A DNA stretch of 64,000 nucleotides from Minisyncoccota bacterium (lineage in GTDB: Bacteria; Patescibacteriota; Minisyncoccia; Phycocordibacterales; Zambryskibacteraceae), in the NCBI GenBank assembly GCA_025450175.1, contig JANWHY010000008.1, positions 56,289 through 120,288 on the forward strand. The letters run 5' to 3'. Positions 1 to 64,000 of this stretch are shown here, piece after piece. The notes beneath the pieces are model-generated. The model had not been told where the DNA came from. It ran no database searches and was given only the letters and a program-made list of their open reading frames with translations. A program made the translations under genes and the position numbers. How positions within the stretch are numbered: position 1 is the first letter of the stretch; each line of letters begins with the position of its first letter.

Positions 1-174
1 CATAAATCTCTAAGCAAAAGCTAAACTATTCTCTTAAGGGAGACTTTCAGTAGCTTGCTTTCGCAAGAACCAAAAGAATCCTCAGAAAATGGTCCGTTGC
101 TTAGAGATTTATGATCTGGATATTACCGAAGAGCTCTGTTACTTTCAACTCTAGTTTAGCATATAATAGTTTTT

Positions 175-1176
175 ATGTCAAGTAAACCCCAGGATCCTAC
201 CTTTCTCGACTCAGAGCTCCGACCTTCTACTTGGTCTGACTACATCGGGCAAAAGGCGATAAAAAACAACTTAAAAATCCTCATAGAGGCCGCCAATGCG
301 CGTGGCTCTGCACCTGAACATGTACTCTTCTATGGTCCACCGGGCCTCGGCAAGACCACCCTTGCTCATCTCATTGCTAAGGAGACTGGTCGTGCACTTA
401 AGGTAACCTCGGGACCAGCGATAGAGAGAGTGGGCGACCTAGCCTCTATACTTACAAACCTAGGAGCAGGAGAGATCCTCTTCATTGACGAGATTCATCG
501 CCTCAATAAGTCTATTGAAGAGGTCCTTTACCCAGCTATGGAGTCGGGGGTACTCGATATCATTATAGGCAAGGGCCCATCGGCGAGAACCTTGCAACTC
601 GAACTCCCTCCTTTCACTCTTCTTGCCGCTACCACTCGAGTCGCCATGATCTCTTCTCCCCTGCGCTCACGCTTCTCGGGTGGAGTCTTCCGACTCGAGT
701 TCTATACAGAAGATGAGATTGCGGAGATCTTACGCCGTTCGGCAAAAATATTGGGAGTGAATATAGAAGAAGGTGCCGAGAAGGAGATTGCCAAGCGATC
801 ACGCTTCACTCCCCGCACAGCGAACTACTTCCTCAAGCGTGCTCGCGACTTCGCCCAAGTGGAGAAGCGAATTCTTAATAAAGAGTCGGTAGAGGCGGCC
901 CTCAAACTCTTAGGCATAGACGAGAAGGGACTCTCACCCTCGGACAGAATGCTTCTTCACACAATCGCTGAGAAGTTCGGTGGCGGTCCAGTTGGCTTAT
1001 CCACTCTTGCTGCAGCACTCTCAGAAGAAGAGGCAACGCTAGAAGAGTTTAACGAACCATATCTCTTGCAATTAGGACTACTAGAGCGCACTAGTCGCGG
1101 CCGCGCACTCACCGAACACGGGTTCAAACACATTGGGAAACCTTTCCCAAAAAATCTTCAGAAGAAACTTCTATGA
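175..1176 (+). CDS. ruvB: Holliday junction branch migration ATPase RuvB
   Basis: Walker A GPPGLGKTT, AAA+ RuvB-like length and C-terminal winged helix region; full ORF; stop TGA overlaps next start. Confidence 0.95.
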   Translation: MSSKPQDPTFLDSELRPSTWSDYIGQKAIKNNLKILIEAANARGSAPEHVLFYGPPGLGKTTLAHLIAKETGRALKVTSGPAIERVGDLASILTNLGAGEILFIDEIHRLNKSIEEVLYPAMESGVLDIIIGKGPSARTLQLELPPFTLLAATTRVAMISSPLRSRFSGGVFRLEFYTEDEIAEILRRSAKILGVNIEEGAEKEIAKRSRFTPRTANYFLKRARDFAQVEKRILNKESVEAALKLLGIDEKGLSPSDRMLLHTIAEKFGGGPVGLSTLAAALSEEEATLEEFNEPYLLQLGLLERTSRGRALTEHGFKHIGKPFPKNLQKKLL

Positions 1177-1703
1177 GCGGACATAACAAATGGTCGAAGA
1201 TTAAACATAAGAAGGCGGGCACTGATGCTGCTAAGTCTAAAATATTTTCCAAGATGGCAAAATTAATTTCGACAGCATCAAAACAAGTTAATGGCGACAC
1301 CACCTCTCCCATCTTGCGCGCTGCTATTGATAAGGCTCGAGAGTACAACATGCCCGCCGACAACATTGAGCGGGCTGTTAAGAAGGGCTCAGAGGCAGAT
1401 AGCCAACAACTTGAAGCTATAACTTACGAAAGTTATGGCCCTGGTGGCTCCGCCCTCGTAATCGAAGCCCTCACCGCTAACAGAAACAAGGCTGCCCAAG
1501 AAGTGAAATTTATTTTATCTAAAAACGGATTCCAACTTGCAGCTCCTGGCTCTGCTACTTGGGCCTTTAGCAAGGAGAATGGTTCTTGGAATCCAAACAC
1601 CACCATCCCCCTATCAGAGGAAGATGAAAAAGTTTTAGAAAAATTAATTGAAGAACTCGAAGACAATGATGAAGTCCAGGAAGTCTACACCAATGCAGAG
1701 TAG
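1173..1703 (+). CDS. yebC: YebC/PmpR family DNA-binding regulator (compact, 176 aa)
   Basis: N-terminus MSGHNKWSKIKHKKA and C-terminus DNDEVQEVYTNAE match YebC family termini; shorter than the typical ~240 aa, middle domain reduced. Confidence 0.8.
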   Translation: MSGHNKWSKIKHKKAGTDAAKSKIFSKMAKLISTASKQVNGDTTSPILRAAIDKAREYNMPADNIERAVKKGSEADSQQLEAITYESYGPGGSALVIEALTANRNKAAQEVKFILSKNGFQLAAPGSATWAFSKENGSWNPNTTIPLSEEDEKVLEKLIEELEDNDEVQEVYTNAE

Positions 1704-2169
1704 GGTGCTCGGTGTTGATCCTGGGTTTGATAGGGTTGGAGTTGCCGTGCTTGAGAAAGACAAAGTTCTTTTTTCCAAATGTATTGAGACAAACAGGAAG
1801 GAGGACCACTCGGTGCGACTACTCCAGATTGGGCAAGAGATTGAGAAAGTTATTGAGAAGTGGGCACCCAATGCTCTTGCTATAGAGAAACTCTTCTTCA
1901 ACCAGTCTGTGACTAATGCGCTCAAGGTAGCTGAGGCGCGCGGAGTGATCATCTTCGAAGCGGCAAGAGCGGGGCTAGAAATCTTTGAATATTCTCCCCA
2001 AGAAACTAAGATTGCGGTAACAGGTTACGGTAAGGCAGATAAAAGGCAGGTTGAGACAATGGTACGTAAACTGGTAGAAATACCAGCCAAATCAGCTAAG
2101 AAACTTGACGACGAACTCGATGCTATTGCCCTGGGGATTACTCATCTTGCACACGCCAGAGCTATTTGA
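1693..2169 (+). CDS. ruvC: crossover junction endodeoxyribonuclease RuvC
   Basis: RVLGVDPGFDRVGVAVLE catalytic N-terminus; track ORF starts 1648 but the conserved start is the Met at 1693 (MQSRVLG) overlapping the yebC stop. Confidence 0.9.
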   Translation: MQSRVLGVDPGFDRVGVAVLEKDKVLFSKCIETNRKEDHSVRLLQIGQEIEKVIEKWAPNALAIEKLFFNQSVTNALKVAEARGVIIFEAARAGLEIFEYSPQETKIAVTGYGKADKRQVETMVRKLVEIPAKSAKKLDDELDAIALGITHLAHARAI

Positions 2170-2250
2170 TACAAATAAGAGCATTCAAAAAATGCCGAAG
2201 TAATCTAGAGGGCATTTAAGAATTAAAAAATAATAAAAATTTAAATTATT

Positions 2251-2388
2251 ATGGATGACGAGATTAGAGATGAGGATCTTGATGCAGATGAAGAAAAATT
2301 AAATATAGATGGCGAGTTAGATGATGACGATGAGAGTGTGGATCCGGAGGAAGAAGAGGTTGAAGATGAAGAAGAGGAAGCTATCTAA
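2251..2388 (+). CDS. small highly acidic protein (46 aa, D/E-rich)
   Basis: ATG at 2251, in-frame to TAA 2386-2388: MDDEIRDEDLDADEEKLNIDGELDDDDESVDPEEEEVEDEEEEAI; not in the track (<60 aa); followed directly by a terminator hairpin. Confidence 0.35.
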   Translation: MDDEIRDEDLDADEEKLNIDGELDDDDESVDPEEEEVEDEEEEAI

Positions 2389-2390
2389 AC

Positions 2391-2420
2391 AAAAACCCCG
2401 ACCTAGGTCGGGGTTTTTGT
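2391..2420. terminator. bidirectional rho-independent terminator
   Basis: aaaaaCCCCGACctagGTCGGGGtttttgtt; A-run upstream and T-run downstream, sits between convergent acidic ORF and tyrS. Confidence 0.65.
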
Positions 2421-3554
2421 TTAACTTCTTTTTATCTTTATAAACCGATGCTTACCTATGCGATAGACTCCTGGTTCCAATTCACTAATAGCTCCATCCT
2501 TCTCTAAGCGATTGAACTCTGTCTTAGATGCCACCAACCCATTTTCTAAAAGAATTTCAATAAGAGGCTTGCCACTAGTTACTTCTAGAATGTTTTCCGG
2601 CACTCCCCCCTTGGAGAAAGTGGATTCGAAGTTTTCTTGAACTTCGCGTGCAACATCTTGTGTGTTGAGTATAGAAACAATTTCAAACGCAAGGCGAGCC
2701 TTGGCTTCTTTAGGGTGACCACCTACTATTTCTCCCACCTCTTCCATTCCCACTCGAGTTAGACACTCGAAGCACTGACGCACAACATCATCAGGAAGAG
2801 CCATGATCTTCCCGTATAGATTGTTTGGATCATCTTGTAGAGCGATTACATTGCCCTCAGATTTGCCAATCTTATTACCTGAGCTGTCTGCAATAAGCGG
2901 CGTGGTCATTACAAATTTCTCTTTGCCCTTCATGGACTTTATGAGACCTCTACCTGCAAGCATGTTAAATGTCTGATCACTTCCACCCACTTCTAGATCT
3001 ACATCCAGAGCAACAGAGTCATAAGCTTGGAAAAATGGGTACAACACTTCTCTCATATTAAGACTCTCACCACTTTTAATCCGTTCTTGGAAAAGATCCC
3101 TTTCTGCTAACTGTTGCCAGGAGAAGTGCCCCGCAATTTCTAGAAACTCCGGAATAGTTAATTTATTTATCCAATCTGCATTAAACCGGACCTCAACAGG
3201 ATTCTCTCCATCAAACCTTATAATCTTTTCTGCCTGCAATACATAGTCTGTCGCATTCTGTCGTAACTCTTCTCTAGTAAAAAACTTTTCACGCGATTTT
3301 GTTTTTCCAGAAGGATCTCCGGCTTGCCCCGTACCATCCCCAATAAGGAAAACTACTTTGTGCCCAAGATCTTGCCAGTCTCGTAACTTCATTAATCCAA
3401 CCATATGACCCAAGTGGAGCTTGTCTCCAGTAGGATCGAAGCCTTGGTAGAGTTTGAGTTTCTTACCAGATGCCAAAACCTCTCTCAACTCATCTTTAGA
3501 GGGATAAATTTTGTCCACCCCGCGCGTGAGGAGCTCATCAATTTCCTTACTCAT
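2421..3554 (-). CDS. tyrS: tyrosine--tRNA ligase
   Basis: Class I HIGH motif as GFDPTGDKLHLGH, KMSKS-like KIGKSEGN, C-terminal S4-like domain; TyrRS rather than TrpRS by the HIGH-region pattern. Confidence 0.88.
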   Translation of the reverse strand: MSKEIDELLTRGVDKIYPSKDELREVLASGKKLKLYQGFDPTGDKLHLGHMVGLMKLRDWQDLGHKVVFLIGDGTGQAGDPSGKTKSREKFFTREELRQNATDYVLQAEKIIRFDGENPVEVRFNADWINKLTIPEFLEIAGHFSWQQLAERDLFQERIKSGESLNMREVLYPFFQAYDSVALDVDLEVGGSDQTFNMLAGRGLIKSMKGKEKFVMTTPLIADSSGNKIGKSEGNVIALQDDPNNLYGKIMALPDDVVRQCFECLTRVGMEEVGEIVGGHPKEAKARLAFEIVSILNTQDVAREVQENFESTFSKGGVPENILEVTSGKPLIEILLENGLVASKTEFNRLEKDGAISELEPGVYRIGKHRFIKIKRS

Positions 3555-3569
3555 ATCGTCAAATTTAGC

Positions 3570-5723
3570 ATGAAATATGCTAAAATGGCTATTCTAATGA
3601 TTTGGAAACTTCGCCATTCCAACCGCTTTTTGGCTATCGCGACCATCCTCCTGTTCGTGTGTGGGCTGTTCATCTTATGGACGGCTTCACTACGTATTCC
3701 AGCCCTGGAGGACATCTCAGAGAGGAAAATTGACCAATCCACCAAGATTTATGACCGTACAGGAGAGATCCTCCTATACGACATGGCTCGAGACACCCGC
3801 AGAGCCTTGATACCATTCGAAGATATTGCCTACAGCACCAAGGCTGCGACTCTGGCTATTGAAGATAGAAACTTCTATTCCCACGGAGGCTTCGAGTTCA
3901 AATCCTTCCTTCGAGCAGTGTTTGTAAACCTCACTAGCCTCTCATTCAGTCAGGGAGGCTCAACCATTACTCAGCAAGTAGTGAAGAACTCCATTCTCAC
4001 CAAAGACAAGACCCCTACTCGCAAACTTAAAGAACTGATCTTAGCTATAAAACTTGAGAAGGTCTTATCTAAAGATGAGATTCTATCTCTCTACCTCAAT
4101 GAGATCCCTTATGGTGGCACTATCTACGGCATAGAGGAAGCCTCGAGAAGCTTCTTTGCTAAGCCGGCTAAAGAGCTCACTCTGACTGAGTCCGCCTATC
4201 TTGCCTCTTTGCCTAAAGCCCCAACATATTACTCCCCGTATGGATCACACCGCGAAGACCTCGAGGCCAGAAAGAATCTCGTGTTACAGAGAATGCTTGA
4301 GAGCGGATTCATCACTAAAGAAGATTTTGATACAGCCGTGGCTGAGAAGGTTGAGTTCCAGCCGAAGCAAAACACAGGGAGTATCCGCGCCCCACACTTC
4401 GTTTTCTTTGTGATAGATCAATTGGCCAAAAAGTATGGTGAGGACACTCTCATCAATGGCGGCTTCAGGATTATTACCACACTCGATTACAATCTGCAGA
4501 AGGAGGCAGAGGCCAACGCCCTTTCTTATGGCAAAACTAATGCAGAGAAGTTTAATGGGACCAACAATGCCCTTGTGGCTATAGATCCGAAAACTGGAGA
4601 GATCTTGGCAATGGTGGGCTCTAGGAACTACTTCGACAAAGATATTGATGGCAACTTCAACGCCTCTATGGGCTTCCGCCAGCCAGGCTCAACCTTTAAA
4701 CCATTTGTCTACGCTACGATGTTTAACAAGGGCTACACAGACCAGACAGTTTTATATGATGTTCCTATCCAATTTGTGCCTAACTGTGCGCCCAACAACT
4801 TCGTAACCGACGATACCTGTTATGCCCCAGTAGACTACGACGGACGCTCAAGAGGTCCAATGACCATTAGAAATGCTTTGGCCCAATCAGTAAACGTTCC
4901 TGCAGTCCAAGGAGTCTACCTCGCTGGTGTGCGTGAGTCTATCTCTACAGCTAAGAGCATGGGTATCACTACCTTGAACGATCTCAGCCGCTACGGTCTC
5001 TCTATCGTCTTGGGAGGTGGCGAGGTGACCCTTCTGGATATGACCTCGGCTTACTCAGTGTTTGCAAATGATGGAGTTAGAAACCCTTACACCCCATACC
5101 TATGGGTTGAGGATGCTGATGGCAATATCATCGACCGCTACACCAACTCTCCCTCTCGAGTATTATCGACTGATACTGTGCGCCTGATGAACGATATTTT
5201 GTCCGACAACGTGGCTCGTACACCTGGCTTCGGCGCTAACTCTGCCCTGTACATCCCTGGGCGCCCGGTCGCAGTAAAAACAGGTACCTCCAACGACTAC
5301 CGCGATGCCTGGATTATTGGCTATACTCCAAACCTCGTTGTTGGTGCCTGGGTCGGTAACAATGACAACTCCCCTATGGCCAAGAGAGTCTCTGGTTTGG
5401 TTGTAGCCCCTATGTGGCACGCTTATATGGAGAAGATCCTACCCGAGATACCTGTAGAATACTTCACCTCACCAGAGCGAGAGGATCTTAGTTCTCTTAA
5501 GCCTGTATTACGTGGTGATTGGTCTACAGGAGGTATCCACTCCATTCTCTACTGGGTAGACAAGGACAATCCTCGCGGACCCGCGCCTTCCAATCCTAGT
5601 AACGATCCTCAATTTAAAAACTGGGAATACAGTATCAACCTATGGGGTCTAACAGCTGGCTTTACGACTGGTTCATCGGCATCACCAGATACAGGAAGCT
5701 CGAATCCCCTACCCCCTCAATAA
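3570..5723 (+). CDS. class A penicillin-binding protein (glycosyltransferase GT51 + transpeptidase)
   Basis: GT51 motif EDRNFYSHGG, transpeptidase SxxK (GSTFKP), KTGT (KTGTSND); N-terminal signal anchor; track ORF start 3405 overlaps tyrS, more likely start ATG 3570 (MKYAKMAILMIW). Confidence 0.9.
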   Translation: MKYAKMAILMIWKLRHSNRFLAIATILLFVCGLFILWTASLRIPALEDISERKIDQSTKIYDRTGEILLYDMARDTRRALIPFEDIAYSTKAATLAIEDRNFYSHGGFEFKSFLRAVFVNLTSLSFSQGGSTITQQVVKNSILTKDKTPTRKLKELILAIKLEKVLSKDEILSLYLNEIPYGGTIYGIEEASRSFFAKPAKELTLTESAYLASLPKAPTYYSPYGSHREDLEARKNLVLQRMLESGFITKEDFDTAVAEKVEFQPKQNTGSIRAPHFVFFVIDQLAKKYGEDTLINGGFRIITTLDYNLQKEAEANALSYGKTNAEKFNGTNNALVAIDPKTGEILAMVGSRNYFDKDIDGNFNASMGFRQPGSTFKPFVYATMFNKGYTDQTVLYDVPIQFVPNCAPNNFVTDDTCYAPVDYDGRSRGPMTIRNALAQSVNVPAVQGVYLAGVRESISTAKSMGITTLNDLSRYGLSIVLGGGEVTLLDMTSAYSVFANDGVRNPYTPYLWVEDADGNIIDRYTNSPSRVLSTDTVRLMNDILSDNVARTPGFGANSALYIPGRPVAVKTGTSNDYRDAWIIGYTPNLVVGAWVGNNDNSPMAKRVSGLVVAPMWHAYMEKILPEIPVEYFTSPEREDLSSLKPVLRGDWSTGGIHSILYWVDKDNPRGPAPSNPSNDPQFKNWEYSINLWGLTAGFTTGSSASPDTGSSNPLPPQ

Positions 5724-6765
5724 CAATTGGCTTAGCTTGTCCACTAAAGTTTAGTGCCAGACTATCAGTACCTACAGACTGGAAGCAGTCGGTAAAGTAT
5801 CGGTGGTTAATGTTTATAGAAATATCCTCTCCTTCAATAACAGCTTCCACCTTATTCACATTCTCGCCCACAGTTGTATTCTTTGCCTCTATTTCGAAAG
5901 TCTTCTCCTTAGGTGCCACCTTGAGAGTAAGTTGATTGAAGGAGTCTGAGAAGATAAGACTCGTCTTGAGTGAGTTGATGAGGTCTTGCTTAAGTAAGAC
6001 GACCTTAGAGGTCATCTTCTTCGGGATAATTTGCTTATAGTCTGGGAAAACTCCATCAATAATACGTGTAGTGAGATAGATATTCTGGGATCTCATAGCC
6101 ATTTGGTGCTCGGAGATGGTTATCGAGATCTCTTCTTCTCCTCGATCGAAGATTCTTGTAATTTCTAAGGCATTTTTCTGAGGGATAAGGATTTGCTTGA
6201 AGCTTGGTGCTTTCTTGATCCGAATCTTCTTCTCCGCTAGACGGAAGGAGTCGGTGGCGGCAAAGACCAAGAACTCTCCCTCGTGTGTTATGGCGACACT
6301 TGAGAGCTCTGGTTTGATACTACCTACCGCTGAGGCATAAATAACTGATCTAATGCCAAAAATGAGGTCCCTAGTGGGTATTACAAACGACTTACTATCA
6401 TCAATCTCAGTAATAATTGGAAAGTCTTCAATAGGAAGAGTTTTTATGTTTGTTTTGGAAGAATTAGTTTTGAGCTCAAGGACCTGATCTTTGGTATTGA
6501 TATGAATATTTTTATCATTTGATAGTGATGAGACAAAAGATGATATAACACTTGCGGGCACAACCACCTGACCAGGCTCAGTCACCTTCACGGGAATGTT
6601 TATAGAAATACCAAGATCAAGATTAGTAGCTTTAATGGACAAATTATTCTTACTGGCTTCCAAATAAAGACCAGAGAGGGTGGGGAGAGAAATGTTTTTA
6701 GCTGCAATCTTCTCAGCCTTATTGAGTGCGTTATCCAACTGTTCCTTAATAGATTCTATTTTCAT
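5662..6765 (-). CDS. dnaN: DNA polymerase III beta sliding clamp
   Basis: Three-domain clamp length, N-terminus MKIESIKEQL..., C-terminus YLVMPM; adjacent to dnaA. Confidence 0.9.
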   Translation of the reverse strand: MKIESIKEQLDNALNKAEKIAAKNISLPTLSGLYLEASKNNLSIKATNLDLGISINIPVKVTEPGQVVVPASVISSFVSSLSNDKNIHINTKDQVLELKTNSSKTNIKTLPIEDFPIITEIDDSKSFVIPTRDLIFGIRSVIYASAVGSIKPELSSVAITHEGEFLVFAATDSFRLAEKKIRIKKAPSFKQILIPQKNALEITRIFDRGEEEISITISEHQMAMRSQNIYLTTRIIDGVFPDYKQIIPKKMTSKVVLLKQDLINSLKTSLIFSDSFNQLTLKVAPKEKTFEIEAKNTTVGENVNKVEAVIEGEDISININHRYFTDCFQSVGTDSLALNFSGQAKPIVIEGVGDSSFLYLVMPMNQS

Positions 6766-6969
6766 TATAAAAATTTATTATTACTTATTAGGGGTGTTGA
6801 TTGTGGGTATAAGATTTTAATGTTGAGTTTGGTGGTCTTTTTCATCATTTCTTCATGATCCGTTTGGGGATAAGAACCCATATAGTCTGGATGGTTCTGG
6901 GTTTTCGTCTCGCGGCACTTTATCATAAAGGTTTTATTAACACCATTCTCCATAGTTCTCCACATAGTT
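6766..6969. other. candidate oriC / DnaA-box region in dnaA-dnaN intergenic spacer
   Basis: AT-rich spacer with several near-consensus DnaA boxes (ttctccaca, tggggataa = TTATCCCCA rc, ttatcataa, tgtgggtat) and AT-rich run ataaaaatttattattacttatta. Confidence 0.4.
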
Positions 6970-8334
6970 CTATACAGCCAAGAGATTCCTAATCTGACCA
7001 ATCTCATCGGTCAGGCTCTCATCTTGTTTGATATCTGTTTTTATCTTCTCGCAGGAGTGGATGACGGTCGTGTGGTCTCTTCCTCCAAGCTTTTGTCCTA
7101 TAGATGGGTAAGAAATATTAAAGTCTTCTCTCAATATATACATAATAATTTGCCTCGGACGGATCACTTCCTTATGCCGAGTTTTCTCATAAATACTTTC
7201 TTCCTTAATATTGTAGAAGTCGGAAACAATCTTTACCACATCCTTAACGGCCATGGTTTTCTTGGGCTTAATATTATTTTTTATATAATTACGGGCATCG
7301 AGCATGGAGATCTCCTTGCTTTTGAGCTGAGCTTGGCAGAAGAGGGCGTTCAAAGCACCTTCGAGGTCTCGGATGTTGCCGTTGACCGTGTGGGCCAAGT
7401 AATCTATCACCTCTTCGGCAAGAGCCAGGCCTAGTTGGTTGGCCTTCGCCTTGATAATAGCGATACGTGACTCCTTGTCGGGTATAGGTATATCTACCGT
7501 CATGCCGGCAGAGAGACGAGACTTCAATCTCTCTTCAAGCCCGGTAATAAAGTATGGGTGTTTATCTGAGGAGAAGATGATCTGCCTATTGTTATCGTAA
7601 AGCGTGTTGAAGAGGTGGAAAAGCTCTTCTTGGAACTTCTGCTTATCGGCGAAAAACTGGATGTCGTCGACGATGAGTACGTCGTACTTACGATATTTCT
7701 CCTTAAATATAGCCATTTTCTGGTTCTGAAGGGCGTTCATGCAATCCTGGCCGAACTGCTCGGAGGTCATGTAGTAGACTCTTTTGCCAGGGCTAACGGT
7801 CTTTATGTAGTTACCCACAGCCTGGATGAGGTGAGTCTTCCCGTGGCCTGTGGGGCCATGGATGAAGAGTGGGTTGTACATAATGCCAGGCTTCTTGATA
7901 ACGGCCTGGGCTGCCGCATGAGCAAGCTCATTAAATGGCCCAATTACAAAGGTTTCGAAGGTGTAACGAGGGTTGAGGTTGTCATCTTTATTGACCTGAG
8001 TCTCGGGGAGAGGAAGTTCTCTAGTTTGGAGGTCCTCCTTATGGGTAAGATCCTTCTTACGTGGTCCCTCCTTATTCACAACGTACTCCACAGCATGGAT
8101 TGCGCTATTGAGGTTCCGTAAACTTCGCAAAATTGTGTTGTGGTACTTGGTAAGTAGCCACTCCTTCACAAAAGCATTAGGGACGGAGAGTACGATAACC
8201 CCTCCCTCTTCCTTAACTATCCATGTATCCTTAAACCAGGTTGTGAAGTTGGCGCTGGAGATGCCAAGTTCTATCTCTACTAGTACGCTCTGCCAGAGTT
8301 GCCTGTAATCGCTCATAGGAATAGGTAACATCAT
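6970..8334 (-). CDS. dnaA: chromosomal replication initiator DnaA
   Basis: Walker A GPTGHGKTHL, AAA+ initiator domain, C-terminal DNA-binding signature HTTVIHSCEKI. Confidence 0.95.
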   Translation of the reverse strand: MMLPIPMSDYRQLWQSVLVEIELGISSANFTTWFKDTWIVKEEGGVIVLSVPNAFVKEWLLTKYHNTILRSLRNLNSAIHAVEYVVNKEGPRKKDLTHKEDLQTRELPLPETQVNKDDNLNPRYTFETFVIGPFNELAHAAAQAVIKKPGIMYNPLFIHGPTGHGKTHLIQAVGNYIKTVSPGKRVYYMTSEQFGQDCMNALQNQKMAIFKEKYRKYDVLIVDDIQFFADKQKFQEELFHLFNTLYDNNRQIIFSSDKHPYFITGLEERLKSRLSAGMTVDIPIPDKESRIAIIKAKANQLGLALAEEVIDYLAHTVNGNIRDLEGALNALFCQAQLKSKEISMLDARNYIKNNIKPKKTMAVKDVVKIVSDFYNIKEESIYEKTRHKEVIRPRQIIMYILREDFNISYPSIGQKLGGRDHTTVIHSCEKIKTDIKQDESLTDEIGQIRNLLAV

Positions 8335-8412
8335 AGCCTGTTTAACCCTCCCACAAAAACTTGTTAAAGTAAGGAAAAATGTTTATAATGTGTTTATAAC
8401 TTGTTGAGATAA

Positions 8413-8553
8413 ATGTCTAGAACATACAAACCTAAGAAGCGCAAACGCGCGCGTAGTCACGGCTTCCTTTCGAGGTCCAAAACTGCTGGTGGTCGCCGCA
8501 CTCTAAAGGCGAGAAGGAGAAAAGGGCGAAAGAAGCTAACAGTCACTAGTTAG
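8413..8553 (+). CDS. rpmH: 50S ribosomal protein L34
   Basis: Hand-translated, not in track: [46 protein letters not shown]; classic L34, immediately upstream of rnpA and divergent from dnaA. Confidence 0.85.
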
Positions 8554-8567
8554 TAGCCTCGAGCTTA

Positions 8568-8819
8568 ATGAGCTATTTCTATTTGCGTACCACTCCAGGC
8601 GAAGAAGTTAAGTTTATTATCTCTGTTTCTAAAAAAGTTTCTAAAAAAGCGGTAATCAGGAACAGAATTCGTAGAAGAGTGCGCCCAATTTTGAAAAAAT
8701 TAGATTTACCCACCAGGAAAGCTACATACTTTGTCGTTGCTAAGCCTGGCGCCGAAGTGATAAAAGGAAAAGAGCTAGAAGCTGAGATTTTAGGGTTAAT
8801 TAGGTCAATTAGAAATTAG
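8568..8819 (+). CDS. rnpA: ribonuclease P protein component
   Basis: Basic RNR motif IRNRIRRRVR, position between rpmH and yidC; short (83 aa). Confidence 0.8.
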   Translation: MSYFYLRTTPGEEVKFIISVSKKVSKKAVIRNRIRRRVRPILKKLDLPTRKATYFVVAKPGAEVIKGKELEAEILGLIRSIRN

Positions 8820-8835
8820 AAATTATAATATAGAT

Positions 8836-9549
8836 ATGTCCTTCCTTTATCACACCTTCTTCTTTGATCCACTTCTTAATATCTTAGTTCTTTTCTTTAA
8901 GACTCTACCCTTCCTTGATGCTGGGGTTATTGTGATCCTCTTCACGATACTTGTGCGTCTACTCATGTTTCCTCTCTCGCGCAAAGCCGTGCATACGCAA
9001 GTGAAGATGGCCGAGATTGGTCCAGATCTGGCACGGATCAAAGAGCAGTATAAAGATAAGATGGAGGAACAAGCCAAAAAAACTCTTGAGCTCTATCAAC
9101 AAAAAGGGGTTAACCCGTTCTCTGGGATTCTCGTGGTGATCATACAGATCCCCATAATCTTCGCTCTTTATCGGATCTTCCTACACTTCCCAGATGTTAA
9201 CCCAGCTTTCTTATATCACTTTGTTACTCAACCCGAACATTTGAATACCACCTTCTTAGGACTCTTTGATCTCACAGAAAAGAGCGTCATCCTTGCGGTA
9301 ATTGCAGCTATCTCTACCTTTTACCAGATTAGAATATCAACTAAGCACGCTCCTAAGCCCGAGAGTAACTCCTTTAGTGATAATCTCACTCGTAATATGC
9401 AAACCCAGATGAAGTACTTCTTCCCTGTGATTGTATTCTTCATCTCCTACTCTATCTCCGGAGCTATTGCACTCTACTGGCTCACTACAAATATCTTTTC
9501 CGCTATTCAAGAAACTTTTGTACGGAGAAGGCTCGCAGTCAAAAGCTAA
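8836..9549 (+). CDS. yidC: membrane protein insertase YidC/Oxa1 (short form)
   Basis: Multi-TM, conserved insertase core around NPFSGILVVIIQIPIIFALY; synteny rpmH-rnpA-yidC. Confidence 0.85.
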   Translation: MSFLYHTFFFDPLLNILVLFFKTLPFLDAGVIVILFTILVRLLMFPLSRKAVHTQVKMAEIGPDLARIKEQYKDKMEEQAKKTLELYQQKGVNPFSGILVVIIQIPIIFALYRIFLHFPDVNPAFLYHFVTQPEHLNTTFLGLFDLTEKSVILAVIAAISTFYQIRISTKHAPKPESNSFSDNLTRNMQTQMKYFFPVIVFFISYSISGAIALYWLTTNIFSAIQETFVRRRLAVKS

Positions 9550-9551
9550 AG

Positions 9552-10796
9552 CTATTTAAGTCTCAATGCCCAGAGGCTAAGGTCGCGCTTGTTGGTGAAG
9601 ATAAGATATTTTTCTTTTGGAGAAAGTTTGGGGTTAATTAGGTCGATGTCAGTACTTAGTTCTTGTTTGGGTTCTGCGAGAAGTTGAGCAATGTTTGAGG
9701 TAGTCTCAAACCTCCAAATGCGATCCGAGAACAGAGTCTCACCTCGATACCAACTATCCAAATTTTTTGGCACCAGGCCACTATTAGGAGATCCACAATA
9801 AACCACTTCGATTTCTACAGTACTCCAAATACATTTCTCAGCTAGCGTAGCTGAAGAAATTTCGGCATTAACATCTTTCTCTATATTGCGAGCCACTAGG
9901 TGTGTGGTGTTGCCGTCGCTGTAAGAATAGAGGACGCGACTACCAGAACTATTCGGTATTGCTACAAGTCCATTTAGAGGTCCAAGTAGTTTTGAGAGTG
10001 AGCCGCTCGAAGTATTGAGTCGGTACACTACGCCATCCGAGCTACTCTCAGCCTTGGGGTAGATAAGTACAATGTTGCCGCTGGCGGCGAGTCTCCAGTT
10101 GGTAAACTTAGATTCTAAAAGCGTTTTGGTATTGGCTCCGGTGAGAGTAGAGCTAACAATTCTAGCTGTGTCTGTAAGGGAGTAGATTAGAGTGTTGGAG
10201 GTGTCGAGAGCTACGCTACCGATCCGTCCACGGATCGGGGTGGCACTAACTGTATAGAAGTCTGTGGTTGTGCCTTGTTTGGGAGGAGTAAGGGCAATAG
10301 CCAAGTTCTCGATCTCGTCAGACTCGTCTCTAAGCGAGCGGAAAAGTGCTCCCGTACCGTCGTTTCGGAAGTAGGCCTCATAAGTCTTGGGCAAGGTGTT
10401 GTTGGTCAGGCGAGTCTTGGTAAAAGATTGAGAGCTTGTAGATATAGGGAGTACCACTTCATAGATATGCCCAGTTGCTCGCTCTGCGTATCTCACCACC
10501 ACATCGGTTCCTCTCTCGAAAATTACTGAGCCCGCGATAGGAGTATTGGCCAGGCGGAAAATATTTTTAGTTGGAGAGGAGAATTGATCGAATCCTGCCT
10601 CACCATTTTGTCCAGAACCGGACTCGTTCTGGTTCTGGGTTGTAGGAATATTAATATCCTCTCCAGATCCGAAGGGTAAACCATTCTCATCTAGAGAAAC
10701 TATTGGGTCCTCGGGTGTTTGGAAGAAGAAGTACCAAGCTCCTCCCGCAATAATAATGAGGAGTAGAAGGATCAAAATTAAATAAGTCTTTTTCAT
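9552..10796 (-). CDS. bitopic membrane protein, last gene of T4SS-like operon
   Basis: N-terminal TM MKKTYLILILLLLIIIAGGAWYFFF then a large extracytoplasmic S/T-rich domain; 3 nt after preceding gene. Confidence 0.6.
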   Translation of the reverse strand: MKKTYLILILLLLIIIAGGAWYFFFQTPEDPIVSLDENGLPFGSGEDINIPTTQNQNESGSGQNGEAGFDQFSSPTKNIFRLANTPIAGSVIFERGTDVVVRYAERATGHIYEVVLPISTSSQSFTKTRLTNNTLPKTYEAYFRNDGTGALFRSLRDESDEIENLAIALTPPKQGTTTDFYTVSATPIRGRIGSVALDTSNTLIYSLTDTARIVSSTLTGANTKTLLESKFTNWRLAASGNIVLIYPKAESSSDGVVYRLNTSSGSLSKLLGPLNGLVAIPNSSGSRVLYSYSDGNTTHLVARNIEKDVNAEISSATLAEKCIWSTVEIEVVYCGSPNSGLVPKNLDSWYRGETLFSDRIWRFETTSNIAQLLAEPKQELSTDIDLINPKLSPKEKYLIFTNKRDLSLWALRLK

Positions 10797-10799
10797 AAA

Positions 10800-11696
10800 T
10801 TAAAATGAGGCGTGCCAGTGATCATTGGTAGACGCAACTTCTCCCCCACACTTAGAACCTAGTGGTTCCCATAACCAGCGGCCACCTCCTGCTGAATATG
10901 TTTGGCAAGCTGATAGGGGAGCACTATTTGCAACTGTGCTATTTAATCTAATGTCTGAGCGTACATCTACAGCTATACCACTATAATGACTAGAACCTGT
11001 AGTGTGCCCACCCTCTGTGCCAGCAGTAATTACTATAGAACAATTACATGGAGTATTTCTTACAGCGACTAAGCCATTAATTACTGACGGTTGTAGGCCG
11101 TTAAGATTTACACAGTTTCTAGTTTGCCCTTCAATACAAGGTCCTCTGTAAGCACTTATACCAAAGGGTAACGATTGTCTAACTGCTGTATCAGCAGCTA
11201 TTTGTTCAGCTGTCATAGGTACACCTATTGTAGAGGCTCCGGTAGCTGGTGGATTATTAGGAATAGTTTGGCGTTCCAGCGTACTAAGATCGAAGTTAAC
11301 AAAAGGATTCTTATCATTTGGACTAATAGAATAGAGGATGAGCCATGCTCCGATCGCAAGGAGGAGTCCCCAGATAGCATTTGTGATTGTGCCCTTAGCA
11401 TTACCCTTCTCGGTAAAGGCCTCACTCGACATATACTTGATGCCTCCAATAATTATCATGAGCACAGCCAAGACTCCTGCAAGTGCGATGGTGAGCTTGA
11501 AGACTCCTACAAGATAAGCTGAAGCATTAGTCTTACATTCTGTATTGGCGGCACCAGTACATCCGCTTTCTTCCAAAGGAATAGGGGCAAGGAGATTGTA
11601 GTTAGTAGGTTGTGGAGTCTGGGCAAGGGCTCGCTCGGCATTCAGTAAGGATGTCGCACTTACTACTAACAACAAAAATGTAATTATTCTTATCAT
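10800..11696 (-). CDS. membrane-anchored M15/LAS-type peptidoglycan peptidase (VirB1/PrgK functional analogue)
   Basis: Signal peptide, two hydrophobic helices separated by a short loop (VirB2/TrbC-like topology), C-terminal domain with SSHYSGIAVDV (SxHxxGxAxD) and DHWHASF (E/D-x-W-H), the zinc motifs of VanY/M15 peptidases. Confidence 0.55.
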   Translation of the reverse strand: MIRIITFLLLVVSATSLLNAERALAQTPQPTNYNLLAPIPLEESGCTGAANTECKTNASAYLVGVFKLTIALAGVLAVLMIIIGGIKYMSSEAFTEKGNAKGTITNAIWGLLLAIGAWLILYSISPNDKNPFVNFDLSTLERQTIPNNPPATGASTIGVPMTAEQIAADTAVRQSLPFGISAYRGPCIEGQTRNCVNLNGLQPSVINGLVAVRNTPCNCSIVITAGTEGGHTTGSSHYSGIAVDVRSDIRLNSTVANSAPLSACQTYSAGGGRWLWEPLGSKCGGEVASTNDHWHASF

Positions 11697-12382
11697 AACG
11701 ATGGATTGACGCTACTTACATTCTTAAAGTTTATATTGAAGTTAGAGTGAGCATCTTGAGTGACGAGCTTAGAACTTCTTACCCTTAGAGATACTGTAGC
11801 TTCTCCTTCTGTATCCGCGGGGGCGCGATAGGTAACCATCCTAGTCTTACTCGTCTCTCCAGAGTTGGTCGTCCAGTTGTACTCTAGGTTGGAGTTACTA
11901 AAGAAGAGCGGGAAAGCTCCGAAGGTGACTTCTGCCCTCGGGAAGTTGTAGGTCTGTCTGACTGCTTCGTGGAACATGAAGCCATATAGAGGATTATCCT
12001 CAAATATGAGTAAGGAAGGAGCTTTGGGCACTATTATTATAGAGTTACTAGCTGCTACATTTTGCCCCGAGACTATCTCTAATCTAATCTCTTGAGGTCT
12101 TGAGAGGATGGAGTCGGTGTAGCTAATAGAAGAGCGACCAATGCCTGAGGCGTTGCCGAGTACCGTACCATTCCTAATCCAGCGGTAATTGAGGTTACTA
12201 GCACTACCAAGTCCAGTAGGCATAGCGACGAGAGTGATGGTCGATTCCTTAGACCACAGGCTCTTACCTAAGTAGAAGGGGGGTGTGTATGTCTCCCCTT
12301 GCCAGAGGATATCGACACTTTGAGCCCTTAGAAAGATAGGAGTAAGGAACAATAGAGAGAGTATTACAAAGAATTTCATCAT
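11693..12382 (-). CDS. secreted hypothetical protein of T4SS-like operon
   Basis: Cleavable signal peptide MMKFFVILSLLFLTPIFLRAQS; 4-nt overlaps with both neighbours. Confidence 0.6.
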   Translation of the reverse strand: MMKFFVILSLLFLTPIFLRAQSVDILWQGETYTPPFYLGKSLWSKESTITLVAMPTGLGSASNLNYRWIRNGTVLGNASGIGRSSISYTDSILSRPQEIRLEIVSGQNVAASNSIIIVPKAPSLLIFEDNPLYGFMFHEAVRQTYNFPRAEVTFGAFPLFFSNSNLEYNWTTNSGETSKTRMVTYRAPADTEGEATVSLRVRSSKLVTQDAHSNFNINFKNVSSVNPSL

Positions 12383-12735
12383 TTCATTATATCTAATTTT
12401 GTTATGCCTTCTCCAGGGATAACTTTCTTAAGCTTCTTACTCAGAGCCAGGTAACTTACGGCAGCAGTCCAGGCTGGTATTGAGGCAAGGAATGGGACTG
12501 GAATTATTTCTAGAAGAGAGGCCCCACCGAAGGCTAGGATCCTCTTTGGCTTAGTGAAACTTATGTTATAGAACTTAAACCAGACATAGAAAGTGAGTCC
12601 GGCGAAGATCCCCACCACCCATCCCATATAAATAAACCCGAGTAATATCTGGAGGAAGTCAAAGAAGACTGCCACCGCAATCATAAATACTACGGTATGA
12701 GACTTAATCTCCTTTTCTTCTTTATTGCCCCACAT
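12379..12735 (-). CDS. small polytopic membrane protein of T4SS-like operon
   Basis: 3-4 TM helices; track ORF to 12774 overlaps the VirB4 C-terminus, Met at 12735 (MWGNKEE) more plausible. Confidence 0.5.
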   Translation of the reverse strand: MWGNKEEKEIKSHTVVFMIAVAVFFDFLQILLGFIYMGWVVGIFAGLTFYVWFKFYNISFTKPKRILAFGGASLLEIIPVPFLASIPAWTAAVSYLALSKKLKKVIPGEGITKLDIMK

Positions 12736-14602
12736 TTTTAGCTTTGGCCTCTTGCATCTCCTTATATCTCGCAAGTTCTACGGCCTCCTTCTCTGCAATG
12801 GCCTCGCGCTTAGCTTGTTTGATAGCCAAGATCTGTCCAGGATCAGAGGTAATGATCTGGTCTTCGGTGTAGGAGGCAATGTTCTTGATAGCGACGTGCT
12901 TCAGGCCGGCGAAGAAGATGCCCTCACCCACATCGGACTCGAGTAAGAGGTACTTCTCCTCGTCGGTGAGGTTAAAAACCTTCTGCAACTCATCTATAGT
13001 AGTGGGAGATTGCTTGAGAAGCATCTGGATCGAAGAGTTGGTAATAATAGGCACACCATAAGGACTCTTGAGGAAGTCCCCCACATCTTGAGTAATAGTA
13101 GCTACTCCGAGGAAGTATTTGCGACCACGCTTGACGAGGCCCATGAGGAAGGAGGCTGTGTCCTCAGACTTCATCATCCACCAGGCTTCGTCGATGACGA
13201 GTAGGCGCTTCTTAAGATCCTTCCTAATAGCGTTCCAGATAAAGTGGGTCACGATGTACATGGCGATGGGCTTGAGCTCATCTTCCATATCGCGGAGAGA
13301 GAAGACCACAAACTTCTTATTGATATCGACGTTCGAAGGGCGGTTGATGAAGCCGGCCCAAGTACCCTTAGTATATTTAGATAATCTTTGTGCTAGTGAC
13401 TCCCCTCCGGACATGCCTGAGAGCACAAGTTCGAAGTCAGACATGAGTGGAGCTTCGACATTGGTGAAGTCGGAGTCAGCGGTAATATCTTTTAGCGCAT
13501 ATGTCTCGGTGATAGCGCGGTCGATGATGGCATCTTCTTCGGCAGTAAGACCACCCATCATAAGTCGGAAGAGACCTACGAGGTTGATGATGTTAGAACG
13601 GAGGATATTGGCCGCGCTCTCGTCGGGCCCGGGAGGGGCTAGGTCGAATGGGTTTATATGGTGCTCAGAGTTGAGAGAGATGTTGAAGTAGCGGCCACCA
13701 GTGGCATCGGCCATGTACTCATACTCTTTCTCAGGGTCGATGACGATGACCTCAGTATCAAACATTAAGGTACGCAAGATCTCGAGCTTAGTAGCATAAG
13801 ACTTACCAGCACCAGCCTTGGCGAACATTACAGAGTTATAGTTCTCAAGTGAGAAGCGGTCGAAGAGTACTAAGGATGAGTTGTGTCTGTTGATACCGTA
13901 GAGGATACCCTTATCAGAAGTTAGGTCGAAGGAGGTGAATGGAAAGAGTGATGAGAGAGGAGAAGAGTTGAGCTTGGAGTGTACACCGAGGAGGTCGTTG
14001 CCTAAGGGGAGGGTACTCTTATAACCTTGCTCTTGTTGGAAGAGAGCGGGCTTTACGTAAATTAATTTTGCCTCGAGGATTGACTTGATCTCGGACTCCA
14101 CCTTGTCGAGCTCTGCCTCAGACTCTCCATATATAGTCATATATAGACCGACGTCGAAGAGCTTCTCTTGAGCTTGTTGGAGTTGGTCGCGCAAATTCTC
14201 GAGATCTTGGTATGCGATATCGAGCATTGGGTCTCGGACTAAGCCCTTCTCTTCTCGGGAGTGGATCTGAGATTGTACCTCGGCAACCTTCCTCTGGAAT
14301 TGGCGTAGGACGCGCGCTGTCTCAATAGGATGGACGAAGATCGAGACGTCGAAGACCTTGTCCATATTTATAATAGGAGCAAACCAACCTTCTGTAAGAA
14401 AGCGTGGGTAAGAGATGACGAAGAAGGTGCGCAAGATCTTCTCGCCGAGGTTAATCTCCTTGGGGGTGATCTTCAATGCGGAGGGGGCAATGATGTCCTT
14501 AAGCTCCAAGGCGCCGGCCTCGAAAATCTCTTTCGGTAAGATCGAGCTAATATCCTGCTTAGCTTCTCCCTTCTTGCCTAAAATTTTGTCGAAAATTCCC
14601 AT
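12722..14602 (-). CDS. VirB4/TrbE/CagE-family type IV secretion ATPase (ATPase portion)
   Basis: Walker A FAKAGAGKSY, Walker B LLVIDEAWWMM, ~620 aa. Confidence 0.9.
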   Translation of the reverse strand: MGIFDKILGKKGEAKQDISSILPKEIFEAGALELKDIIAPSALKITPKEINLGEKILRTFFVISYPRFLTEGWFAPIINMDKVFDVSIFVHPIETARVLRQFQRKVAEVQSQIHSREEKGLVRDPMLDIAYQDLENLRDQLQQAQEKLFDVGLYMTIYGESEAELDKVESEIKSILEAKLIYVKPALFQQEQGYKSTLPLGNDLLGVHSKLNSSPLSSLFPFTSFDLTSDKGILYGINRHNSSLVLFDRFSLENYNSVMFAKAGAGKSYATKLEILRTLMFDTEVIVIDPEKEYEYMADATGGRYFNISLNSEHHINPFDLAPPGPDESAANILRSNIINLVGLFRLMMGGLTAEEDAIIDRAITETYALKDITADSDFTNVEAPLMSDFELVLSGMSGGESLAQRLSKYTKGTWAGFINRPSNVDINKKFVVFSLRDMEDELKPIAMYIVTHFIWNAIRKDLKKRLLVIDEAWWMMKSEDTASFLMGLVKRGRKYFLGVATITQDVGDFLKSPYGVPIITNSSIQMLLKQSPTTIDELQKVFNLTDEEKYLLLESDVGEGIFFAGLKHVAIKNIASYTEDQIITSDPGQILAIKQAKREAIAEKEAVELARYKEMQEAKAKNVGQ

Positions 14603-14606
14603 AATA

Positions 14607-15263
14607 TTATGCTATCTTTATTGGCTTCTCTGTCTCGCCAGGGTTAAAGGCTTTGTAGAAAAGCTCGATCACTTCTTCTGTACCAAGGCGAGCGACTCGG
14701 ATACCACTTCTTACCAAACCTTGCTCGACCACGGACATGCGCTCTTCGAGCTGGGTGCGGTTCTCATCGAAGCCGCTACTCGAGACTCCCGCGGAGGTCT
14801 CTGTCTTCTTGCCCAGCCCGAATTGCGCCGCGAGACCCTTGAGCCCACTCTCTCCCCCAGTTGAGCCGAGTACTGCCGGGGTATAAGGCACGACGATAAA
14901 GAAGTTCTTGGTCATGATGTTGGTGCTCTCAGTAAAACTTCGTACGAACTCAATATATTCTCGCACTTGGATCTTCATGAGGTTATTGGTTTGGGCCTTC
15001 TCTTGCCCTTCGAGTAGTGCAATGTATGGGCGGATGTCGAGCTTCCGCGACTGGATGACTATCTCTATAGAGAAGTCGAGTGAGTTGAGGAAGTCTTGGA
15101 ACTGGAGGAGGATGGCATTCTTCTCATCCTCAGACTTCAGAGAGAAGTTGAGAGAAGAACACAAGAGGAGAGCACGCATGCTGTCATCCTTGAGTACGAT
15201 GATGCCATCCTTAACCTCTTTTATGGGCACAAACTCTTGAGTTGCGTTAGTTTTCTCAGCCAT
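14607..15263 (-). CDS. hypothetical protein, possibly the detached N-terminal domain of VirB4
   Basis: 218 aa soluble protein ending 4 nt before the VirB4 ATPase start, different frame; 218+626 aa approximates a full-length VirB4. Confidence 0.55.
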   Translation of the reverse strand: MAEKTNATQEFVPIKEVKDGIIVLKDDSMRALLLCSSLNFSLKSEDEKNAILLQFQDFLNSLDFSIEIVIQSRKLDIRPYIALLEGQEKAQTNNLMKIQVREYIEFVRSFTESTNIMTKNFFIVVPYTPAVLGSTGGESGLKGLAAQFGLGKKTETSAGVSSSGFDENRTQLEERMSVVEQGLVRSGIRVARLGTEEVIELFYKAFNPGETEKPIKIA

Positions 15264-15284
15264 TACTTATGATTTTATCACCTT

Positions 15285-15719
15285 TTACTCCGAAATCTTA
15301 TCCTTAGTGACAGGATTTTGATTACTTTGGAGATCTAATTGCCAAGTAAGGTCTTTGAGCTTCGAATCTGAGAGCTTAGGCACGTATACTTGCTCTATGT
15401 CTGCGTCACCTTCTTCTCCTCTAGTTCTTATTACGGTCTTCTCCTCCTTCTTCCAAATATAAAGTTTGTTAGTGGTGTGGAACTTGAGAAAAGCCTCGAC
15501 CATATTAATGAAGGGTTTGTCATTTACCTTGTAGAAAGCTAGGGCTGCACCGAAGAGGATGGCCGGTAAGGCCAAGAGTATAGCTATAAACTTGGGTAGG
15601 ATGAGGAAGAGGACAACAGCCACAGCCACTCCTCCACCCACGTAGATAAACTGTTTAAAGGTCAGTGGACCAAATATCTTATCTTCTACTTCTATAAATT
15701 GTGGTACCTGGAATCTCAT
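15285..15719 (-). CDS. VirB3-like small two-TM protein
   Basis: 144 aa, two adjacent TM helices (GGGVAVAVVLFLILPKFIAILLALPAILFGAALAF), positioned just upstream of VirB4 as VirB3/PrgI-like proteins are. Confidence 0.5.
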   Translation of the reverse strand: MRFQVPQFIEVEDKIFGPLTFKQFIYVGGGVAVAVVLFLILPKFIAILLALPAILFGAALAFYKVNDKPFINMVEAFLKFHTTNKLYIWKKEEKTVIRTRGEEGDADIEQVYVPKLSDSKLKDLTWQLDLQSNQNPVTKDKISE

Positions 15720-16573
15720 GTTTGTTCTCTATAAGGATCTTTGCCTCCCCCATAACGATAATCTGGTAGTGAAACCTTTTCTGCCCCGACGCTTGCGGTC
15801 GGAGTGGGCGCTGGTTGCATAGGTTTGATAACTGCCTCCTTAGATTCTTTGTTGATGATTATAGTGGGTTCAAATGTTTGGGGCTTACTTTCTATCCCTG
15901 TCACATACTGCTTAATACTTATTGGTGGGGGTGGGGTTGCGGGAGTAGGAGTTGGAGCAGCTGTCTTAGGTGGAGTTTGTTGTGTAGGCGTTGGTGTCGG
16001 TAGAGAGGGACTTGTCCCGTACCGAGCTAGCTCTGGTACGGGATGAATCTCTGGGGCTATCTCTAGAGCTTTCCCAGAATTATTTATTTCAGATGATGGG
16101 ATGTATGGTTTCTCCCCCATACTTATCCGCTTTTCTATAAGCTGTTTCATTACATCTTGCTTGGATTCTTTGACAGGAACTGATACTGGCTTTATTGCTG
16201 GTGCTACTTGAGCTGCTCCCGGTATACCTTTTTTGTTTACTTCAATAAAATCTTTTATATCAATGCTGTATTTGCTGAAAACTTTTTCTTCCAAAGTGGA
16301 TCTAAGTACAGAAAGATCTGTGGCATTCTTCCCAATAAGTTTTGCAATATTATTTATTGCATCCCCAAGACTTTGAAGACAATACATAGCGTACAGGATC
16401 TCACTATCTGCAGAATTTGATTGATCATCATTAAGCCCCATTTCTTTCAAGGTTTTAGCGATAAGCTCTGTGGTCTCATTGTCCATTATTAAATCCTGAA
16501 CCTTTGGAGGGAGTTTTTTGTAGGCATTTCTAGTTTGTTCTGATGTGAAAGTCATTTTATGGGAAGCTAGCAA
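15716..16573 (-). CDS. hypothetical protein with Pro/Thr-rich linker
   Basis: TPTPTQQTPPKTAAPTPTPATPPPP low-complexity spacer; translationally coupled within the operon. Confidence 0.55.
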   Translation of the reverse strand: MLASHKMTFTSEQTRNAYKKLPPKVQDLIMDNETTELIAKTLKEMGLNDDQSNSADSEILYAMYCLQSLGDAINNIAKLIGKNATDLSVLRSTLEEKVFSKYSIDIKDFIEVNKKGIPGAAQVAPAIKPVSVPVKESKQDVMKQLIEKRISMGEKPYIPSSEINNSGKALEIAPEIHPVPELARYGTSPSLPTPTPTQQTPPKTAAPTPTPATPPPPISIKQYVTGIESKPQTFEPTIIINKESKEAVIKPMQPAPTPTASVGAEKVSLPDYRYGGGKDPYREQT

Positions 16574-18872
16574 TTCCAGCTGGGCTTAATAGCCATGTAT
16601 GTGTTCTGTGTGTGGCTGGAAGTGTTGCCAGAATGTAAGTACGTAAGGTTGAAACATCCGCTGGGTTCATTTCTGGGGCCATGCGCTTCAATAATTCCGG
16701 AGTATAAGTCTCTGCCATAGTAGGAGTCTGGAGGTCTGTCATATCAAGAGATGCAATCTCTTTATGACCCAATCCTTTTACTATTGTTTGAGCAGTTGCA
16801 ACAGCAGCAACAAACCCGGCAGCGTTACCAGCTGCATGGGCGGTATTACCAGTAGCCAATGCTGTTCTAAGCGGCTGCCTTCTTGCTGTTCGCAAAGCAC
16901 CTTTTTGGCTTGTGGTAAATTTAGTACTCTTGTTTACGGTATCAATTTGGGATGGTTGCATTTGTGATACAAAATCAGCATTTCCTAGATGATCTGGATT
17001 AATCATCTCCAACTCAGTATCAGAGAGCCTTCTAATATTTGCTCGAACACTAGCTGCACCAGGTCCGCCGGGAGCTATAGCAGTATTTATCTCCCCAAAC
17101 CTTCTATTCTTAAGATTATCTTTCTCTGCTTCTGAGAATTTATCACTCTTATTTATAGCATCAAGTTGTTGGACGCTTACTCTATTTGCAAATTCTTGAC
17201 TATTAAGTAGGGAGCGATTGGATTCGACAATAGCCTCTATTTCTTTAGTTGTGGAATTACTAATAGCCTTTTCGAGCTTATTTGCTTGAGGTTGTAGGAC
17301 TGCCAATCTAGCTGTTTGCGCAGCCGTCGGCGTTCCTCCGGCAGCAGTAACTACTGCGTTAATGGTGTCTATTTCCTGGGCCGCAGCGAGATTCCCTTGA
17401 TCTGTGATGGCCAATTCAGCATCAGCTTTCCTGCCTCTCTCTACCCTAGTCTTGCGAGAGTCAGTACCAGGTCTCTCAAGGAATTCTCGGACTGCTTTTC
17501 TTTCTGCCTCAACTCCACCTTGGCCTCCAGCATTTCCCACATCTAGACCGGCCCCACCAAGCATTCCTCCCACCTTGGTTCCTCTAACATCGAATGATCC
17601 TTTTCTAGTTTTGTCTATTGTTGCCAAACTCAAACGAGCAAATGAACTATTTGGAGAGGCGGCCTCCATTCTTTTGTACATCTTACTTTCTTTGAATACT
17701 TCAGCTCCTGCGCCGAGGGTGTATCTACCCGCTCTTCCAGCTAATCCAAATGAAGCCCCACCCGCGGCTCCGGTGGCCCACTTGGTAAGACCAGATACTG
17801 CAGGTCCAGCCATGTTGGAAACATTTTTAGCAATTATTAGTGAGGCGATTAAAAATGCGATAACTATAATAAAGTTCACTAAAATCTGCACAGAACTTTG
17901 AGGTGGAAGATTTACGGCCCCACTAGCAACAGCACTCCCAGCAATTTTTGCCCAATTCTCTGGGTTCGATGGTAGACCCTTTGCGACCACTATGACTACC
18001 CATGTAAGTAGAAAATATATTGGAGCAAAGAATGCTTGACCTAAAAGAGCATTTTGCCACTGGGTTCGATACTTCCCAAGCTCTGGCATTATAAAGCCCA
18101 TAAAAGCTAGTGGAGAAAGAATGATTACAAAAATTAATACCACATAACGAATAATAAACATTATAGAGATAGCAAAGAAGACAAATGCCGCAATCATGGT
18201 GACTATCGTACCCATCACGCCGATGACAAGTAATTGCTTATCGTCAATAGTATCTATTTTCCAGAGATTCTGGAGTCCTAAGGGCTGCATCAAACTATTA
18301 GAAATTCCCCTACTTATATCTAGAGAAAGGGCCCCGGGGGCAATGGCATCATAGAAAGTAATAGCTAAAACATTTGAGGCATCAATTACCACCTTGGTAA
18401 AGAAGAGGCTGAAGTTTATAAGTATGGCAACTACGATAACCTTCATGATTAACTTTTGAGTCTCACCACCCAGACCAAGAATTGTTTTAATAGCGGCATA
18501 GAGAAGTATGAAAATAAAACACATATTCGCGACATCTCTTATTGCTGTCCAAGCCTTATTGATAAAATCTGCACTCGATAAATTATCAGCCATGAGAACC
18601 ACCGTATATTGAGTAACAAAGTTTAAGACAGCTCCACTAAGAAAAGTGAAGTAAGCTCCAATAGTTAGGACTAAAATAGATACATTCCCTAAGGCTTTAG
18701 TTACCCAAGTGATCGGATTAAGTGCGGCGAGTAAGCCACCCTCACTACTAACCGAACCCCAAGCCGTTCCAAGAACTGCCTCCGCGTTTTGAGGCATTAT
18801 TAATAACCCAACTATAAATATAGAGGCTAGTATGGGTAGAAAATTAATTTGTATAAAAATCTTTTTCATCAA
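16557..18872 (-). CDS. VirB6/TrbL-like polytopic membrane protein with long Gly/Ala-rich C-terminal domain
   Basis: Signal peptide plus >=7 TM helices in N-terminal 400 aa, hydrophilic C-terminal ~370 aa; architecture of Gram-positive VirB6 homologues. Confidence 0.6.
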   Translation of the reverse strand: MMKKIFIQINFLPILASIFIVGLLIMPQNAEAVLGTAWGSVSSEGGLLAALNPITWVTKALGNVSILVLTIGAYFTFLSGAVLNFVTQYTVVLMADNLSSADFINKAWTAIRDVANMCFIFILLYAAIKTILGLGGETQKLIMKVIVVAILINFSLFFTKVVIDASNVLAITFYDAIAPGALSLDISRGISNSLMQPLGLQNLWKIDTIDDKQLLVIGVMGTIVTMIAAFVFFAISIMFIIRYVVLIFVIILSPLAFMGFIMPELGKYRTQWQNALLGQAFFAPIYFLLTWVVIVVAKGLPSNPENWAKIAGSAVASGAVNLPPQSSVQILVNFIIVIAFLIASLIIAKNVSNMAGPAVSGLTKWATGAAGGASFGLAGRAGRYTLGAGAEVFKESKMYKRMEAASPNSSFARLSLATIDKTRKGSFDVRGTKVGGMLGGAGLDVGNAGGQGGVEAERKAVREFLERPGTDSRKTRVERGRKADAELAITDQGNLAAAQEIDTINAVVTAAGGTPTAAQTARLAVLQPQANKLEKAISNSTTKEIEAIVESNRSLLNSQEFANRVSVQQLDAINKSDKFSEAEKDNLKNRRFGEINTAIAPGGPGAASVRANIRRLSDTELEMINPDHLGNADFVSQMQPSQIDTVNKSTKFTTSQKGALRTARRQPLRTALATGNTAHAAGNAAGFVAAVATAQTIVKGLGHKEIASLDMTDLQTPTMAETYTPELLKRMAPEMNPADVSTLRTYILATLPATHRTHTWLLSPAGIASFP

Positions 18873-19789
18873 TGGAATAGTCCGTCAGTAGTACTGAATA
18901 CATATTTGTTTAATGCTCCAGTAACAAATGCTTCTACAAGATCTTCTAAGTGCTGGGCACTTACGAATCGATCCATGTTGGCGGGGAGAACATGGTTTAG
19001 CTGCTCTGCTATGACAATGCCAGGAGTTTGTACTGGACCACGCTTGGTACACTCGCCTACGGCCTTACCAGGGACGTGACCATTTCCCCCTACCTGCCCA
19101 CTGACGTTTGTGCCGGCTTCAACCTGTATAGGCGGAGGGTTAGTTTCTAAACACTCTGACCAGCTAAGAAATCCCTGAGCCCAATCAAGTTGCTGACTCT
19201 CTATGCCAATTTGAGTTGCTAGGCGATTATCGAGCTCCACCTTCGCTTCGAGATATGCTCCGTAGGGGTTGTTAGAATTATTTTGAGTCATACTAAACCA
19301 GCCATCCCAACCTCCTTGAGAGAAGTCCCCATAAAATCCTTCTATGTTTCCAACCACATCAGTCAGGGTACATTGGAAACGATTAGGCCTATTGTATTCC
19401 GTCACTAGTGCAAGCCTGATCTGTGCTTGGAAGGGCGAACAAAGGAAACCAAGATCGCTCCCAGCTATGAATTCACCTGCTACCCCATCGGCAATATCTT
19501 GGAAGTATTGTTTGGGGTTAGTAGCATAAGCAGGATTACCCTCGAAGCCAGTGTTGGCCCACTCGACAGTAGAATCCACCATCCGCTGTATAACTGCTTG
19601 GGCAGCCGCTCTGGCAGCAATATCAGCGAAGGTCAAACTAGTTTGAGCAATAACAGAGGCATTAACTGTGGGGTCAAAGACCACTCCTCCAAACAACTGC
19701 GCTTCAGCTCGCGAAGCAAACATGGGCAAGAAGCTCGTCAGAGTGAGAGAGAGTAGGAGAAGTGATGTTGTTAGGTATTTAGAGAACAT
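18869..19789 (-). CDS. secreted hypothetical protein of T4SS-like operon
   Basis: Signal peptide MFSKYLTTSLLLLSLTLTSFLPMFASRAEA; 4-nt overlap with the VirB6-like gene. Confidence 0.6.
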   Translation of the reverse strand: MFSKYLTTSLLLLSLTLTSFLPMFASRAEAQLFGGVVFDPTVNASVIAQTSLTFADIAARAAAQAVIQRMVDSTVEWANTGFEGNPAYATNPKQYFQDIADGVAGEFIAGSDLGFLCSPFQAQIRLALVTEYNRPNRFQCTLTDVVGNIEGFYGDFSQGGWDGWFSMTQNNSNNPYGAYLEAKVELDNRLATQIGIESQQLDWAQGFLSWSECLETNPPPIQVEAGTNVSGQVGGNGHVPGKAVGECTKRGPVQTPGIVIAEQLNHVLPANMDRFVSAQHLEDLVEAFVTGALNKYVFSTTDGLFH

Positions 19790-19790
19790 T

Positions 19791-20567
19791 TTAGTAAGTT
19801 ATATTCCACTTATCCTTTAGATCTTTCTTGATTTCCTCCAAGACCGTTCTTTCTTTCTCCATGTTTTCTTTGAGGGCTATCAATCCGGCTAAAGCTTTCA
19901 TAGGATCAGTTTCCATATCTATATAAGCCTTCATGGCTGCTTGATTAGAGAGATGAAGGTTCACTAACTCTAATTGGAGAGATGAGAAGGATGTGGGCAC
20001 GGGCATACTTTTAAAAGCGGATGCAAGAGTGCTGTAAATTTTTGCGGCACTGTTTACAAACGGAACATAAGAAGTTGTAGAAGGTTGAGGACCAGAAGTG
20101 GTCATTTCTTTAGCAGAATTTATGTAAGCGTTTGAGAGTGCTTTGGAATATGTGACAACACTTTCTTCTGAGTCGTATACGACATTGATATCTAAGATGA
20201 TTGCCTTGGTAAACACGTGACTTCTAAGCGTGGCCTCTACATACTCACTGGCTAGAGTGTCGATAGTTCCTTGGTCGGGAGCGAGACCGCTTGATTCTAA
20301 GTTGAGGTAGCTGAGTAGTAAGTTCCTAGTAATAATATCTGTGCTTGTTAGAGGTTCTGATGGGGGTTGCTTGACCTCCTGGGGCGGGACTTCGTGGGTA
20401 AGAGGTAGGAAACTATTGAGCATGGCTTCCTCTTCGTCTGTTGTCTTAACAGTTTTTATTGCGGCCTCGTTGTAATAGATCTCTTGGGCGGGAGCGAGGC
20501 GATACCAAGAAGCTACTCCTATAAGTAGTATCGATAATGAAAGTGCTAGTCCTAATCTAAGAGACAC
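19791..20567 (-). CDS. bitopic membrane protein, first gene of T4SS-like operon (possible VirB8-like)
   Basis: Single N-terminal TM (LALSLSILLIGVASWY) plus ~230 aa extracytoplasmic domain. Confidence 0.55.
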   Translation of the reverse strand: MSLRLGLALSLSILLIGVASWYRLAPAQEIYYNEAAIKTVKTTDEEEAMLNSFLPLTHEVPPQEVKQPPSEPLTSTDIITRNLLLSYLNLESSGLAPDQGTIDTLASEYVEATLRSHVFTKAIILDINVVYDSEESVVTYSKALSNAYINSAKEMTTSGPQPSTTSYVPFVNSAAKIYSTLASAFKSMPVPTSFSSLQLELVNLHLSNQAAMKAYIDMETDPMKALAGLIALKENMEKERTVLEEIKKDLKDKWNITY

Positions 20568-20626
20568 GTTAACTAAATTATAAGGTACTTATACACAATT
20601 TACACACTATTTTATCAACAGGTGGG

Positions 20627-21415
20627 CTAATTTTTTAGCAATTTTGCCAATTTTTGCCAGATTTCTATACTAAGATCCTCTGCGCGCACGTTTTCATCAA
20701 GCTTAAGCTCCTCAAAAGCTCTTTTGACCTCCTCTTTGGGCAAAATATTGGAGAGATTGGAGGAGAGTTTCTTCCTCTTCGATTTGAAGCCCACATGCAC
20801 CAGGTTGAAGAAATCCTTCTCGCTAAAATTTTGGAAAAAGTTTTTAGAAATGTCTTCGATGAGTAAAATGGCGGAATCTACTTTTGGTGCGGGCACAAAG
20901 GAGCCAGCTAAAACCTTCTCAACATATTGCGGCTTGCTATATGCTTGGACCGAGAGAGATAAAATACTTTGTTTGTTATTTTTTGCTACGACTCTTTCTG
21001 CCACTTCCTTCTGTACTAAGAGCACCATGCGCTCTGGTTGCTTGTCGTTCGATAAAAACCTTTCTAATATCGCTCCGGTGAGGTTGTAGGGGATGTTGGC
21101 GATGAGTTTGTAGGTTCTAGGTTCTAGGTTATAGGTTTTAAAATCAAAATTTAAAATATCCCCATTTCTTAGAATTAATTTTTCCTCTGTAATTTCTCTC
21201 TTAAATTTTGTTTCCAATTCTTTATAGAGATAATCATCCTTTTCTATAGCTAAAAGCTTACAGCCCGTAGCCAAAAGTTTCTCTGTCAGCGCTCCTTGTC
21301 CTGGGCCAATTTCTAACACAAAATCTTCGGGACTAATCTCTCCTACCTCGACTATTCGCTCGAGCGCTCTCTCGCTCTTGAGGAAGTGTTGGCCTAAAGA
21401 TTTTTTAGCGTACAT
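20627..21415 (-). CDS. rsmA: 16S rRNA (adenine1518/1519-N6)-dimethyltransferase
   Basis: KsgA family: N-terminal GQHFL, SAM motif EIGPGQGALT. Confidence 0.9.
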   Translation of the reverse strand: MYAKKSLGQHFLKSERALERIVEVGEISPEDFVLEIGPGQGALTEKLLATGCKLLAIEKDDYLYKELETKFKREITEEKLILRNGDILNFDFKTYNLEPRTYKLIANIPYNLTGAILERFLSNDKQPERMVLLVQKEVAERVVAKNNKQSILSLSVQAYSKPQYVEKVLAGSFVPAPKVDSAILLIEDISKNFFQNFSEKDFFNLVHVGFKSKRKKLSSNLSNILPKEEVKRAFEELKLDENVRAEDLSIEIWQKLAKLLKN

Positions 21416-21428
21416 GTCAGTGAGAAGT

Positions 21429-23381
21429 TTAGAATTCTATTTCGAGTAACGGTCTTCGAGGAGTTGCTTCATTACGAATTTCGTAATCAACAAGACTCTC
21501 AGGAATATCGAAAATAAATTGAGAAGGAATGTTTATCTGTCGGCGACCGAAGATAGTACGCACTTCACTTGAAGAGAGGAAAACTTTTTTCCTCGCGCGC
21601 GTGAGCGCTACGTAGAAGAGGCGCCGCTCTTCCTCGTTTTCTTCTGGAGTCTTGTCACTCTCAAGTCCTTGGTGAGGGAAAAGACCTTCTTCGAGCCCTG
21701 TGATAAATACGACATCAAACTCGAGCCCTTTAGCCGCATGCACAGTCATAAGTCTGACCGCTCTCTTCCCCTCATCAAGCTCATCTTGGTCGCTCTGTAG
21801 AGCCACATCGGAGAGTAAGTTGGCCACAGCAACCTCAGAAGGAAGGTGATTATATCGGGAAGCAAAGTTGACCAACTCATAAGCATTTTCTAGTCGCGCT
21901 TCACCTTCTTCTCCACCTTTCTTCCACTCTTCTTCGAGAGTGGAAGTTTTGATAATGAAGGTAAGAGTTTCGGAAATAATTTTTTCTCTTGCTACCACCG
22001 CAATCTTATCTAGAAGTTCGCGGAAACTTTTTAACTTCGCTCTCGTACCACTAGGCAATCCTTCTTCCTGGTTAGCAAAAATTTTTAGCACCGTAGTCTT
22101 GCCGATGCCACGCGCGGGAGTATTGATAATGCGCTTTAGATCAGAGAGACTCTCAGGATTAAGTGCAGCACGTAGGTACGAGATAACATCCTTCACCTCT
22201 TGGCGTTCGAAGAAGCGCGTACCAAGCATTTGGTAAGGAAGACCAGCTGTCATAAAAGCTTCTTCGAGAATGCGGGACTGGAAGTTGGCTCGATAAAGTA
22301 CCGCAATCTCTTCGGGCGGTGTACCTTGGGCCATAAGTTCCTTCACCTTACTTGCCACATACTCTGCTTCTCCAATCTCATCGATATTTTGAGCGAAAAT
22401 AATTTTCTCCCCACTCTCACTCTTGGTAAAAAGATTTTTCTTGCGGCGCATCTTGTTTTTCTCTATCACAGCATTGGCCGCGTCCAAAATATTTTTGCTT
22501 GAGCGGTAATTCTCTTCTAGGAGAACAACTTTTGCGCTCGGGTAATCCGCTTCGAAGTCCAAAATATTTTTGATATCGGCACCGCGCCAAGAATAAATGT
22601 TTTGATCTATGTCGCCTACCGCACAAATGTTATCTCCACTTCCCACCAGCATCTTTGCGATCTCATACTGCACTCTGTTGGTGTCTTGATACTCATCGAT
22701 GTGTATGTGAGTCCAGTGCTCTTGATAGTAGCGACGTACACCCGCCTCGTCTCTAAGTAAGTTGCGAGTCTTCAGTAAGAGGTCATCGAAGTCTAGGGCG
22801 GAATCACGTTTCAAAATCTTTTCATACTCCGGCCAGACCTCACTCACCACCTTTATAAAGTATCCTTGCCTTTGGGTGCCTTGTGCCTCGCGGAACTCCT
22901 CACAAGTGAGCCCCCTGCCTTTCTCCTTAGAGATTACCCCTAAAATACGGCCAGGGTCGTGAGTCTTCGGGTCAAGGCCAAATTGGGTTAAAGCTTCCTT
23001 TACGGCCGCCCTGCTCTCCCCTCGGTCGAAGACTACGAAGTACTTCTTTATCCCCAATATATGGGCTTGTTCGCGTAAGATGTGGACTCCTAGGGAGTGG
23101 AAGGTGCTTACAAAGGGCTTCTCATCCCCGGCTCCGCCCGGCGGAGCCGTCTCCCAGCCCTTCTCAATACGATCCCTCATCTCCCGAGCCGCCTTGTTGG
23201 TGAAGGTTATGGCCAAAATACTCGAAGGAGCTATGCCAGTCTTCACCAAATGGCGAATTCTCTCGGTAATAGTCTTGGTTTTGCCAGCTCCAGCACCCGC
23301 CAGGATCAAAAGAGGGCCAGAAATAGTGGAAACAGCATCCTTTTGGGCTTCATTTAGGCCGAGTTTATCTAAATTTGACAT
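21429..23381 (-). CDS. pcrA: ATP-dependent DNA helicase PcrA/UvrD family
   Basis: SF1 helicase: LILAGAGAGKTKT Walker A, DEYQD Walker B, UvrD-like C-terminal domain. Confidence 0.9.
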   Translation of the reverse strand: MSNLDKLGLNEAQKDAVSTISGPLLILAGAGAGKTKTITERIRHLVKTGIAPSSILAITFTNKAAREMRDRIEKGWETAPPGGAGDEKPFVSTFHSLGVHILREQAHILGIKKYFVVFDRGESRAAVKEALTQFGLDPKTHDPGRILGVISKEKGRGLTCEEFREAQGTQRQGYFIKVVSEVWPEYEKILKRDSALDFDDLLLKTRNLLRDEAGVRRYYQEHWTHIHIDEYQDTNRVQYEIAKMLVGSGDNICAVGDIDQNIYSWRGADIKNILDFEADYPSAKVVLLEENYRSSKNILDAANAVIEKNKMRRKKNLFTKSESGEKIIFAQNIDEIGEAEYVASKVKELMAQGTPPEEIAVLYRANFQSRILEEAFMTAGLPYQMLGTRFFERQEVKDVISYLRAALNPESLSDLKRIINTPARGIGKTTVLKIFANQEEGLPSGTRAKLKSFRELLDKIAVVAREKIISETLTFIIKTSTLEEEWKKGGEEGEARLENAYELVNFASRYNHLPSEVAVANLLSDVALQSDQDELDEGKRAVRLMTVHAAKGLEFDVVFITGLEEGLFPHQGLESDKTPEENEEERRLFYVALTRARKKVFLSSSEVRTIFGRRQINIPSQFIFDIPESLVDYEIRNEATPRRPLLEIEF

Positions 23382-23631
23382 AAGTGCTTATGGCCGGAGA
23401 GGTTAAGAAGGCAGTAGACACTATATCACGCAGGGGCTATAATTAGGCCTTACTCTATGAATTTTTCCTGAAGTGGGGCGCAAGAGGGCCTTACTTAACA
23501 CCAGATAATCCGACCAACCACTACAAGTTTAACCAGGAAGTATTAGACTCTCTAAAAAGAATCCCAAATATACTAAAAAGCGTCGTGGGCTCCGGGTCTT
23601 CGCGCTTTTTATTGCAATCTCTGCCCCCTTC

Positions 23632-24546
23632 TTGGTTTTCGCTCGAAGTCAGGGGTTTAAGCTCTTTCTTGCTCCAGAGATAACTAGTCTCGGGAACTCT
23701 CAGACTATGAGCTTGCTTGAAGGCTATTTGAATATTAATCCTACCGGTACGGGTGGAGCTGAGATCGCTATCGTCGACGATGTGGCTCTAGCTTCTGGAG
23801 GTGGAGATAGTGAGGTATTCGTCGACCCAGGTAAGTCGGGCAATGGCCAGATTAGTGTCTATATAGTGCGTGAGGGAGATACCTTGAGTGGTATCGCCAA
23901 GATGTTTGATGTTTCGGTCAATACTATTATGTGGGCTAATGGTATCGGTGGGAGTTCTCTCAAGGCTGGTCAGGAGCTCGTCATTCTCCCTATCTCAGGT
24001 GTGCGTCACACGGTAAAGTCGGGAGACACCCTCCAATCTCTTGCCAAGAAGTACAAAGCCGATCTTGGCGACATTATCTCCTACAACGGACTCTCGACTG
24101 GCGCCACTCTTAAGACTGGTGATGTGATCATAATCCCCGACGGAGTGATCGCGGCCCCACAATCTTCTGGAGGTTCGGGTGGATCCAATACTCCTTCTTA
24201 TGCTGGCTTCTATCTACGCCCCATTAACGGCGGCAAGAAGAGTCAAGGTATACATGGACACAATGGTATCGATCTTGCTGCTCCTGTAGGTACCTCCGTG
24301 CGTGCGAGTGCTGGTGGTAAGGTAATTATTTCTAAAAAGAGTGGTTACAACGGCGGTTATGGAACATATATCGTCATTAGCCACTCCAATGGTACTCAAA
24401 CAGTCTATGGACACTTAAATACTAACAATGTTTCGGTTGGCGAGATGGTAAGCCAGGGCCAAGTGATCGGCGCTATAGGTATGACTGGTAAAACTACTGG
24501 ACCCCACCTCCACTTCGAAGTTCGTGGTGCTAAAAATCCTTTCTAG
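23632..24546 (+). CDS. LysM-domain M23 family peptidoglycan endopeptidase
   Basis: Two LysM repeats (YIVREGDTLSGIAK, HTVKSGDTLQSLAK), M23 motifs HNGIDLAAPVGT and GPHLHFEV; annotated start is TTG. Confidence 0.85.
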   Translation: MVFARSQGFKLFLAPEITSLGNSQTMSLLEGYLNINPTGTGGAEIAIVDDVALASGGGDSEVFVDPGKSGNGQISVYIVREGDTLSGIAKMFDVSVNTIMWANGIGGSSLKAGQELVILPISGVRHTVKSGDTLQSLAKKYKADLGDIISYNGLSTGATLKTGDVIIIPDGVIAAPQSSGGSGGSNTPSYAGFYLRPINGGKKSQGIHGHNGIDLAAPVGTSVRASAGGKVIISKKSGYNGGYGTYIVISHSNGTQTVYGHLNTNNVSVGEMVSQGQVIGAIGMTGKTTGPHLHFEVRGAKNPF

Positions 24547-24549
24547 TTT

Positions 24550-26085
24550 TTATACATCAAACTTTTTTGGACGATATTCTACGGCTTCTAGTATGTGAGT
24601 GTTTTTTATATCTTCGCTTTCTTCGAGATCGGCTATGGTGCGAGCTACTTTGATCATCCTGTGATACACGCGTGGTGAGAAGCCAAGTCGCTCAGACGCG
24701 AGGTCGAGAGTTCGTCTTGATGAATCATCCAGTTTTATAAGTGTCACAAGATCACGAGCTCCCATCTCAGCATTGCGTAAAATTTTCTTACCTCCTTTTT
24801 TAAACCTTTCGTCCTGGAGAGCTCTCGCTCTCGCCACTTTCCTACGGAAGATCTCGCTCCCCTCTCCATCTACACCTCCAGATAAGTCGCTGGTAGGAAT
24901 CCTATCTACCTCAAGCCATATGTCGATCCTGTCGATGATTGGTCCAGACATCTTTCTCCTATAACGCGTAAGTGCCGACGGAGTACATATACAAGGCTTA
25001 CCTTTGAAGCCGAAGTGCCCGCATGGGCATGGGTTCATCGCGGCGATGAGTAAAACATTGGCTGGGAAGATGGCTGTACCCTTAGCTCTTGCGACGGAAA
25101 TAACTTTGTCCTCAAGAGGTTGGCGTAAGCTCTCGATCACTCTCCGATCAAATTCTGGGAACTCATCTAAGAAGAGTACGCCAGAGTGGGCGATAGTGAT
25201 CTCTCCTGGTCGTGGGACAGCCCCACCGCCTACAAGTGATACATACGAAGAAGTGTGATGCGGTGCGCGGAATGGCGGATGAGTGATAAGAGTTTCGTGT
25301 AAGAGGCCTGCGACAGAGTGTATGCCCGTCGCTTCTAAAGCTTCGTCAAATGAGAGTGGCGGAAGTATGCCGGCAAAAGCCTTGGCAAGCATGGTCTTGC
25401 CCGTGCCAGGGGGTCCGTACATAGCCACATTGTGTCCTCCGGCGGCGGCGATAAGGAGCCCGCGCTTAGCTCGCTCTTGGCCCTTAATGTCAGAAAAGTC
25501 TGTAAGAACTTTCGGTCGACCTGTGCGAGTATCTATAACTGTAAGAGGAGCTCTCTCAATCCTTTTTGTCTCCAAGAGATGAGCTACAACTTCGCTAAGT
25601 GTGGAGATGCCGAAAATATTTATACCATCGATGAGTGCCGCCTCCCGCACATTTTCTACTGGGACATAGAGTTCCTGATAGCCTTGTTCTTTTATAAACT
25701 TGGCAATAGGTAAGACACCACGGATGGGTCGCACTTTACCATCTAGCGACAACTCTCCTAAGAAAATTTTACCTTCGGGATCGAAGTCGATATCCTCACT
25801 TGCAAGAAGGTATGAGAGAGCAATAGCTACGTCGTAGGAGGGGCCTTCCTTCTTCTCTGCGGCAGGGGCAAGAGATATAACGACCTTATGGTTCTTAGAC
25901 TTAGGAGAATCGTAGCCAGAATTCTTGATTGCGGCACTTACTCTATCGCGCGCTTCTTCTACGGCTTTATCTGGGAGACCTACAATAGCGAAGGCATTGA
26001 GTCCGCGAGAAATGTCGGTCTCTACAGAGATCTCGGTAACTTTTAGTAATTCGTTCTGAGCGCTGTAGACCTTGGAAAAGGACAT
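24550..26085 (-). CDS. comM: YifB/ComM family Mg-chelatase-like AAA+ ATPase
   Basis: N-terminal Lon-like domain, Walker A GPPGTGKT, C-terminal Mg chelatase ChlI-like domain, ~510 aa. Confidence 0.88.
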   Translation of the reverse strand: MSFSKVYSAQNELLKVTEISVETDISRGLNAFAIVGLPDKAVEEARDRVSAAIKNSGYDSPKSKNHKVVISLAPAAEKKEGPSYDVAIALSYLLASEDIDFDPEGKIFLGELSLDGKVRPIRGVLPIAKFIKEQGYQELYVPVENVREAALIDGINIFGISTLSEVVAHLLETKRIERAPLTVIDTRTGRPKVLTDFSDIKGQERAKRGLLIAAAGGHNVAMYGPPGTGKTMLAKAFAGILPPLSFDEALEATGIHSVAGLLHETLITHPPFRAPHHTSSYVSLVGGGAVPRPGEITIAHSGVLFLDEFPEFDRRVIESLRQPLEDKVISVARAKGTAIFPANVLLIAAMNPCPCGHFGFKGKPCICTPSALTRYRRKMSGPIIDRIDIWLEVDRIPTSDLSGGVDGEGSEIFRRKVARARALQDERFKKGGKKILRNAEMGARDLVTLIKLDDSSRRTLDLASERLGFSPRVYHRMIKVARTIADLEESEDIKNTHILEAVEYRPKKFDV

Positions 26086-26105
26086 GGGGAAATTATATAT
26101 GAAAT

Positions 26106-26840
26106 CTAAGTTTTATTTTTCTCCCAAATTCCTCTCATTAGTTCGCGCAAATTGTGTGCGAGTTTCTTGTCATAAATCTCTATTAGATAATTAGGCTTCT
26201 CTTTGTAAGAAACCATAACAATATAGTGTCCGCGCACCCATACCGCAGAATTAAAATCTAAGCTTTCGTCGAGTACCACAGCTTTTCTTTGTCGGAACTG
26301 GGGCATTCCTTGCTCTGGTGCATTTGTAATAACATTTGATTTGAAATTATCTGTATGAGGTCGTGTGTAATACCACTTAATCCATTCTTGATACTTGGGT
26401 CCAAAGGTTGGATCCTGGACACTCCAGAGGGTCGAATCTACTTCCATCATACTTTTATCCCACCTGTCTGCTTCTGAATATAAGTAACTTTCTAAATCTA
26501 CTTCTGGTACGAATTTTATTTTTGGGACTGAATAACCAGTATCTTTAGAAATAGCGTGAAGCTCTGGTATGAGACTCTCAACAATATTTTTCTGCCTTTG
26601 GACTAGGTAACGAAGCTCTTCTGGGGGTTGGGCAATAAGCATGTTTGGCCTCGAGCCAAGGTCCTGCACTATGTAGCCCTTATCTGCGAGTAATAGAGCC
26701 ACGCTATATACGGTAGTACGGTTTATGCCTGTAATCTGTGCTACTTCCGGTATAGAAACTCGGCCTTTCTGAAGGATGGCCAGGTATAGGGTAATCTCCT
26801 TCTCTCCTAAGCCAAGTTTCTCTAATTGCTCTCGGATCAT
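26106..26840 (-). CDS. TrmB-like winged-helix transcriptional regulator
   Basis: N-terminal HTH resembling TrmB family (GLGEKEITLYLAILQKG...TGINRTTVYSVALLLADKGYI) plus C-terminal effector-like domain. Confidence 0.6.
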   Translation of the reverse strand: MIREQLEKLGLGEKEITLYLAILQKGRVSIPEVAQITGINRTTVYSVALLLADKGYIVQDLGSRPNMLIAQPPEELRYLVQRQKNIVESLIPELHAISKDTGYSVPKIKFVPEVDLESYLYSEADRWDKSMMEVDSTLWSVQDPTFGPKYQEWIKWYYTRPHTDNFKSNVITNAPEQGMPQFRQRKAVVLDESLDFNSAVWVRGHYIVMVSYKEKPNYLIEIYDKKLAHNLRELMRGIWEKNKT

Positions 26841-27002
26841 GACCCAATCTTAACAAGTTGTCGAAATTTGTCAACAAGATTATATCTTTAATATAGGCTG
26901 TATTAATAGTAAATTATATGTACTACGTTGACTATATATAACAATCGTGTTAAGATTATTTTAGAACAGTTCGGGCATATCGCCTGACTAAAGAGGTGTG
27001 AG

Positions 27003-27239
27003 ATGAGACTTATCTGGATTGCGGTTGATCCCGCTAACTCTGCCAGCTCCAAGTTGATTGAAGATATTGTTCAACTTGTGCGCATTCACGGTGGACGAGT
27101 TCATCCCAAGGTGTTTCCCGATGCGAGATTCCCTGGCCTGGATAACGGGTTTTCTCTGGGTACTCGCTACTGTCTAAATGACATTGCGCGGGCTATGGGG
27201 ATCAGGATGGTTCAAGTAGATGTACCTGAGCCGGATTAG
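27003..27239 (+). CDS. hypothetical small protein
   Basis: 78-aa ORF with local GC enrichment; no recognisable motif. Confidence 0.3.
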   Translation: MRLIWIAVDPANSASSKLIEDIVQLVRIHGGRVHPKVFPDARFPGLDNGFSLGTRYCLNDIARAMGIRMVQVDVPEPD

Positions 27240-27260
27240 TTCTTTAACAAATAACTCCGC

Positions 27261-27497
27261 GTGGCTGTGGAGAGAGAAAGGCTCAGTGACATGTCGTGGT
27301 ACAACCAATATGTTGTAACCTGTGATGGTTGTAAGTTCCGTAAGGAGGTATATACAGTCAGTTCTCGGCATGCTATCGCAGAAGTCCTCTGGCTCTATGG
27401 ATGTATTGACTGGGGGGAACTGAATGAGTGCATGGAGTGTGGAGGTCAGCTAAAGGTAACCCTCGAAGAGAAAAAGGAGTCTAAGGCGTCGGAGTGA
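27261..27497 (+). CDS. hypothetical small zinc-ribbon protein
   Basis: CDGC ... CMECGG pair of CxxC motifs. Confidence 0.35.
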   Translation: MAVERERLSDMSWYNQYVVTCDGCKFRKEVYTVSSRHAIAEVLWLYGCIDWGELNECMECGGQLKVTLEEKKESKASE

Positions 27498-27511
27498 TCC
27501 GACGCCTTTTG

Positions 27512-27871
27512 TTATTGCATGTGTTCTTTACAAGTAGTTGCGGAGGGGTTTGCTTCGAGGCGATCACTCTCTATTTCTTTCCCACAGACTTCGCAGATAC
27601 CATACTTATCACTCTCTATTTTCTCCAAAGCTTTTTTAACTTCGTTGTAGCGAGACTCAAGAGTGTTTACGATAGCCATCTTCTCATCGAACTCTTCTAT
27701 CGCATCGGCGGCGAGATTGTCGTCGGCATGTACTCGAGCATCATCGGCTGGAGCTGGGACCCAGTCACCTGGGGTATCAGGATTCTTCCTCCCGACATCT
27801 TGAAGCTCCTTTTCTAAGAGTTTCTTCTCAGCTAAAAGCTTCTCTTTGAATGCTTGTGGGTCAATTGTCAT
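27512..27871 (-). CDS. dksA: DksA/TraR family C4-type zinc finger protein
   Basis: Coiled-coil N-terminus and C-terminal CEVCGKEI...TTCKEH zinc finger. Confidence 0.8.
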   Translation of the reverse strand: MTIDPQAFKEKLLAEKKLLEKELQDVGRKNPDTPGDWVPAPADDARVHADDNLAADAIEEFDEKMAIVNTLESRYNEVKKALEKIESDKYGICEVCGKEIESDRLEANPSATTCKEHMQ

Positions 27872-27895
27872 CCTCTGATCTTAGCAGAAATGGTA

Positions 27896-28816
27896 TTAGC
27901 GGGAAAGCTTCTCGCGAGTCAGGCGATCTATGAGTGTGCGCATAGTAGTAAGGTCGTCGGTAATGATGAGGTATTCATTTTCGAAGAAGGAGTATATGAG
28001 CAGGACTTCTCCTTCGGTGGTTACTAGTACCCTCATGTCCTTGTTCTTATCTGTGAGATCGAGGAAGGTGGCCTCACTAGAAACACCCATCAGTTTCTCC
28101 GATGTTTTAAAGAGGGGGCCAAGGTCTTGGACAATACCGTTCTCCCAATCCAGCATCCCAGCGTAAGCGTTTTCGAAAGATGAGAGTTTTATTATAAGAA
28201 AGACACTTGAGGGAGTAGTGGTAGACTCTGTCCCGACTGCTCCAAACATAAATAATGGGTCAAAAGCGCGTACCAGAGACCCGGGCGCGCGGATAGCAAG
28301 GGTCTTGAAAAACCATTCTGTGCTCACTAGCTCGTCCACAGTTGTGCGTCTCTTCACCACTATGTGAGAGAGAGTCCCAGCAGGCACTCCTCCGGTTGCT
28401 CCTTGGAGAAGAGTAAGGAAATTGGTCCTGGTAGAAGTCGCGACTAGGAGCTCTTGGGAGTTATTGGTAGAGAAGAAGCGGTTATCTGGTCCCGCGATGA
28501 TGGGTGTGGCGCTCTTCCTTACGAATTCTTGATATGTATACCAAGCTCCACCACCTGCGATCGCGAAGAGGACTATGCTACCTAAGAAGAAGAGGACAAA
28601 TTGTTGTTGCTTCTTCCTTCTGGTAATAGCTTCGGGAGAATTGCGCGGGTCTTGGCGTGCTTGTTCGTGACGTTGGATAGATACAAGAGACTCCTCCTGT
28701 CTTCCAAGTGCTTCGGCTACATCTCCTTGGAAGGTTCGGATCTGCTTTAAATGAATGTCTGAGTCTTGTTGCTTGCCCTGAGTAGGGTCGATGGGTGGAT
28801 TATTTTCCGGAGGCAT
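27896..28816 (-). CDS. hypothetical bitopic membrane protein
   Basis: Charged N-terminal region, one TM (FVLFFLGSIVLFAIAGGGAWY), extracytoplasmic domain. Confidence 0.55.
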   Translation of the reverse strand: MPPENNPPIDPTQGKQQDSDIHLKQIRTFQGDVAEALGRQEESLVSIQRHEQARQDPRNSPEAITRRKKQQQFVLFFLGSIVLFAIAGGGAWYTYQEFVRKSATPIIAGPDNRFFSTNNSQELLVATSTRTNFLTLLQGATGGVPAGTLSHIVVKRRTTVDELVSTEWFFKTLAIRAPGSLVRAFDPLFMFGAVGTESTTTPSSVFLIIKLSSFENAYAGMLDWENGIVQDLGPLFKTSEKLMGVSSEATFLDLTDKNKDMRVLVTTEGEVLLIYSFFENEYLIITDDLTTMRTLIDRLTREKLSR

Positions 28817-28823
28817 TCACTTA

Positions 28824-29384
28824 TTATACCTCATCAATTTTTCTTCTCGAGCTTCTTGGAGTGTAAGTACTGTTGGGAGTTTGGATCAAATACTTTTTTG
28901 GATTTAGATCTAGATCTAAGAAGTCGTCAGCCGCTTCTATCAGTCGTGCTGAAGAAGATTTGCCAAACGAGACTACTTCTACCTGGCAGCCATGGGTTCT
29001 TTGTAAGTATTCGACGAGGGGCACATAGTCTCCGTCACCAGAAATAAGGATTACCGAGTCGAGCTTAGGTGCCATGGTCACAGCATCGATAGCAAGACCT
29101 ACATCCCAGTCGGCCTTCTTCGCTCCACCAAGGAAGATCTGAAGTGGTTTAGATCTAACTTCGATCCCAGCTTTTTCTAGAGCGCCGAAGAAGGCATTCT
29201 CCTCTCCGGATTCGGTAGTGACCACGTAGGCCATAGCGCGGATCAGGGTGCGGCCCTCTAGAGATTCGCGGACAATAGCGGCGAAGTTGGCTCTAGAATG
29301 GTGTAGGTTCTTGGCACTGTGGTAAATGTTTTGGGTGTCGATGAAAATACCGACTCTTTGGGCTTTGTGTTTTATTACAGTCAT
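28824..29384 (-). CDS. NYN-domain (LabA/PIN-like) putative ribonuclease
   Basis: VGIFIDTQNIY and ILISGDGDYVPLV conserved NYN acidic motifs. Confidence 0.8.
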   Translation of the reverse strand: MTVIKHKAQRVGIFIDTQNIYHSAKNLHHSRANFAAIVRESLEGRTLIRAMAYVVTTESGEENAFFGALEKAGIEVRSKPLQIFLGGAKKADWDVGLAIDAVTMAPKLDSVILISGDGDYVPLVEYLQRTHGCQVEVVSFGKSSSARLIEAADDFLDLDLNPKKYLIQTPNSTYTPRSSRRKIDEV

Positions 29385-29396
29385 TTAAATTTTTCG

Positions 29397-29469
29397 CAGA
29401 GTTAATAAATTTTTCGCGCTTTACCCACATGTGGTGGGCTCCGACGCGACTCAAAATTTTATTAACTCT
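29397..29469. repeat. long inverted repeat enclosing an inner CCACATGTGG palindrome, immediately 3-prime of rpsO
   Basis: agagttaataaatttt ... aaaattttattaactct arms flank tcgcgctttaCCCACATGTGGtgggctccgacgcga; predicted extended stem-loop on the minus-strand transcript. Confidence 0.45.
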
Positions 29470-29484
29470 GCTCTTAGTTAATAA

Positions 29485-29751
29485 TTACTTCTTCAAACCA
29501 AGTTTCTTCTCGAGGGCGCGAGCACGTTTCGGATTCTTCTTCTCCAAGTATTTCAAATGCGTTTGGCGACTTGCCACCATGGCAAGTAGGCCTCTGCGTG
29601 AGTGAATATCTTTGGTATGCGTCTTCAAATGCCGAGCAAGCTCTTCTATGCGCTTCGTCAGTATGGAAATCTGCACTTCAGGAGAGCCTGTATCCTTGTC
29701 GTGGACAGCCACCTCCGAAATCAGTTTTGCTTTCTTGGTCTTAGAAATCAC
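29485..29751 (-). CDS. rpsO: 30S ribosomal protein S15
   Basis: 88 aa, ...LTKRIEELARHLKTHTKDIHSRRGLL... S15 signature. Confidence 0.92.
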   Translation of the reverse strand: MISKTKKAKLISEVAVHDKDTGSPEVQISILTKRIEELARHLKTHTKDIHSRRGLLAMVASRQTHLKYLEKKNPKRARALEKKLGLKK

Positions 29752-29795
29752 TTTACAAGTGTATCACACTTTGCTATATTGTAAAGGTATTAGTT

Positions 29796-29814
29796 GGACG
29801 CCCCGCGGGCGTCC
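29796..29814. promoter_or_regulatory. GC-rich palindromic hairpin in rpsO/nusA divergent leader
   Basis: GGACGCCC cgc GGGCGTCC, perfect 8-bp stem with 3-nt loop, no flanking U-tract. Confidence 0.3.
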
Positions 29815-29835
29815 AAATTCGTAATAAATAAAGCC

Positions 29836-30972
29836 ATGTTTGACCTAAAAGTGATCAACTCGGTTCTGGGAGAGCTCGAAGAAGTTCGAGGTATTCCACG
29901 TGCATCTATTATAGAAGCCATAGAAGCCGCTCTCGCCACTGCTTATAGGAGAGAGTATGGCAAGAAGGGCCAGATTATCCGCACCACCTTCGACTCTCAG
30001 ACGGGAGAAACCAACTTCTTCCAGGTGAAGATCGTAGTAGACAGCTCTAAGGTCATTCTCGATGATGAGGCGGAGCCGGCCGATGACGACACTCGAGAAT
30101 ACTTTAACCCTGAGCATCATATCCTCTTAGAAGATGCCAAACTTATCAAGAAGGACGCCCAGCTCGATGAAGAAATAATCTTTCCAATTGAGTCGAGGGG
30201 CGACTACAGCCGTATCGCAGCCCAAACTGCCAAACAAGTGATCATGCAGAAGATTCGTGAGGCCGAGAAAGTCTCGGTAGTATCAGAGTTTGGTAAGCGC
30301 GAGGGTGATATTGTCACCGGCACTGTGCAACGAGTGGAGCGAGGTAACATCTTCGTCGATATGGGTCGTGCTACTGGCCTGCTGCCATTCGAAGAGCAGA
30401 TCCCTGGAGAGCGCTTCAGCCAAGGCGAGCGTGTACGCGCCTATCTATATAGAGTAGAAGAGAGTCCTCGAGGTGTTTTCCTCCGTCTTTCTCGCTCTCA
30501 TCCTAAGTTTCTAGAAAAGCTCTTCGAAGCTGAGTCGCCCGAGCTTGCTAACGCTACGGTAGTGATCAAGTCTATCGCTCGCGAAGCAGGCTTTCGCTCA
30601 AAGATCGCTGTCGAGGCCAAGGATACTCACATCGACCCTGTCGGCGCTCTTGTAGGGCACCGCGGAGTTAGAGTATCTACTGTCATGTCGGAGCTCCGAG
30701 GGGAGAAGATCGACATCATAGAGTGGTCGGCTGATACTAAGACCTTCATCGAGGAGGCTCTCTCTCCTGCGAAGATCTTAGGTATAGAGATTAATGAGGC
30801 TGAGAAGGCTGCGACTGTAACTGTGGCGCTCAATGAGCAATCTCTTGCTATCGGTAAGGGCGGACAAAACGTGCGCCTAGCAGCCAAGCTCACTGGTTGG
30901 AAGATCGACATACGCTCAAGTGGCGGAGAAGAACTTGCTTCTGCAGAAGTTCCAGAAGATAATAAAGCCTAA
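29836..30972 (+). CDS. nusA: transcription termination/antitermination factor NusA
   Basis: NusA N-terminal domain (MFDLKVINSVLGELEEVRGIP), S1 and two KH domains; start taken at ATG 29836 rather than upstream TTG 29794. Confidence 0.9.
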   Translation: MFDLKVINSVLGELEEVRGIPRASIIEAIEAALATAYRREYGKKGQIIRTTFDSQTGETNFFQVKIVVDSSKVILDDEAEPADDDTREYFNPEHHILLEDAKLIKKDAQLDEEIIFPIESRGDYSRIAAQTAKQVIMQKIREAEKVSVVSEFGKREGDIVTGTVQRVERGNIFVDMGRATGLLPFEEQIPGERFSQGERVRAYLYRVEESPRGVFLRLSRSHPKFLEKLFEAESPELANATVVIKSIAREAGFRSKIAVEAKDTHIDPVGALVGHRGVRVSTVMSELRGEKIDIIEWSADTKTFIEEALSPAKILGIEINEAEKAATVTVALNEQSLAIGKGGQNVRLAAKLTGWKIDIRSSGGEELASAEVPEDNKA

Positions 30973-30973
30973 T

Positions 30974-31501
30974 ATGAACCTTTGGCACGATATAGAGCCC
31001 GGAACTGCCGATGAGATCAATGTCATCGTAGAGATCAACAAGGGTTCCAAGAACAAGTACGAGATAGATAAGAAGACTGGTCTTATCGCTCTTGATCGTG
31101 TCTCTCATACTGCGCAGGACTTCCCCTTCGACTACGGCTTCGTACCGCGCTCGCTCTGGCATGACAACGACCCTCTAGATGTCGTGCTTCTTACCACTCA
31201 TCCGCTTATGCCGGGGATACTGGTGCGAGCGCGGCCTATTTCGCTTATGAATATGATTGATAGTGGTGAGGGAGATGATAAGGTCATTGCCGTACCGGTA
31301 GATGATCCTCGCTTTAATAACGTAACTGACCTCGGGGAGATTAACGGCCATACTCTTAAGGAGATTGAGCACTTCTACTCTACTTATAAGAAGCTTCAGA
31401 ATAAGGTCGTGGAGGTCACGGGTTTTAAGGGAAGAAAAGAGGCCCAAAAGGCTTTTGAAGAATCTCTAGAGTTATACACAAAGAAGTTCGGATCTAAATA
31501 A
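30974..31501 (+). CDS. ppa: inorganic pyrophosphatase (family I)
   Basis: NLWHDIEPG..., DYGFVP, DPLDVV motifs; start ATG 30974 directly after the nusA stop. Confidence 0.9.
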   Translation: MNLWHDIEPGTADEINVIVEINKGSKNKYEIDKKTGLIALDRVSHTAQDFPFDYGFVPRSLWHDNDPLDVVLLTTHPLMPGILVRARPISLMNMIDSGEGDDKVIAVPVDDPRFNNVTDLGEINGHTLKEIEHFYSTYKKLQNKVVEVTGFKGRKEAQKAFEESLELYTKKFGSK

Positions 31502-31553
31502 GTCAAAATTGCTATAATACTTAATGTATTAATAGTTAGACTTATTTGTAAGA

Positions 31554-32216
31554 ATGAAAATAAATTATAAAGCATTGTTAGTAGCGTCTATGCTTACTAT
31601 GGCAATCCCAGCTTATGGGCATGAGGTGGGAGCGGAGGTAAATACTGATGCGAAGTTAAGGATGAAGCCGGTACCGGTCGAGATGGATCTTAATGCAAGG
31701 ATTAGAGCGAGTGTCAGCTCTAGTACAGCTGCCAAATGGGCTGAGCAGGATGCCAAGAGAGAGGTATTGCGCCAAGAGTTTGAGGCTAAAAGAGCTTCAA
31801 GTACTCTAAAAAGGGTTGAATTAAGGATGGATGTGGCGAAAAAGAAGCTCGAGAACACTCTTCGCAAGATGAATGCAACTATAGAGCATCTGGAAAACAT
31901 TATTGCTCGTGTAGAATCAAGAATTGCTAAGATTAAGGCCAATGGTGGAGTTACCACAGAAGCTGAGACCCAGATTGCTTTGGCAAAATCTGAGATTACA
32001 GCGGCCAAAGTGGCTATAACTGCCACCGGGAGTGTCGATATCTCATCAGAAGATAAAACCAAGGCCAACTTCGACCGTATCAGAACTGCTGGAGCAGGTG
32101 TAGTAGAACACTTAAGAAAGGCCCACAACTACATTATGATGGCAGTGCGCTCTCTTATGGGCTTAAGTGTGGGTGCTCACGCTACAACCACAGCTACAAC
32201 TACTAGCTCTAACTAA
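31554..32216 (+). CDS. secreted coiled-coil hypothetical protein
   Basis: Signal peptide MKINYKALLVASMLTMAIPAYG, heptad-like A/K/E-rich body, Thr-rich tail. Confidence 0.55.
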   Translation: MKINYKALLVASMLTMAIPAYGHEVGAEVNTDAKLRMKPVPVEMDLNARIRASVSSSTAAKWAEQDAKREVLRQEFEAKRASSTLKRVELRMDVAKKKLENTLRKMNATIEHLENIIARVESRIAKIKANGGVTTEAETQIALAKSEITAAKVAITATGSVDISSEDKTKANFDRIRTAGAGVVEHLRKAHNYIMMAVRSLMGLSVGAHATTTATTTSSN

Positions 32217-32230
32217 ACTAATAAATAAAC

Positions 32231-32548
32231 ATGGATCCACAGCAAAACAACATGAATCCTAATCCCGCTCCCGCTCCTACACCTACTTCTAACTATACTC
32301 CTGGCCCTGCTGTATCAGGTGGCTCATCTAGCGGCCCTATTATCGGGATCATTATCCTCTTGGTTATCATTATTCTCGGAGCGCTCTACTTCTGGAAGGA
32401 GCGAGCCGCCACACCTATGGAGAATGAGACAGTAGATAACACGGCTATAGACCAGAGCCAATCTAGCTCGGACGATCTTAACTCTATCGAAACCGACCTC
32501 AATAGTACCGATGTTGAAACCATCGATGCTGAGATCAACGCATCTTAA
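32231..32548 (+). CDS. small single-TM protein with Pro-rich N-terminus and acidic C-terminus
   Basis: 105 aa; IIGIIILLVIIILGALYFW helix; followed by a strong terminator. Confidence 0.5.
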   Translation: MDPQQNNMNPNPAPAPTPTSNYTPGPAVSGGSSSGPIIGIIILLVIIILGALYFWKERAATPMENETVDNTAIDQSQSSSDDLNSIETDLNSTDVETIDAEINAS

Positions 32549-32564
32549 TCTGTAAATAAAGTTA

Positions 32565-32600
32565 CAAAAAACCCGAGAGTTGCACTCTCGGGTTTTTTGT
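32565..32600 (+). terminator. rho-independent terminator
   Basis: aaaaaACCCGAGAGTtgcaCTCTCGGGTtttttgt. Confidence 0.75.
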
Positions 32601-32614
32601 AATACTCTACTCGC

Positions 32615-33193
32615 ATGTCATATTTAATTCCCACGGTTATTGAGAAGTCGCAATTTGGTGAGCGGGCTTATGATATCTACTCCCGCCTCTTGCGTGAGCG
32701 TATTATATTTTTGGGTGGGCCTATTACAGATGACGTTGCTAATATCGTTATTGCTCAGCTATTGTTTCTACAATCAGAAGATCCTAAAAAAGATATATCT
32801 CTTTATGTAAACTCCCCAGGAGGTTCCGTTACTGCTGGCTTGGCAATTCTCGACACCATGAACCATATCAAACCAGATGTTTCTACTATCTGTATTGGGG
32901 TGGCTGCTTCAGCTGCATCTGTCATCCTTTCTGCTGGGGAAAAAGGTAAGAGATTCGCACTACCTAATTCAGAAGTAATGATTCATCAGCCTTGGATTGA
33001 GGGTGTGGGTGGCCAAGCTTCGGACATTGAAATTAGGGCTAAACACATGGTTAAAACTCGTGAAATTCTTAATAAAATCCTTGCTAAAAACACAGGGCAA
33101 CCAGTCTCAAGGGTAGAGAAGGATGCAGATCGAGATTTCTTTATGGATCCAGAAGAAGCCAAGAAATACGGAATCATAGACAAAATCCTATAG
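32615..33193 (+). CDS. clpP: ATP-dependent Clp protease proteolytic subunit
   Basis: Catalytic Ser (GVAASAAS) and His (MIHQP) contexts, ~190 aa. Confidence 0.92.
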
Positions 33194-33293
33194 ATTTAGT
33201 ATTGTGTGGCTGTTCACTTAAACAAAATTTATTGAAACGGTTCCCTTCCTGACCTACCTCTCCGGCTGACTATTCCCCCATAAACTTCCGCTC

Positions 33294-34823
33294 ATGTCGT
33301 TAAAACTAGCGCTACTTCTAGCATTACTTGCCGCATCTGCCGGTATCGGCTTTGGGTATTTGCTGCGCCTCATAATCTCTCTTGGTAAGAAGGGTTCTAT
33401 GGAGCTCGATATCAAGGAGCTCGAACTCTCGAGTAAAACAGAGGCGCAGAGAGTCATCGCTGAGGCAGAAGAGCGAGCTGAGGAGATTCTCGAAAGGGCT
33501 CAAACGGAGGCCAGGGAGCGAGAGACGCGCGCCAAGACTACTGAGGACCGCTTGGTCAAGAAAGAAGAGTTCCTCGACAAGCGCCAAGTTGATTTGGATA
33601 AAGAGGCTCTAACAGTTAAGGAGAAGTTGGTAGATGTGAGAACTCTCCGCAAGAAGGCTGAGGCCCTGGTAGAAGCGCGAGAGAAGGAGCTCTCACGTGC
33701 AGCCGAACTCTCGCCCAAGGAGGCCAAAAACTATTTACTCCAAATGGTCGAGAAGAATGCGGAAGAAGACATTCTTCTTCGTATGCAAAAGTTGGAGTCT
33801 GAGGGTAGTGAGCGTCTGGAGGGCCGGGCTAAAGAGATTCTTGCTACGGTGATTCAACGCTTAGCTGCTTCTACTAGTAGCGAGATGATGGCTACGACCA
33901 TCACTCTCCCCTCTGATGAGGTGAAGGGGAAGATCATCGGTAAGGAAGGAAGGAATATAAAAGCCTTCGAGCGTGCTACTGGTGTAGAGCTCATCATCGA
34001 CGACACTCCTAACGCCATTACCATCTCTTCTTATGACCCCGTGCGTCGCGCTGTAGCTAGACTTGCTCTCGAGAACTTGATTGCCGATGGTCGTATCCAG
34101 CCGACAAAGATTGAGGAGTTTGTAGAACTTGCGATCTCTGAGACCAATAATATTATCAAGGCGAAGGGTGAGGAAGCCGCAGTTGAGTGCGAAGTATACA
34201 ACCTAGACCCCAAGCTATTGGCAATACTCGGTCGACTCCACTTCCGCTCAAGTTATAACCAGAACGTGTTGTCTCACTCTGTAGAGATGAGCCACCTTTC
34301 TGGGATGATTGCTGCAGAGGTAGGGGCCAATGTGGGAGTGGCGCGGGCTGGGGCCCTACTCCACGATATTGGAAAGGCCTTAGACCACGAGGTGGCTGGT
34401 ACTCACGTCGAGATTGGGCGTCGCATACTACAAAAATTTAATGTCTCTGAGGACATCATCAAGGCCATGCAAGCCCACCATGGAGAGTATCCCTATGAGA
34501 CAGTCGAGTCCGTTATAGTACAGACGGCTGATGCCATATCTGGCGCTCGTCCTGGGGCGCGCCGCGACACTCTCGAACAATATGTGAAGCGCCTTGTGGA
34601 GCTTGAGGCTATTGCCACCTCTTTTGAGGGGGTCGAAAAGGCCTTTGCTCTCCAGGCTGGCCGAGAGATACGTGTCTTTGTGACCCCAGAGAAGATTTCT
34701 GACCTTGAGGCTAAGAAGCTATCTCGGGATATCGCCCTTAGGATAGAGAATGAGCTCAAGTATCCTGGGGAGATTAAGGTCAATGTCATAAGGGAGTCCC
34801 GCTCTATCGAGTTTGCCCGGTAG
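33294..34823 (+). CDS. rny: ribonuclease Y
   Basis: N-terminal TM, coiled coil, KH domain (KGKIIGKEGRNIKAFE), HD domain (LLHDIGKA). Confidence 0.9.
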   Translation: MSLKLALLLALLAASAGIGFGYLLRLIISLGKKGSMELDIKELELSSKTEAQRVIAEAEERAEEILERAQTEARERETRAKTTEDRLVKKEEFLDKRQVDLDKEALTVKEKLVDVRTLRKKAEALVEAREKELSRAAELSPKEAKNYLLQMVEKNAEEDILLRMQKLESEGSERLEGRAKEILATVIQRLAASTSSEMMATTITLPSDEVKGKIIGKEGRNIKAFERATGVELIIDDTPNAITISSYDPVRRAVARLALENLIADGRIQPTKIEEFVELAISETNNIIKAKGEEAAVECEVYNLDPKLLAILGRLHFRSSYNQNVLSHSVEMSHLSGMIAAEVGANVGVARAGALLHDIGKALDHEVAGTHVEIGRRILQKFNVSEDIIKAMQAHHGEYPYETVESVIVQTADAISGARPGARRDTLEQYVKRLVELEAIATSFEGVEKAFALQAGREIRVFVTPEKISDLEAKKLSRDIALRIENELKYPGEIKVNVIRESRSIEFAR

Positions 34824-34974
34824 TAGCCCCTTGACCGCCTCTGGCGATATAAAATGGCCTATTATATAATTAATATGTACCATTTATCAGTTAGCTAGGT
34901 AATGAATCCCGTTAGAAGTTTTCTGCGGGAAGGTACTAAAACTATTATCAGTAAATAAATTAACTTCTAACCGG

Positions 34975-35247
34975 ATGAACAAAGTAGATATTGCAAATGC
35001 AGTACACGCCAAGCTCGGTGGTACTAAAGTGCAAGCAGAAGAAGTGGTAGATATCGTCATCGATTCCGTCGTCTCTACTCTCAAGAAGGGCGGCGAAGTT
35101 TCTATCGCAGGTCTCGGCATCTTCTCTACCAAGATGCGTGCAGCAAGACAAGCGCGAAATCCTCGCACCGGGGCTACTCTCCAGGTGCCCGCTATGCGTG
35201 TGCCCAAGTTCCGCCCAGCAAAAGCTCTCAAAGAGGCGGTTAAGTAA
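34975..35247 (+). CDS. hup: HU family DNA-binding protein
   Basis: 90 aa, ...GLGIFSTKMRAARQARNPRTGATLQVPA... HU arm signature. Confidence 0.92.
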   Translation: MNKVDIANAVHAKLGGTKVQAEEVVDIVIDSVVSTLKKGGEVSIAGLGIFSTKMRAARQARNPRTGATLQVPAMRVPKFRPAKALKEAVK

Positions 35248-35257
35248 AGTTTCATCA

Positions 35258-35298
35258 AATAAAAATGCCACTCACTTCTTGAGTGGCATTTTTATTTG
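35258..35298. terminator. bidirectional rho-independent terminator between hup and cca
   Basis: aaaaatGCCACTCActtcttGAGTGGCatttttat. Confidence 0.75.
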
Positions 35299-35303
35299 TC
35301 TAA

Positions 35304-36782
35304 CTATGAAACGTGATAATCTTCTCGGATTTTGTTTATTTCTTTCTCTTCCTCACTCTGGTTCTTGCTCTTGGCAACTTTCCCTAACTTAGTTAACTCC
35401 TTTTGGTCGAGGGCATGTAACTCGAGTACTCTACTATTAAGATATTCTTCAGTATTTTTCTTAGGATCATCTAGCACTTCGGACAAAAGGATTTCGAGTA
35501 TAAGGCCAATTTGGGGCCCGGGTTTCTCTCCTGTTATTTTCATAATCTCTCCCCCATCTACTTTGAGTTGCTTTACAGATACGGGGTCGCGCATAGCCTC
35601 TTCGATCATGGAGTGATATTTGCGCAGTCTATATGGAGTCTCCTTGGGTCGGCCAGTGCCAATGCGATCTGCGGCGCGCGTGTTCATGAGGTCCCAGACA
35701 AGTTCTGTACCGACATTTCTTACCAGGCGTCTTACGGCAGAGAGTGTGATCTTCTCAGTATCAGAGAAGAACATATGCCAACGTACGAGTTTAGTAACTT
35801 GATCGATAATTTGTTTTGGGAATTTGAGATCCTCTAGAATTTTCTTCGCTACCTTCGCACCCACTACCTCGTGACCGTAGAAGGTCCAGTCATTATTCTT
35901 GCCAATGGCACGAGTGTGAGGTTTCGCTATATCGTGCAGGAGTGCGGCAAGACGCACATGGAGAGGAAAATTTTTCTTCGCGGCATGGTCGAGGCTTCTC
36001 AAGAGATGTTCCCACACAGTGTAGGCGTGAGCTTGGTTCTGCTCGATGCCAATCCCCTTCTCAAGTTCTGGTGAAATAAATTTGAGAATCTCCAACCTGC
36101 GCGCCATATCGAGAGCGCTCAAGGGATTCTCGGACATAATTATTTTTACAAACTCATCTCGTACACGCTCACGAGAAATATTATTTAGAAGTTCTTTGTT
36201 CTTAACTATAGCTTCTTGGGTCTCATGCTCTATGGCAAAGCCGAGTTCGCTCGAGAGTCGTAGAGCACGGAAGATACGCAATGCATCTTCAGAAAATCTC
36301 TTGCCCGGCTCCCCTACTGTGCGAATAGTTTTCTTCTCAAGATCCAACTTACCATCGAAGAGATCGATAAGTTCTTCAGTCTCTGTGTTGTACGCAAGAG
36401 CATTGATAGTAAAATCTCTTCGAGCCAAATCTTCTTGGATACTCGTTGCCCACTCAACTTTGTCTGGATGCCTCTTGTCAGAATATTCTGATTCCGTGCG
36501 ATACGGAGTGACCTCGATAACTTTAAGACTCCCATCTTCTATATTCTCGTTCACCACCCCGACAGTGCCATAATCGTTTTCATAAAATGTTTTTGGGAAA
36601 AGTTTTGTAACTTCTTCTGGTGTGGCGCGCGTAGCAATGTCCCAATCCTTAGGAATTTTGTTGAGCAGAAGATCTCGTACACATCCTCCGACTAAGAAAT
36701 TTTCAAACCCGGCATCGCTAAGCACACGTGAAATATTTTTCACTTCTTGAGGAATCTCCAACTTTATTTGTTCTTTCTGCAT
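35304..36782 (-). CDS. cca: CCA tRNA nucleotidyltransferase with HD domain
   Basis: Pol-beta NT motif GGCVRDLLL, DxD, C-terminal HD region. Confidence 0.85.
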   Translation of the reverse strand: MQKEQIKLEIPQEVKNISRVLSDAGFENFLVGGCVRDLLLNKIPKDWDIATRATPEEVTKLFPKTFYENDYGTVGVVNENIEDGSLKVIEVTPYRTESEYSDKRHPDKVEWATSIQEDLARRDFTINALAYNTETEELIDLFDGKLDLEKKTIRTVGEPGKRFSEDALRIFRALRLSSELGFAIEHETQEAIVKNKELLNNISRERVRDEFVKIIMSENPLSALDMARRLEILKFISPELEKGIGIEQNQAHAYTVWEHLLRSLDHAAKKNFPLHVRLAALLHDIAKPHTRAIGKNNDWTFYGHEVVGAKVAKKILEDLKFPKQIIDQVTKLVRWHMFFSDTEKITLSAVRRLVRNVGTELVWDLMNTRAADRIGTGRPKETPYRLRKYHSMIEEAMRDPVSVKQLKVDGGEIMKITGEKPGPQIGLILEILLSEVLDDPKKNTEEYLNSRVLELHALDQKELTKLGKVAKSKNQSEEEKEINKIREDYHVS

Positions 36783-36791
36783 CTTTCATGT

Positions 36792-36863
36792 GCACCTGGC
36801 AGGACTCGAACCCACAACAACTGATCCGAAGTCAGTTATGATATCCATTTCACCACAGGTGCA
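36792..36863 (-). tRNA. tRNA-Arg (anticodon TCG)
   Basis: Hand-folded: acceptor GCACCTG/CAGGTGC, anticodon stem ACTGA/TCAGT with loop cuUCGga, T-loop TTCGAGT; boundaries +/-2. Confidence 0.75.
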
Positions 36864-36882
36864 TAGTATCCATTGTAACAGT

Positions 36883-36953
36883 GCGACTAGCGAGAATCGA
36901 ACTCGCGTCTCGTCCTTGGCAAGGACGCATTCTACCACTAAACCATAGTCGCA
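36883..36953 (-). tRNA. tRNA-Gly (anticodon GCC)
   Basis: Acceptor GCGACTA/TAGTCGC, anticodon stem CGTCC/GGACG loop ttGCCaa, T-loop TTCGATT; resembles canonical bacterial tRNA-Gly(GCC). Confidence 0.8.
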
Positions 36954-36995
36954 ATTAAGGAAGATATTAGCCTAATTTAGCTCGGGATGCTAGAG

Positions 36996-37066
36996 TAAAA
37001 ATTCACGGAGTGTAGTACAGCGGTAGTATACACGCTTCGGGTGCGTGAGACCCGAGTTCGATTCTC
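36996..37066 (+). tRNA. tRNA-Pro (anticodon CGG)
   Basis: C1:G72 pair and A73, anticodon stem CACGC/GCGTG loop ttCGGgt, T-arm CCGAG ttcgatt CTCGG. Confidence 0.78.
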
Positions 37067-37078
37067 GGCACTCCGAAG

Positions 37079-37149
37079 CTCAATTGAACGGGCTGTAGTA
37101 TAACGGTAGTATACATCCATGGGGTGGATGCGGCCCGGGTTCAATTCCC
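37079..37149 (+). tRNA. tRNA-Pro (anticodon GGG)
   Basis: C1:G72, anticodon stem CATCC/GGATG loop atGGGgt, T-arm CCGGG ttcaatt CCCGG. Confidence 0.75.
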
Positions 37150-37162
37150 GGCAGCCCGAAAG

Positions 37163-37235
37163 GAAAAAATAGCGGAGTGTGGTGTAACGGCTAACATACT
37201 TGTTTTGGGTACAAGTGACTCCGGGTTCGAATCCC
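37163..37235 (+). tRNA. tRNA-Pro (anticodon TGG)
   Basis: C1:G72, anticodon stem CTTGT/ACAAG loop ttTGGgt, T-arm CCGGG ttcgaat CCCGG. Confidence 0.78.
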
Positions 37236-37247
37236 GGCACTCCGAAA

Positions 37248-37318
37248 GAATAATAATGCGGGATTAGTTTAGTGGTAAAACGACAGTTTTCCAAACTGTA
37301 GTCGGGAGTCCGATTCCC
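37248..37318 (+). tRNA. tRNA-Gly (anticodon TCC)
   Basis: Acceptor GCGGGAT/ATCCCGC, D-arm TAGTTTAGTGGTAAAAC, anticodon stem ACAGT/ACTGT loop ttTCCaa; closely resembles Gram-positive tRNA-Gly(UCC). Confidence 0.8.
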
Positions 37319-37330
37319 CCATCCCGCACA

Positions 37331-37723
37331 TTAAAGCACTATATTCTCGAGCATTTCGACTCTAGCCTTTCGCGTGGACATGTTTAGCCTGACCGTTATA
37401 ACGTCGAACTGCCAATCCCCGTCTATATGCTTGTCCAATAGGTAGGTCTGGATGACTCTGGAAAGTCTTTTAAGCTTCCAGGGGTGTAAGTTATCTTCTG
37501 GCCGATACCAGTTTAGATCCTTCCCTACCTCGCGCATGGTAGCTGTAACACTCTTCACCTCCACGAAATGGATAATCTCGCCAATCTTCGCCACAATATC
37601 AAGCTCACCCCACTTCCGTAGGTAGTTCCTATCTAATATCTCAAACCCTTTATTAATTAGAAAGTCTGCGGCAATACTCTCTCCCAAGTCACCCAATTCC
37701 CGCTTTTTAGTCTTGAGAGTCAT
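37331..37723 (-). CDS. yraN: YraN/UPF0102 family endonuclease
   Basis: GDLGESIAADFLINKGFEILDRNYLRKWGELDIVA core, ~130 aa. Confidence 0.75.
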   Translation of the reverse strand: MTLKTKKRELGDLGESIAADFLINKGFEILDRNYLRKWGELDIVAKIGEIIHFVEVKSVTATMREVGKDLNWYRPEDNLHPWKLKRLSRVIQTYLLDKHIDGDWQFDVITVRLNMSTRKARVEMLENIVL

Positions 37724-38236
37724 GTTTCTTGTGAAAACTTAATATATTAGGTTTCATATGAAACTTAATAAAGTCTTTAATGAGGGACAATTAAACTTTA
37801 AGCCATTGATGGCTCTTATATTATGTCTTTTAGTACACAGTTTCCACACTATTATCCCCAGTTATGCAAATTTATTGCCTAATTCTCATTTTCTACCAAC
37901 ATATTTTTAGATTTGACCAAAGAAAAACCGCCACAACGGTTCCGTGCAGCGGTTCGTCCCGCCATGTCCCATAAAGGACTTGCGGAACTTAAAAGAGCTA
38001 GAGATACCGGGCGCTGATCCACAAGATCATTAATTAAGAAAGTGAGGACCTGTGATCTAACCCAAAACCTCTTCGAACTAAATATCAGAATGTGCCATGT
38101 GCAACCTATCAAAGTCAGAGGACTTCTAAGGTGCACGTCTAGAAGTATTGTATGCCACTAAAGGACAAAATTCTATAAGTTAATATATGAAAGTGGGGAT
38201 AACTTATTTGTCTCTTAAACTAAGCTATTTTATAGC
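37724..38236. other. ~500 bp non-coding gap with internal pairing potential; candidate ncRNA locus
   Basis: No convincing ORF; GC-richer core ccgccacaacggttccgtgcagcggttcgtcccgccatgtcc with short inverted segments. Confidence 0.3.
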
Positions 38237-39010
38237 CTATTTTAAGGTTATTTGGACAGGACAATGGTCTGAGCCATATACCTTGTCCATTATTTCTACT
38301 GACTTTATCTTTTTCAACACTTCTTTAGAGGCGAAGAAGTAGTCTATCCTCCATCCTACATTTCTCTCTCGGGCAAATGTTTTCTGATCCCAATATGTAT
38401 AAGCATCTTTTCTGTCTGGGTAAAAGTGGCGGAATACGTCTGCCCAACCGTGTTTAATAAGTTTATCCACCCAGGCTCTCTCTATAGGTAGGAAGCCTAC
38501 ATGGGTTTCATTCTCCTTGGGTCGAGCGAGGTCCACTGGGGTGTGAGCGACGTTAAAGTCCCCGCAAAGGATTATATTCGGGTGTTCCATGTGTAACTTA
38601 TCGGCAAATTCTAAGAAATGATCAAAGAAATCGAGTTTATATCGCAACCTTTCTGCTGGGCCGCCACCATTAGGAAAATATATGTTAATGAGTATAAAGT
38701 CCTTATATTGGGCCATTATTAAGCGCCCTTCTTGGTCCATCTTCTCTATACCTATATCACGTGAAACTTTTATAGGCTTCTCTTTACTATAAATAGCCAC
38801 CCCACTGTAACCCTTCTTCTCGGTAGGGAAGTGGAAATAAGCATGGTAGCCGTTTTTTAGATGCCCAAGCTCATCTGGGAGTTGTTCTGGCAGGCTCTTA
38901 GTTTCTTGGAGGCAGAGGATGTCAGGTTTCATCTGAAACATTTCCTGGATGTTGCCCTTGCGGTGGACAGCCCTTAAGCCATTGACGTTCCAGGAGATGA
39001 TTGTTGTCAT
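38237..39010 (-). CDS. xth: exodeoxyribonuclease III
   Basis: EEP fold motifs: ISWNVNGLR, LQETK, catalytic GSDHCPV at the C-terminus. Confidence 0.9.
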   Translation of the reverse strand: MTTIISWNVNGLRAVHRKGNIQEMFQMKPDILCLQETKSLPEQLPDELGHLKNGYHAYFHFPTEKKGYSGVAIYSKEKPIKVSRDIGIEKMDQEGRLIMAQYKDFILINIYFPNGGGPAERLRYKLDFFDHFLEFADKLHMEHPNIILCGDFNVAHTPVDLARPKENETHVGFLPIERAWVDKLIKHGWADVFRHFYPDRKDAYTYWDQKTFARERNVGWRIDYFFASKEVLKKIKSVEIMDKVYGSDHCPVQITLK

Positions 39011-39095
39011 GTATACATTTTAACCTAGTTTGCTAGGATAGTGGTAGACGTGCGGCTCCTTACTCCCGCATGCTCCGGCATGCAGAAAGGTTCTT

Positions 39096-39737
39096 ATGAA
39101 ATCTCTGTGTGTCATTGTCATGGCTTTGTGCCTGACTGCCTGTGGGGGCACTTCTCCTACAAGTCCATCGGTAGAAGAAGCCGCACCGCCGGCAGTGGTT
39201 CTCAAGGCTTCCTTGTCGACTCTCTCACCAGAGGCAAGCAGCTACTACCGACCTATTGCTGAATTCAATAGGAGGATGATCATCCGAGGAGAATCTCCGC
39301 TCAAGGTCAGTGCTCCTGAGTGGGACCCTACAGTGGTTCGTCTTGCGACGAATTTCTGGGAGGAGGTTACCCAAGGGAAGGCTCAATTCCAGATCGTGGA
39401 TGATCCTCTTCAGGCACATGCGGTGCTTAAGTTCGCGGAGATTGCCGAGGGCTTTTGTGCTATTTATCAGACTAACAATATAAGTCGGACCGGTCTGGTT
39501 ATTCTCACGAATATCTCCTTCCGTAGGCAGCCAGCGTCGTGTAGTGAAGCTAGAGTTATCGCTCACGAACTGGGGCATACCCTTATTGGGTTACTCGGGG
39601 ACACCAAGGGGCACACCCCGACTGTGTATGGCGACGTGATGATGGTTTCGGCCGTAGCACTTGCATCTTCGCCAGTGCTGAGGGAAGTAGCGAATTTCAT
39701 ATGGTCGTACCCTCCTGGTACGCCCATCATCGATTAG
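39096..39737 (+). CDS. putative lipoprotein zinc metallopeptidase (HExxH)
   Basis: Lipobox ALCLTAC-G, HELGHTLIGL zinc-binding motif; GC-richer than neighbours; own terminator. Confidence 0.55.
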   Translation: MKSLCVIVMALCLTACGGTSPTSPSVEEAAPPAVVLKASLSTLSPEASSYYRPIAEFNRRMIIRGESPLKVSAPEWDPTVVRLATNFWEEVTQGKAQFQIVDDPLQAHAVLKFAEIAEGFCAIYQTNNISRTGLVILTNISFRRQPASCSEARVIAHELGHTLIGLLGDTKGHTPTVYGDVMMVSAVALASSPVLREVANFIWSYPPGTPIID

Positions 39738-39751
39738 GCAGTCTTCTAAGT

Positions 39752-39788
39752 GAGGGTGGGGAAGTACTCCCCACCCTCTATTTTTTGT
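39752..39788 (+). terminator. rho-independent terminator
   Basis: GAGGGTGGGGaagtactCCCCACCCTCtattttttg. Confidence 0.75.
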
Positions 39789-39802
39789 TTATGATATAAT
39801 TT

Positions 39803-40231
39803 TTGCAGTTAAGATACTTTATATACATGAATAAAAAAGTAATACTTGCTCTAATTGTTGTCGTAGGTATAGCAGGTGGTCTTATTTACAAATTTGGCCC
39901 GATTAGCTCGATTAATAAATTAACTGGTGAAATCACTGAAGTTGGTGAGAATTTTATAGTAGTGAAAGGCTATTTGAGAAAGGAAGGTCGGGTTGTCCAA
40001 TTTATTATTACACCCAATACAGAATTTAATAAATCTATTTTAGCTGTTAGTTCTGAGAAGCTAGCCGCTCCTGGCCCGGTTGCTCCTGAAAGAAGAATAG
40101 TTAAAGGAGAAAAAACTGATCTTGTTGTGGGCAAGGTTTTGGTAGTGTACAGCCAAGATAATTTACTAACCGTGAGTAAGACTGAGGCTATTAAGATTGA
40201 TTATGTAGGAGGTTATGAATTTTCTAAATAA
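39803..40231 (+). CDS. hypothetical N-terminally anchored protein
   Basis: TM VILALIVVVGIAGGLIY; likely true start ATG 39827 (MNKKV); overlaps next gene start. Confidence 0.5.
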   Translation: MQLRYFIYMNKKVILALIVVVGIAGGLIYKFGPISSINKLTGEITEVGENFIVVKGYLRKEGRVVQFIITPNTEFNKSILAVSSEKLAAPGPVAPERRIVKGEKTDLVVGKVLVVYSQDNLLTVSKTEAIKIDYVGGYEFSK

Positions 40232-42206
40232 TTTTATGAATAAGTTAAGATCAAGATTAATATATTTGCAAAAAAGATTTATATGGGTTGGTTTAGCTAT
40301 TGTGTTGTTAGCTAGTTTCTCTACTCACAACTCTATCCAAGCGGTTGCGGATTGGGATTGCATCACACCTTCTGCTGTTCAACAGTGGACCGGAGGTTTG
40401 CAGAATCCTTCAGTTTCAGCTGAGCAGGAGTGTGATGTTGAAACTGAGACTGGTTTTCATGCCACATCATTCTGGGCGAGCTACACAACTGATTATGAAA
40501 CTAGTGGTGAGTCTGCAATCACCTCTACTATGGCGGCTTGCGCCAGTGATGCCGATGGGGGCAATTCTTTGTGTGATTCTGCTGATACTTTTTCCATGTG
40601 TGGAGAGTGCCCCGGAGATCATTCAGGTTCTGCTACTGATAGTTTTATTGTAGACGCTCCTCCAGGCTCTAATTGGAAGATGGGAACTATTTTCATCTAT
40701 GTCTATGCTTCTCCTGACACTTCTCTTGTCTCAGCAGTAGGACAAATGGCTTTAGATCCTGTGCTTGATGATGGTGGAGCTCCTGTTCAATGTAATGATG
40801 GAGCGGATAATGATGGTGATAGTCTGATCGACTTTCCCAATGACCCAGGATGTGATGATGCAGCTGATAATGATGAAACAAATGGCGGGGGAGGACCTAC
40901 TCCTGAGCCCCCACCCCCACCTCCGTCACCAGTACCTCCAGGAACTCTCTATATATTGCCAAATCCAGTCCATGTCACTGTTGGTGAAGAAGTGTGGCTC
41001 TTCCCTTATGAAGATGACCACATTGGCAATGCTAGTGATTGGTACACGGCAGATGACGGTATCGCTACTCCTGTCTATGAGGTGAGTGATAAGGTTAGAG
41101 TCTTAGGAGTTTCTGTGGGTACCACAGAACTCTATTTTAGAGCCGGTATTCCATCAGAGCCGGCGACGATTATTGTTGAAGATCCTACACCACTAGCATG
41201 CCCCTTTTCGGCGCAATCTGGCAGAATAATAGTTAACTTTCCAGCACCCTACATTTATGATTCTGGCCCTCAAATTGATGCCACATCGGGACCTGTACCC
41301 ACCTCTATCCCCGCTGGTACCTACACTGTTAGTGCCTTCTCTTATGACTTTAGGCACTTACCACCAGGGGATGGTAGTCAGCCCCATGAGCAGTGGCTTG
41401 CTCAGTTATTCGATAGTTCTAGCAACCTCATACAAAGTACATCAGTGACCACCGAGTTGGGAGATGGTGAAATAAGTCATACTAATGCCCCTCTGAATGT
41501 GAACTTCGATGTTCCAGAAAATATTGCAAGTGTTAGTGCCTATATGCCGAGTTGGCCTCAATTTATAACTGCTAGCAGTATCACGCCAGGCTGTGTTGCC
41601 TTCGATTTAGTTTCTACGCAAACATTTGACTACGTCCTCTCTAACGCAGGCAATATATCTGTCACAAAATCTGCAACTGAGAATCGTAGCGTACAAAATA
41701 CTGTCACCAAGATACTTACCAATGGTTCAGCTGAGGCCGTGAGCTTGGATGTCTCGGGAGTGCCAAGCGGCGTATCTTATTCCATCTCTGGTATCAACTG
41801 CTCTCCGACTTGTCAGTCTGTAATTACCTTTACCGTTGCGCCAAGCGCTACCACGGGTACCTACCTCATCACTGTTACCGGGACTCCGCTCGGCCATCAA
41901 ACCTCTTTCAACCTCACCATTAACCCGGGCGCATTCGGCGCTACTTCTTGCAGTGTGGATCCTAATCCAAGCTTTGTAGGCAGAACGGCCTCCTTTACCT
42001 CCTCGGCTCAAGGCACCCCTCCAATAACTTACTTGTGGAGTGGTGATGTCCCCAGTCCAGCGCCTACCACGGCAAACTTCACTCATATCTACACCACGAG
42101 TGGACCGAAGAGTGTCACCGTCACCTTCACCGATGGAGATTCCAATATCGAGAGTTGTGTCCTCAACTTCAATGTAGTTCTCTCTCCCAACTTCCGTGAA
42201 TTTTAA
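40215..42206 (+). CDS. large secreted Cys-rich surface protein with Pro-rich linker and C-terminal Ig/PKD-like repeats (putative adhesin)
   Basis: Signal anchor, many Cys pairs, PTPEPPPPPPSPVPPG, C-terminal beta-sandwich-like repeats (ITYLWSGDV...TVTFTDGDSN); directly upstream of pilB. Confidence 0.6.
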   Translation: MNFLNNFMNKLRSRLIYLQKRFIWVGLAIVLLASFSTHNSIQAVADWDCITPSAVQQWTGGLQNPSVSAEQECDVETETGFHATSFWASYTTDYETSGESAITSTMAACASDADGGNSLCDSADTFSMCGECPGDHSGSATDSFIVDAPPGSNWKMGTIFIYVYASPDTSLVSAVGQMALDPVLDDGGAPVQCNDGADNDGDSLIDFPNDPGCDDAADNDETNGGGGPTPEPPPPPPSPVPPGTLYILPNPVHVTVGEEVWLFPYEDDHIGNASDWYTADDGIATPVYEVSDKVRVLGVSVGTTELYFRAGIPSEPATIIVEDPTPLACPFSAQSGRIIVNFPAPYIYDSGPQIDATSGPVPTSIPAGTYTVSAFSYDFRHLPPGDGSQPHEQWLAQLFDSSSNLIQSTSVTTELGDGEISHTNAPLNVNFDVPENIASVSAYMPSWPQFITASSITPGCVAFDLVSTQTFDYVLSNAGNISVTKSATENRSVQNTVTKILTNGSAEAVSLDVSGVPSGVSYSISGINCSPTCQSVITFTVAPSATTGTYLITVTGTPLGHQTSFNLTINPGAFGATSCSVDPNPSFVGRTASFTSSAQGTPPITYLWSGDVPSPAPTTANFTHIYTTSGPKSVTVTFTDGDSNIESCVLNFNVVLSPNFREF

Positions 42207-42251
42207 TTAACTCGCTCTCTTCATCTCGTGCCATGATAGAATTATTTAATC

Positions 42252-44006
42252 ATGCACATTAACGAGCAAGAATTAGAAAGTTTTATGATCGACTCGGGAC
42301 TTGTTACCGAGAAAGACATTACACTTGCTCGCGCAGAGGCGGAGAAAGAGGGGGCACTCCTCGGCAAGGTCCTAGTGCGTAAAGGCTTTCTCTCCGAAGA
42401 TGACCTGCGTAAGATGCAGGCTTATCTCCTGGGTATCCCATTTGTAGATCTTAAAAATCAGCGTCTAGATTTCTCTGTCTTATCGCTCATTCCAGAACCT
42501 GTGGCCAGGAACCACAACATCATCGCTTTCAAGAAGACCAATGACAGTCTCGAAGTAGCGATGCTTGATACCGAAGATCTGACGGCTATCGACTTCGTCA
42601 AGAAGAAGGTTGGTTTGAAGATCTTGCCTCGCCTCACCGACTCCGACTCTATGAAGTGGGCTCTCATGTCGTATCAGAAAACTCTTAAGGCCGAGTTCGG
42701 TGACCTTATCCAAGAAGAGGCTAAATCTCTTTCAAAGGTGGGTCCAGGAGTGGAGAGGGAAGATGTCTCAGAAGTAGAGTTGAAGAAGCTTGCTGCCGAT
42801 ATCCCAGTCGTGCGCATAGTCGACACACTACTTAAGCACGCCATCATCCAAGATGCCTCAGACATACACATCGAACCAGAAGAAGATAAGGTGCTTGTGC
42901 GTTATCGCATCGACGGCATCTTGCGAGATGCTATGGTCCTGCCTAAGAACACAGGCTCTGGTATTACCGCCCGTATAAAAGTGCTTTCCAACCTAAAGCT
43001 AGATGAGAAGAGGGTCCCGCAAGATGGGCGCTTCAAGATTGAGGCTGGCGAAGAAAGGGTCTCCTTCCGTGTCTCCACTCTACCTGTCTACTATGGAGAG
43101 AAGACGGTGATGCGTGTCCTTAGAGAAGGAGCTTCGGGATTTACTCTCGAGAGTTTGGGATTCCACGGACGAGGGTTAGAGGATCTCCATAGCTCAACCA
43201 AGGTTACGACCGGCATGATCTTGGCTACTGGTCCTACTGGTTCGGGTAAGACGACGACACTCTATACCATGCTCGATATTGTAAACACCCCAGATGTAAA
43301 CATTTCTACTATTGAGGATCCGGTGGAGTATCAGATGAAGCGCGTCAACCAAACCCAAGTAAGACCAGAAGTGGGGCTGACATTCTCCAATGGTCTGCGC
43401 GCTCTTGTGCGCCAAGATCCAGACATCATTATGGTGGGGGAGATCCGCGACAACGAGACGGCCTCCCTCGCTATCAACGCCTCGCTTACTGGGCACCTCG
43501 TCTTCTCTACCCTTCACACCAACTCAGCCGCAGGCGCCATCCCACGCCTACTTGATATGAAGGTGGAGCCCTTCCTCCTTGTCTCGACCTTAAATATTGT
43601 CATCGCTCAGCGCTTGGTCAGGAGGCTTGCTGCATCGAAGACCAAATACTTTTTAAACAAAGAAGAGCTCGACACACTTTCCAAATCTGTTTCTCTCGAT
43701 CGCATTCTCACGATATTGAAGGAGGAGAAAATTGTAGATAAGAAAGCTAAGTTCGAAGAAGTGCCATTCTGGAAGCCGATCCCGTCTAAAGATAGCGAGG
43801 ATGGTTACTCGAGCCGCATCGGTATCCACGAAGTTCTACCTGTCACCAACACTATTAAAGAGTTGATTATGAAAGGTGCTACTGCTAATGAGATTGAGGA
43901 GCAAGCCAAGACTGAAGGTATGATGACCATGCTTGAGGATGGCATCTTCAAAGCTGTCCAAGGTGTAACTACTATCGAAGAAGTGCTGCGGGTAATCTCA
44001 GAATAA
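42252..44006 (+). CDS. pilB: type IV pilus assembly ATPase PilB/GspE family
   Basis: N-terminal GSPII_E_N-like domain, Walker A ILATGPTGSGKTTT, Asp/His boxes, ~580 aa. Confidence 0.9.
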   Translation: MHINEQELESFMIDSGLVTEKDITLARAEAEKEGALLGKVLVRKGFLSEDDLRKMQAYLLGIPFVDLKNQRLDFSVLSLIPEPVARNHNIIAFKKTNDSLEVAMLDTEDLTAIDFVKKKVGLKILPRLTDSDSMKWALMSYQKTLKAEFGDLIQEEAKSLSKVGPGVEREDVSEVELKKLAADIPVVRIVDTLLKHAIIQDASDIHIEPEEDKVLVRYRIDGILRDAMVLPKNTGSGITARIKVLSNLKLDEKRVPQDGRFKIEAGEERVSFRVSTLPVYYGEKTVMRVLREGASGFTLESLGFHGRGLEDLHSSTKVTTGMILATGPTGSGKTTTLYTMLDIVNTPDVNISTIEDPVEYQMKRVNQTQVRPEVGLTFSNGLRALVRQDPDIIMVGEIRDNETASLAINASLTGHLVFSTLHTNSAAGAIPRLLDMKVEPFLLVSTLNIVIAQRLVRRLAASKTKYFLNKEELDTLSKSVSLDRILTILKEEKIVDKKAKFEEVPFWKPIPSKDSEDGYSSRIGIHEVLPVTNTIKELIMKGATANEIEEQAKTEGMMTMLEDGIFKAVQGVTTIEEVLRVISE

Positions 44007-44007
44007 T

Positions 44008-45219
44008 ATGGCCTTTTATAAGTACGAAGCTAAAGATAAAGAAGGGAAGATTTATGAGAAAACTGCCGAGGCTCATAGCCGTTACGATATCTACGCTCTC
44101 ATTCGCGAGGAAGGTGGCACTCCTGTCTCTATCCATGAAGTAAGGAAGATCAACCTCTTCGCCTCTTTTGAAAACCTTTTCGGCAATGTCAAAGCCGATC
44201 AGAAAATCAATTTTGCAAAAAATCTAGGGTTAATGATGGACGCCGGGCTCTCGGTCACTCGCGCACTCTCTGTCATGAGTCGCCAGTCCAAGCGTAAGGC
44301 TTTCAAAGTTCTTCTTACTGATATAGAGAACGACGTGAGTAAGGGCGAGACTCTCTCGGCCGCACTAGGTAAGAGGCCCAAGGTCTTCTCAGCCCTCTTT
44401 GTTTCTATGGTTAAGGCGGGGGAGGAGTCGGGGAATCTCTCGGGATCTCTCAACATTGTGGCAAGCCAGATGGAGAAGACTCACCTCTTGGTCAAGAAGG
44501 TGCGGGGGGCTCTCATCTATCCTGGCATCATCATTACGGTGATGCTCATCATAGGTGGACTCCTTCTTATATTTATGGTGCCGGTGATGACAGAGACCTT
44601 TGAGGGCATAGGGGCCCAGTTGCCACTCTCTACTCGTATACTCATTGGCTTAAGTGACTTTCTCATTGCCAATACCATCCTCGTGTTAGGAGGGTTAATG
44701 TTACTAGTACTTGGGGGGATTGCCTTCTTCAAAAGTGCGATGGGTCACCGCGTGGTGGACATAATAGTGCTACGTATCCCAGTGATTGGAGAAATTATCA
44801 AGGAGTTCGAGTCTGCGCGCACTACTCGCACTCTCTCCTCACTTCTTTCTGCCGGAGTAGAAATTATTGCCGCCATGGATACCACTCTCGAAGTAATCCA
44901 GAACCATTTGTATAAAAAAGTTTTGAAAAAAGCCCGGTCTGCCGTAGAGAAGGGCGAGCCTATCTCAACCGTCTTTGCTGAGAATAGTCGTATCTATCCA
45001 CTTTTTGTGGGAGAGATGATGGCCGTGGGAGAGGAGACGGGCAAGATCTCCGAAATGCTTATGAATGTAGCCACTTACTATGAGGGGGAAGTGGATCAGA
45101 AGACCAAGGACCTTTCCACTATCATCGAGCCTATCCTCATGATTATCATTGGTATAGGTGTAGGCTTCTTCGCCATATCCATGCTTGCTCCAACTTATTC
45201 ATTGGTCGACTACATCTAA
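44008..45219 (+). CDS. pilC: type IV pilus platform protein PilC/GspF family
   Basis: Two GspF repeats, polytopic, ~400 aa, coupled to pilB. Confidence 0.88.
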   Translation: MAFYKYEAKDKEGKIYEKTAEAHSRYDIYALIREEGGTPVSIHEVRKINLFASFENLFGNVKADQKINFAKNLGLMMDAGLSVTRALSVMSRQSKRKAFKVLLTDIENDVSKGETLSAALGKRPKVFSALFVSMVKAGEESGNLSGSLNIVASQMEKTHLLVKKVRGALIYPGIIITVMLIIGGLLLIFMVPVMTETFEGIGAQLPLSTRILIGLSDFLIANTILVLGGLMLLVLGGIAFFKSAMGHRVVDIIVLRIPVIGEIIKEFESARTTRTLSSLLSAGVEIIAAMDTTLEVIQNHLYKKVLKKARSAVEKGEPISTVFAENSRIYPLFVGEMMAVGEETGKISEMLMNVATYYEGEVDQKTKDLSTIIEPILMIIIGIGVGFFAISMLAPTYSLVDYI

Positions 45220-45668
45220 TGCATAAGTTTAAAAAATATAATCAAGGATTCACCTTCGTCGAAGTGGTGATCGCTATTGCTATCCTGATCCTCTTCACCG
45301 TTGGTGTGTATCGTGGATATCGAGCAGTCTATGATGCTCTCGCCGCCGCTCACCATAAGGCTCTAGCTGTCGACCTGGTAAACGAGCGCTTCGAGATTAT
45401 TAAGAACCTTCCATACGCAAGTGTTGGCACAGTAGGCGGAGTGCCGGTAGGGGTCATCACTCCGGTGCAAAACACTACTCGGGACAATGTCGCCTTCCGC
45501 ATCACCACTGCAATAGTAAATGTCGATGATCCTTTCGATGGTGTGGCTCCGGCTGATGCCTTCCCTCGGGATTACAAACTCGTAGAACTCAAGGTGGAGT
45601 GTGTCACTTGCCGTATGAGTCCAGTGACTATTACTGGTAGAGTGGCTCCCACGAATCTTGAAAGTTAA
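45219..45668 (+). CDS. type IV prepilin (class III signal peptide)
   Basis: MHKFKKYNQGFTFVEVVIAIAILILF: G/F cleavage motif with Glu+5 and hydrophobic helix. Confidence 0.8.
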   Translation: MHKFKKYNQGFTFVEVVIAIAILILFTVGVYRGYRAVYDALAAAHHKALAVDLVNERFEIIKNLPYASVGTVGGVPVGVITPVQNTTRDNVAFRITTAIVNVDDPFDGVAPADAFPRDYKLVELKVECVTCRMSPVTITGRVAPTNLES

Positions 45669-46272
45669 TATGACAAACTTCCGAACAAAAGGTTTCACCC
45701 TCATAGAATTCCTTCTTTCGGTATCTATTGCTATTGTGGTTGGCTTCGTCGTCTCCACTTTTATGAAAGATATTATCGGCTTGGGGTCGAAGGCTCAGTC
45801 CAACATGACAGCGGTACTCGAGAGTAGGAAGATTTTGTCTGTTATTGTCTCGGAGTTACGCTCCACCATTCCCTCAGCTCTAGGTTCTTATGCTATTGAG
45901 ACTGCCGCCACAAGTTCTGTAACCTTCTTTGCAGATGTAAACTCCGATGACATCGCCGATCGCGTAAGATATTTCCTCGATCCCCCTACTAAAAGTATTA
46001 AGAGAGGAGTGATACTTGCATCTGGTACTCCCCCGGCCTATACCTTGCCAGAAACTTTCTCCACTCTTATCTCAGGAGTATCGAACAGTACCTCTACCCC
46101 AATATTTAATTATTACGATGCCGCTTACGACGGCACGACGAACCCTCTTACATTCCCAATCAATATTACTTCGGTGCGCCTGATTAAGGTGACCGTGTGG
46201 GTCAACGACCCGAAGGGGACAGATCCTGTCATCATGACCTCACAAGCCATGTTAAGAAATCTCAAAGACTAG
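45658..46272 (+). CDS. type IV prepilin-like protein (second pilin)
   Basis: ...TKGFTLIEFLLSVSIAIVVGF class III signal. Confidence 0.8.
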   Translation: MKVNMTNFRTKGFTLIEFLLSVSIAIVVGFVVSTFMKDIIGLGSKAQSNMTAVLESRKILSVIVSELRSTIPSALGSYAIETAATSSVTFFADVNSDDIADRVRYFLDPPTKSIKRGVILASGTPPAYTLPETFSTLISGVSNSTSTPIFNYYDAAYDGTTNPLTFPINITSVRLIKVTVWVNDPKGTDPVIMTSQAMLRNLKD

Positions 46273-46275
46273 AAT

Positions 46276-47727
46276 ATGAAGAATTACACTAAAGGATATT
46301 TATTGATTCAGGTTCTTGTCTTCGGTGCTATCGCTATTGTGGTGATCACTGGGTTGATTGCTTACGCTGGTGCCAATATTAAGCTAGGCCGACGCGTGGT
46401 CTTGTCCGAACAAGCTTTCCAGATGGCTGAGGCAGGACTTGAGTATTATCGCTGGCACTTAGCTCACAATCCCACAGACTACACAGATGGGACCGGCCAA
46501 CCAGGGCCCTATGTAAAACAGTTTAGAGATAAAAATGGCGTACTTCTTGGCACCTTTACTCTTACCATAACCCAACCAGTAATAGGCTCAAGCTTAGTAC
46601 TAATACAGTCTAAGGGCGTCCCTGCAGCTGACCCAACGGTCAAGAGAACTCTCGTTACGAAGTTGGCTATTCCTTCCTTTGCTAACTATGCCTTCGTCAC
46701 TGAGGCGGCCATGCGCTTCGGCTCTGGTACAGAAGTCTTTGGGCCGATACACTCGAATAGCGGTATACGCTTCGACGGTCTAGCACACAATCTTGTCACT
46801 AGCTCTCTCTTCGCTTATGACGATCCAGATCACTCAGGCAACAACGAGTTTGGCGTCCATACTCACGTCAATGCTCCTCCCGGTAGTGGCACTACGGACA
46901 GCTTCCGTTCTCTAGAAGCTCCGTCCAATCCGGTACAGATCAGGCAAGACGTCTTCATGGCTGGGCGCTCCTTCCCTGCACCGACTGTAAACTTCGCCGA
47001 TATCCAGACAGATCTCAATCAGATGAAGATTGATGCTCAAGCTAGTGGTCGTTACTTCGCCGCCTCTGGAGCTCAGGGTTATAGAGTTGTTTTGAAAACA
47101 AATGACACCTTCGATCTCTATCGTGTTAACACTTTGCAAAGTGTGCCAGGAGGTTGCGACGCTTCCTCTGGTCAGTCTGGGTGGGGGTCTTGGAGTACTA
47201 ATGGAGTAACTCTGCTTGGTAACTATCCCTTCCCAGTTAATGGTCTTGTCTTCCTTGCTGACCACACGTGGGTGGAAGGTACTATCAATACAGCAAGGCT
47301 CACCATCGTAGCAGCTCGTCTGCCAGACGATAATACGAGCTTACGCAAATCTATTACTGTAAATGCTGATGTTCGCTACACCAACTACGACGGTACTGAT
47401 GCTCTCGCGCTCATCGCCCAAAACAATATTAATGTCGGCATGAACAGCGCTAATACTCTTAGGATCGATGCCGCCGTGATCGCTCAGTATGGTCGAGTCG
47501 GTAGGTATTACTACGAAGATGATTGTAGTCCTTATGACACACGCAACACTATTACCTTGTACGGGACACTTATCACCGACCAGCGTTACGGCTTCGCCTA
47601 TACCGATGGCAGCGGCTACCAGACTCGTAACCTCATCTATGACTCCTTCCTGCTCTATAGCCCCCCACCATACTTTCCTAAGACAGGGGACTACCACGAA
47701 GTTATTTACTGGAAGGAGATAGACTAG
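46276..47727 (+). CDS. large pilin-like / minor pilin (PilX/PilY-like?) protein
   Basis: Degenerate prepilin N-terminus KGYLLIQVLVFGAIAIVVI (Gln at +5 instead of Glu) followed by a ~450 aa domain. Confidence 0.5.
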   Translation: MKNYTKGYLLIQVLVFGAIAIVVITGLIAYAGANIKLGRRVVLSEQAFQMAEAGLEYYRWHLAHNPTDYTDGTGQPGPYVKQFRDKNGVLLGTFTLTITQPVIGSSLVLIQSKGVPAADPTVKRTLVTKLAIPSFANYAFVTEAAMRFGSGTEVFGPIHSNSGIRFDGLAHNLVTSSLFAYDDPDHSGNNEFGVHTHVNAPPGSGTTDSFRSLEAPSNPVQIRQDVFMAGRSFPAPTVNFADIQTDLNQMKIDAQASGRYFAASGAQGYRVVLKTNDTFDLYRVNTLQSVPGGCDASSGQSGWGSWSTNGVTLLGNYPFPVNGLVFLADHTWVEGTINTARLTIVAARLPDDNTSLRKSITVNADVRYTNYDGTDALALIAQNNINVGMNSANTLRIDAAVIAQYGRVGRYYYEDDCSPYDTRNTITLYGTLITDQRYGFAYTDGSGYQTRNLIYDSFLLYSPPPYFPKTGDYHEVIYWKEID

Positions 47728-47749
47728 GCCCGTCTGATATAATAGGTCA

Positions 47750-48511
47750 ATGGCAAAACCTATACTGGTAGCAAACTGGAAGAACCATCCGAAGTCCTTA
47801 AGAGAAGCAGGTATTATTCTAAAAGGTTTAGGGAGAAGTGCCCCTTTGTATAAGAGGTTAGCCACTTTTATCGCCGTACCCTTCCCATATCTTGACCTCG
47901 TTCTAACTAAGGCACGAAGATTTGCTAGTGTCGCAAGTCAGAACATGGCTCCAGTTCTTCAAGGCACTCACACCGGTGTTGTTACACCGGATATCTTGAA
48001 GAGCTTTGGTACCAAGCTTACAATCCTGGGGCATAGCGAGCTCCGAGCTTTGGGTGAGACAGACGCGGCGGTAAGCGAGAAAGTGCGTATGGCTATCCGC
48101 TCCGGGATCTTGCCTCTGGTATGTGTGGGGGAAAGAGCGGTAGAGGAGGATGGATCCCACTTTGAGTTTGTGCGGCAACAGCTCAAGGCCTCGCTTGCTG
48201 GTTTACGCAAGGCCGATGCCAATCGTCTTATGATTGCTTATGAGCCTATCTGGGCTATCGGGAAACACGCAAGCGATGCTCTGAAGCCCGAGAACTTATC
48301 GGAATCAATAATATTTATAAGAAAAGTTCTGGTAGAAATTTTTGGCAGAACTCTCGCTGAGAAAGTACCTATCCTCTATGGCGGCTCTGTCGAGCCAGCG
48401 GGGGTCGAGGCTCTATGGAAAGTAGGGAAGGTCCAAGGATTTTTAGTAGGTCATGCTTCACTTAGACCAAACGACTTTAAGGCTATTGCCCAAGCACTTT
48501 TATCGAAATGA
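47750..48511 (+). CDS. tpiA: triosephosphate isomerase
   Basis: ANWKNH, IAYEPIWAIG, YGGSV motifs. Confidence 0.9.
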   Translation: MAKPILVANWKNHPKSLREAGIILKGLGRSAPLYKRLATFIAVPFPYLDLVLTKARRFASVASQNMAPVLQGTHTGVVTPDILKSFGTKLTILGHSELRALGETDAAVSEKVRMAIRSGILPLVCVGERAVEEDGSHFEFVRQQLKASLAGLRKADANRLMIAYEPIWAIGKHASDALKPENLSESIIFIRKVLVEIFGRTLAEKVPILYGGSVEPAGVEALWKVGKVQGFLVGHASLRPNDFKAIAQALLSK

Positions 48512-49530
48512 GACCAATTACCGAGGAAAAAAATCTAAAAGATAAGAAGGTACTCGTCCGCGTGGATTGGAGTGTACCTATGGAAGATGGCGCGCTCAGA
48601 AATACTTACCAGATCGATCAATCTCTCTCCACTATCCGCCATCTTAGAGATGCGGGGGCGAAGGTTGTGATACTAAGTCACGCCGAGAATGATACCGACA
48701 CCCTTCTCCCAGTCTATAGATATGTAAATGGTCTTATCCCGATGACTTTCAAGGAGCCGAGTGACTTGGTGCTCATGGATAATCTAAGGAAAGATCCTCG
48801 GGAAAAAGATAATGATCCGGAGTTTGCCAAAGAGTTGGCCAAACTCGGAGAAATCTTTGTAAACGAAGCTTTCCCAGTCTCGCACCGAGAGCATACATCT
48901 ATTGTGGGGTTGCCTAAACTTCTACCAAGCTTTGTTGGTATTGAGTTTGCCCGCGAGATCGAGAATCTCTCTAAGGCCTTTTATCCTAAGAGACCCTTTC
49001 TTTTTATCCTCGGTGGAGCAAAGTTTGAGACCAAGATGCCTCTCTTAGAAAAATTTGTAGACATTGCCGATGAGATCTTCGTGGGGGGAGCGCTTGCCAA
49101 TGACTTCTTCAGAGCTCAGGGCAAGAACGTGGGAAAGTCTGTAATAAGCGGAAAGAATTTCGATCTAACAAAGATTTTTAACTCAGGAAAAATTTTATTA
49201 CCAGAAGATACTATCGAGATGAACGATATGATCCTTGATATGGGGCCACGCTCCTTGGAGGCACTGAAGGCCAAGATTAATGGAGCCAACTTGATTATCT
49301 GGAATGGTCCCTTGGGTCACTATGAGCGAGGTTACAAGGTCTCAACTCTCGAGACTGCCCAAGCCATGGCCAATTCTGGCAAGGAAAGTATCGTAGGTGG
49401 GGGAGATACGCTCGCGGCTGTAGCCGAACTTAAGCTCTTTGATAAATTTACCTTCGTTTCTACCGGTGGCGGCGCCATGCTCGACTTTCTCTCCTCCGGA
49501 ACGTTAGTGGGTATTGAGGCGCTTAAATAA
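48508..49530 (+). CDS. pgk: phosphoglycerate kinase (compact)
   Basis: N-terminal VLVRVDWSVP, C-terminal STGGGAMLDFL; shorter than canonical PGK. Confidence 0.82.
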   Translation: MRPITEEKNLKDKKVLVRVDWSVPMEDGALRNTYQIDQSLSTIRHLRDAGAKVVILSHAENDTDTLLPVYRYVNGLIPMTFKEPSDLVLMDNLRKDPREKDNDPEFAKELAKLGEIFVNEAFPVSHREHTSIVGLPKLLPSFVGIEFAREIENLSKAFYPKRPFLFILGGAKFETKMPLLEKFVDIADEIFVGGALANDFFRAQGKNVGKSVISGKNFDLTKIFNSGKILLPEDTIEMNDMILDMGPRSLEALKAKINGANLIIWNGPLGHYERGYKVSTLETAQAMANSGKESIVGGGDTLAAVAELKLFDKFTFVSTGGGAMLDFLSSGTLVGIEALK

Positions 49531-49888
49531 ACTTCTTTATCTTCTCTACATTTCCCTCAAAATCTTTTGGATCTCCAACAACTTTATTATTTGGAAACAC
49601 CCATATGTGGGCGTGTTCTACTTCATCCCCAATAATTTTGGAAAGAATAAAATCAGTATCAAAAGCCTTTTCTTGTGCCAAGGCAATTTTCTTCACTACT
49701 TCGAAGTATTCTCCCACATTTGGTGTGTCCCAGACCCATCTGTAATGTGCCTTAGGTATGACTTGCGTATGGCCAGGAGATTGGGGGTGGATATCTAAGA
49801 AAGCAAGAAAGTTTTCATCCTCATAAACTTTGTAAGAAGGAATATCGCCCTTAATAATTTTACAAAAAATGCAGTCAGAATTGTTCAT
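49523..49888 (-). CDS. HIT family hydrolase
   Basis: CIFCKII, histidine triad HAHIWVFP. Confidence 0.85.
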   Translation of the reverse strand: MNNSDCIFCKIIKGDIPSYKVYEDENFLAFLDIHPQSPGHTQVIPKAHYRWVWDTPNVGEYFEVVKKIALAQEKAFDTDFILSKIIGDEVEHAHIWVFPNNKVVGDPKDFEGNVEKIKKFI

Positions 49889-49890
49889 AC

Positions 49891-50868
49891 TTAGTACGAT
49901 CTCTCTAAGATTAGCTGACCAAGATTGTCGAAAAGCTTTACTGTCTCATAATCTTCTGCCCACATCTCCCAACCTCTACCAAGGAAAACTCTCCAAGTAT
50001 CTAGAGAGAAGTTCGGGTCAGAAGCATGATAAGCAATGCAGCCATTGTAGCTGAAATGAGCTTTTACGAAGGCAAGACAGGCACTTGAGACGGGCTTCCT
50101 GTCAACGCAATTGGTGCAAACATTCCCGTTTTGATCACGAGTATCAAACTCTGGGATGTGGCAACTACTTAGGCGGTCTATCACATCGCGACAGGCTGTA
50201 TCTAGACTCGCGACTCCGAGCTCATCTTCGGGCATTGGACATTGGCGAGAGAGGGATGGGGTGAAGTTATACTCTGGCAAATCTTCTAGATAGCCAGTGC
50301 AAATATTTTCCTTGAAGCTTGCGAAGTGATAGCGCGAGTCGGATGGCGGTAAACCAGTGGTGATAATAGCCGTCTCTCCGGGCTTAAGTATAATATTTTG
50401 TAATTGATTATTGGTAGAAGGGGATATGGTACGTATGCCCCGAGGTATGAAAGCTGTTTCAGCTGGGAAAAATTTTAAAGAATCACCACCAGTATTGTAG
50501 CCCCTGGTATCTCGACCATTCTTAAGTTGCCAGCCAGTGATATTGAGAGAAGTCTCACCTCTGTTTTCGAGAGTGATGTACTCTTCATATGGCTGGATAG
50601 CGTACTCGGCGTTACCTCGGCCCAAAGTTACGTCGCGGCTGTATGAGCTTACTGCCTGGCTTCCTATCTTGGTCAACTCGCTCTTATCGCTATATGAGGA
50701 AGAGGAGTTATTGTTATAAAGACTTGTTTTATCTGGGTTTGATCTGCCTCCCATGAGTACAATCACAATCAAAACAGCCAAAATCACTACCGCATCCATG
50801 TTGCCAGCACCTCTATTCATGGTTCGATTGCACTCACCATGACCCTGAGGTTTTATCGAATGGGTCAT
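49891..50868 (-). CDS. membrane-anchored protein with lamin-tail-like (LTD) domain
   Basis: N-terminal TM, central ITLENRGETSLNITGWQLKNG...LKPGETAIITTG pattern reminiscent of LTD domains, Cys-rich C-terminus. Confidence 0.45.
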   Translation of the reverse strand: MTHSIKPQGHGECNRTMNRGAGNMDAVVILAVLIVIVLMGGRSNPDKTSLYNNNSSSSYSDKSELTKIGSQAVSSYSRDVTLGRGNAEYAIQPYEEYITLENRGETSLNITGWQLKNGRDTRGYNTGGDSLKFFPAETAFIPRGIRTISPSTNNQLQNIILKPGETAIITTGLPPSDSRYHFASFKENICTGYLEDLPEYNFTPSLSRQCPMPEDELGVASLDTACRDVIDRLSSCHIPEFDTRDQNGNVCTNCVDRKPVSSACLAFVKAHFSYNGCIAYHASDPNFSLDTWRVFLGRGWEMWAEDYETVKLFDNLGQLILERSY

Positions 50869-50886
50869 AAGTCTATCTTATAGCCT

Positions 50887-52527
50887 GTGTTAAAATACTC
50901 AAATATGTATCCCGAGCTATTGGAATCTCTTTTTGCCGCACGCGGTATCTCGAGAGATGAGCAAAACGATTTTCTTAACCCTGACTACAGTAAGCTCCAC
51001 GATCCGAGCCTTCTTCCCGATATTGAAAAGGCTAGCGACAGAGTCATTGCCGCTATGGCTAAGGGTGAGCACATTACCGTCTTCTCCGACTATGATGCTG
51101 ATGGGATCCCAGGAGCGGTAGTGCTCTCGGACTTCTTCCGTCGCGCTTGCTACGACAATATCTCTTTTTACATCCCACACCGACATAACGAAGGTTTCGG
51201 TCTCAACCTCACCGCGATAGAAGAGTGTTCTAGTCGTTCTACCAAACTTCTTATCACTGTAGATTGTGGTGTCTCGGATATAGAAGAAGTGAAGGCTGCC
51301 AATGATGCGGGGATAGACGTTATCATCACCGACCATCATGAGCCGTCTCTTCTAGGTTTGCCACCTGCCTATGCGGTTGTGAATCCCAATAGACCGGATT
51401 CCAAATATCCCTTCCATGGGCTCTGTGGCTCGGCAGTGGTCTTCAAGCTAGTGCAAGCGATTCTTACCAAAGAATCTTTTGGCATTAAACCAGGGCTCGA
51501 GAAGTGGTCACTGGACATGGTCTCGATCGCGACTCTCTCAGACATGGTGCCCTTGGTAGGGGAGAACAGGATCCTCTCGCGCTTCGGCCTAGAAGTATTA
51601 CGTAAGTCTCCTCGCCCTGGTATAAGAGCCTTATTAAGAAGGTTGAATATTGAGCAGAAGAATCTGACCGAAGACGATATCACCTTCATGATCACTCCGC
51701 GCATCAACGCCGCCTCGCGGATGGGAGTACCCGAAGACGCCTTCAACCTCTTGAGAACAGAAGACCAGCTCGAGGCCGAGAGATTAGCCCTTCACCTAGA
51801 GAAGATTAACAATATGAGGAAGGGCGTGGTGGCTGGGATTGTAAAAGAAGCTAAGGGAGAGTTAGCGAAGAGGGAAAAGATTGCTGAGGTCATAGTGATC
51901 GGCAACCCTGAGTGGCGCCCAGCACTCTTGGGACTCGTGGCCAATAGTCTTGTAGAAGAGTATGAGCGACCAGCCTTCGTCTGGGGGAGAGATGGCGATG
52001 GTATGCTCAAGGGCTCGTGCCGCTCTTACAATGGCTATGACTTGTTCCTTCTTATGAATGCGGTTTCGGATACTCTGCTTGAGTTCGGGGGACATAAGGG
52101 GGCGGGAGGGTTCTCCATCACTTTAGAGCAGTTAACAGTCCTAGAAGAGAAGCTCTCAGAAGCTCTTAAGACTCTCTCTAGTGAGGAAGCAAAAGTGGAA
52201 AACAATTTGAGTATAAGTTTGTCTGATATTGGAGAGAGCTTGTGGGGAGTAGTATCTCAGTTTGCCCCATTTGGTATGGGTAACGAGAAGCCCGTCTTCA
52301 AAATCTCAAACGCTCCTATCAAGAGCGTCCGCCAGTTTGGCAAAGCCAATGAACATTTAGAAGTAACTCTCGCCCCCAACATTAAGGCCATCTCTTTCTT
52401 TTCCTCTCCTACTACTTACTCTTTACTACCCACTGCCAACTCTTGTACCCTTCTTGCCAACCTAGAGAAGTCCTACTTCCGCAACCGCCCAGAACTACGT
52501 TTAAGAATTGTTGGTATAGAGCCATGA
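50887..52527 (+). CDS. recJ: single-stranded-DNA-specific exonuclease RecJ
   Basis: DHH motifs (FSDYDADGIPG, ITDHHEP), DHHA1 domain. Confidence 0.9.
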   Translation: MLKYSNMYPELLESLFAARGISRDEQNDFLNPDYSKLHDPSLLPDIEKASDRVIAAMAKGEHITVFSDYDADGIPGAVVLSDFFRRACYDNISFYIPHRHNEGFGLNLTAIEECSSRSTKLLITVDCGVSDIEEVKAANDAGIDVIITDHHEPSLLGLPPAYAVVNPNRPDSKYPFHGLCGSAVVFKLVQAILTKESFGIKPGLEKWSLDMVSIATLSDMVPLVGENRILSRFGLEVLRKSPRPGIRALLRRLNIEQKNLTEDDITFMITPRINAASRMGVPEDAFNLLRTEDQLEAERLALHLEKINNMRKGVVAGIVKEAKGELAKREKIAEVIVIGNPEWRPALLGLVANSLVEEYERPAFVWGRDGDGMLKGSCRSYNGYDLFLLMNAVSDTLLEFGGHKGAGGFSITLEQLTVLEEKLSEALKTLSSEEAKVENNLSISLSDIGESLWGVVSQFAPFGMGNEKPVFKISNAPIKSVRQFGKANEHLEVTLAPNIKAISFFSSPTTYSLLPTANSCTLLANLEKSYFRNRPELRLRIVGIEP

Positions 52528-52985
52528 TCATTATTTATACAGATGGATCTTCAAGAGGAAACCCGGGACCGGGAGGGTGGGCGGGGATTGTTATAGATGA
52601 TAAAAAAGTTAAAGAGATCGGTGGTAGAGAGGATCATACAACAAATAACCGCATGGAGTTAACTGGCGCTATTAGGACATTAGAATCTGTTGACGAAAAA
52701 GATTTAGAAATCTATACAGACTCCGAATACGTTATGAAAGGTATGACCGAATGGGTCCATAATTGGCAGATAAAAGGATGGAGAACTGCAGCCAAGAAAG
52801 CAGTTCTAAATCAGGATCTATGGCAAGAACTTTTAAGAGTAAGTGAAGACAAAAATATTAATTGGAAGTATGTGGCTGGCCACTCTGGAGACAAGATGAA
52901 TGATAGATGCGATGAGATTGCAACGAGCTTTGCGGACGGATTAGCCCCATCCCTTTATGACGGACCGCGTAGCCAATATAAATAA
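52524..52985 (+). CDS. rnhA: ribonuclease HI
   Basis: IYTDGSSRGNPGPGGWAG, TNNRMEL, YTDSEYV motifs; ATGA overlap with the recJ stop. Confidence 0.9.
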   Translation: MIIIYTDGSSRGNPGPGGWAGIVIDDKKVKEIGGREDHTTNNRMELTGAIRTLESVDEKDLEIYTDSEYVMKGMTEWVHNWQIKGWRTAAKKAVLNQDLWQELLRVSEDKNINWKYVAGHSGDKMNDRCDEIATSFADGLAPSLYDGPRSQYK

Positions 52986-54447
52986 GACTCTTGTATTTAT
53001 TGTAGGGGTTCTCTTGGCAGTTTTTATCTCTTCATTCCTTTTTATCCCACCACTATTAAGTGTATTTATAATATTTGTGGGAATTTGCGTGTGGCTATGT
53101 GAGAAGATTTATAAGAAAGAGGTTTCTCAAGAAGTAATTCTGCTTTTACTCATCATTATCTCCGTCGGTTTAGGAAGTTTGCGCTATGGGGTAAAAGATT
53201 TCCACGAAGATGTCCTACCAACTCTTAATGGAATTGTGATAAGTGAACCGGCAGAGAAGGAAAACTCAACTAGATTTATTCTTCGTTCTAGTAATGGTGA
53301 GAAGATAATAGTCAGTACAGACTTATATAGCCCAGTTATGTATGGTGATGAGGTAAGGGTAGAGGGCAAGCTAGATAAACCTGGGGTTATCGAGGAGGAA
53401 GACGGTCGAACTTTCGATTATGCGAAATTCTTATCTAAGGATGATATCTACTACACTCTAAATTTTGGCAAGGTAGAAGTTGTGTCTCGTGGTCATGCCT
53501 CCAGTATAAAGCGCGGATTACTTCGGATAAAAGGAGCTTTGGTCTCGAGGATCAAGGCTATACTGCCCGAGCCAGAATCAAGCTTACTTGCCGGGCTAAT
53601 CGTGGCGGGGAAGGCGGGGATGCCTCAAGCTATTCTTGATGAGTTTAAGAGAGCGGGCGTAATCCACATAGTGGTACTCTCGGGTTACAACATTACTATT
53701 ATTGCCGACTTTATCAGGAAAATTTTTGAACAAATTTTCACCAGAGTTAAGCTTCCTCGTATGCCTCAACTAGCCGCGGGCACTTCCCTCTTCCTTATAC
53801 TCCTCTTCGTACTTGCGACTGGGGCCGAAGCTACGGTGGTTCGGGCGGCTCTTATGGTTTCTACAGTCATTGCGGCTAAACTCTTTGGTAGAAACTACTC
53901 CGCTCATCGCGCGCTCATCGCTGCAGCTTTTATCATGATACTCGTTAACCCCAAGATTCTGGTCTTCGATCCATCCTTCCAACTCTCTTTCATCGCTACT
54001 GCTTCTCTTATTTATATCTCTCCACTTATCTCGCGACTTATTAAAAGGTTGTCTGATAAGTGGGGTGTACGCTCTATGCTTGCAACCACCATTGGCACCC
54101 AGATTGGGGTGTTGCCCTTCCTTATCTACTCTATGGGGCAACTCTCGCTCGTATCTTTTCCTACCAATATTCTTATCCTTCTCGTTATCCCTTACGCCAT
54201 GCTTCTTGGCTTTGCTGCCGCGTTACTTGCCTTTGCCTCACCCATACTTGCTCTACCGATATCATATCTTACACACTTAATCTTGGCGTGGATTCTCTTT
54301 GTAGCAGAACTCTTTGGCAATCTCTCTTATGCTTCTGTTGGTGTACCTACCTTCTCCTTCTCGCTAGTGGTTCTTGCCTATATCGGACTAATTATTGCTT
54401 TGTGGCGTTTGCGTATCTACTTTCGACACTCTGCCAATTTAAGTTAG
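52957..54447 (+). CDS. comEC: ComEC/Rec2 DNA internalisation channel (membrane competence domain only)
   Basis: N-terminal OB/DUF4131-like region, Competence domain with HIVVLSGYNITII, multiple TM helices; lacks a C-terminal MBL domain. Confidence 0.8.
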   Translation: MTDRVANINKTLVFIVGVLLAVFISSFLFIPPLLSVFIIFVGICVWLCEKIYKKEVSQEVILLLLIIISVGLGSLRYGVKDFHEDVLPTLNGIVISEPAEKENSTRFILRSSNGEKIIVSTDLYSPVMYGDEVRVEGKLDKPGVIEEEDGRTFDYAKFLSKDDIYYTLNFGKVEVVSRGHASSIKRGLLRIKGALVSRIKAILPEPESSLLAGLIVAGKAGMPQAILDEFKRAGVIHIVVLSGYNITIIADFIRKIFEQIFTRVKLPRMPQLAAGTSLFLILLFVLATGAEATVVRAALMVSTVIAAKLFGRNYSAHRALIAAAFIMILVNPKILVFDPSFQLSFIATASLIYISPLISRLIKRLSDKWGVRSMLATTIGTQIGVLPFLIYSMGQLSLVSFPTNILILLVIPYAMLLGFAAALLAFASPILALPISYLTHLILAWILFVAELFGNLSYASVGVPTFSFSLVVLAYIGLIIALWRLRIYFRHSANLS

Positions 54448-54994
54448 AGAAAAAGTCTTCGACGTACTGCTTCTTACCCGAAGGTTGGTAGTCTGCTACA
54501 TAAGAGTGCTCCCACATATCCAGAGCAAGTATAGGGATACATTGAGAGAGTTGGCCAAGGTGTTGCTCGTCTACCCAATAATTCAAAAGCCTATCAGAGA
54601 CCTTGTCGTATCCTAATATTGCCCAACCTATGCCCCGAGTAAGAGCAATGGCTTTAAATCTATTGAGCCAGAATTCATATGATGGCCATTCTTCATTACC
54701 TTTCTGTCCTAAGGGGCCACTCGAGTTTACTGCTTGAGGCCCACCCTCAAAATGTGAGAAATAAATTTCGTGATTTCTCATACCGTTGAACTCGAAGGAA
54801 AAGCGGCGCTGTATCTCGCCCAGAGCATATGCATTCGACTCAGAATCTTTAGCGTATTCATCAATTTTCGCGAGGATGGTGTTAGCGTTCTTCACATACC
54901 CGCTATAGAGCTTGAGGTGTTCCTCAATAGTTTTCTCTGAGATGCCCTTAAGTGCGGGTATATTAAACTTCTTTTCTTCGAATTGTGTAGCCAT
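54392..54994 (-). CDS. sodA: Fe/Mn superoxide dismutase
   Basis: Metal ligands and signature DMWEHSYV, ~200 aa. Confidence 0.9.
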   Translation of the reverse strand: MATQFEEKKFNIPALKGISEKTIEEHLKLYSGYVKNANTILAKIDEYAKDSESNAYALGEIQRRFSFEFNGMRNHEIYFSHFEGGPQAVNSSGPLGQKGNEEWPSYEFWLNRFKAIALTRGIGWAILGYDKVSDRLLNYWVDEQHLGQLSQCIPILALDMWEHSYVADYQPSGKKQYVEDFFSNLNWQSVESRYANATKQ

Positions 54995-55017
54995 AAAGGA
55001 ATTATAATATAAATATT

Positions 55018-55875
55018 ATGAAGTTTGTAAAAAGATACTTCCGCGAGCTTATAGTGGCAGGACTGATTCTTGCCAATATCTTTGTCTTCCTCGCTATGCA
55101 CGCTAGGGGGGCGAGTGGGCTCTTGCGGGTCTACTTTCTAGATATTGGTCAGGGTGATGCCATCTTTATCGACTCACCGACTCACGGCCGTATGCTGATA
55201 GATGGTGGGAAGAATAGGAAAGTGGTAAGTGAGTTAGGCTCAATCCTGCCTTTTGCTGACAATAGAATCGATCTTGTGCTTGCCACGCATCCAGATGCCG
55301 ACCATATTGGAGGGTTACCAGAAGTCTTCGCTCGATACGATGTTTCTGCCTATCTTTATCCTGGAGTGAGATCAGAAAATAATATAGATGAGGAATTAGA
55401 TAAAAGGGTAGAGGCAGAGGGGGCAACAAAAGTGCTTGCCAGGCGTGGTATGGTTGTAAACTTTGGGGACGGAGCGAAGCTTGAAATCCTCTTTCCAAAT
55501 CAAGACGTTAATAATTGGGAGACCAATAGAGCCTCAGTGGTAGCAAAACTTGTTTATGGTGAGAAATCCTTTCTACTAACCGGCGACTCTCCCATAGATA
55601 TAGAAAATGTTTTAGTGCGACTCGATAAAGCAGATCTTGATATAGATGTGCTAAAGGCTGGTCATCATGGGTCTCGTACCTCTACTTCACTTGCCTTTGC
55701 CGAAGCTACGAGTCCAGAATATGCCGTGATCTCAGCTGGTAAGGACAATACATATGGCCATCCACACAAAGAAGTTTTAGATATTTTGAAAAAAGTAGGG
55801 GCAAAAGTTGTAAGCACTATAGATATGGGGACCATCGAGTTTGAAACAGATGGGAAGATTTTGGAAATGAGATAA
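55018..55875 (+). CDS. ComEC-type metallo-beta-lactamase domain protein (stand-alone ComEC C-terminal domain)
   Basis: N-terminal TM, LDIGQGDAIFI, HPDADHIGG (HxHxDH), AGHHGS; matches the ComEC C-terminal nuclease domain. Confidence 0.78.
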   Translation: MKFVKRYFRELIVAGLILANIFVFLAMHARGASGLLRVYFLDIGQGDAIFIDSPTHGRMLIDGGKNRKVVSELGSILPFADNRIDLVLATHPDADHIGGLPEVFARYDVSAYLYPGVRSENNIDEELDKRVEAEGATKVLARRGMVVNFGDGAKLEILFPNQDVNNWETNRASVVAKLVYGEKSFLLTGDSPIDIENVLVRLDKADLDIDVLKAGHHGSRTSTSLAFAEATSPEYAVISAGKDNTYGHPHKEVLDILKKVGAKVVSTIDMGTIEFETDGKILEMR

Positions 55876-55877
55876 GT

Positions 55878-55906
55878 GAAGGCCCCCGCGTAGCGGGGGC
55901 CTTTCG
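55878..55906. terminator. bidirectional rho-independent terminator
   Basis: aaGGCCCCCGCgtaGCGGGGGCCtttcg. Confidence 0.7.
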
Positions 55907-55907
55907 C

Positions 55908-56141
55908 TCAGTCTTTCGGGAATACCAGCCTCTCAAGTGAGGTTCGGTCTCCGGGATGTCGCCGCCTGATTGCGAGATAGCCTGTCGAGCAGATGATTGT
56001 TCCGATGATAATTAGCGAGCCTCCTGTCCCCGCCATGTTGGTGAATAGGTCCACCCCTTTTATGGCATGCAGTACCAATCCAGCAGCTGTTAGAGCGATA
56101 CCGCTACCAATGAGTGTGGTGCCACTCAGTATTAACATCAT
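55908..56141 (-). CDS. small two-TM membrane protein (hypothetical)
   Basis: 77 aa hydrophobic ORF between two terminators. Confidence 0.35.
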   Translation of the reverse strand: MMLILSGTTLIGSGIALTAAGLVLHAIKGVDLFTNMAGTGGSLIIIGTIICSTGYLAIRRRHPGDRTSLERLVFPKD

Positions 56142-56195
56142 GGAATACCCCCAGTCCTCAGTGATTATGGGCGCTTAATAAACTTCCGTCAATTT

Positions 56196-56438
56196 TTAAA
56201 TAATCCCAGCTTTTTTCAACACAGAGTGGGCGCCGCGCTTGGCGATGGTCTTCCAGGCGCTAGTAGAGAGGGTGAGGGTGAGAGTCTTCTTGAGCTCGGG
56301 GACATAGACCCGCTTCTTCTGTAAGTTTGGGTACTTCCTTACAAACCCAGTGGGGTTGAATTGGGTAGCACGAGTTCTATTAGAATAGCCCCCGCCGACG
56401 CGAGAGCCCTTCTTGGTCACTTCACAAATCTTTGCCAT
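56196..56438 (-). CDS. rpmB: 50S ribosomal protein L28
   Basis: MAKICEVTKKGSRVGGGYSNRTRATQ... matches L28 family. Confidence 0.85.
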   Translation of the reverse strand: MAKICEVTKKGSRVGGGYSNRTRATQFNPTGFVRKYPNLQKKRVYVPELKKTLTLTLSTSAWKTIAKRGAHSVLKKAGII

Positions 56439-56440
56439 AG

Positions 56441-57058
56441 TTGCGATATACTACCACCATGGAATTCGTTTTTCAAATAGCGGTTCTCATCATGTCTATA
56501 GTGATCCACGAGGTCTCTCACGGCTATGCGGCCTCGATGCTCGGCGACCAAACTGCACGATATCAAGGGCGACTCACGCTTAACCCCCTTAAACACGTAG
56601 ACCCATTCGGTTCTATCATCCTCCCTTCCATCTCATACTTTCTCGGGGGCTTTATCTTCGGCTGGGCTAAGCCTGTGCCTTACAACCCATACAATCTTCG
56701 CCCCGGTCGCTGGTCAGAAGCAATGGTCGCTCTCGCTGGTCCAGCCTCGAACATTACCCTCGCCCTCATCTTCGGCCTTTTAATCAGGATGGGTAGTTTG
56801 GGTCCAGCATTTATGGAAATCTCTGCAGTGATCGTCTTTGTAAACATTCTTCTTGCGATCTTCAACCTGGTGCCTATCCCACCCCTCGATGGTTCTAAAC
56901 TTCTCTTTGCTCTCTTTCCAGAAAAGCTCTTAGAGCTAAGAGGCTTCTTCGAGCGCTATGGGCTCTTCCTGGTATTCTTCTTTATCTTCTTTGTGTGGCA
57001 GTTTGTTTTTCCAGTTATTACTATTCTCTTCAGGCTTATTACTGGTTCCAATTTTTAA
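56441..57058 (+). CDS. site-2 protease family (peptidase M50) membrane metalloprotease
   Basis: HEVSHGYAA HExxH in TM1, polytopic, LDGS-like motif. Confidence 0.8.
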   Translation: MRYTTTMEFVFQIAVLIMSIVIHEVSHGYAASMLGDQTARYQGRLTLNPLKHVDPFGSIILPSISYFLGGFIFGWAKPVPYNPYNLRPGRWSEAMVALAGPASNITLALIFGLLIRMGSLGPAFMEISAVIVFVNILLAIFNLVPIPPLDGSKLLFALFPEKLLELRGFFERYGLFLVFFFIFFVWQFVFPVITILFRLITGSNF

Positions 57059-57212
57059 TTTGCAATTTATAACATACGTGTTATAATAAACAGTGGAAAA
57101 TCCCAAGCCTGGTTCTCCCGGTTCGCAAAGCAAGGGGGCGAAGGTGTAAGGTTTGCCAGTACGAACTTGACCTCTCAAAAGAGAGGATAGATGAGAAATA
57201 TTCTAATTTAAA

Positions 57213-57253
57213 AGGGCGACTCTCCAGGATTCCTGGATTGTCGCCCTTTGTTA
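57213..57253. terminator. nested-stem bidirectional terminator
   Basis: aaAGGGCGACtcTCCAGGAttcCTGGAttGTCGCCCTttgtt, immediately 3-prime of the minus-strand gene and downstream of the M50 gene. Confidence 0.65.
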
Positions 57254-57931
57254 TTGAGAGGAACCGTAAGAGCCCGGTAGTCGAGCGTCGAACCAGCGAG
57301 AATGCGCTTCCCCTACGTTGAGTTCTTTTTGGAACCGCTTGTAGCGGAAGCAGATTGATCGGTGGTTAAGTCTTTCATCGACTAGCTTCGCCCGGACGAA
57401 ACCCGCAAGCATGTGCATATAGACGTGAGGTAAGGTTGCGAGGAAAAGTTCATGCTCGAAGAGTTCTTGCAGACTCCTTGCTGGAACAATAGGGAAGGAG
57501 AATAGCCATTCTAGATACTTCATACGATGCTCTGTCTTTACATTGAGCTTCGAGCAGGCATGAAGCATGAACCTAATTGATCCAAAAAAGGGAGTTTGAG
57601 AAAAACAGCCTCTCCCTTCTCTGTCTAGGTTGTATTCCATCTGGTGGAAGATCGCTTCCCCTAAGCCCCGGCATTTTTCAGGTAGGGAGTGAGTTGTGTC
57701 TTGCCACAGCGTGATGTAATGCCTACAGGTCTGCCTAAACTGATAGAGAGCCTCCACTACGAGAGCTCGTTCTTCCTCTCTGAGGGAGAACTGCCTCACT
57801 AGTTTTTCCAACAGCCGTCTCTCAACGTTGAGGAATGTTGCCTCTTTGGTGTCCTGGGGCAGATGATTGCCCAAGATCGCCTCTAAGCGTTCCGTTGCGT
57901 CCATCTGCCACCTCCATGTATAAAATAACAT
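57251..57931 (-). CDS. hypothetical protein with atypical composition (W/H/C/R-rich)
   Basis: 226 aa ORF, codon choice visibly different from neighbours (frequent CAG, CTG, AGG, CGG), no recognisable motif, own terminator. Confidence 0.55.
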   Translation of the reverse strand: MLFYTWRWQMDATERLEAILGNHLPQDTKEATFLNVERRLLEKLVRQFSLREEERALVVEALYQFRQTCRHYITLWQDTTHSLPEKCRGLGEAIFHQMEYNLDREGRGCFSQTPFFGSIRFMLHACSKLNVKTEHRMKYLEWLFSFPIVPARSLQELFEHELFLATLPHVYMHMLAGFVRAKLVDERLNHRSICFRYKRFQKELNVGEAHSRWFDARLPGSYGSSQ

Positions 57932-58031
57932 ATAATTTTAAATTGTCAAATTATATTAAATACGTTTTTGTGTATCTTGATTTTTAGCGCTCCTTTTAGT
58001 ACAGTAACAGTCTCCTTCGGGAGGGTTTTTA

Positions 58032-58445
58032 ATGTCTACTATCAACCAATTAGTAAGAAAGAAAAGAAAGAAGGTGACCAGGAAAACCAAGGCCATCGCT
58101 CTTACTCGCGGTTTCAATAACACCAAGAACCGCCCTGTCTTTTATAACTCACCCTTCAAGCGCGGTGTGGCTACCAAGGTCACCACTAAGACTCCTAGGA
58201 AGCCTAACTCCGCTATTAGAAAAATTGCTCGAGTCCGTCTTACCAATGGTATGGAAGTTACGGCCTACATCCCTGGTATTGGTCACAATCTCCAAGAACA
58301 CTCAGTAGTACTTATCCGAGGTGGTCGCGTGAAGGATGTAGGGCTCCGCTACACTATTGTACGTGGCAAGCTCGATACCTCTGGAGTAGAAACTCGAAGG
58401 CAAGCAAGAAGTCAATATGGAGCCAAACGTCCTAAGGCCAAATAA
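58032..58445 (+). CDS. rpsL: 30S ribosomal protein S12
   Basis: ...[45 protein letters not shown]...; ~13 aa insertion near the N-terminus relative to E. coli S12. Confidence 0.95.
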
Positions 58446-58447
58446 AA

Positions 58448-58918
58448 ATGAGACGCAAACTTAAAGCCAAGCCCAAGATTGTTCCAGATTACACCTATGA
58501 ATCAGAGAAGGTTTCTAAATTTATAAACTACTGCATGCAAGAGGGGAAGAAGAACACGGCTAGAAAGGTTGTGTATGACTCATTCGCCATCATTAAGGAG
58601 AAGGCGAAGACTGAGGATCCTTTAGGCATTTTTGAAACTGCGCTCAAGAACACTGGACCTATGATGGAGGTGCGTTCGAGACGAGTGGGTGGTGCCAACT
58701 ATCAGATCCCTCGCGAAGTGCGTCCAGAGCGACGCCAATTTCTCTCTATGAAGTGGATCGTAGATGCTGCTCGCAATAAAAAGGGTAAACCTATGGCCGA
58801 GAAGCTTGCCGAAGAGATTATCGCAGCATCGAACAACGAAGGTGATGCAGTCAAGAAGCGTGAGAACACTCACAAGATGGCTGAGGCTAATAAGGCTTTC
58901 GCTCATTTCGCCTGGTAA
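58448..58918 (+). CDS. rpsG: 30S ribosomal protein S7
   Basis: 156 aa S7 family. Confidence 0.95.
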
Positions 58919-58937
58919 TTCAATATTTAAACTAACA

Positions 58938-58976
58938 AAGGCTCGGTGCCCTTGTTAGGGCGCCGAGCCTTTTGTG
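58938..58976. terminator. rho-independent terminator after rpsG (bidirectional)
   Basis: aaGGCTCGGTGCCCttgttaGGGCGCCGAGCCttttgtg. Confidence 0.7.
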
Positions 58977-59195
58977 TCATGCGTGGTTATCGTGGCCGAG
59001 AGTCAGATCGCTGGTGTACACCCAATCCCTGAGCTCGATAATGTGGCTTTGGTTCTTGGCCACGATGTCGGCGTGGACTTTGTGAACACCCTGAGCGATT
59101 CTTGCTGTAACAGCTACTGGTGGCTTGAGAGTCAAGAAGCCTCGACGTTTTTCTTCGACTTCCCGTGCTGCTGCCTTGAGCTGGTCTTTAGTCAT
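58977..59195 (-). CDS. hypothetical 72-aa protein antisense to the str operon
   Basis: Minus-strand ORF MTKDQLKAAAREVEEKRRGF... preceded by a canonical RBS GGAGG 5 nt from ATG (ggaggtctatATG). Confidence 0.45.
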   Translation of the reverse strand: MTKDQLKAAAREVEEKRRGFLTLKPPVAVTARIAQGVHKVHADIVAKNQSHIIELRDWVYTSDLTLGHDNHA

Positions 59196-59289
59196 ATAGA
59201 CCTCCGGAAGTATTTATACTCCCTCTATCCTGAATTGCAACAGAAAGATCTTTGATATATAGTGAATTTGCGCACAGGCGCATTTTATT

Positions 59290-61452
59290 ATGGAGAGAGA
59301 TTACCCACTCGAAAGAGTCAGAAATTTCGGAATTATCGCGCATATTGATGCTGGGAAGACCACCACTTCCGAGCGTGTACTTTTTTATACAGGAGCACAA
59401 CATAAAATAGGTGAAGTGCACGAAGGTGAGACTACGACGGACTGGATGGAGCAGGAGCGCGAGCGTGGCATCACCATTACTGCTGCTGCTATCACTTGTT
59501 TCTGGGGTCCAACTTATCTCTCTGATGCAGATCGAAACGACAAGAATAAGAAAATTCGTTTTAATGTCATCGACACTCCGGGCCACATCGACTTCACTGT
59601 GGAGGTGAAGAGATCCCTTCGTGTATTAGATGGTGCAGTGGTTGTCTTCGATGGCGTGGCTGGTGTCGAGCCTCAGAGTGAGACTAACTGGCGTTATGCC
59701 GAAGAGGCACAGGTGCCACGTATCTGCTTTATCAATAAGCTTGACCGTACCGGAGCCTCGTTTGAACGCTCATATAAATCTATTCTTGATCGACTTTCTA
59801 AAAAGGCGGTACGCTTTCAAATTCCAATCGGCGAAGAGGAGCGCCATGAAGGTGTTGTCGATCTCTTGAAGATGAAAGCTTATTACTTCGAAGGTGAAAT
59901 GGGTAATAAGGTTGTGGAGAAAGAAATTCCCGATAATCTTGTAGAAGATGCTAAGAAATATCGTGCGGAGCTTGTCGAGCGCATAGTGGAGAACGACGAC
60001 GGTCTTATGAATGACTACCTCGAAGGTAAGGAGGCGTCACTCCCAGATCTTAAAAAGGTTTTGCGCAAAGCTGTTATTGAAAACAAAATTTTCCCTGTGA
60101 TGACAGGCTCCGCTTTGAAAAACAAGGGGGTTCAACTCGTGCTCGATGCTGTCGTAGACTACTTACCGTCTCCACTAGACATTCCGCCGATCAAGGGTAC
60201 TCACCCTGACACTGGAGAGGAGGTTATCCGCCATGCTTCTGACTCTGAACCTTTCTCAGCACTAGCTTTCAAACTTCAGGCGGATCCATTCGTCGGGCAA
60301 CTCACTTTCTTCCGTGTTTACTCCGGGACTATTGAGAGTGGTACTTATATTTATAATTCTACGACTGGTAGTAAGGAACGCCTAGGCCGCATTGTCCGTC
60401 TCCAAGCTGATAAGCGCGAAGAAGTGAAAAAAGTTTTTGCCGGAGAAATTGCCGCCGCTGTTGGTCTCAAGGATGCCAAGACTAGTCACACTTTCTCTGA
60501 CGAAGCCAATCCAATTATTCTCGACCAGATTACCTTCCCAGAACCAGTGATCTCTCTCCGTATAGAGCCCAAGACCAAGGCTGACCAGGAGAAGATGGGT
60601 ATGGCACTTAAGCGTCTATCTGATGAGGATCCAACATTTAAGATTAAGTCTGACCAAGAGACAGGTGAGACAGTCATTATGGGTATGGGCGAACTCCACC
60701 TCGAGATTATCGTCGACCGCATGAAGCGCGAGTTCGGCGTTGAGGCCAATGTGGGCAAACCTCAAGTAGCTTACAAAGAGACCATCCAAGGGGAGGCCGA
60801 AGTGGAGAACAAGTACATCAAGCAGACTGGTGGTAAGGGTCAGTATGGCCATGTGAAGATCAAGATCAAACCTCTCCCACAATACGATCCAGAGGACAAG
60901 GTGCCTAAGAACGCTCATCGCGAGCCTGGCTTCGAGTTCATCGACTCTATTAAGGGAGGGGTGATCCCCCAAGAGTTTATCCCTGCGGTAGAGAAGGGTA
61001 TTAAGGAGGCGATGGATCGTGGCATCCTTGCTGGCTACAAGATGACCGATATTTCTGCCGAACTTACTTATGGCTCTTACCACGATGTCGACTCTTCAGA
61101 AATCGCTTACAAGATTGCCGCTTCCCAAGCCTTCCAAGAAGCGGCTAGAAAGGCTCGACCAGTGATCCTAGAACCTATTATGAAGGTGGAAGTAGTGGTG
61201 CCGGAGAAGTTCATGGGTGATATCACCGGCAACCTATCTGGTAAGCGCGGACAGATCGAGGCTATGGAAGATAGGAGTGAGCTTAAGGTTGTGCGTGCCA
61301 AGGTGCCTCTCTCCGAGATGTTTGGATATGTAACTAGCCTCCGAAGTATGACCGAAGGCCGCGGCTCTTCAACTATGGAATTCGACCACTACGCTGTGGT
61401 GCCAAATAATGTTGCAACTGGAATTATCGAAGCTCGTACTGGGGGGAAGTAG
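59290..61452 (+). CDS. fusA: elongation factor G
   Basis: G1 [17 protein letters not shown], five-domain length; ~12 aa insertion in the G domain. Confidence 0.95.
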
Positions 61453-61673
61453 TTGGCAAAGATAGCCTAAAATAAGGGTTTTATACGAATTTGCTTGACT
61501 TTTAAATAAAAGAGGTGTATTATGATAGTAGAAGGTAGGGCTAGCTAAGTTCTCCAGCTTAGCTCCCATAAACACGGCGGCAGTGCCCAAGGAAGGCAGA
61601 ATAGTGGAGAGGAACACTCACACTCTATGCTGGAGGGGTCGTCCGTAAATAATAATTTTGGCGGCGTAACTGA

Positions 61674-61706
61674 GGGCATGGACTATTTGTGGTCCATGCC
61701 CTTTAC
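61674..61706 (+). terminator. hairpin terminator in the fusA-tuf spacer
   Basis: GGGCATGGACtatttgtgGTCCATGCCCtttac. Confidence 0.55.
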
Positions 61707-61850
61707 AATTTCTGGCCTTTTGTATAATATTGCTTACGCGTTATACGGCGTTTGACTGATCTTTGAGATCCTCTCAATACGATAGGTTAAGCGATTTGGT
61801 ATGCGTTCTTAAACTTATTCAGCAACTTATTAACTTATCAAATTAAATTT

Positions 61851-63044
61851 ATGGCAGCAGAATTCGATCGTTCCAAGCCACACATCAACGTAGGTACCAT
61901 CGGTCACGTTGACCACGGCAAGACTACCCTCACCGCCGCAATTTTGAATGTACTTAGTCGTGCAGGACATCAGGCGACAGTTAAGAGCGTAGATCAGATA
62001 GACAACTCACCAGAAGAGAAGGCGAGAGGTATTACTATTGCTCTCTCTCACTCAGAATACGAAACAGATGCAAGACACTACGCTCACGTAGATGCCCCAG
62101 GTCACGCCGACTACATCAAGAACATGATCACCGGTGCCGCTCAGATGGACGGTGCTATCCTCGTGGTAGCCGCTACTGACGGTGTGATGCCTCAGACCCG
62201 AGAGCACATCCTTCTTGCTAAGCAAGTGGGTGTGCCTAAGGTTGTAGTCTTCCTCAATAAGTGCGACATGGTCGCCGATAAGGAGCTCATTGCTCTTGTG
62301 GAAGAGGAGGTTCGTGACCTCTTGAAGAAGTATGACTACGATGGAGCCAATGCTCCTGTGATCCAGGGTTCAGCCCTCAAGGCTCTTGAGGCTAGTGGTA
62401 CTGATGACGAGTGGAGTAAGAAGATTCTTGAGCTCACAGGCGCTCTCGATACCTACTTCCCAGTGCCGGTGCGCGAGGTTGATAAGCCATTCCTCATGCC
62501 AATCGAAGACATCTTCTCGATCGAAGGTCGAGGAACTGTGGTAACTGGTCGTATTGAGAGAGGTAAGGTCAAGGTCGGTGAGGAAGTAGAGATCGTCGGT
62601 ATCAAGGATACGATGAAGACTACTGTCACTGGCATTGAGATGTTCAACAAGTCTCTCCAAGAAGGTATGGCCGGAGACAATGCCGGTATCCTACTCCGTG
62701 GTATCAAGAAGGAAGACCTTCACCGCGGTCAGGTACTTGCTAAGACTGGTTCTATCACTCCCCACACCAACTTCACTGCTGAGGTCTACATCTTGCAGAA
62801 GGAGGAAGGTGGACGTCACACCCCATTCTTCACTGGTTACAAGCCTCAGTTCTACATTGGTACTACCGATGTGACTGGAGAAGTAGCTCTCGCTGAAGGA
62901 GTGGAGATGGTAATGCCTGGCGATCTCGCGACCTTCACCGTCAAGCTCGTAGCACCGGTCGCTATCGAGCAGGGTCGACGCTTCGCTATCCGTGAGGGTG
63001 GCAAGACTGTCGGCGCCGGTACCGTTACAAAAGTTATTGCCTAA
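61851..63044 (+). CDS. tuf: elongation factor Tu
   Basis: [21 protein letters not shown]; 397 aa. Confidence 0.97.
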
Positions 63045-63048
63045 CAAC

Positions 63049-63447
63049 GTGGCAAAAGTTCCCTCAAAACCAAAAAGGGCTTCCAAGCCCAAGAAGACTC
63101 CTAGCGCCGACTCGCCAAAATCAAAGAAAGGGGAGGAGGTCACGAGCAGACTTCGCATCCGCGTGAGAGCTTATGAGTCGAAGATCCTTGACCTCTCGGT
63201 CAAGCAGATCATCGATACCGCTCTGCGCTATGATGCCGAGATCCAAGGGCCTATTCCCTTGCCTACGGAGATCAAGAAGTATACGGTCAACCGTGCCGCC
63301 TTCGTCTACAAGAACTCTCGTGAGCAGTTCGAGATGCGAGTCCATAAGCGACTAATCGATATCTTGAATCCTACGCCAAAAATTGTAGAATCTCTCACCA
63401 ACCTGAGTTTGCCCAGCGGCGTGAACATAGACGTCAAGCTTGTCTAG
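63049..63447 (+). CDS. rpsJ: 30S ribosomal protein S10 with Lys-rich N-terminal extension
   Basis: Core [15 protein letters not shown]...GPIPLPT...RVHKRLIDI matches S10; no ATG between the tuf stop and the core, so start is probably GTG 63049. Confidence 0.85.
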
Positions 63448-63451
63448 CACC

Positions 63452-63895
63452 ATGACCAAGATTATTGCCAAGAAAGTCGAGATGAACCAGATCTTCTCTC
63501 TGAGCGGAGAGGTTTTTCCTGTTACTCTACTTGTGCGACCTGATGATAGTGGCGATCTTGCGGCTGCAGGACTTGTGGAAGGGGAGACTGTCACTGTTGT
63601 AGGGACCTCGAAGGGTAAAGGCTTCCAAGGTGTGGTCAAGAGGCACAAGTTTAAAGGGGGTCGACGCTCACACGGGCAGAAGCATTCTGAGCGCGAGGCG
63701 GGTTCTATCGGTGGAGGTGGTCGTGCTGGTGGGCGAGTGGTTAAGGGTATGCGCATGGCGGGCCGTATGGGAGGCGAGCGTGTCACGGTCAAGAATCTGC
63801 GGATCATTAAGCTTGTGCCTGAGACTCGAGAGATCTTTATCGGTGGAGCAGTGCCTGGTAGACGAGGAAGCTTGGTAGAGATAAGAGTAAAATAA
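63452..63895 (+). CDS. rplC: 50S ribosomal protein L3 (short form, ~148 aa)
   Basis: N-terminus KKVEMNQIF and TSKGKGFQGVVKRHKF, C-terminus MAGRMGGERVTVKNL match L3; lacks ~60 aa of the middle region; start ATG 63452. Confidence 0.85.
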   Translation: MTKIIAKKVEMNQIFSLSGEVFPVTLLVRPDDSGDLAAAGLVEGETVTVVGTSKGKGFQGVVKRHKFKGGRRSHGQKHSEREAGSIGGGGRAGGRVVKGMRMAGRMGGERVTVKNLRIIKLVPETREIFIGGAVPGRRGSLVEIRVK

Positions 63896-64000
63896 TGGAA
63901 ACAGCAATCTACAATCTAGAGGGCAAAAAGGCAGGAGACATCACCTTGCCAGAAAATGTTTTTGGCCTGAAGTGGAATGCTGACCTAGTGAAGCAAGTAG
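63895..64000 (+). CDS. rplD: 50S ribosomal protein L4 (5-prime partial)
   Basis: METAIYNLEGKKAGDITLPENVFGLKWNADLVKQV; ATG overlaps the rplC stop (TAATG); continues beyond the window. Confidence 0.8.
   Translation, partial: METAIYNLEGKKAGDITLPENVFGLKWNADLVKQV

Follow-up and report, generated by a model that had tools for sequence, protein, structure and literature searches.

Why does an operon resembling a type IV secretion system (T4SS) lie amid housekeeping genes beside the replication origin, about 1.2 kb from dnaA, and what might it do there? In the 64-kb stretch of DNA analyzed here (the window), 11 tightly packed minus-strand ORFs occupy positions 9552-20567, flanked by rnpA-yidC/dnaA/dnaN and by ksgA/pcrA; the ORF listing gives exactly the eleven co-directional genes that the first-pass annotation had reported. 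The source organism is a Zambryskibacteria-like ultrasmall bacterium, a member of the Paceibacteria. We consider it highly probable that the operon encodes the patescibacterial origin-proximal T4SS, related to MPF-FATA systems and serving as an episymbiotic, non-conjugative channel. Its features, in gene order, are as follows.

20568-20626, minus strand: 59-nt intergenic region between ksgA and g1, candidate location of the operon promoter
19791-20567, minus strand: g1, first operon gene, bitopic protein of 258 aa with an N-terminal transmembrane (TM) anchor (GTG-start ORF)
18869-19789, minus strand: g2, secreted Cys-containing helical protein of 306 aa
16557-18872, minus strand: g3, VirB6-like polytopic channel/platform protein of 771 aa (VirB6 fold)
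15716-16573, minus strand: g4, soluble protein of 285 aa (ORF, no TM segment)
15285-15719, minus strand: g5, PrgI/VirB3-like small membrane protein of 144 aa (Pfam)
14607-15263, minus strand: g6, TrsD-like protein of 218 aa, a detached VirB4 N-terminal domain as its own gene (NCBIfam)
12722-14602, minus strand: g7, VirB4 ATPase of the CD1110/MPF-FATA type, 626 aa (NCBIfam, Pfam, Walker motifs)
12379-12774, minus strand: g8, small polytopic membrane protein of about 118-131 aa with 3-4 TM segments (TM profile)
11693-12382, minus strand: g9, secreted Ig-like beta-sandwich protein of 229 aa (profile against PDB)
10800-11696, minus strand: g10, VirB2-like T4SS pilin module plus putative zinc peptidase (PF18895, LAS-type signature)
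9552-10796, minus strand: g11, last gene, membrane-anchored extracytoplasmic protein of 414 aa, TolB-like beta-propeller (profile against PDB)

One indication of the nature of the system comes from its motor. By profile score, g7 is assigned to the CD1110/MPF-FATA VirB4 family (NF045971 conju_CD1110, E 4e-111, 372.5 bits against a curated cut-off of 325, model positions 183-736 of 752), with further matches to VirB4_plasma, TraC-F and VirB4_CagE in NCBIfam and to P-loop_TraG and AAA_10 in Pfam; Walker A (AKAGAGKS, residue 261) and Walker B (LLVIDE, residue 467) are both intact. The NF045971 score above cut-off bears out the earlier call of a VirB4-type rather than FtsK/TraG-like ATPase and rules out an FtsK- or T4CP-like protein. 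Relatives of g7 are encoded in more than 590 matched stretches of the genome collection, the best 80 loci being 78-90% identical. The model region missing from g7 is found in g6, which the first-pass annotation had not recognized: it matches N-terminal parts of VirB4 models (NF045975 positions 100-233, E 1.4e-12; NF045971 positions 2-115) as well as TrsD/TraD NF041427, and it is present in 46 of 46 loci at a median identity of 62%. Thus, on profile evidence, g7 lacks the N-domain and g6 supplies it, forming a split VirB4 motor. The proposed VirB3-like two-TM protein is g5, identified as PrgI/VirB3 by PF12666 (E 4.4e-13, 50 bits, cut-off 27) and likewise found in all 46 loci (median identity, 54%).

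The platform on which such a motor would act is probably g3, which combines a signal peptide, about six TM helices, a Gly/Ala-rich linker and a helical tail of about 300 aa. Its N-domain has a fold in common with TrwI/VirB6 and DotA, in agreement with the VirB6/TrbL-like protein described before; at the sequence level the VirB6 evidence is weak, with no Pfam match for the window protein and PF04610 matched by only 3 of 44 orthologs.

The gene g10 had been described as a membrane-anchored M15 peptidase, a call that missed that the protein is primarily a VirB2-like pilin. A signal peptide and two TM helices (residues ~28-130) make up a module matching PF18895 T4SS_pilin (27.6 bits, cut-off 26.6), the sole pilin-profile match in the window; the same profile matches 42 of 43 orthologs (TrbC/VirB2 matches 4), and "pilin" is the NCBI name for its homologs. 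The C-terminal domain of about 165 aa carries the LAS-type zinc signature H-x6-D...H-x-H; the ortholog alignment shows no variation at H102, D109, H158 or E93 and conservation of at least 90% at H96 and W159. As the domain has no significant match to the M15 family and retrieves from PDB only Hedgehog N-domains, aligned on the zinc site at a nonsignificant E of ~0.55, the peptidase call rests on the motif. Orthologs exchange this domain for M15_4, 3D or CHAP, and the pilin-hydrolase fusion predominates among 435 representative clusters. A pilin bearing a globular domain of this size may be unable to polymerize, and a true pilus is therefore not assured.

The remaining partners are mostly extracytoplasmic. 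The protein g9, present in all 46 loci, begins with a hydrophobic segment read from sequence as a signal peptide, and its profile matches T4 Hoc Ig-like domains in PDB (E 1.9e-4), with a weak PKD match in Pfam. The gene g11, convergent with yidC and also found in 46 of 46 loci, encodes one N-terminal TM segment; its profile matches 12 TolB sequences in PDB (E 7.8e-4 to 0.023), and orthologs weakly match the propeller families DPPIV_N, PD40 and DUF5050. No assignment was reached for g1, g2, g4 and g8. The fast-evolving g1 has a single N-terminal hydrophobic segment and no match in Pfam, NCBIfam or PDB; its slot holds an ORF of 250-350 aa in 38 loci, and Y87, Y140, P191, H198, N203 and D221-P222 are kept in the alignment. 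In g2, a conserved N-terminal domain of about 280 aa is extended in orthologs by variable adhesin-type C-terminal domains, including discoidin or InlB-repeat domains, making it a candidate distal or adhesive component. The Pro/Thr-linker protein noted previously is g4 (Pro plus Thr, 38% at residues 181-270), which has no match in PDB: a conserved N-terminal domain of about 100 aa and the invariant C-terminal D279-P-Y-R-E283, common to positional orthologs in 44 loci, enclose a hypervariable linker. The slot after VirB4, occupied by g8, holds an ORF of 110-280 aa in 37 loci with conserved D..Q, KR and LPxWT motifs and, for g8, no match in Pfam or NCBIfam.

This composition is not new. The apparatus had been called largely uncharacterized, but as a class it is the subject of Wang et al. 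2023 (PMC10633639), of Quinonero-Coronel et al. 2025 (PMC12102498) and of a review from 2025 (PMC12857230), which cover its origin-proximal position, the TrsD/PrgI/VirB6/VirB2 set, the lack of a relaxase, the finding that Saccharibacteria cannot do without it and the hypothesis of import from the host; a reading as non-conjugative has likewise been published. Across 2,474 patescibacterial virB4 genes, the same component set, dnaA/dnaN/ksgA neighborhood and lack of relaxases were found, in a clade related to monoderm MPF-FATA conjugation machinery (PMC12102498). The operon shares with this Patescibacteria-clade T4SS, including the Southlakia epibionticum system (SEML1_0006-0019), an MPF-FATA-related VirB4 with an adjacent TrsD-like gene, PrgI/VirB3, VirB6, a VirB2-like pilin (PF18895) and the absence of a relaxase or T4CP beside virB4 (PMC12102498, PMC10633639), and with other Paceibacteria and Microgenomatia loci its position adjoining dnaA/dnaN/rnpA/ksgA (PMC12102498). 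In contrast to the arrays of 2-11 pilin genes in Saccharimonadia/Microgenomatia, it has one pilin module, which continues into a LAS-like hydrolase domain as a fusion; the TolB-like g11, the Ig-like g9 and the g1, g2, g4 and g8 families are undescribed in PMC12102498 and PMC10633639. Because this relaxase-less class is already described (2023-2025), the operon illustrates a known system well but does not amount to a discovery; its additions are modest, namely the pilin-hydrolase fusion, the fold assignments and a VirB4 more conserved than DnaA.

Like monoderm MPF-FATA systems (pCF10 Prg/Pcf, pIP501 Tra, pGO1 Trs, C. difficile CTn2 CD1110, the last giving the best VirB4 match), the operon has a PrgI-type VirB3, a VirB6-type polytopic protein and a putative cell-wall hydrolase, a separate TrsD-like N-domain as in pGO1 Trs, and no outer-membrane core parts (VirB7/9/10). 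It differs in that the window holds no relaxase, oriT, T4CP or recognizable VirB8 (PrgL/TraM), in its VirB2-like pilin, which Gram-positive systems lack, in being chromosome-fixed rather than on a mobile element and in a hydrolase not of the SLT/CHAP VirB1 type. The g3 N-domain fold recalls R388 Trw/Agrobacterium VirB (MPF-T) and the Legionella Dot/Icm platform, and the VirB2-like pilin and VirB3-VirB4 pairing suggest the same pilus-assembly logic on a VirB6 platform; unlike in those systems, the envelope is monoderm, no VirB5, B7, B8, B9, B10, B11 or D4 was detected, and g3, unlike TrwI, carries a Gly/Ala-rich and helical tail of ~400 aa.

The genes of the operon are conserved together and are not a chance collection of housekeeping membrane genes: the 11-slot order recurs with VirB4 in about 45 species-representative Paceibacteria genomes, and dnaN-dnaA-yidC-[11 slots]-ksgA-pcrA is kept in 41-46 of 46 species-level loci. 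Median identity is 81% for VirB4 against 61% for DnaA, 47% for DnaN and 46% for YidC, and VirB4 exceeds DnaA in all 46 loci, whereas identity is 29-38% for envelope and extracellular components, a comparison that is biased because the loci were chosen by VirB4 similarity. A conserved VirB4, divergent surface parts and domain swaps in g2 and g10 form a pattern typical of a host-facing machine. A Pfam scan of every window ORF of at least 250 aa assigned most of them, left a few without a match and found no T4CP, relaxase or VirB11, in line with the earlier statement that VirD4, VirB11 and relaxase are missing in or beside the operon; no further VirB4-like protein turned up when the window was searched locally with phmmer, and no integrase was found near the operon. 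The GC content of the operon (0.450) matches that of the rest of the window (0.462). Conserved gene order, flank-like GC and the lack of these genes in the window support a vertically inherited, non-mobile operon.

Taken together, these findings suggest that VirB4, docked on a VirB6 oligomer via the detached N-domain and VirB3, would power assembly of a pilin-based tube or stub that crosses the cell's own wall, where the tethered, putative hydrolase of g10 would open the peptidoglycan; no VirB8-like protein was identified. Fast-evolving secreted proteins may contact the host cell, and the channel would serve the episymbiotic lifestyle, most likely in the uptake of host macromolecules such as nucleic acids, a direction and substrate that we infer. 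Southlakia cannot grow as an epibiont without the homologous cluster, which is independent of ComEC (PMC10633639, PMC12857230); for a cultured member, tubular structures that extend to the host have been reported, as has uptake of host RNA (bioRxiv 10.64898/2026.06.21.733656).

The main alternative to uptake is effector export, in which hydrolases or host-manipulating effectors are injected into or onto the host bacterium with no import. Some T4SSs secrete proteins without a T4CP, among them Ptl and Brucella VirB (cited in PMC12102498 and PMC12857230). For Southlakia, Wang et al. propose that the system "may instead export proteins" (PMC10633639), and the products of the operon include several Sec-dependent secreted proteins as well as a putative wall hydrolase. 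We nevertheless regard export as unlikely. The secreted operon proteins carry ordinary Sec signal peptides and therefore need no T4SS, no candidate effector or secretion signal was identifiable, and a phylum without nucleotide, lipid or amino-acid synthesis, according to the papers cited, favors acquisition.

A T4SS that takes up DNA without a relaxase has a precedent in H. pylori ComB. Like ComB and archaeal Ced, the operon has a VirB4-family ATPase but neither relaxase nor T4CP, and import is the direction proposed for it; the window also holds, as noted previously, ComEC (52957-54447) and a type IV pilus cluster (PilB/PilC/pilins, 42252-46272). That the T4SS takes up environmental DNA and passes it to ComEC for natural transformation is still improbable. 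Homology is limited to VirB4/VirB2/VirB3/VirB6, the ComB-specific VirB7/9/10 parts are absent here, and the NCBIfam match of g7 to CedB, although it counts in favor, is weak, partial and far below cut-off (E 2.3e-9). Competence in Southlakia depends on ComEC, and the review credits type IV pili with it (PMC12857230); comEC deletion is viable while the T4SS is essential, and the essential role therefore does not run via ComEC (PMC10633639, PMC12857230). The earlier proposal of a DNA-uptake or host-interaction apparatus is supported overall, with the correction that cooperation with ComEC is not what makes the homologous Southlakia system essential.

TolB-like propellers act in envelope maintenance, and binding-type extracellular domains (Ig-like, TolB-like, and discoidin or InlB-repeat in orthologs) are consistent with an organelle for attachment or envelope biogenesis only, the VirB2 module and secreted proteins forming a surface fiber or wall-remodeling complex with no translocation. 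We give this little credence, since a VirB4 ATPase that is intact and extremely conserved, together with a VirB6 channel protein, implies energized assembly or translocation; cultured relatives, moreover, already have type IV pili for adhesion (PMC12857230). Bona fide conjugation, whether with a coupling protein, relaxase and oriT at other sites of the genome or as a decaying integrated conjugative element, is very hard to credit. In its favor, the curated family nearest to g7 belongs to conjugation (CD1110, from Clostridioides CTn elements), and most patescibacterial T4CP homologs sit far from virB4 (5,713 VirD4 homologs; PMC12102498). Against it, the operon keeps its housekeeping-gene position in about 45 species with no integrase or compositional shift, and a VirB4 more constrained than DnaA runs counter to decay. 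Only 103 patescibacterial genomes have relaxases, which rarely lie near virB4, and the Southlakia T4CP homolog is nonessential (PMC12102498). The earlier argument against classical conjugation is supported by gene content, the absence of a coupling protein applying to the 64 kb of the window, beyond which a T4CP or relaxase may lie.

Returning to the operon itself, the eleven genes are tightly packed. Overlaps occur at g3/g4 (17 nt), g4/g5, g8/g9 and g9/g10 (4 nt each), g2/g3 (4 nt, or 1 nt with the g3 ATG start of NCBI protein P0121) and g7/g8 (53 nt with the TTG start of g8 at 12774, or 14 nt with its first ATG at 12735), and gaps at g1/g2 (1 nt), g5/g6 (21 nt), g6/g7 (4 nt) and g10/g11 (3 nt); by these measurements the earlier range of 1-17 nt was nearly right, apart from the 21-nt gap and the ambiguous start of g8. 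Translational coupling and a single promoter are suggested by this spacing. A consensus scan of 20568-20626 for a minus-strand promoter gave nothing convincing (none at 9/12 or better), and the same ksgA-g1 gap contains two DnaA-box-like 9-mers, TTATACACA (20589-20597) and TTATCAACA (20612-20620), with one mismatch each.

The operon belongs to a kind of type IV secretion system (T4SS) that is already known, and the window holds a clean, complete Paceibacteria example of it. The eleven-gene, minus-strand arrangement proposed in the first-pass annotation is borne out by the ORF listing, in which 11 co-directional ORFs (here g1 to g11, in order of transcription) span 20567-9552. The spacing of 1-17 nt given there is close for most junctions, but there is one 21-nt gap and the start of g8 is ambiguous: from g1/g2 to g5/g6 the junctions are a gap of 1 nt, overlaps of 4, 17, and 4 nt, and a gap of 21 nt, and from g6/g7 to g10/g11 a gap of 4 nt, an overlap of 53 nt (14 if the first ATG of g8 is used), two overlaps of 4 nt, and a gap of 3 nt. 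GC content is 0.450 in the operon versus 0.462 in the remaining window. The operon is flanked by the following genes:

5662-6765, dnaN, flanking housekeeping gene
6970-8334, dnaA, flanking housekeeping gene
8568-8819, RnpA-like ORF in the flank
8836-9549, yidC, convergent with g11
20627-21415, ksgA, upstream of the operon and on the same strand as it
21429-23381, PcrA/UvrD helicase gene (pcrA), upstream of the operon and on the same strand as it

A promoter scan found no minus-strand promoter upstream of g1, and the scan for promoters and terminators gave a number of sites not above that in shuffled sequence. The 59-nt spacer between ksgA and g1 carries two DnaA-box-like 9-mers (20589-20597 and 20612-20620, one mismatch each), about 12 kb away from dnaA. 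We make no claim that DnaA regulates the operon, since both the window-wide count of such 9-mers (21 versus 13.7 expected) and the orthologous spacers, 4 of 14 of which have one site (3.0 per kb versus a background of 0.44 per kb, uncorrected for AT-richness), are too weak.

Profile matches place g7 (626 aa) among the MPF-FATA-related VirB4 ATPases. With 372.5 bits, it exceeds the curated cut-off (325) of NCBIfam NF045971 ("VirB4-like conjugal transfer ATPase, CD1110 family"), the alignment covering positions 183-736 of the 752 in the model; Mycoplasma-ICE VirB4, TraC-F, and VirB4_CagE match more weakly, and both Walker motifs, A (AKAGAGKS) and B (LLVIDE), are intact. The match above cut-off identifies the ATPase as VirB4, not FtsK- or T4CP-like, the point on which the first-pass annotation had let its T4SS reading hinge. 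Directly upstream, g6 (218 aa), which had been left undescribed, matches N-terminal segments of VirB4 models (NF045975 positions 100-233, E 1.4e-12; NF045971 positions 2-115) as well as TrsD/TraD NF041427; it is therefore TrsD-like, a VirB4 N-domain, and VirB4 is thus encoded here by two separate genes. The proposed VirB3-like protein is g5, a PrgI/VirB3 match (PF12666, 50 bits versus a cut-off of 27).

The third gene, g3, is predicted to encode a polytopic protein with at least five TM helices and a VirB6 fold, since the structure predicted for residues 1-420 from a 107-sequence alignment (pLDDT 84.3) has TrwI/VirB6 as its best Foldseek matches (prob up to 1.00, TM 0.49-0.54). A Gly/Ala-rich linker (residues 351-470) leads into a helical tail of about 300 aa. 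The VirB6/TrbL likeness suggested earlier is thus upheld by the fold but not by Pfam, where g3 had no match, including to TrbL/VirB6 PF04610, and PF04610 matched 3 of 44 orthologues (best E 1.6e-4). A PDB profile search with g3 returned coiled-coil noise from the tail only, and precomputed PF19590 flags on g3 homologues were not reproduced in a Pfam search. When the g3 N-domain and g2 were searched against plasmids by tblastn, there were no matches, or noise only.

The tenth gene, g10, had been described as an M15 peptidase, a label that missed its pilin module. PF18895 (T4SS_pilin) matches g10 above cut-off and is found in 42 of 43 orthologues (TrbC/VirB2 in 4); NCBI labels the homologues "pilin", and g10 is the sole pilin-profile match in the window. 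By these profiles, g10 is primarily a VirB2-like pilin. In its C-terminal ~165 residues, E93, H102, D109, and H158 are invariant in the family, H96 and W159 are conserved at 90% or more, and H160 is mostly H, sometimes D; we take this H-x6-D...H-x-H layout to be that of the LAS zinc peptidases (M15, hedgehog, and lysostaphin families). Nearly all PDB profile matches of the C-domain (E ~0.55) are to Hedgehog N-domains, with the alignment falling exactly on the zinc site, and full-length g10 gave nothing in the same type of search. In neither the window protein nor any of 10 diverse homologues did Pfam place a peptidase on this domain, and Peptidase_M15_4 matched 2 of 43 positional orthologues, at E 0.0018 or weaker. 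An attempted bridge to M15, by phmmer against 1.84 billion proteins and then Pfam on the distant matches, reached no confident peptidase family. The LAS-type zinc signature is thus conserved but comes with no significant M15 match, and the domain is plausibly a putative peptidase whose M15 membership is not demonstrated.

The phmmer search of these 1.84 billion representatives with the C-domain yielded 435 clusters, and a pilin-sized N-terminus precedes the domain in almost all of the 150 clusters listed. In other species, the g10 slot holds a Peptidase_M15_4, 3D, or CHAP domain, or no extra domain; the pilin module thus stays constant as the anchor, and the wall hydrolase attached to it is exchangeable. 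The C-domain (window 10800-11291) has no Pfam family, and a T4SS pilin module precedes it in nearly every case. It is also present in giant surface proteins, namely P0450 (2,193 aa, which has subtilase and PG_binding_1 domains as well) and P0428 (2,412 aa of SdrD_B repeats), the latter matching only the first part of the domain.

Three of the remaining products are likewise extracytoplasmic. The bitopic g11 protein has twelve TolB matches in profile comparison with the PDB (E 7.8e-4 to 0.023), with weak propeller-family matches in its orthologues, and the secreted g9 protein matches Ig-like domains of T4 Hoc (E 1.9e-4). The secreted g2 protein, with conserved cysteines, has 351 homologues, of which those named at source are "hypothetical" with the exception of one "SdrD B-like domain-containing protein"; its predicted structure (pLDDT 73.6) combines a helical bundle and a beta-hairpin and has no specific PDB neighbor, a PDB profile search gave two weak, unrelated matches only, and its orthologues carry C-terminal additions (discoidin, surface-Ig, InlB-repeat, or SdrD domains). 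The bitopic g1, the soluble Pro/Thr-linker protein g4, and the small polytopic membrane protein g8 each have alignable positional orthologues and no family matches, and PDB profile searches with g1 and g4 gave non-significant matches only. In g4 (window 15716-16573), a protein otherwise hypervariable and Pro/Thr-rich, positional orthologues share an N-terminal domain of about 100 aa and an invariant C-terminal DPYRE(P) (residues 279-283); this motif, which has no PDB or Pfam match, looks like a short docking peptide.

A scan of the genome collection with g7 gave at least 600 matching stretches, and 590 of the 600 listed encode a relative. The 80 best-matching loci come from uncultured MAGs, at 78-90% identity, and where their taxon labels are specific rather than a generic "bacterium", all are Patescibacteria (Zambryskibacteria, Taylorbacteria, and Parcubacteria/Paceibacteria). 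Among the 46 loci that are 20 kb or longer, tblastn detected dnaA, yidC, g11, g9, VirB4, TrsD, and PrgI in all 46; dnaN, g3, and g2 in 45; g10 in 43; ksgA in 41; and pcrA in 33. In ORF maps the 11 slots recur, those of the fast-evolving g1, g4, and g8 among them, and about 45 species have identical housekeeping flanks. The synteny comparison that the first-pass annotation had proposed came out in its favor, with synteny holding in 41-46 of the 46 loci. Median identity is 81% for VirB4, 62% for TrsD, 61% for DnaA, and 54% for PrgI; it is 47% for DnaN, 46% for YidC, 48% for KsgA, and 54% for PcrA among the flanking housekeeping proteins, and 38% for g10, 35% for g2, 32% for g3, 31% for g9, and 29% for g11. 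VirB4 identity exceeds DnaA identity in all 46 loci, a contrast somewhat inflated by selection of the loci on VirB4 similarity; the lowest VirB4 identity (79%) is accompanied by DnaA at 56-60%. The cytoplasmic motor is ultra-conserved, and the surface parts diverge rapidly and swap domains, a pattern compatible with vertical inheritance of the machine and an outer face that tracks different hosts.

This class of apparatus, which the first-pass annotation had called largely uncharacterised, has been described (PMC10633639, PMC12102498, PMC12857230). The "apparent T4SS" of Southlakia epibionticum, of the Saccharibacteria (SEML1_0006-0019), was essential for epibiotic growth by Tn-seq; it is closest to Gram-positive conjugative systems and has pilins, with recognisable coupling and relaxase proteins absent (Wang et al. 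2023, PMC10633639). In a survey of 2,474 patescibacterial virB4 genes, these formed a monophyletic clade related to MPF-FATA, with TrsD, PrgI/VirB3, VirB6, and VirB2-like pilins widespread nearby, dnaA, dnaN, rnpA, and ksgA in the neighborhood in Paceibacteria and Microgenomatia, relaxases in 103 genomes only, and T4CP homologues mostly far from virB4; import of DNA or other host macromolecules was proposed (Quinonero-Coronel et al. 2025, PMC12102498). A 2025 review repeats this picture (PMC12857230), and a 2026 preprint describes, in a cultured member, tubular structures that extend to the host as well as uptake of host RNA (10.64898/2026.06.21.733656). None of these four sources mentions M15, TolB, or a pilin-hydrolase fusion. 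The window shares with this clade an MPF-FATA-related VirB4, a virB4-adjacent TrsD-like gene, PrgI/VirB3, VirB6, and a VirB2-like pilin, as well as a chromosomal location near dnaA/dnaN/ksgA with no relaxase or coupling protein beside virB4.

As to what the system carries, we somewhat favor import of host macromolecules over export of effectors, because the auxotrophies of the phylum and the Southlakia and OT8 data point to import. A ComB-like role in competence is less likely. The ComEC/type IV pilus context noted earlier is indeed present in the window and speaks for it, but cells that lose comEC stay viable and lose only competence, so that the essential role of the T4SS does not run via ComEC (PMC12857230). 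A purely adhesive role is also less likely; Ig-like g9 and the binding domains added to g2 orthologues stand beside an intact VirB4 motor. Conjugation is likewise among the less likely rivals, despite the relation of VirB4 to conjugal transfer ATPases. A Pfam scan of every window ORF of at least 250 aa, most of which were assigned and a few of which had no match, found no T4CP, relaxase, or VirB11 in the 64 kb, and the sole T2SSE ATPase of the window adjoins PilC and pilins; the absence of these parts, as claimed earlier, holds for the window and reaches no further. Local searches found no second VirB4-like protein or second pilin in the window, nor was any VirB8-like protein recognised. Synteny and composition led us to reject an ICE remnant or prophage-like element, as the operon lacks an integrase, a variable insertion site, and atypical composition, and the conservation of motor relative to surface argues against a decaying mobile element. 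The reading of a T4SS-like, non-conjugative host-interaction apparatus is thus supported, with corrections as to TrsD, the g10 pilin, the M15 label, and the scope of the T4CP search.

In the R388 architecture, VirB2 is recruited on a VirB6 platform, and VirB4 is the motor. By analogy, g5, g6, and g7 would dock on a g3 oligomer, this platform would handle the g10 pilin module, and the g10 hydrolase domain would open peptidoglycan; g2, g9, and g11 may form or decorate the part that spans the wall and contacts the host, and the resulting channel would support the episymbiotic lifestyle. A more specific Paceibacteria variant can be formulated, which we regard as improbable: the sole VirB2-like pilin would be tethered to a LAS-type wall peptidase, so that the fibre carries the drill, and g2 would be a VirB5-equivalent tip adhesin on VirB6 with a swappable C-terminal binding domain, forming with the Ig-like and TolB-like partners a host-wall-piercing conduit that imports host RNA/DNA. 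If true, such a conduit would account for VirB4 being more conserved than DnaA.

A large share of bacterial diversity belongs to Patescibacteria, which apparently live off host cells. Their relaxase-less, origin-proximal T4SS, essential in the one species tested, is currently the leading candidate for a conduit between symbiont and host. Our analysis leaves the published picture unchanged and opens no new question. Its additions are modest: a per-gene parts list of the Zambryskibacteria-type operon, support for VirB6 from a predicted structure, recognition that the pilin-hydrolase fusion family is widespread (the 435 representative clusters), TolB-like and Ig-like partners, and a quantified contrast between an ultra-conserved motor and fast-evolving, domain-swapping extracellular parts.

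Elsewhere in the window, we noted the following features:

23632-24546, opposite strand to pcrA and just past it, LysM-LysM-Peptidase_M23 wall hydrolase
24550-26085, ComM/Mg-chelatase-like AAA+ protein (YifB family)
36790-37329, both strands, compact cluster of six tRNA genes
42252-46272, PilB/PilC/pilin cluster
52957-54447, plus strand, ComEC (Competence/DUF4131 membrane part)
54392-54994, minus strand, 200-aa ORF
55018-55875, plus strand, metallo-beta-lactamase domain

The LysM-M23 hydrolase lies near the operon in 10 of 46 related loci and could be an accessory hydrolase, as some VirB1-like proteins have M23 and LysM domains (PMC12102498). ComEC appears split into its membrane part and the metallo-beta-lactamase domain, as separate ORFs with the 200-aa ORF between them. 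The YifB-family protein, of a family often linked to competence, is encoded ~4 kb upstream of the operon. Rfam matches in the window are tRNAs only, and the six tRNA genes include three tandem tRNA-Pro (CGG, GGG, and UGG) and two tRNA-Gly.

Follow-up and report, generated by a model that had tools for sequence, protein, structure and literature searches.

A VirB2-type pilin fused to a predicted LAS-type zinc hydrolase domain in the type IV secretion operon of a Patescibacteria genome

Gene organization of the locus

The window (the whole 64,000-nucleotide stretch of contig JANWHY010000008.1 that was analysed) comes from an ultra-small Patescibacteria/CPR bacterium. It harbors a tightly packed minus-strand operon in which the gene for a 298-aa pilin-fusion protein lies together with genes for VirB4, a TrsD/TraC-like protein and PrgI/VirB3. 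The operon is chromosomal, oriC-proximal and near dnaA. Its genes, and two further genes of the window, for a PBP and a peptidase, are the following:

3405-5723: class A PBP, which indicates that the organism makes peptidoglycan
9552..10796, minus strand: conserved downstream operon partner, 414 aa, N-terminal TM helix, no Pfam match
10800..11696, minus strand: pilin-fusion gene, ATG start, 298 aa
11693..12382, minus strand: conserved upstream operon partner, 229 aa, secreted, no significant family match
12722..14602, minus strand: VirB4-like ATPase (CD1110 family), NCBIfam NF045971 E 4e-111 (372.5 bits, cut-off 325), Pfam P-loop_TraG E 4e-25
14607..15263, minus strand: TrsD/TraC-like, corresponding to the VirB4 N-terminus but encoded separately, sub-threshold NCBIfam matches to VirB4_plasma (E 1.4e-12) and TrsD (E 8.6e-5)
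15285..15719, minus strand: PrgI family (VirB3-like), Pfam PF12666 E 4.4e-13 (50 bits, cut-off 27)
23632-24546: M23+LysM peptidase, separate gene, 9 kb from the T4SS operon

The limits of the pilin-fusion gene are exactly those given by an earlier, sequence-only reading, which had also placed a peptidase gene inside a T4SS-like operon; the VirB4 (E 4e-111) and PrgI (E 4.4e-13) matches in the same operon bear this out. The gene lies two genes downstream of VirB4, with reading frames that overlap or abut: its ATG overlaps the stop codon of the upstream gene (ATGA), and 3 nt separate its own stop from the start of the downstream gene. The window has no other pilin gene, and no relaxase gene occurs in the T4SS stretch examined. 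Synteny of the operon is kept in 8 related loci. The 414-aa downstream partner is syntenic in all of them (365-421 aa, 44.5% identity to the orthologue in locus L010), as is the 229-aa upstream partner in related loci (45% identity to its L010 orthologue), and the orthologue of the TrsD/TraC-like gene there matches PF26593 TraC-like. In locus L001 the prgI gene is inverted, and a search around it for invertase-type repeats gave none that was convincing. The M23+LysM peptidase could serve wall remodelling, which counts against reading the pilin fusion as a wall peptidase.

The pilin half

The protein divides into an exported hairpin, a linker and a C-terminal domain, with the following features:

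11622..11696, minus strand: signal peptide, residues 1-25, MIRIITFLLLVVSATSLLNAERALA, predicted cleavage between ALA and QT, hydrophobic N-terminus with KD 1.92
11517..11621, minus strand: mature exposed N-terminal segment, residues 26-60, motif Y33-x-x-L36-A-P38-x-P40
11325..11516, minus strand: VirB2-like hairpin, TM1 61-89, loop 90-106, TM2 107-124 (PF18895, KD profile, AF2)
11217..11324, minus strand: flexible P/T/G/N-rich linker, residues 125-160, pLDDT 45-63, with residues 143-154 below 50
10803..11216, minus strand: LAS / Hedgehog-DD-peptidase-like domain ("type A"), residues 161-298
10962..11006, minus strand: putative catalytic-site block G-G-H231 ... S-S-H237-Y-S-G-I-A-V-D244 (H-x6-D), aligned with Shh
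10866..10868, minus strand: E277, putative general base corresponding to Shh E177
10812..10823, minus strand: D292-H293-W294-H295, last beta-strand, with the H-x-H element

A signal peptide followed by two hydrophobic helices and a 17-residue loop had been described from the sequence, and each of these elements recurs here. The A-x-A signal-peptidase site at the end of the signal peptide was read by hand according to the -3/-1 rule, and A25 is conserved at 90% or more in the family alignment. Two hydrophobic stretches at about 61-89 and 107-124 (Kyte-Doolittle above 1.6) enclose the loop SSEAFTEKGNAKGTITN, and AlphaFold2 models a helical hairpin of helices 58-90 and 94-124. In the mature N-terminal segment Y33, L36, P38 and P40 are invariant among 36 homologues, and the motif is also present in stand-alone pilins and in pilins that carry a second C-terminal domain, type B (see below).

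Pfam T4SS_pilin (PF18895) matches residues 65-122 with E 3e-6 and 27.6 bits (gathering threshold 26.6). The same model is above threshold in every one of the 36 close homologues and in 122 of the 130 distant homologues. The NCBIfam Mbov_0395 pilin-like model matches the pilin half with E 2e-4, and TrbC (PF04956) stays below threshold (E 0.087, 13.5 against 27.9 bits). The pilin half is 55-60% identical to stand-alone pilins of 127-154 aa, and one of these is encoded at the equivalent operon position in related genomes. Because PF18895 is above threshold, the gene is the only pilin gene and the identity to stand-alone pilins is this high, the sequence evidence identifies the 298-aa protein as a pilin with an added module rather than an enzyme with an anchor. 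The earlier view of a pilin-like hairpin anchor was right about the VirB2-type topology; the idea of a mere anchor falls, since the protein passes the gathering threshold of a pilin family.

The linker is variable in length and sequence across homologues. All 8 cysteines fall in predicted external segments, with C187 and C195 invariant. Together with the signal peptide and the two TM helices, their placement suggests that the hairpin is N-out/C-out and that the enzyme domain lies outside the membrane.

Residues and conservation of the C-terminal domain

The two motifs singled out by the sequence-only reading, SSHYSGIAVDV and DHWHASF, are present at residues 235-245 and 292-298. The zinc-ligand pattern assigned to the first holds. 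S.H..G.A.D occurs once in the 127,996 six-frame residues of the window, at this gene, and arises in 12 of 200,000 shuffles of the 298-aa protein. A motif arising by chance is rejected in view of the invariance of its residues in 130 clusters and of its single occurrence in the window. The pattern assigned to the second, E/D-x-W-H, does not hold, because D292 is variable across the family; the real element is H293-x-H295. Among 130 representatives of 50%-identity clusters, H231, H237, D244 and H293 are invariant and W294 is conserved at 90% or more. Position 295 is His in 111 of 136 representatives and Asp in 18. E277 never varies in 36 sequences, and in the set of 130 it is conserved at 90% or more.

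The domain thus carries H237-x6-D244, E277 and H293-W-H295, which is the LAS signature H-x6-D ... E ... H-x-H; it is by H-x6-D plus H-x-H plus Glu that Hh/DD-peptidases are defined (PMC6027127). H231, H237 and D244 align with GHH, SLH141 and AVD148 of Shh, and in the AlphaFold2 model E277 stands at the end of strand 272-277, as in "...YYE" of Shh. At the level of secondary structure, the His and Asp residues predicted to bind zinc fall on the elements expected for them.

Family assignment of the C-terminal domain

The sequence-only reading had called the enzyme VanY/M15-type and proposed an HMM search against the M15 and VanY families. In that search no curated threshold is reached. Peptidase_M15_4 (PF13539) gives 12.7 bits and E 0.2 on the 298-aa protein (cut-off 25, profile positions 3-68 of 70), and the best relative, P0010, remains below the same cut-off with 23.7 bits; no member tested reaches a curated Pfam M15 threshold. 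The model matches 7 of the 36 close members at E<=1 (best 7.4e-5) and 2 of the 130 distant members at E<=0.1. VanY (PF02557) appears only in the relative P0013 (12.5 bits, E 0.13), HH_signal matches 2 of the 36 close members, and NCBIfam gives a single vanXY match on the relatives (E 0.067). Other weak matches of the domain are to membrane-protein models or unrelated singletons, and only the LAS families recur on it as enzyme families that have a fold and a catalytic motif in common. SLT, CHAP, NlpC/P60 and M23 give no match in the 298-aa protein at E<=1, and PHROGs yields no match and no endolysin-type relative. At their thresholds Pfam, NCBIfam and PHROGs all miss the type A family. A 49%-identical homologue in UniRef is already named "Peptidase M15B domain-containing protein".

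The type A and type B profiles are independent, and both rank Shh-N first in the PDB with the same catalytic residues aligned, the equivalent Glu of type B falling on Shh E177. Among solved structures, the Hedgehog N-domain and the Streptomyces Zn DD-peptidase come closest in fold and also give the best sequence matches in the PDB. Narrower profiles (A2, A4) are more informative than the broad 130-sequence profile A5, which finds no match in the PDB, as does phmmer with the 298-aa protein. In hhalign of the family against Shh-N the H..H..D block alone is aligned, with a probability of 16%. With either model, Foldseek against the PDB gives no significant match, and its top 50 contain no LAS protein; with the full-length model the helical hairpin dominates (histidine kinases, membrane subunits) and nothing is usable.

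The assignment that these comparisons can defend places the domain in the LAS / Hedgehog-DD-peptidase superfamily as a new and divergent family. Of the earlier label, the superfamily part is supported by the LAS motif, but VanY/M15 is too specific at 12.7 bits against a cut-off of 25. The label "VanY-type DD-carboxypeptidase" is rejected because the family thresholds are missed. A housekeeping membrane-anchored carboxypeptidase with no relation to the T4SS is likewise rejected, given a bona fide pilin N-half, a gene fixed in the T4SS operon and a domain almost exclusive to pilins. The architecture proposed at the outset stands as a whole: an exported two-helix hairpin joined to a predicted LAS-type zinc hydrolase domain in a T4SS operon.

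Distribution and modularity

The type A profile collects 2,632 clusters at 50% identity. Pilin and type A domain are fused in 126 of 136 new representatives, the top-ranked ones of these clusters, and by this sample the type A domain is almost always pilin-fused across the family. In two proteins, P0199 and P0251, it is fused instead to an SLT lytic transglycosylase (PF01464 E 1.6e-8 and 7.6e-13), which links the type A domain to the cell wall.

A search for related loci with the single protein returned 2 genomes. In relatives the orthologous slot holds a pilin alone, a pilin with type A, or a pilin with type B, the second LAS-like domain; one related genome has an extra neighbouring pilin with an HExxH domain. 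Type A, type B and HExxH replace one another as the C-terminal domain, whereas identity in the pilin half remains at about 55%. In close relatives the operon is the same, but its pilin is a bare one of 127 aa and the 8 kb to each side encode no domain of this kind; T4SS assembly therefore does not strictly require the domain. Exchange of modules at the orthologous locus hints at adaptation to different hosts.

Proposed function and alternative readings

The favoured reading, which we consider somewhat more likely than not, is that of a modular T4SS pilin displaying a peptidoglycan peptidase, with the host's wall or the cell's own cut at the VirB4-driven machine. It builds on what the preceding sections establish (domain composition, residue conservation, operon position, family-wide fusion, and presence or absence of the module at the orthologous slot), while zinc binding, substrate and outward topology are inferred. 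One polypeptide would combine a Sec signal peptide, a VirB2-type pilin, a linker of about 35 residues and a cysteine-rich zinc hydrolase of about 140 aa. The precursor would be inserted by Sec/YidC and cleaved after ALA25, leaving an N-out/C-out hairpin with the enzyme domain external to the membrane. H237, D244 and H295 would hold Zn2+, and E277, H293 and H231 would serve water activation and transition-state stabilisation, as in DD-peptidases and Shh. Peptidoglycan stem peptides or cross-links may then be cut where the VirB4-driven machine handles the pilin, the enzyme acting from the membrane pool, or on polymerised pilin if a pilus forms. The target may be either the cell's own wall or that of a host bacterium. 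The wall penetration by a fused peptidase that the sequence-only reading envisaged is, from the sequence, plausible.

A bolder version is possible, and we hold it only tentatively: the C-terminus of Paceibacteria-type T4SS pilins may be a swap-in cargo site, occupied by either of two divergent LAS-like families, by HExxH or by nothing, through which T4SS-pilus display or delivery breaches the wall of the host bacterium that nourishes the epibiont.

The domain may instead substitute for VirB1, opening the producer's own peptidoglycan for the T4SS channel or pilus, with the hairpin as a targeting device; this has some appeal but is doubtful. Most Patescibacteria genomes with VirB2-like pilins have no VirB1 homologue, according to a survey which leaves room for other hydrolases in that role (PMC12102498). 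The class A PBP (3405-5723) points to a wall to be opened, the linker of about 35 residues could by its length span from membrane to wall, and the SLT fusions with type A resemble monoderm VirB1-like enzymes. Against this, orthologous operons manage with a pilin that lacks the domain and have none in the vicinity, and an M23+LysM endopeptidase is encoded near the operon. Exchange among type A, type B and HExxH would also be unexpected of a domain acting on its own, presumably conserved, wall.

It is unlikely that the domain is a non-catalytic adhesin or ligand that binds host peptidoglycan, glycan or a surface protein. Hedgehog N-domains, whose signalling works through binding, come closest to it among solved folds; for type IV pilins, the grafting of binding modules is well documented (PMC8179133); and adhesins went undetected in Patescibacteria T4SS loci (PMC12102498). 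However, the catalytic residues are kept and not just the metal ligands (H231, H237, D244 and H293 invariant, E277 at least 90% conserved), whereas Drosophila Hh, thought to be without peptidase activity, has lost them (PMC6027127). The SLT fusion in P0199 and P0251 likewise points to wall degradation.

More improbable still is a protein-directed or self-processing protease that cuts its own linker, for maturation or release, or host surface proteins, in place of peptidoglycan. Diderm VirB2/TrbC pilins do undergo C-terminal trimming, and the HExxH of the paralogous pilin in a related genome is typical of protein-cleaving metalloproteases. Shh-N has an intrinsic "cannibalistic" peptidase activity (PMC6027127), but all characterised bacterial LAS/M15 enzymes among the structural matches (DD-peptidase, VanX/Y, MepA, phage L-Ala-D-Glu peptidases, LdcB) act on peptidoglycan peptides, the variable linker shows no conserved cleavage motif, and stand-alone pilins, which end right after TM2, need no such protease.

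Comparison with known systems

The pilin half is like the Patescibacteria VirB2-like pilins of PF18895 in its above-threshold family match, its signal peptide and hairpin, and its position near virB4/dnaA, as these are described in PMC12102498 and PMC10633639. The cluster, too, is of the MPF-FATA-like kind reported for Patescibacteria T4SS: it contains PrgI and TrsD and, over the stretch examined, no relaxase. In contrast to those pilins, which PMC12102498 and PMC10633639 present as small and often in arrays, the gene here is single and encodes 298 aa, more than half of them linker and enzyme. A C-terminal enzyme domain on Patescibacteria pilins is not mentioned in the available parts of Quinonero-Coronel et al. 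2025 (PMC12102498) or Wang et al. 2023 (PMC10633639). These T4SS are credited at most with the "potential to elaborate conjugative pili", and for no Patescibacteria pilin has polymerisation been demonstrated (PMC12857230).

Unlike the known LAS zinc hydrolases (MEROPS M15: Streptomyces albus DD-peptidase 1lbu, VanX, VanY, VanXY, phage T5/Ply500 L-Ala-D-Glu peptidases, Shh-N), the type A domain is below every curated HMM threshold. Further conserved cysteines are present in it (C187, C195, C217, C219), a stretch of 15 residues is inserted between Glu and H-x-H in many members, and one clade reads H-W-D instead of H-W-H.

Monoderm VirB1-like hydrolases (TraG of pIP501, PrgK, CwlT and TcpG, with SLT/muramidase plus CHAP or NlpC/P60) are also wall-active, membrane-held enzymes of a T4SS operon (PMC12102498), the activity being predicted in the present case. 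Their two-domain layout recurs in P0199 and P0251 (SLT plus peptidase; layout described in PMC12102498). They differ in being cysteine peptidases or lytic transglycosylases rather than a predicted LAS zinc enzyme, and in having a plain TM anchor where here the pilin itself is the membrane element. The modular type IV pilins PilB and PilC of Streptococcus sanguinis also bear a C-terminal module that is grafted on a filament subunit and exchangeable between relatives (PMC8179133). They belong to a different filament system (VirB2/T4SS here) and carry a binding domain, in contrast to a predicted enzyme whose display on a filament is hypothetical.

Implications for Patescibacteria type IV secretion

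Patescibacteria T4SS are widespread, often beside oriC and without relaxases, and are essential for epibiotic growth in the one species tested, as reported in PMC12102498, PMC10633639 and PMC12857230. No description of a pilin-LAS fusion was found in the literature searched, and, as far as found, a catalytic module grafted onto a VirB2-type pilin would be without precedent. Such a fusion would explain why a recognisable VirB1 is missing in most of these genomes. The pilin-borne probable peptidase also offers a testable handle, as it predicts an enzymatic activity together with its substrate, either the cell's own wall or the host's, and its place of action, on a pilus or at the site of assembly. 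In T6SS, "evolved" VgrG/PAAR spikes carry C-terminal effector domains. If the pilin C-terminus is indeed a swap-in cargo site, the protein would be an "evolved pilin" weapon analogous to these effectors, and the essential Patescibacteria T4SS would gain a concrete biochemical activity.

Genomic Setting and Operon

The window is chromosomal, lies near the replication origin and codes for RuvB, YebC, TyrS/TrpS, a class A PBP, DnaN, DnaA and YidC. A tightly packed T4SS operon runs on the minus strand, downwards from UvrD and KsgA, in this order:

Minus strand, three unknown proteins of 258, 306 and 771 aa
Minus strand, a 285-aa protein
15285-15719, minus strand, PrgI/VirB3-like protein (PF12666, E 4.4e-13)
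14607-15263, minus strand, TrsD/TraC-like protein of 218 aa, matching the N-terminal part of VirB4 models
12722-14602, minus strand, VirB4, a 626-aa ATPase (NCBIfam CD1110 family, E 4e-111, above cut-off)
Minus strand, a 131-aa membrane protein
Minus strand, a 229-aa secreted protein
10800-11696, minus strand, the target protein (ATG start, 298 aa)
Minus strand, a 414-aa protein, last in the operon

The T4SS-like operon claimed by the sequence-only reading is recovered by family models for PrgI and VirB4 and, below cut-off, for the TrsD-like protein. It agrees with the Patescibacteria T4SS as described in a 2025 survey (MPF-FATA-like, with VirB2-like pilins, often adjoining dnaA and usually without VirB1, PMC12102498).

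VirB4 is split into two genes, the ATPase matching from model position 183 onward, and the split is kept in related loci. The prgI gene is co-directional with the operon in the window and in loci L005-L007 of other genomes, and opposite to it in L001 (6020-6451), L002 and L003; by visual comparison the proteins are much alike, and no convincing inverted repeats flank the L001 gene. At the other end, yidC (plus strand, end 9549) and the last operon gene (end 9552) converge with 2 nt between their stop codons, leaving no space for separate terminators. A LysM-LysM-Peptidase_M23 protein (DipM/MepM-like, 23632-24546, plus strand) is encoded some 9 kb away from virB4 and may be the hydrolase that HMM surveys score as "VirB1-associated" in Paceibacteria. 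Relatives carry toxin-antitoxin genes (RelB with YafQ/ParE; PemK) within the operon (L010:4930-5473, L011:3074-3617, L005:3186-3509) and, inside or just past it, small PF05635 (23S_rRNA_IVP) genes adjoining a gene for a ~400-aa partner (L005:13123-13503, L005:4628-4987, L010:7882-8205, L011:6026-6388; PF22296, bAvd, in one case). The window's operon has neither. bAvd-type proteins are companions of diversity-generating retroelements.

The Pilin Half

The target begins with a typical predicted signal peptide ending in A-L-A and followed by Q-T. Two hydrophobic stretches, at residues ~61-89 and ~107-124 with a loop of 17 residues between them, form a helical hairpin in the AlphaFold2 model, as the sequence-only reading had proposed. 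Its comparison with TrbC/VirB2 pilins is strengthened: the Pfam model T4SS_pilin matches residues 65-122 with 27.6 bits (cut-off 26.6) and all 36 close homologues, 17 of which also match TrbC/VirB2. An HMM scan of every ORF found no second pilin in the window. The N-terminal half shares 55-60% identity with stand-alone pilins of 127-154 aa and is, as judged from these comparisons, a true pilin. In L010 and L011 the target's slot holds a bare 127-aa pilin, between orthologues of the 229-aa protein (45% identity) and the 414-aa protein (44.5%), and no type A domain (the target's C-terminal domain, residues 161-298) or type B domain (a different C-terminal domain on related pilins) is encoded within 8 kb.

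The C-terminal Domain

Residues 235-245 read SSHYSGIAVDV and residues 292-298 DHWHASF, which confirms the presence of the two motifs on which a VanY/M15 peptidase had been postulated. Translated in six frames (127,996 residues), the window has a single S.H..G.A.D match, the one in the target; the pattern turns up in 12 of 200,000 shuffles of the protein. T227, H231, H237, D244, E277, H293 and W294 are invariant in 36 full-length homologues; across 130 representatives of 50%-identity clusters, C187, C195, H231, H237, D244 and H293 are invariant and C217, C219, E228, E277 and W294 at least 90% conserved. These residues constitute the H-x6-D / Glu / H-x-H signature of Hedgehog/DD-peptidases, which in Shh is H141, D148, E177 and H183 (PMC6027127).

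Modeled alone, the domain reaches pLDDT 93.3 and pTM 0.88. A strand is followed by a loop with H231 and H237, a strand with D244, a helix and a strand ending in E277, and the last strand bears H293-W-H295. Foldseek gave no significant match for the target models; comparison with solved structures gave the following scores.

Type A domain model compared with solved structures (score)
Shh-N (Hedgehog N-domain): 6.6 and 6.2
Drosophila Hh: 6.0
Streptomyces Zn DD-peptidase 1lbu: 5.8
VanXYc: 5.5
VldE C-domain: 5.4
VanX: 5.2
VanYB: 5.1
LysB4, MepA, T5, Ply500, RB49 and LdcB peptidases: 4.1-4.7

The best PDB matches of the domain profile are likewise Shh and Ihh (E 0.12), with GGH / SxH / AVD aligned to Shh GHH / SLH / AVD; hhalign limits the alignment with Shh to the first motif block, and a broad profile matches nothing in the PDB. 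The only coherent set of weak matches consists of families of the LAS zinc peptidase superfamily: among 36 members, Peptidase_M15_4 in 7 (best E 7.4e-5), HH_signal in 2, and VanY and vanXY in 1 each. A 49%-identical homologue is named "Peptidase M15B domain-containing protein" in UniRef. Of the earlier assignment, the LAS signature stands and the VanY/M15 membership does not: all members tested score below the curated M15 cut-offs (at most 23.7 bits against 25), and only 2 of 130 distant members match M15_4. From these scores we conclude that type A is probably a divergent, uncurated LAS family, outside VanY and M15_4 as those are defined.

In alignments A1 and A5, one clade (e.g., P0052, P0067, P0068, P0073, P0076, P0081) carries H-W-D instead of H-W-H, as do 18 of 136 representatives, along with SATGG.H where others have GGTEGGH, and no C187/C195 pair. 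This clade may have a variant metal site or other specificity.

Family Size and Module Exchange

Searched against 1.84 billion representatives, the type A profile matches 2,632 clusters at E <=0.001 and 1,874 at <=1e-10. The homologues belong to Zambryskibacteria, Paceibacterota, Minisyncoccia and Parcubacteria. Pilin and type A occur together in 126 of 136 new top-ranked representatives, the exceptions being fragments, stand-alone domains in a few cases, and P0199 (343 aa) and P0251 (382 aa, L004:2748-3896). These two lack the pilin; in them type A comes after a TM helix and a domain of the SLT lytic transglycosylases (PF01464, E 1.6e-8 and 7.6e-13), the same arrangement as in two-domain wall hydrolases of monoderm T4SSs (PMC12102498). 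The L004 contig is short; its ORFs are small and unannotated, and one of them gives a weak Flp1_like match.

Among the 120 matches listed for the full protein, 71 carry type A and 45 type B (VTESYPP..H..CHxNGTCVD ... FE ... GEHF[HS]), for which there is no Pfam match. The H..CH..G.CVD block is linked to type A by hhalign (probability 59%, E 9e-5). Against the PDB, type B ranks Shh-N first (E 0.66, insignificant alone), its VTE, H, CH, VD and E aligned with Shh VTEG, H, H141, D148 and E177. Over residues 6-137 the target shares 55% identity with the type B pilin P0086; past that point the two cannot be aligned. Type B pilins occupy the syntenic slot in L006 and L007, and the Zambryskibacteria locus L005 has two pilins there, which carry an HExxH-containing domain and type B, respectively. 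Since the pilin half is conserved while the C-termini are unalignable or missing, the slot contains, by these alignments, a conserved pilin with a putative enzyme module that is exchangeable or absent.

The HExxH pilin, P0090 (418 aa, L005:8667-9923, GCA_016185455.1, Candidatus Zambryskibacteria), is encoded immediately upstream of the type B pilin. Over its C-terminal ~280 aa it has SLVHEIVHV instead of a LAS-like domain, which suggests that other enzyme modules can be grafted onto the pilin. A longer variant is the 628-aa frame L009:5974-7860 (Candidatus Paceibacterota isolate LejiaC_44_66), with a pilin, a ~300-aa insertion and a type B-like domain.

Proposed Mechanism and Target Wall

The composition, conservation, operon position and modularity of the target are direct observations, to which a mechanism may be added. 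The protein would be exported via Sec and cleaved after A25. The hairpin would be N-out / C-out, so that the enzyme and the low-pLDDT linker (residues 125-160) would be on the outer side of the membrane; the position of all eight cysteines, in predicted external parts, supports this. H237, D244 and H295 (Asp in the H-W-D clade) would hold Zn2+, E277, H293 and H231 would take part in catalysis, and peptidoglycan peptides would be cut where VirB4 handles the pilin.

We consider it moderately probable that the protein is a modular T4SS pilin displaying a peptidoglycan peptidase of predicted activity. This probability divides about evenly between two possible walls. One is the producer's own wall, in a VirB1-like role, toward which the general absence of VirB1 in Patescibacteria genomes leans; the other is the host's wall, with the enzyme as a displayed weapon. 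That the domain can be absent and is exchanged in close relatives leans toward a role in interaction with the host. A non-catalytic adhesin, or a protein-directed or self-processing protease, carries less weight than either.

Automatic annotation names each half on its own, as "pilin" (NCBI) and as "Peptidase M15B domain-containing" (UniRef). A discussion of a VirB2-type pilin–hydrolase fusion was found neither in the accessible parts of the 2025 survey (PMC12102498) and a 2023 genetic study (PMC10633639) nor in a 2025 T4SS review (PMC12857230), and full-text searches on PF18895/T4SS_pilin or on CPR pilins and peptidoglycan hydrolases also gave none. Modular type IV pilins (PMC8179133) are a precedent for the concept.

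Follow-up and report, generated by a model that had tools for sequence, protein, structure and literature searches.

Two adjacent genes very probably encode a naturally split VirB4 ATPase in a type IV secretion operon of a Parcubacteria bacterium

Two neighboring open reading frames (ORFs) that together approximate one VirB4 raise the question of whether a single gene has been broken, misassembled, or naturally divided. Both lie on the minus strand of the 64,000-nucleotide stretch of DNA analyzed here (the window), and both start with ATG in the ORF list: ORF A (14607..15263; 218 aa) and ORF B (12722..14602; 626 aa). A preliminary description had placed the end of the 218-aa ORF 4 nt before the ATG of the 626-aa Walker A/B ATPase, in another frame, and the ORF list and junction sequence agree. 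The minus strand reads ...AAG ATA GCA TAA TATT ATG GGA..., with the TAA of ORF A at 14607-14609, the 4-nt spacer TATT at 14603..14606, and the ATG of ORF B at 14600-14602, and the two reading frames differ. In the ORF B frame, stop codons precede the ATG by 4 and 6 codons, so the two ORFs could be fused only by an indel within an interval of 2-3 nt; inspection of the junction sequence revealed no homopolymer run. Our analysis indicated that ORFs A and B very probably constitute a naturally split VirB4, in which the signature ATPase of type IV secretion systems (T4SSs) is produced from two genes and the first half of its N-terminal domain (N-domain) is encoded separately.

The two ORFs belong to a T4SS-like operon of eleven tightly packed or overlapping minus-strand genes (9552..20567 in the ORF list), whose junctions other than that between A and B have gaps of -17 to +21 nt. 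The operon adjoins yidC, rnpA, and dnaA (6970-9549); synteny with yidC and rnpA (and dnaA) is repeated in six related loci (L001-L004, L090, and L091), and T4SS genes near dnaA have been reported in Patescibacteria (PMC12102498). Directly upstream of ORF A is the gene for a small membrane protein of the PrgI family (VirB3-like; 15285..15719, minus strand; PF12666 PrgI, 50 bits against a cut-off of 27); this protein presumably partners the VirB4 N-domain and anchors it in the membrane. The adjacency of a VirB3/PrgI homolog to virB4 is that of an MPF_FATA-type (Gram-positive-like) T4SS, and the order PrgI, TraC-like protein, ATPase recurs in L001-L005, C. difficile BI1, and Aneurinibacillus. The same operon encodes a 298-aa protein (10800..11696, minus strand) with an N-terminal VirB2-like T4SS pilin segment, of which aa 65-122 match Pfam T4SS_pilin PF18895 (27.6 bits; cut-off, 26.6), alongside a weak match to the Mbov_0395 pilin-like conjugal transfer protein (E 2e-4). 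Pfam, NCBIfam, and PDB sequence searches gave no support for an M15/LAS peptidase motif suspected in the C-terminal half of this protein. A 771-aa ORF (16557-18872), a candidate for the VirB6-like polytopic membrane protein expected of such a cluster, resembles 709-796 aa genes of relatives in position and size, with no match in Pfam or NCBIfam. Pfam and NCBIfam scans of the eleven operon genes showed neither a relaxase nor a VirD4-type coupling protein; most T4SS clusters of Patescibacteria are reported to be without a relaxase (PMC12102498). The locus is a chromosomal, origin-proximal T4SS operon of a Parcubacteria/Paceibacteria bacterium, and the closest relatives of the source genome are labeled Zambryskibacteria.

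ORF B is an N-terminally shortened VirB4 ATPase, made up of the second half of the N-domain and the RecA-like C-terminal ATPase domain. It belongs to the VirB4 family by a curated profile threshold (NF045971, CD1110-type VirB4; 372.5 bits against a cut-off of 325), with aa 30-574 aligned to profile positions 183-736 of 752, and its Pfam matches are P-loop_TraG (88.7 bits against 25.8), AAA_10, and DUF87. The Walker A motif AKAGAGKS occupies aa 261-268 (window 13799-13822) and the Walker B motif LLVIDE occupies aa 467-472 (window 13187-13204), and aa 228-585 match the VirB4 C-terminal domain (CTD) in PDB 4AG5 (E 2.6e-39). The ORF does not carry a complete N-domain of ~400 aa, as its match begins only at profile position 183 of 752. 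The preliminary description had pictured a division between an N-domain of ~200 aa and the ATPase; the N-terminal placement of ORF A held, but the break lies about half-way through the ~400-aa N-domain and not at a domain boundary, because the second half of that domain is still present in ORF B. This is evident from the TraC_F_IV and CagE_TrbE_VirB matches at aa 125-200 and from the match to TrwK residues 290-735, which pairs TrwK residue 290 with residue 116 of ORF B. The break is located in a short, variable linker inside the VirB4 N-domain.

ORF A is a TrsD-like or "TraC-like" protein and, judging from profile alignments, corresponds to the first half of the N-domain of VirB4. Alignment with full-length VirB4, proposed earlier as a check, placed it in the N-terminal region of two NCBIfam profiles, with aa 4-125 matching the 894-position Mbov_0397 VirB4 profile (E 1.4e-12) and aa 9-120 matching the 752-position CD1110 VirB4 profile (E 9e-6). 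A protein identical to ORF A (P0001) and all its listed homologs carry the precomputed family PF26593.2, named "TraC-like"; our own Pfam-A scan of ORF A returned no family at E <= 0.1, the PF26593 model being probably absent from that copy. Probable membership in a named family (PF26593 "TraC-like", remotely TrsD/TraD) marks the arrangement as a known architecture rather than a single-genome curiosity. The score against the NCBIfam TrsD/TraD model NF041427 (22.4 bits; E 8.6e-5) was far under its curated cut-off of 200 bits, and comparison with pSK41 TrsD gave a non-significant hhalign probability of 1.4% and a weak hmmsearch match (E 5e-4). These scores point to ORF A as a remote relative of TrsD with the same role and position, outside the staphylococcal subfamily NF041427. 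PDB sequence searches with ORF A yielded no relevant match, no record in the contig index matched its exact sequence, and a low-complexity loop is present at about aa 128-165. The AlphaFold2 (AF2) model of ORF A alone, built on a shallow alignment of 31 sequences, was poor (pLDDT 51), so the A module could not be fold-matched by itself. Homologs number at least 8000; each of the best 120 is a stand-alone protein, with lengths of 211-230 aa. The family forms 2303 clusters at 50% identity; among its best 150 representatives, one is fused and 38, about a quarter, are extended (270-443 aa), with long disordered Pro/Thr/Ala/Gln-rich C-terminal tails in the four inspected.

The N-domain part missing from ORF B is supplied by ORF A, as far as the two profiles can tell: the ORFs occupy positions 2-115 and 183-736 of the CD1110 profile and positions 100-233 and 284-877 of the Mbov_0397 profile, respectively, with no overlap and with the order kept. 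A sister Parcubacteria lineage (Colwellbacteria-like) has both pieces fused in a protein of ~790 aa. In its representative P0204 (797 aa), residues 1-214 align with full-length ORF A (41% identity) and residues 225-793 with ORF B residues 29-596 (55% identity). Of the 120 P0204 homologs listed, 118 are 775-807 aa long and combine PF26593 with the ATPase domains, many being labeled Ca. Colwellbacteria, and the fused proteins occupy the same syntenic locus, after PrgI and near yidC-rnpA-dnaA. One shorter relative (P0289 in L089; 600 aa, 88% identical to P0204) was considered as a recent fission and rejected as an artifact of a 100-N scaffold gap. Sequence searches with the fused-family profile reached the VirB4 CTD only. 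The AF2 model of P0204 (pLDDT 75) matched R388 TrwK/VirB4 (8rtd_O) nearly end to end (E 8e-29; TM, 0.59; 844 columns), as compared with ~385 columns for the CTD-only structure 4AG5. The length of this alignment and its colinearity suggest that ORF A would correspond to about residues 1-200 of TrwK, the fold output itself being without residue ranges. Profile coordinates, natural fusions, and the fold match of a fused homolog bear out the earlier proposal that the two ORFs amount to one VirB4, with its N-terminal part in ORF A.

We scored 81 related species-level loci and measured the junction in 80 of them. Consistent with a genuine split, which the preliminary description had listed among its options and for which it had proposed a comparison of orthologous loci, ORF A has its own stop and ORF B its own start in all 81 loci, the start being ATG in the 80 junctions measured. 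The gap between the two genes is -4 nt in 3 loci, -1 in 2, +1 in 21, +2 in 12, +3 in 2, +4 in 11, +5 in 4, 6-115 in 16, and 421-491 in 9; it therefore ranges from -4 to +491 nt, with 55 of the 80 within -4 to +5 and most within -4 to +24, and all three frame relations occur. The nine wide gaps hold an insert of ~450 nt between the genes, which in the four loci with gene calls (L001-L004) is an unrelated 119-aa 23S_rRNA_IVP gene. The ATG of ORF B is conserved, and in most loci the alignment of its homologs begins with residue 1; odd lengths returned by the crude ORF caller (L025, 515 aa; L061, 753 aa; L064, 1267 aa; L080, 188 aa) represent no A-B fusion. Mean amino-acid identity across 76 species is 70% for ORF A and 85% for ORF B, with tightly correlated divergence (r = 0.86), and both ORFs appear to be under purifying selection. 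The conservation of both ORFs and the recurrence of the two-gene layout in every locus scored show that their juxtaposition is no coincidence. The split architecture is found in thousands of independent assemblies (NCBI, ENA, JGI, and Logan).

Among the alternatives, the one that best withstands these data is that ORF A descended from the VirB4 N-terminus and is now an independent accessory factor, such as an adaptor or regulator, with partners of its own. Its faster evolution relative to ORF B, the extended family members with their disordered tails, and the report of Gracilibacteria TrsD homologues unassociated with virB4 (PMC12102498) all point this way, and the small protein could have gained roles of its own, given its rate of change and the extensions in part of the family. 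We nevertheless regard full independence as distinctly unlikely, because ORF A supplies exactly the region that ORF B lacks, an entire clade has the pieces joined with no rearrangement, and A and B remain adjacent in 81 of 81 loci while diverging in step. Programmed recoding, whereby ribosomes would shift by +1 at the TAA or read through the stop codon to yield a fused full-length VirB4, draws on the fact that a +1 slip at GCA-TAA enters the B frame three codons before the ATG; it is very improbable, as there is no conserved signal, the frame offset is 0, 1, or 2 depending on the species, the spacing varies from -4 to +24 nt or more, with an insert of 421-491 nt in nine loci, and Firmicute homologs have a canonical Shine-Dalgarno (SD) sequence ahead of the ATPase gene. 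That a frameshift mutation or pseudogenisation broke a single virB4 in the source genome, as adjacent ORFs in different frames 4 nt apart and fused versions in a related lineage might suggest, is scarcely credible when all 81 related loci have two genes with variable spacers and frames and sometimes an inserted gene, the ORF B ATG and both ORFs are strongly conserved, and the fused clade is nested among split forms in a neighbor-joining tree of the A module (computed without support values). A sequencing or assembly indel deserves equally little credence: metagenome-derived assemblies do contain such errors, as the scaffold-gap artifact above illustrates, but the junction offers no homopolymer and only 2-3 nt in which the frames could be joined, the related loci keep two genes whatever their spacing, frame, or inserted gene, and the same architecture is present in independent assemblies and in complete plasmids of cultured Firmicutes. 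Both of these last two options, raised in the preliminary description, are rejected on the strength of the 81 relatives.

In the naturally split VirB4 that we favor, the polypeptides of ORFs A and B would be made independently. The tight stop/start spacing may favor coupled translation in roughly equal amounts, although spacing can only suggest coupling; SD sequences are rarely used in the source genome (median anti-SD duplex, -1.5 kcal/mol), so the missing SD before ORF B is uninformative on this point. Complementarity, the existence of fusion proteins, and strict adjacency suggest, at the level of sequence, that A and B associate physically, and a non-covalent association of this kind would rebuild the complete VirB4 N-domain. 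The rebuilt domain could then dock on the upstream PrgI/VirB3-like membrane protein, with which ORF A would be in physical contact, and might support oligomerization of the ATPase that powers the machine.

A further, unlikely reading is that the break is an exploited design feature and not a neutral fission, with TrsD-like proteins acting as regulators of T4SS assembly. Detaching the VirB3-binding half of the N-domain would free its C-terminus, as the tailed family members might illustrate, and could let the cell tune the number of VirB4 subunits that are membrane-anchored or dimerized in the double-hexamer. If this were true, the single Colwellbacteria-like re-fusion would represent a lineage that gave the feature up, and TrsD-like regulators would operate in the one phylum where the T4SS is essential for life.

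For annotation, the split VirB4 that we favor means that the two ORFs are neither a pseudogene nor to be merged, and that ORF A, usually labeled "hypothetical protein", would be better described as "VirB4 N-terminal module (TrsD-like)". It also gives TrsD a concrete and testable proposed role, namely supplying the missing half of the VirB4 N-domain, the domain implicated in VirB3 binding and dimerization in R388.

Several known systems share parts of this arrangement. The single-chain MPF_FATA VirB4 proteins (CD1110, Mycoplasma ICE Mbov_0397, and Colwellbacteria-like) have the same domains in the same order as A and B combined, but in one polypeptide of 750-900 aa, whereas the window locus has two. 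R388 TrwK/VirB4 (PDB 7O41 and 8RTD) shares its fold over the whole length with the fused P0204 model, but belongs to a Gram-negative MPF_T system, is a single chain, and has only 13-16% sequence identity; in R388, VirB3 wraps around the VirB4 N-domain (residues 15-400), and this domain mediates dimerization (PMC9259494). The opposite trend, fusion of VirB3 to VirB4, is known in some systems, with none found in Patescibacteria (PMC12102498). The TrsD(TraD) and TrsE(TraE) proteins of staphylococcal pSK41/pGO1 form a two-gene counterpart: in pSK41, trsD (227 aa) is separated by a 14-nt gap from the gene for a 672-aa DUF87/VirB4 ATPase, and small membrane proteins, including a CagC/VirB2-like pilin, are encoded upstream. 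ORF B aa 36-573 align with TraE/TrsE aa 36-616, and this colinearity from residue 36 of both indicates the same break point. ORF A resembles staphylococcal TrsD only marginally, and the window locus is chromosomal, whereas pSK41 is a conjugative plasmid that carries a relaxase and a coupling protein. In pXO1-type, C. difficile BI1, and Aneurinibacillus plasmids, a TrsD-like gene of 304-333 aa immediately precedes a separate gene for the ATPase, which is 699 aa long in pXO1 and 640 aa in C. difficile BI1; the ORF A profile matches these small proteins at E 1e-10 to 1e-25, and their ATPases share the starting position of ORF B. In C. difficile BI1 and Aneurinibacillus, the gene annotated just before the pair is of the PrgI family, and in pSK41 and C. 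difficile the ATPase gene is preceded by an SD sequence of its own. These pairs differ from the window locus in being plasmid-borne and in the N-terminal extension of ~40-75 aa on the small protein, and their products bear no annotation beyond "hypothetical protein"; in Aneurinibacillus, the downstream gene (only 321 aa) covers no more than the N-terminal half of ORF B.

The nearest comparison is with the TrsD and VirB4 T4SS of Patescibacteria, which comes from the same phylum and has the same MPF_FATA-like set (PrgI/VirB3, TrsD-like protein, VirB4, and VirB2-like pilin) and dnaA neighbor; we see no substantive difference, and the window is one more instance. Quinonero-Coronel et al. (2025, PMC12102498) report that no T4SS component is more abundant in Patescibacteria than TrsD, with 1,664 of its 2,272 homologues adjoining virB4, and that it is essential in Ca. 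Southlakia epibionticum, the only genetically tractable Patescibacterium, whose T4SS was described by Wang et al. (2023, PMC10633639). The protein was left without an assigned function but credited with "remote homology" to the VirB4 N-terminus (PMC12102498); the main text of Guglielmini et al. 2014, cited as the source of that homology, does not mention TrsD. The split is already known from Patescibacteria and some Gram-positive plasmids and is ordinary for the phylum. To this published picture of TrsD, our analysis adds a small refinement: the exact complementarity of the two proteins, the position of the break point, and a sister clade in which the pieces are re-fused.

ORF A (14607-15263, minus strand; 218 aa) and ORF B (12722-14602, minus strand; 626 aa) proved to be, exactly as the preliminary description claimed, two ORFs lying 4 nt apart in different frames. 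At the coding-strand junction (...GCA TAA TATT ATG GGA...), four bases separate the TAA stop of ORF A from the ATG of ORF B, no homopolymer is present, and in-frame stop codons lying 4 and 6 codons before its ATG close the frame of ORF B. ORF B was also correctly described as a Walker A/B ATPase, with the motifs AKAGAGKS (aa 261-268) and LLVIDE (aa 467-472). The A/B junction resembles all others within the tightly packed eleven-gene operon (gaps of -17 to +21 nt), and a PrgI-family (VirB3-like) gene identified by Pfam lies immediately upstream of ORF A. Against the CD1110-type VirB4 model, ORF B scored 372.5 bits, above the curated cut-off of 325, but covered only positions 183-736 of 752. It also matched 4AG5, a solved structure of the VirB4 C-terminal domain (E = 2.6e-39), and residues 290-735 of TrwK, the VirB4 of R388. 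ORF A matched CD1110 positions 2-115 (E = 9e-6), the N-terminal end absent from ORF B. In the Mycoplasma ICE VirB4 model (894), ORF A mapped to 100-233 (E = 1.4e-12) and ORF B to 284-877; the stand-alone TrsD/TraD model matched ORF A weakly, far under its cut-off (E = 9e-5). Pfam PF26593 ("TraC-like") is carried by the database protein identical to ORF A and by all listed homologs; it was absent from the results of a local Pfam scan of ORF A. Because the profile coordinates are colinear and complementary, with a PrgI gene upstream, the two ORFs are complementary, non-overlapping parts of one VirB4. The suggested assignment of ORF A as the N-terminal piece thus agrees with its matches to the start of full-length VirB4 models.

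An exhaustive representative search with ORF A returned 2303 related clusters (50% identity), the best 150 of which were inspected for length: the majority were separate proteins with lengths of about 200-260 aa, another 38 were longer (270-443 aa), and one, P0204, had 797 aa. The whole of ORF A aligned with P0204 residues 1-214 (41% identity), and ORF B residues 29-596 aligned with residues 225-793 (55% identity). Among the 120 clusters listed in a search with P0204, 118 were of 775-807 aa and combined PF26593 with ATPase domains, many labeled Ca. Colwellbacteria, with the fused genes at the orthologous locus, after PrgI and near yidC-rnpA-dnaA. These natural fusions confirm that ORF A and ORF B together correspond to one VirB4, in line with the earlier estimate that they approximate a canonical VirB4 in size. 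In an unbootstrapped, Firmicute-rooted neighbor-joining tree of the A module, the fused clade was nested 14 nodes deep among split forms, which tentatively suggests an ancestral split in this T4SS subclass and a secondary re-fusion in the Colwellbacteria-like form.

When fused and split forms were aligned, ORF A ended five residues past a conserved FNPGETEK motif, the conserved core of ORF B started near residue 28 (EAGALELKDIIAP), and a variable linker of 10-20 residues joined the two parts in fused proteins. The AF2 model of P0204 (mean pLDDT, 75; linker, 56-62) matched full-length R388 TrwK/VirB4 (8rtd_O) almost end to end (E = 8e-29; TM, 0.59; 844 columns, versus about 385 for the CTD-only structure). 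The N-terminal domain of R388 VirB4 covers residues 15-400; VirB3 wraps around it, and it provides the VirB4 dimer interface (PMC9259494). Given this span and the end-to-end match, the break lies roughly half-way inside the N-domain, not between N-domain and ATPase; of the proposed partition, it holds that ORF A supplies the N-terminal part, but ORF B keeps the rest of the domain.

At least 8000 ORF A homologs were found, and in the best 120, which come from independent assemblies, the protein is always separate and 211-230 aa long. Junctions were scored in 80 loci of distinct species-level genomes, the majority labeled Zambryskibacteria, Paceibacteria, or Parcubacteria, and in two further loci: A had its own stop and B its own start in 81 of 81 loci with both genes. 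At all 80 junctions measured, the ORF B homolog began with ATG, and in the majority of loci its alignment with ORF B started at residue 1. The spacing was -4 (3 loci), -1 (2), +1 (21), +2 (12), +3 (2), +4 (11, the value in the window), +5 (4), 6-115 nt (16), and 421-491 nt (9), with frame offsets 0, 1, and 2 all represented; in loci L001-L004 the long gap is occupied by an unrelated gene, a 23S_rRNA_IVP family member of 119 aa. Mean identity over 76 species was 70% for A and 85% for B (r = 0.86).

The adjacent cistrons would be translated as two separate polypeptides, and, with most junctions (55/80) falling between -4 and +5 nt, coupled translation would be favored. Most likely, a complete VirB4 N-domain is formed when the TrsD-like protein packs on ORF B's N-terminal half; this domain could then bind the PrgI/VirB3-like anchor and support ATPase oligomerization. 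Shine-Dalgarno strength is uninformative on coupling, since this genome rarely uses such sequences (almost absent; median anti-SD duplex, -1.5 kcal/mol over 49 long ORFs in the whole window). Several starts in the window are directly preceded by TATAAT-like hexamers, which, with the scarcity of SD sequences, suggests that leaderless or very short-leader mRNAs are common.

As a minority alternative, the small protein may now act independently as an adaptor or regulator; this reading draws on the faster evolution of ORF A and on extensions in about a quarter of its clusters, with long disordered tails in the four inspected. In these four (P0200, P0203, P0205, and P0178), the conserved module is followed by a C-terminal tail of low complexity, rich in Pro, Thr, Ala, and Gln. 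A conserved recoding signal was rejected because gaps and frame offsets vary among loci, and pseudogenization because both genes are conserved over the 76 species. The frameshift and sequencing-indel options also fail: all 81 loci have two conserved genes with varied gaps and frames, the split persists across independent assemblies, and the junction lacks a homopolymer. Of the options first offered, a genuine split was the correct one; the split VirB4 is real and typical for the phylum. P0289, an apparent "short VirB4" in the fused clade, shows what a real artefact looks like: a 100-N scaffold gap in the N-terminal part of a fused virB4 (L089, a deposited MAG contig, 1213-1667) led the gene caller to emit a spurious 600-aa protein, a reason for caution where split and fused forms are tallied solely by gene calls.

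Several features were observed around these genes. In L001-L004, from related Parcubacteria, 23S_rRNA_IVP/bAvd-like four-helix-bundle genes (119-121 aa; L001 4848-5213, 5721-5993, and 6684-7043, with equivalents in L002-L004) lie between T4SS genes, and one of the insertion sites separates the TrsD-like gene from the VirB4 gene; a GIY-YIG gene is present in L001 as well. Inserts of about 420-490 nt follow the ORF A homolog in L032, L035, L056, L059, L071, L074, L075, and L077. A perfect palindrome often surrounds the ORF A stop codon, e.g., AAAGTGAGCTAGCTCACTTT in L001, and is present without an insert in L031; it may represent a hairpin target or the footprint left by a small mobile gene. In a 298-aa protein (10800-11696, minus strand), aa 65-122 in the N-terminal part form a VirB2-like T4SS pilin segment, and the C-terminal region contains SSHYSGIAVD and DHWH, which resemble the zinc-binding SxHxxGxAxD/HxH motifs of peptidoglycan peptidases of the M15/LAS type. 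The protein may therefore be a cell-wall hydrolase tethered to a pilin; no peptidase domain was confirmed by sequence searches against Pfam, NCBIfam, and PDB. The gene downstream of ORF B, listed at 12379-12774 (131 aa, TTG start), has a more plausible start in the ATG at 12735 (118 aa, MWGNKEEKE...), in keeping with the 116 aa of its homologs in relatives; it shares 14 nt with the end of ORF B (12722-12735).

A survey of Patescibacteria T4SSs by Quinonero-Coronel et al. 2025 (PMC12102498) reports TrsD as their most abundant component (2,272 homologues, 1,664 of them beside virB4). The two-gene architecture is therefore already published, and the window adds a further example. That survey lists TrsD as essential in Ca. 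Southlakia epibionticum and also notes the proximity of the T4SS to dnaA. In the window, the T4SS-like operon (9552-20567) abuts yidC, rnpA, and dnaA (6970-9549), the chromosomal replication origin region, and this synteny is common to split and fused relatives. The same break is found in Firmicute plasmids. In pSK41, trsD (227 aa) is followed after a 14-nt gap by a 672-aa DUF87/VirB4 ATPase, which aligns with ORF B from residue 36 of both proteins. The break position is likewise shared by the pXO1 pair (304 + 699 aa), the C. difficile BI1 plasmid (PrgI + 322 + 640 aa), and an Aneurinibacillus plasmid, whose small proteins are matched by the ORF A profile at E values of 1e-10 to 1e-25; in pSK41 and C. 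difficile, the ATPase gene has its own Shine-Dalgarno sequence.
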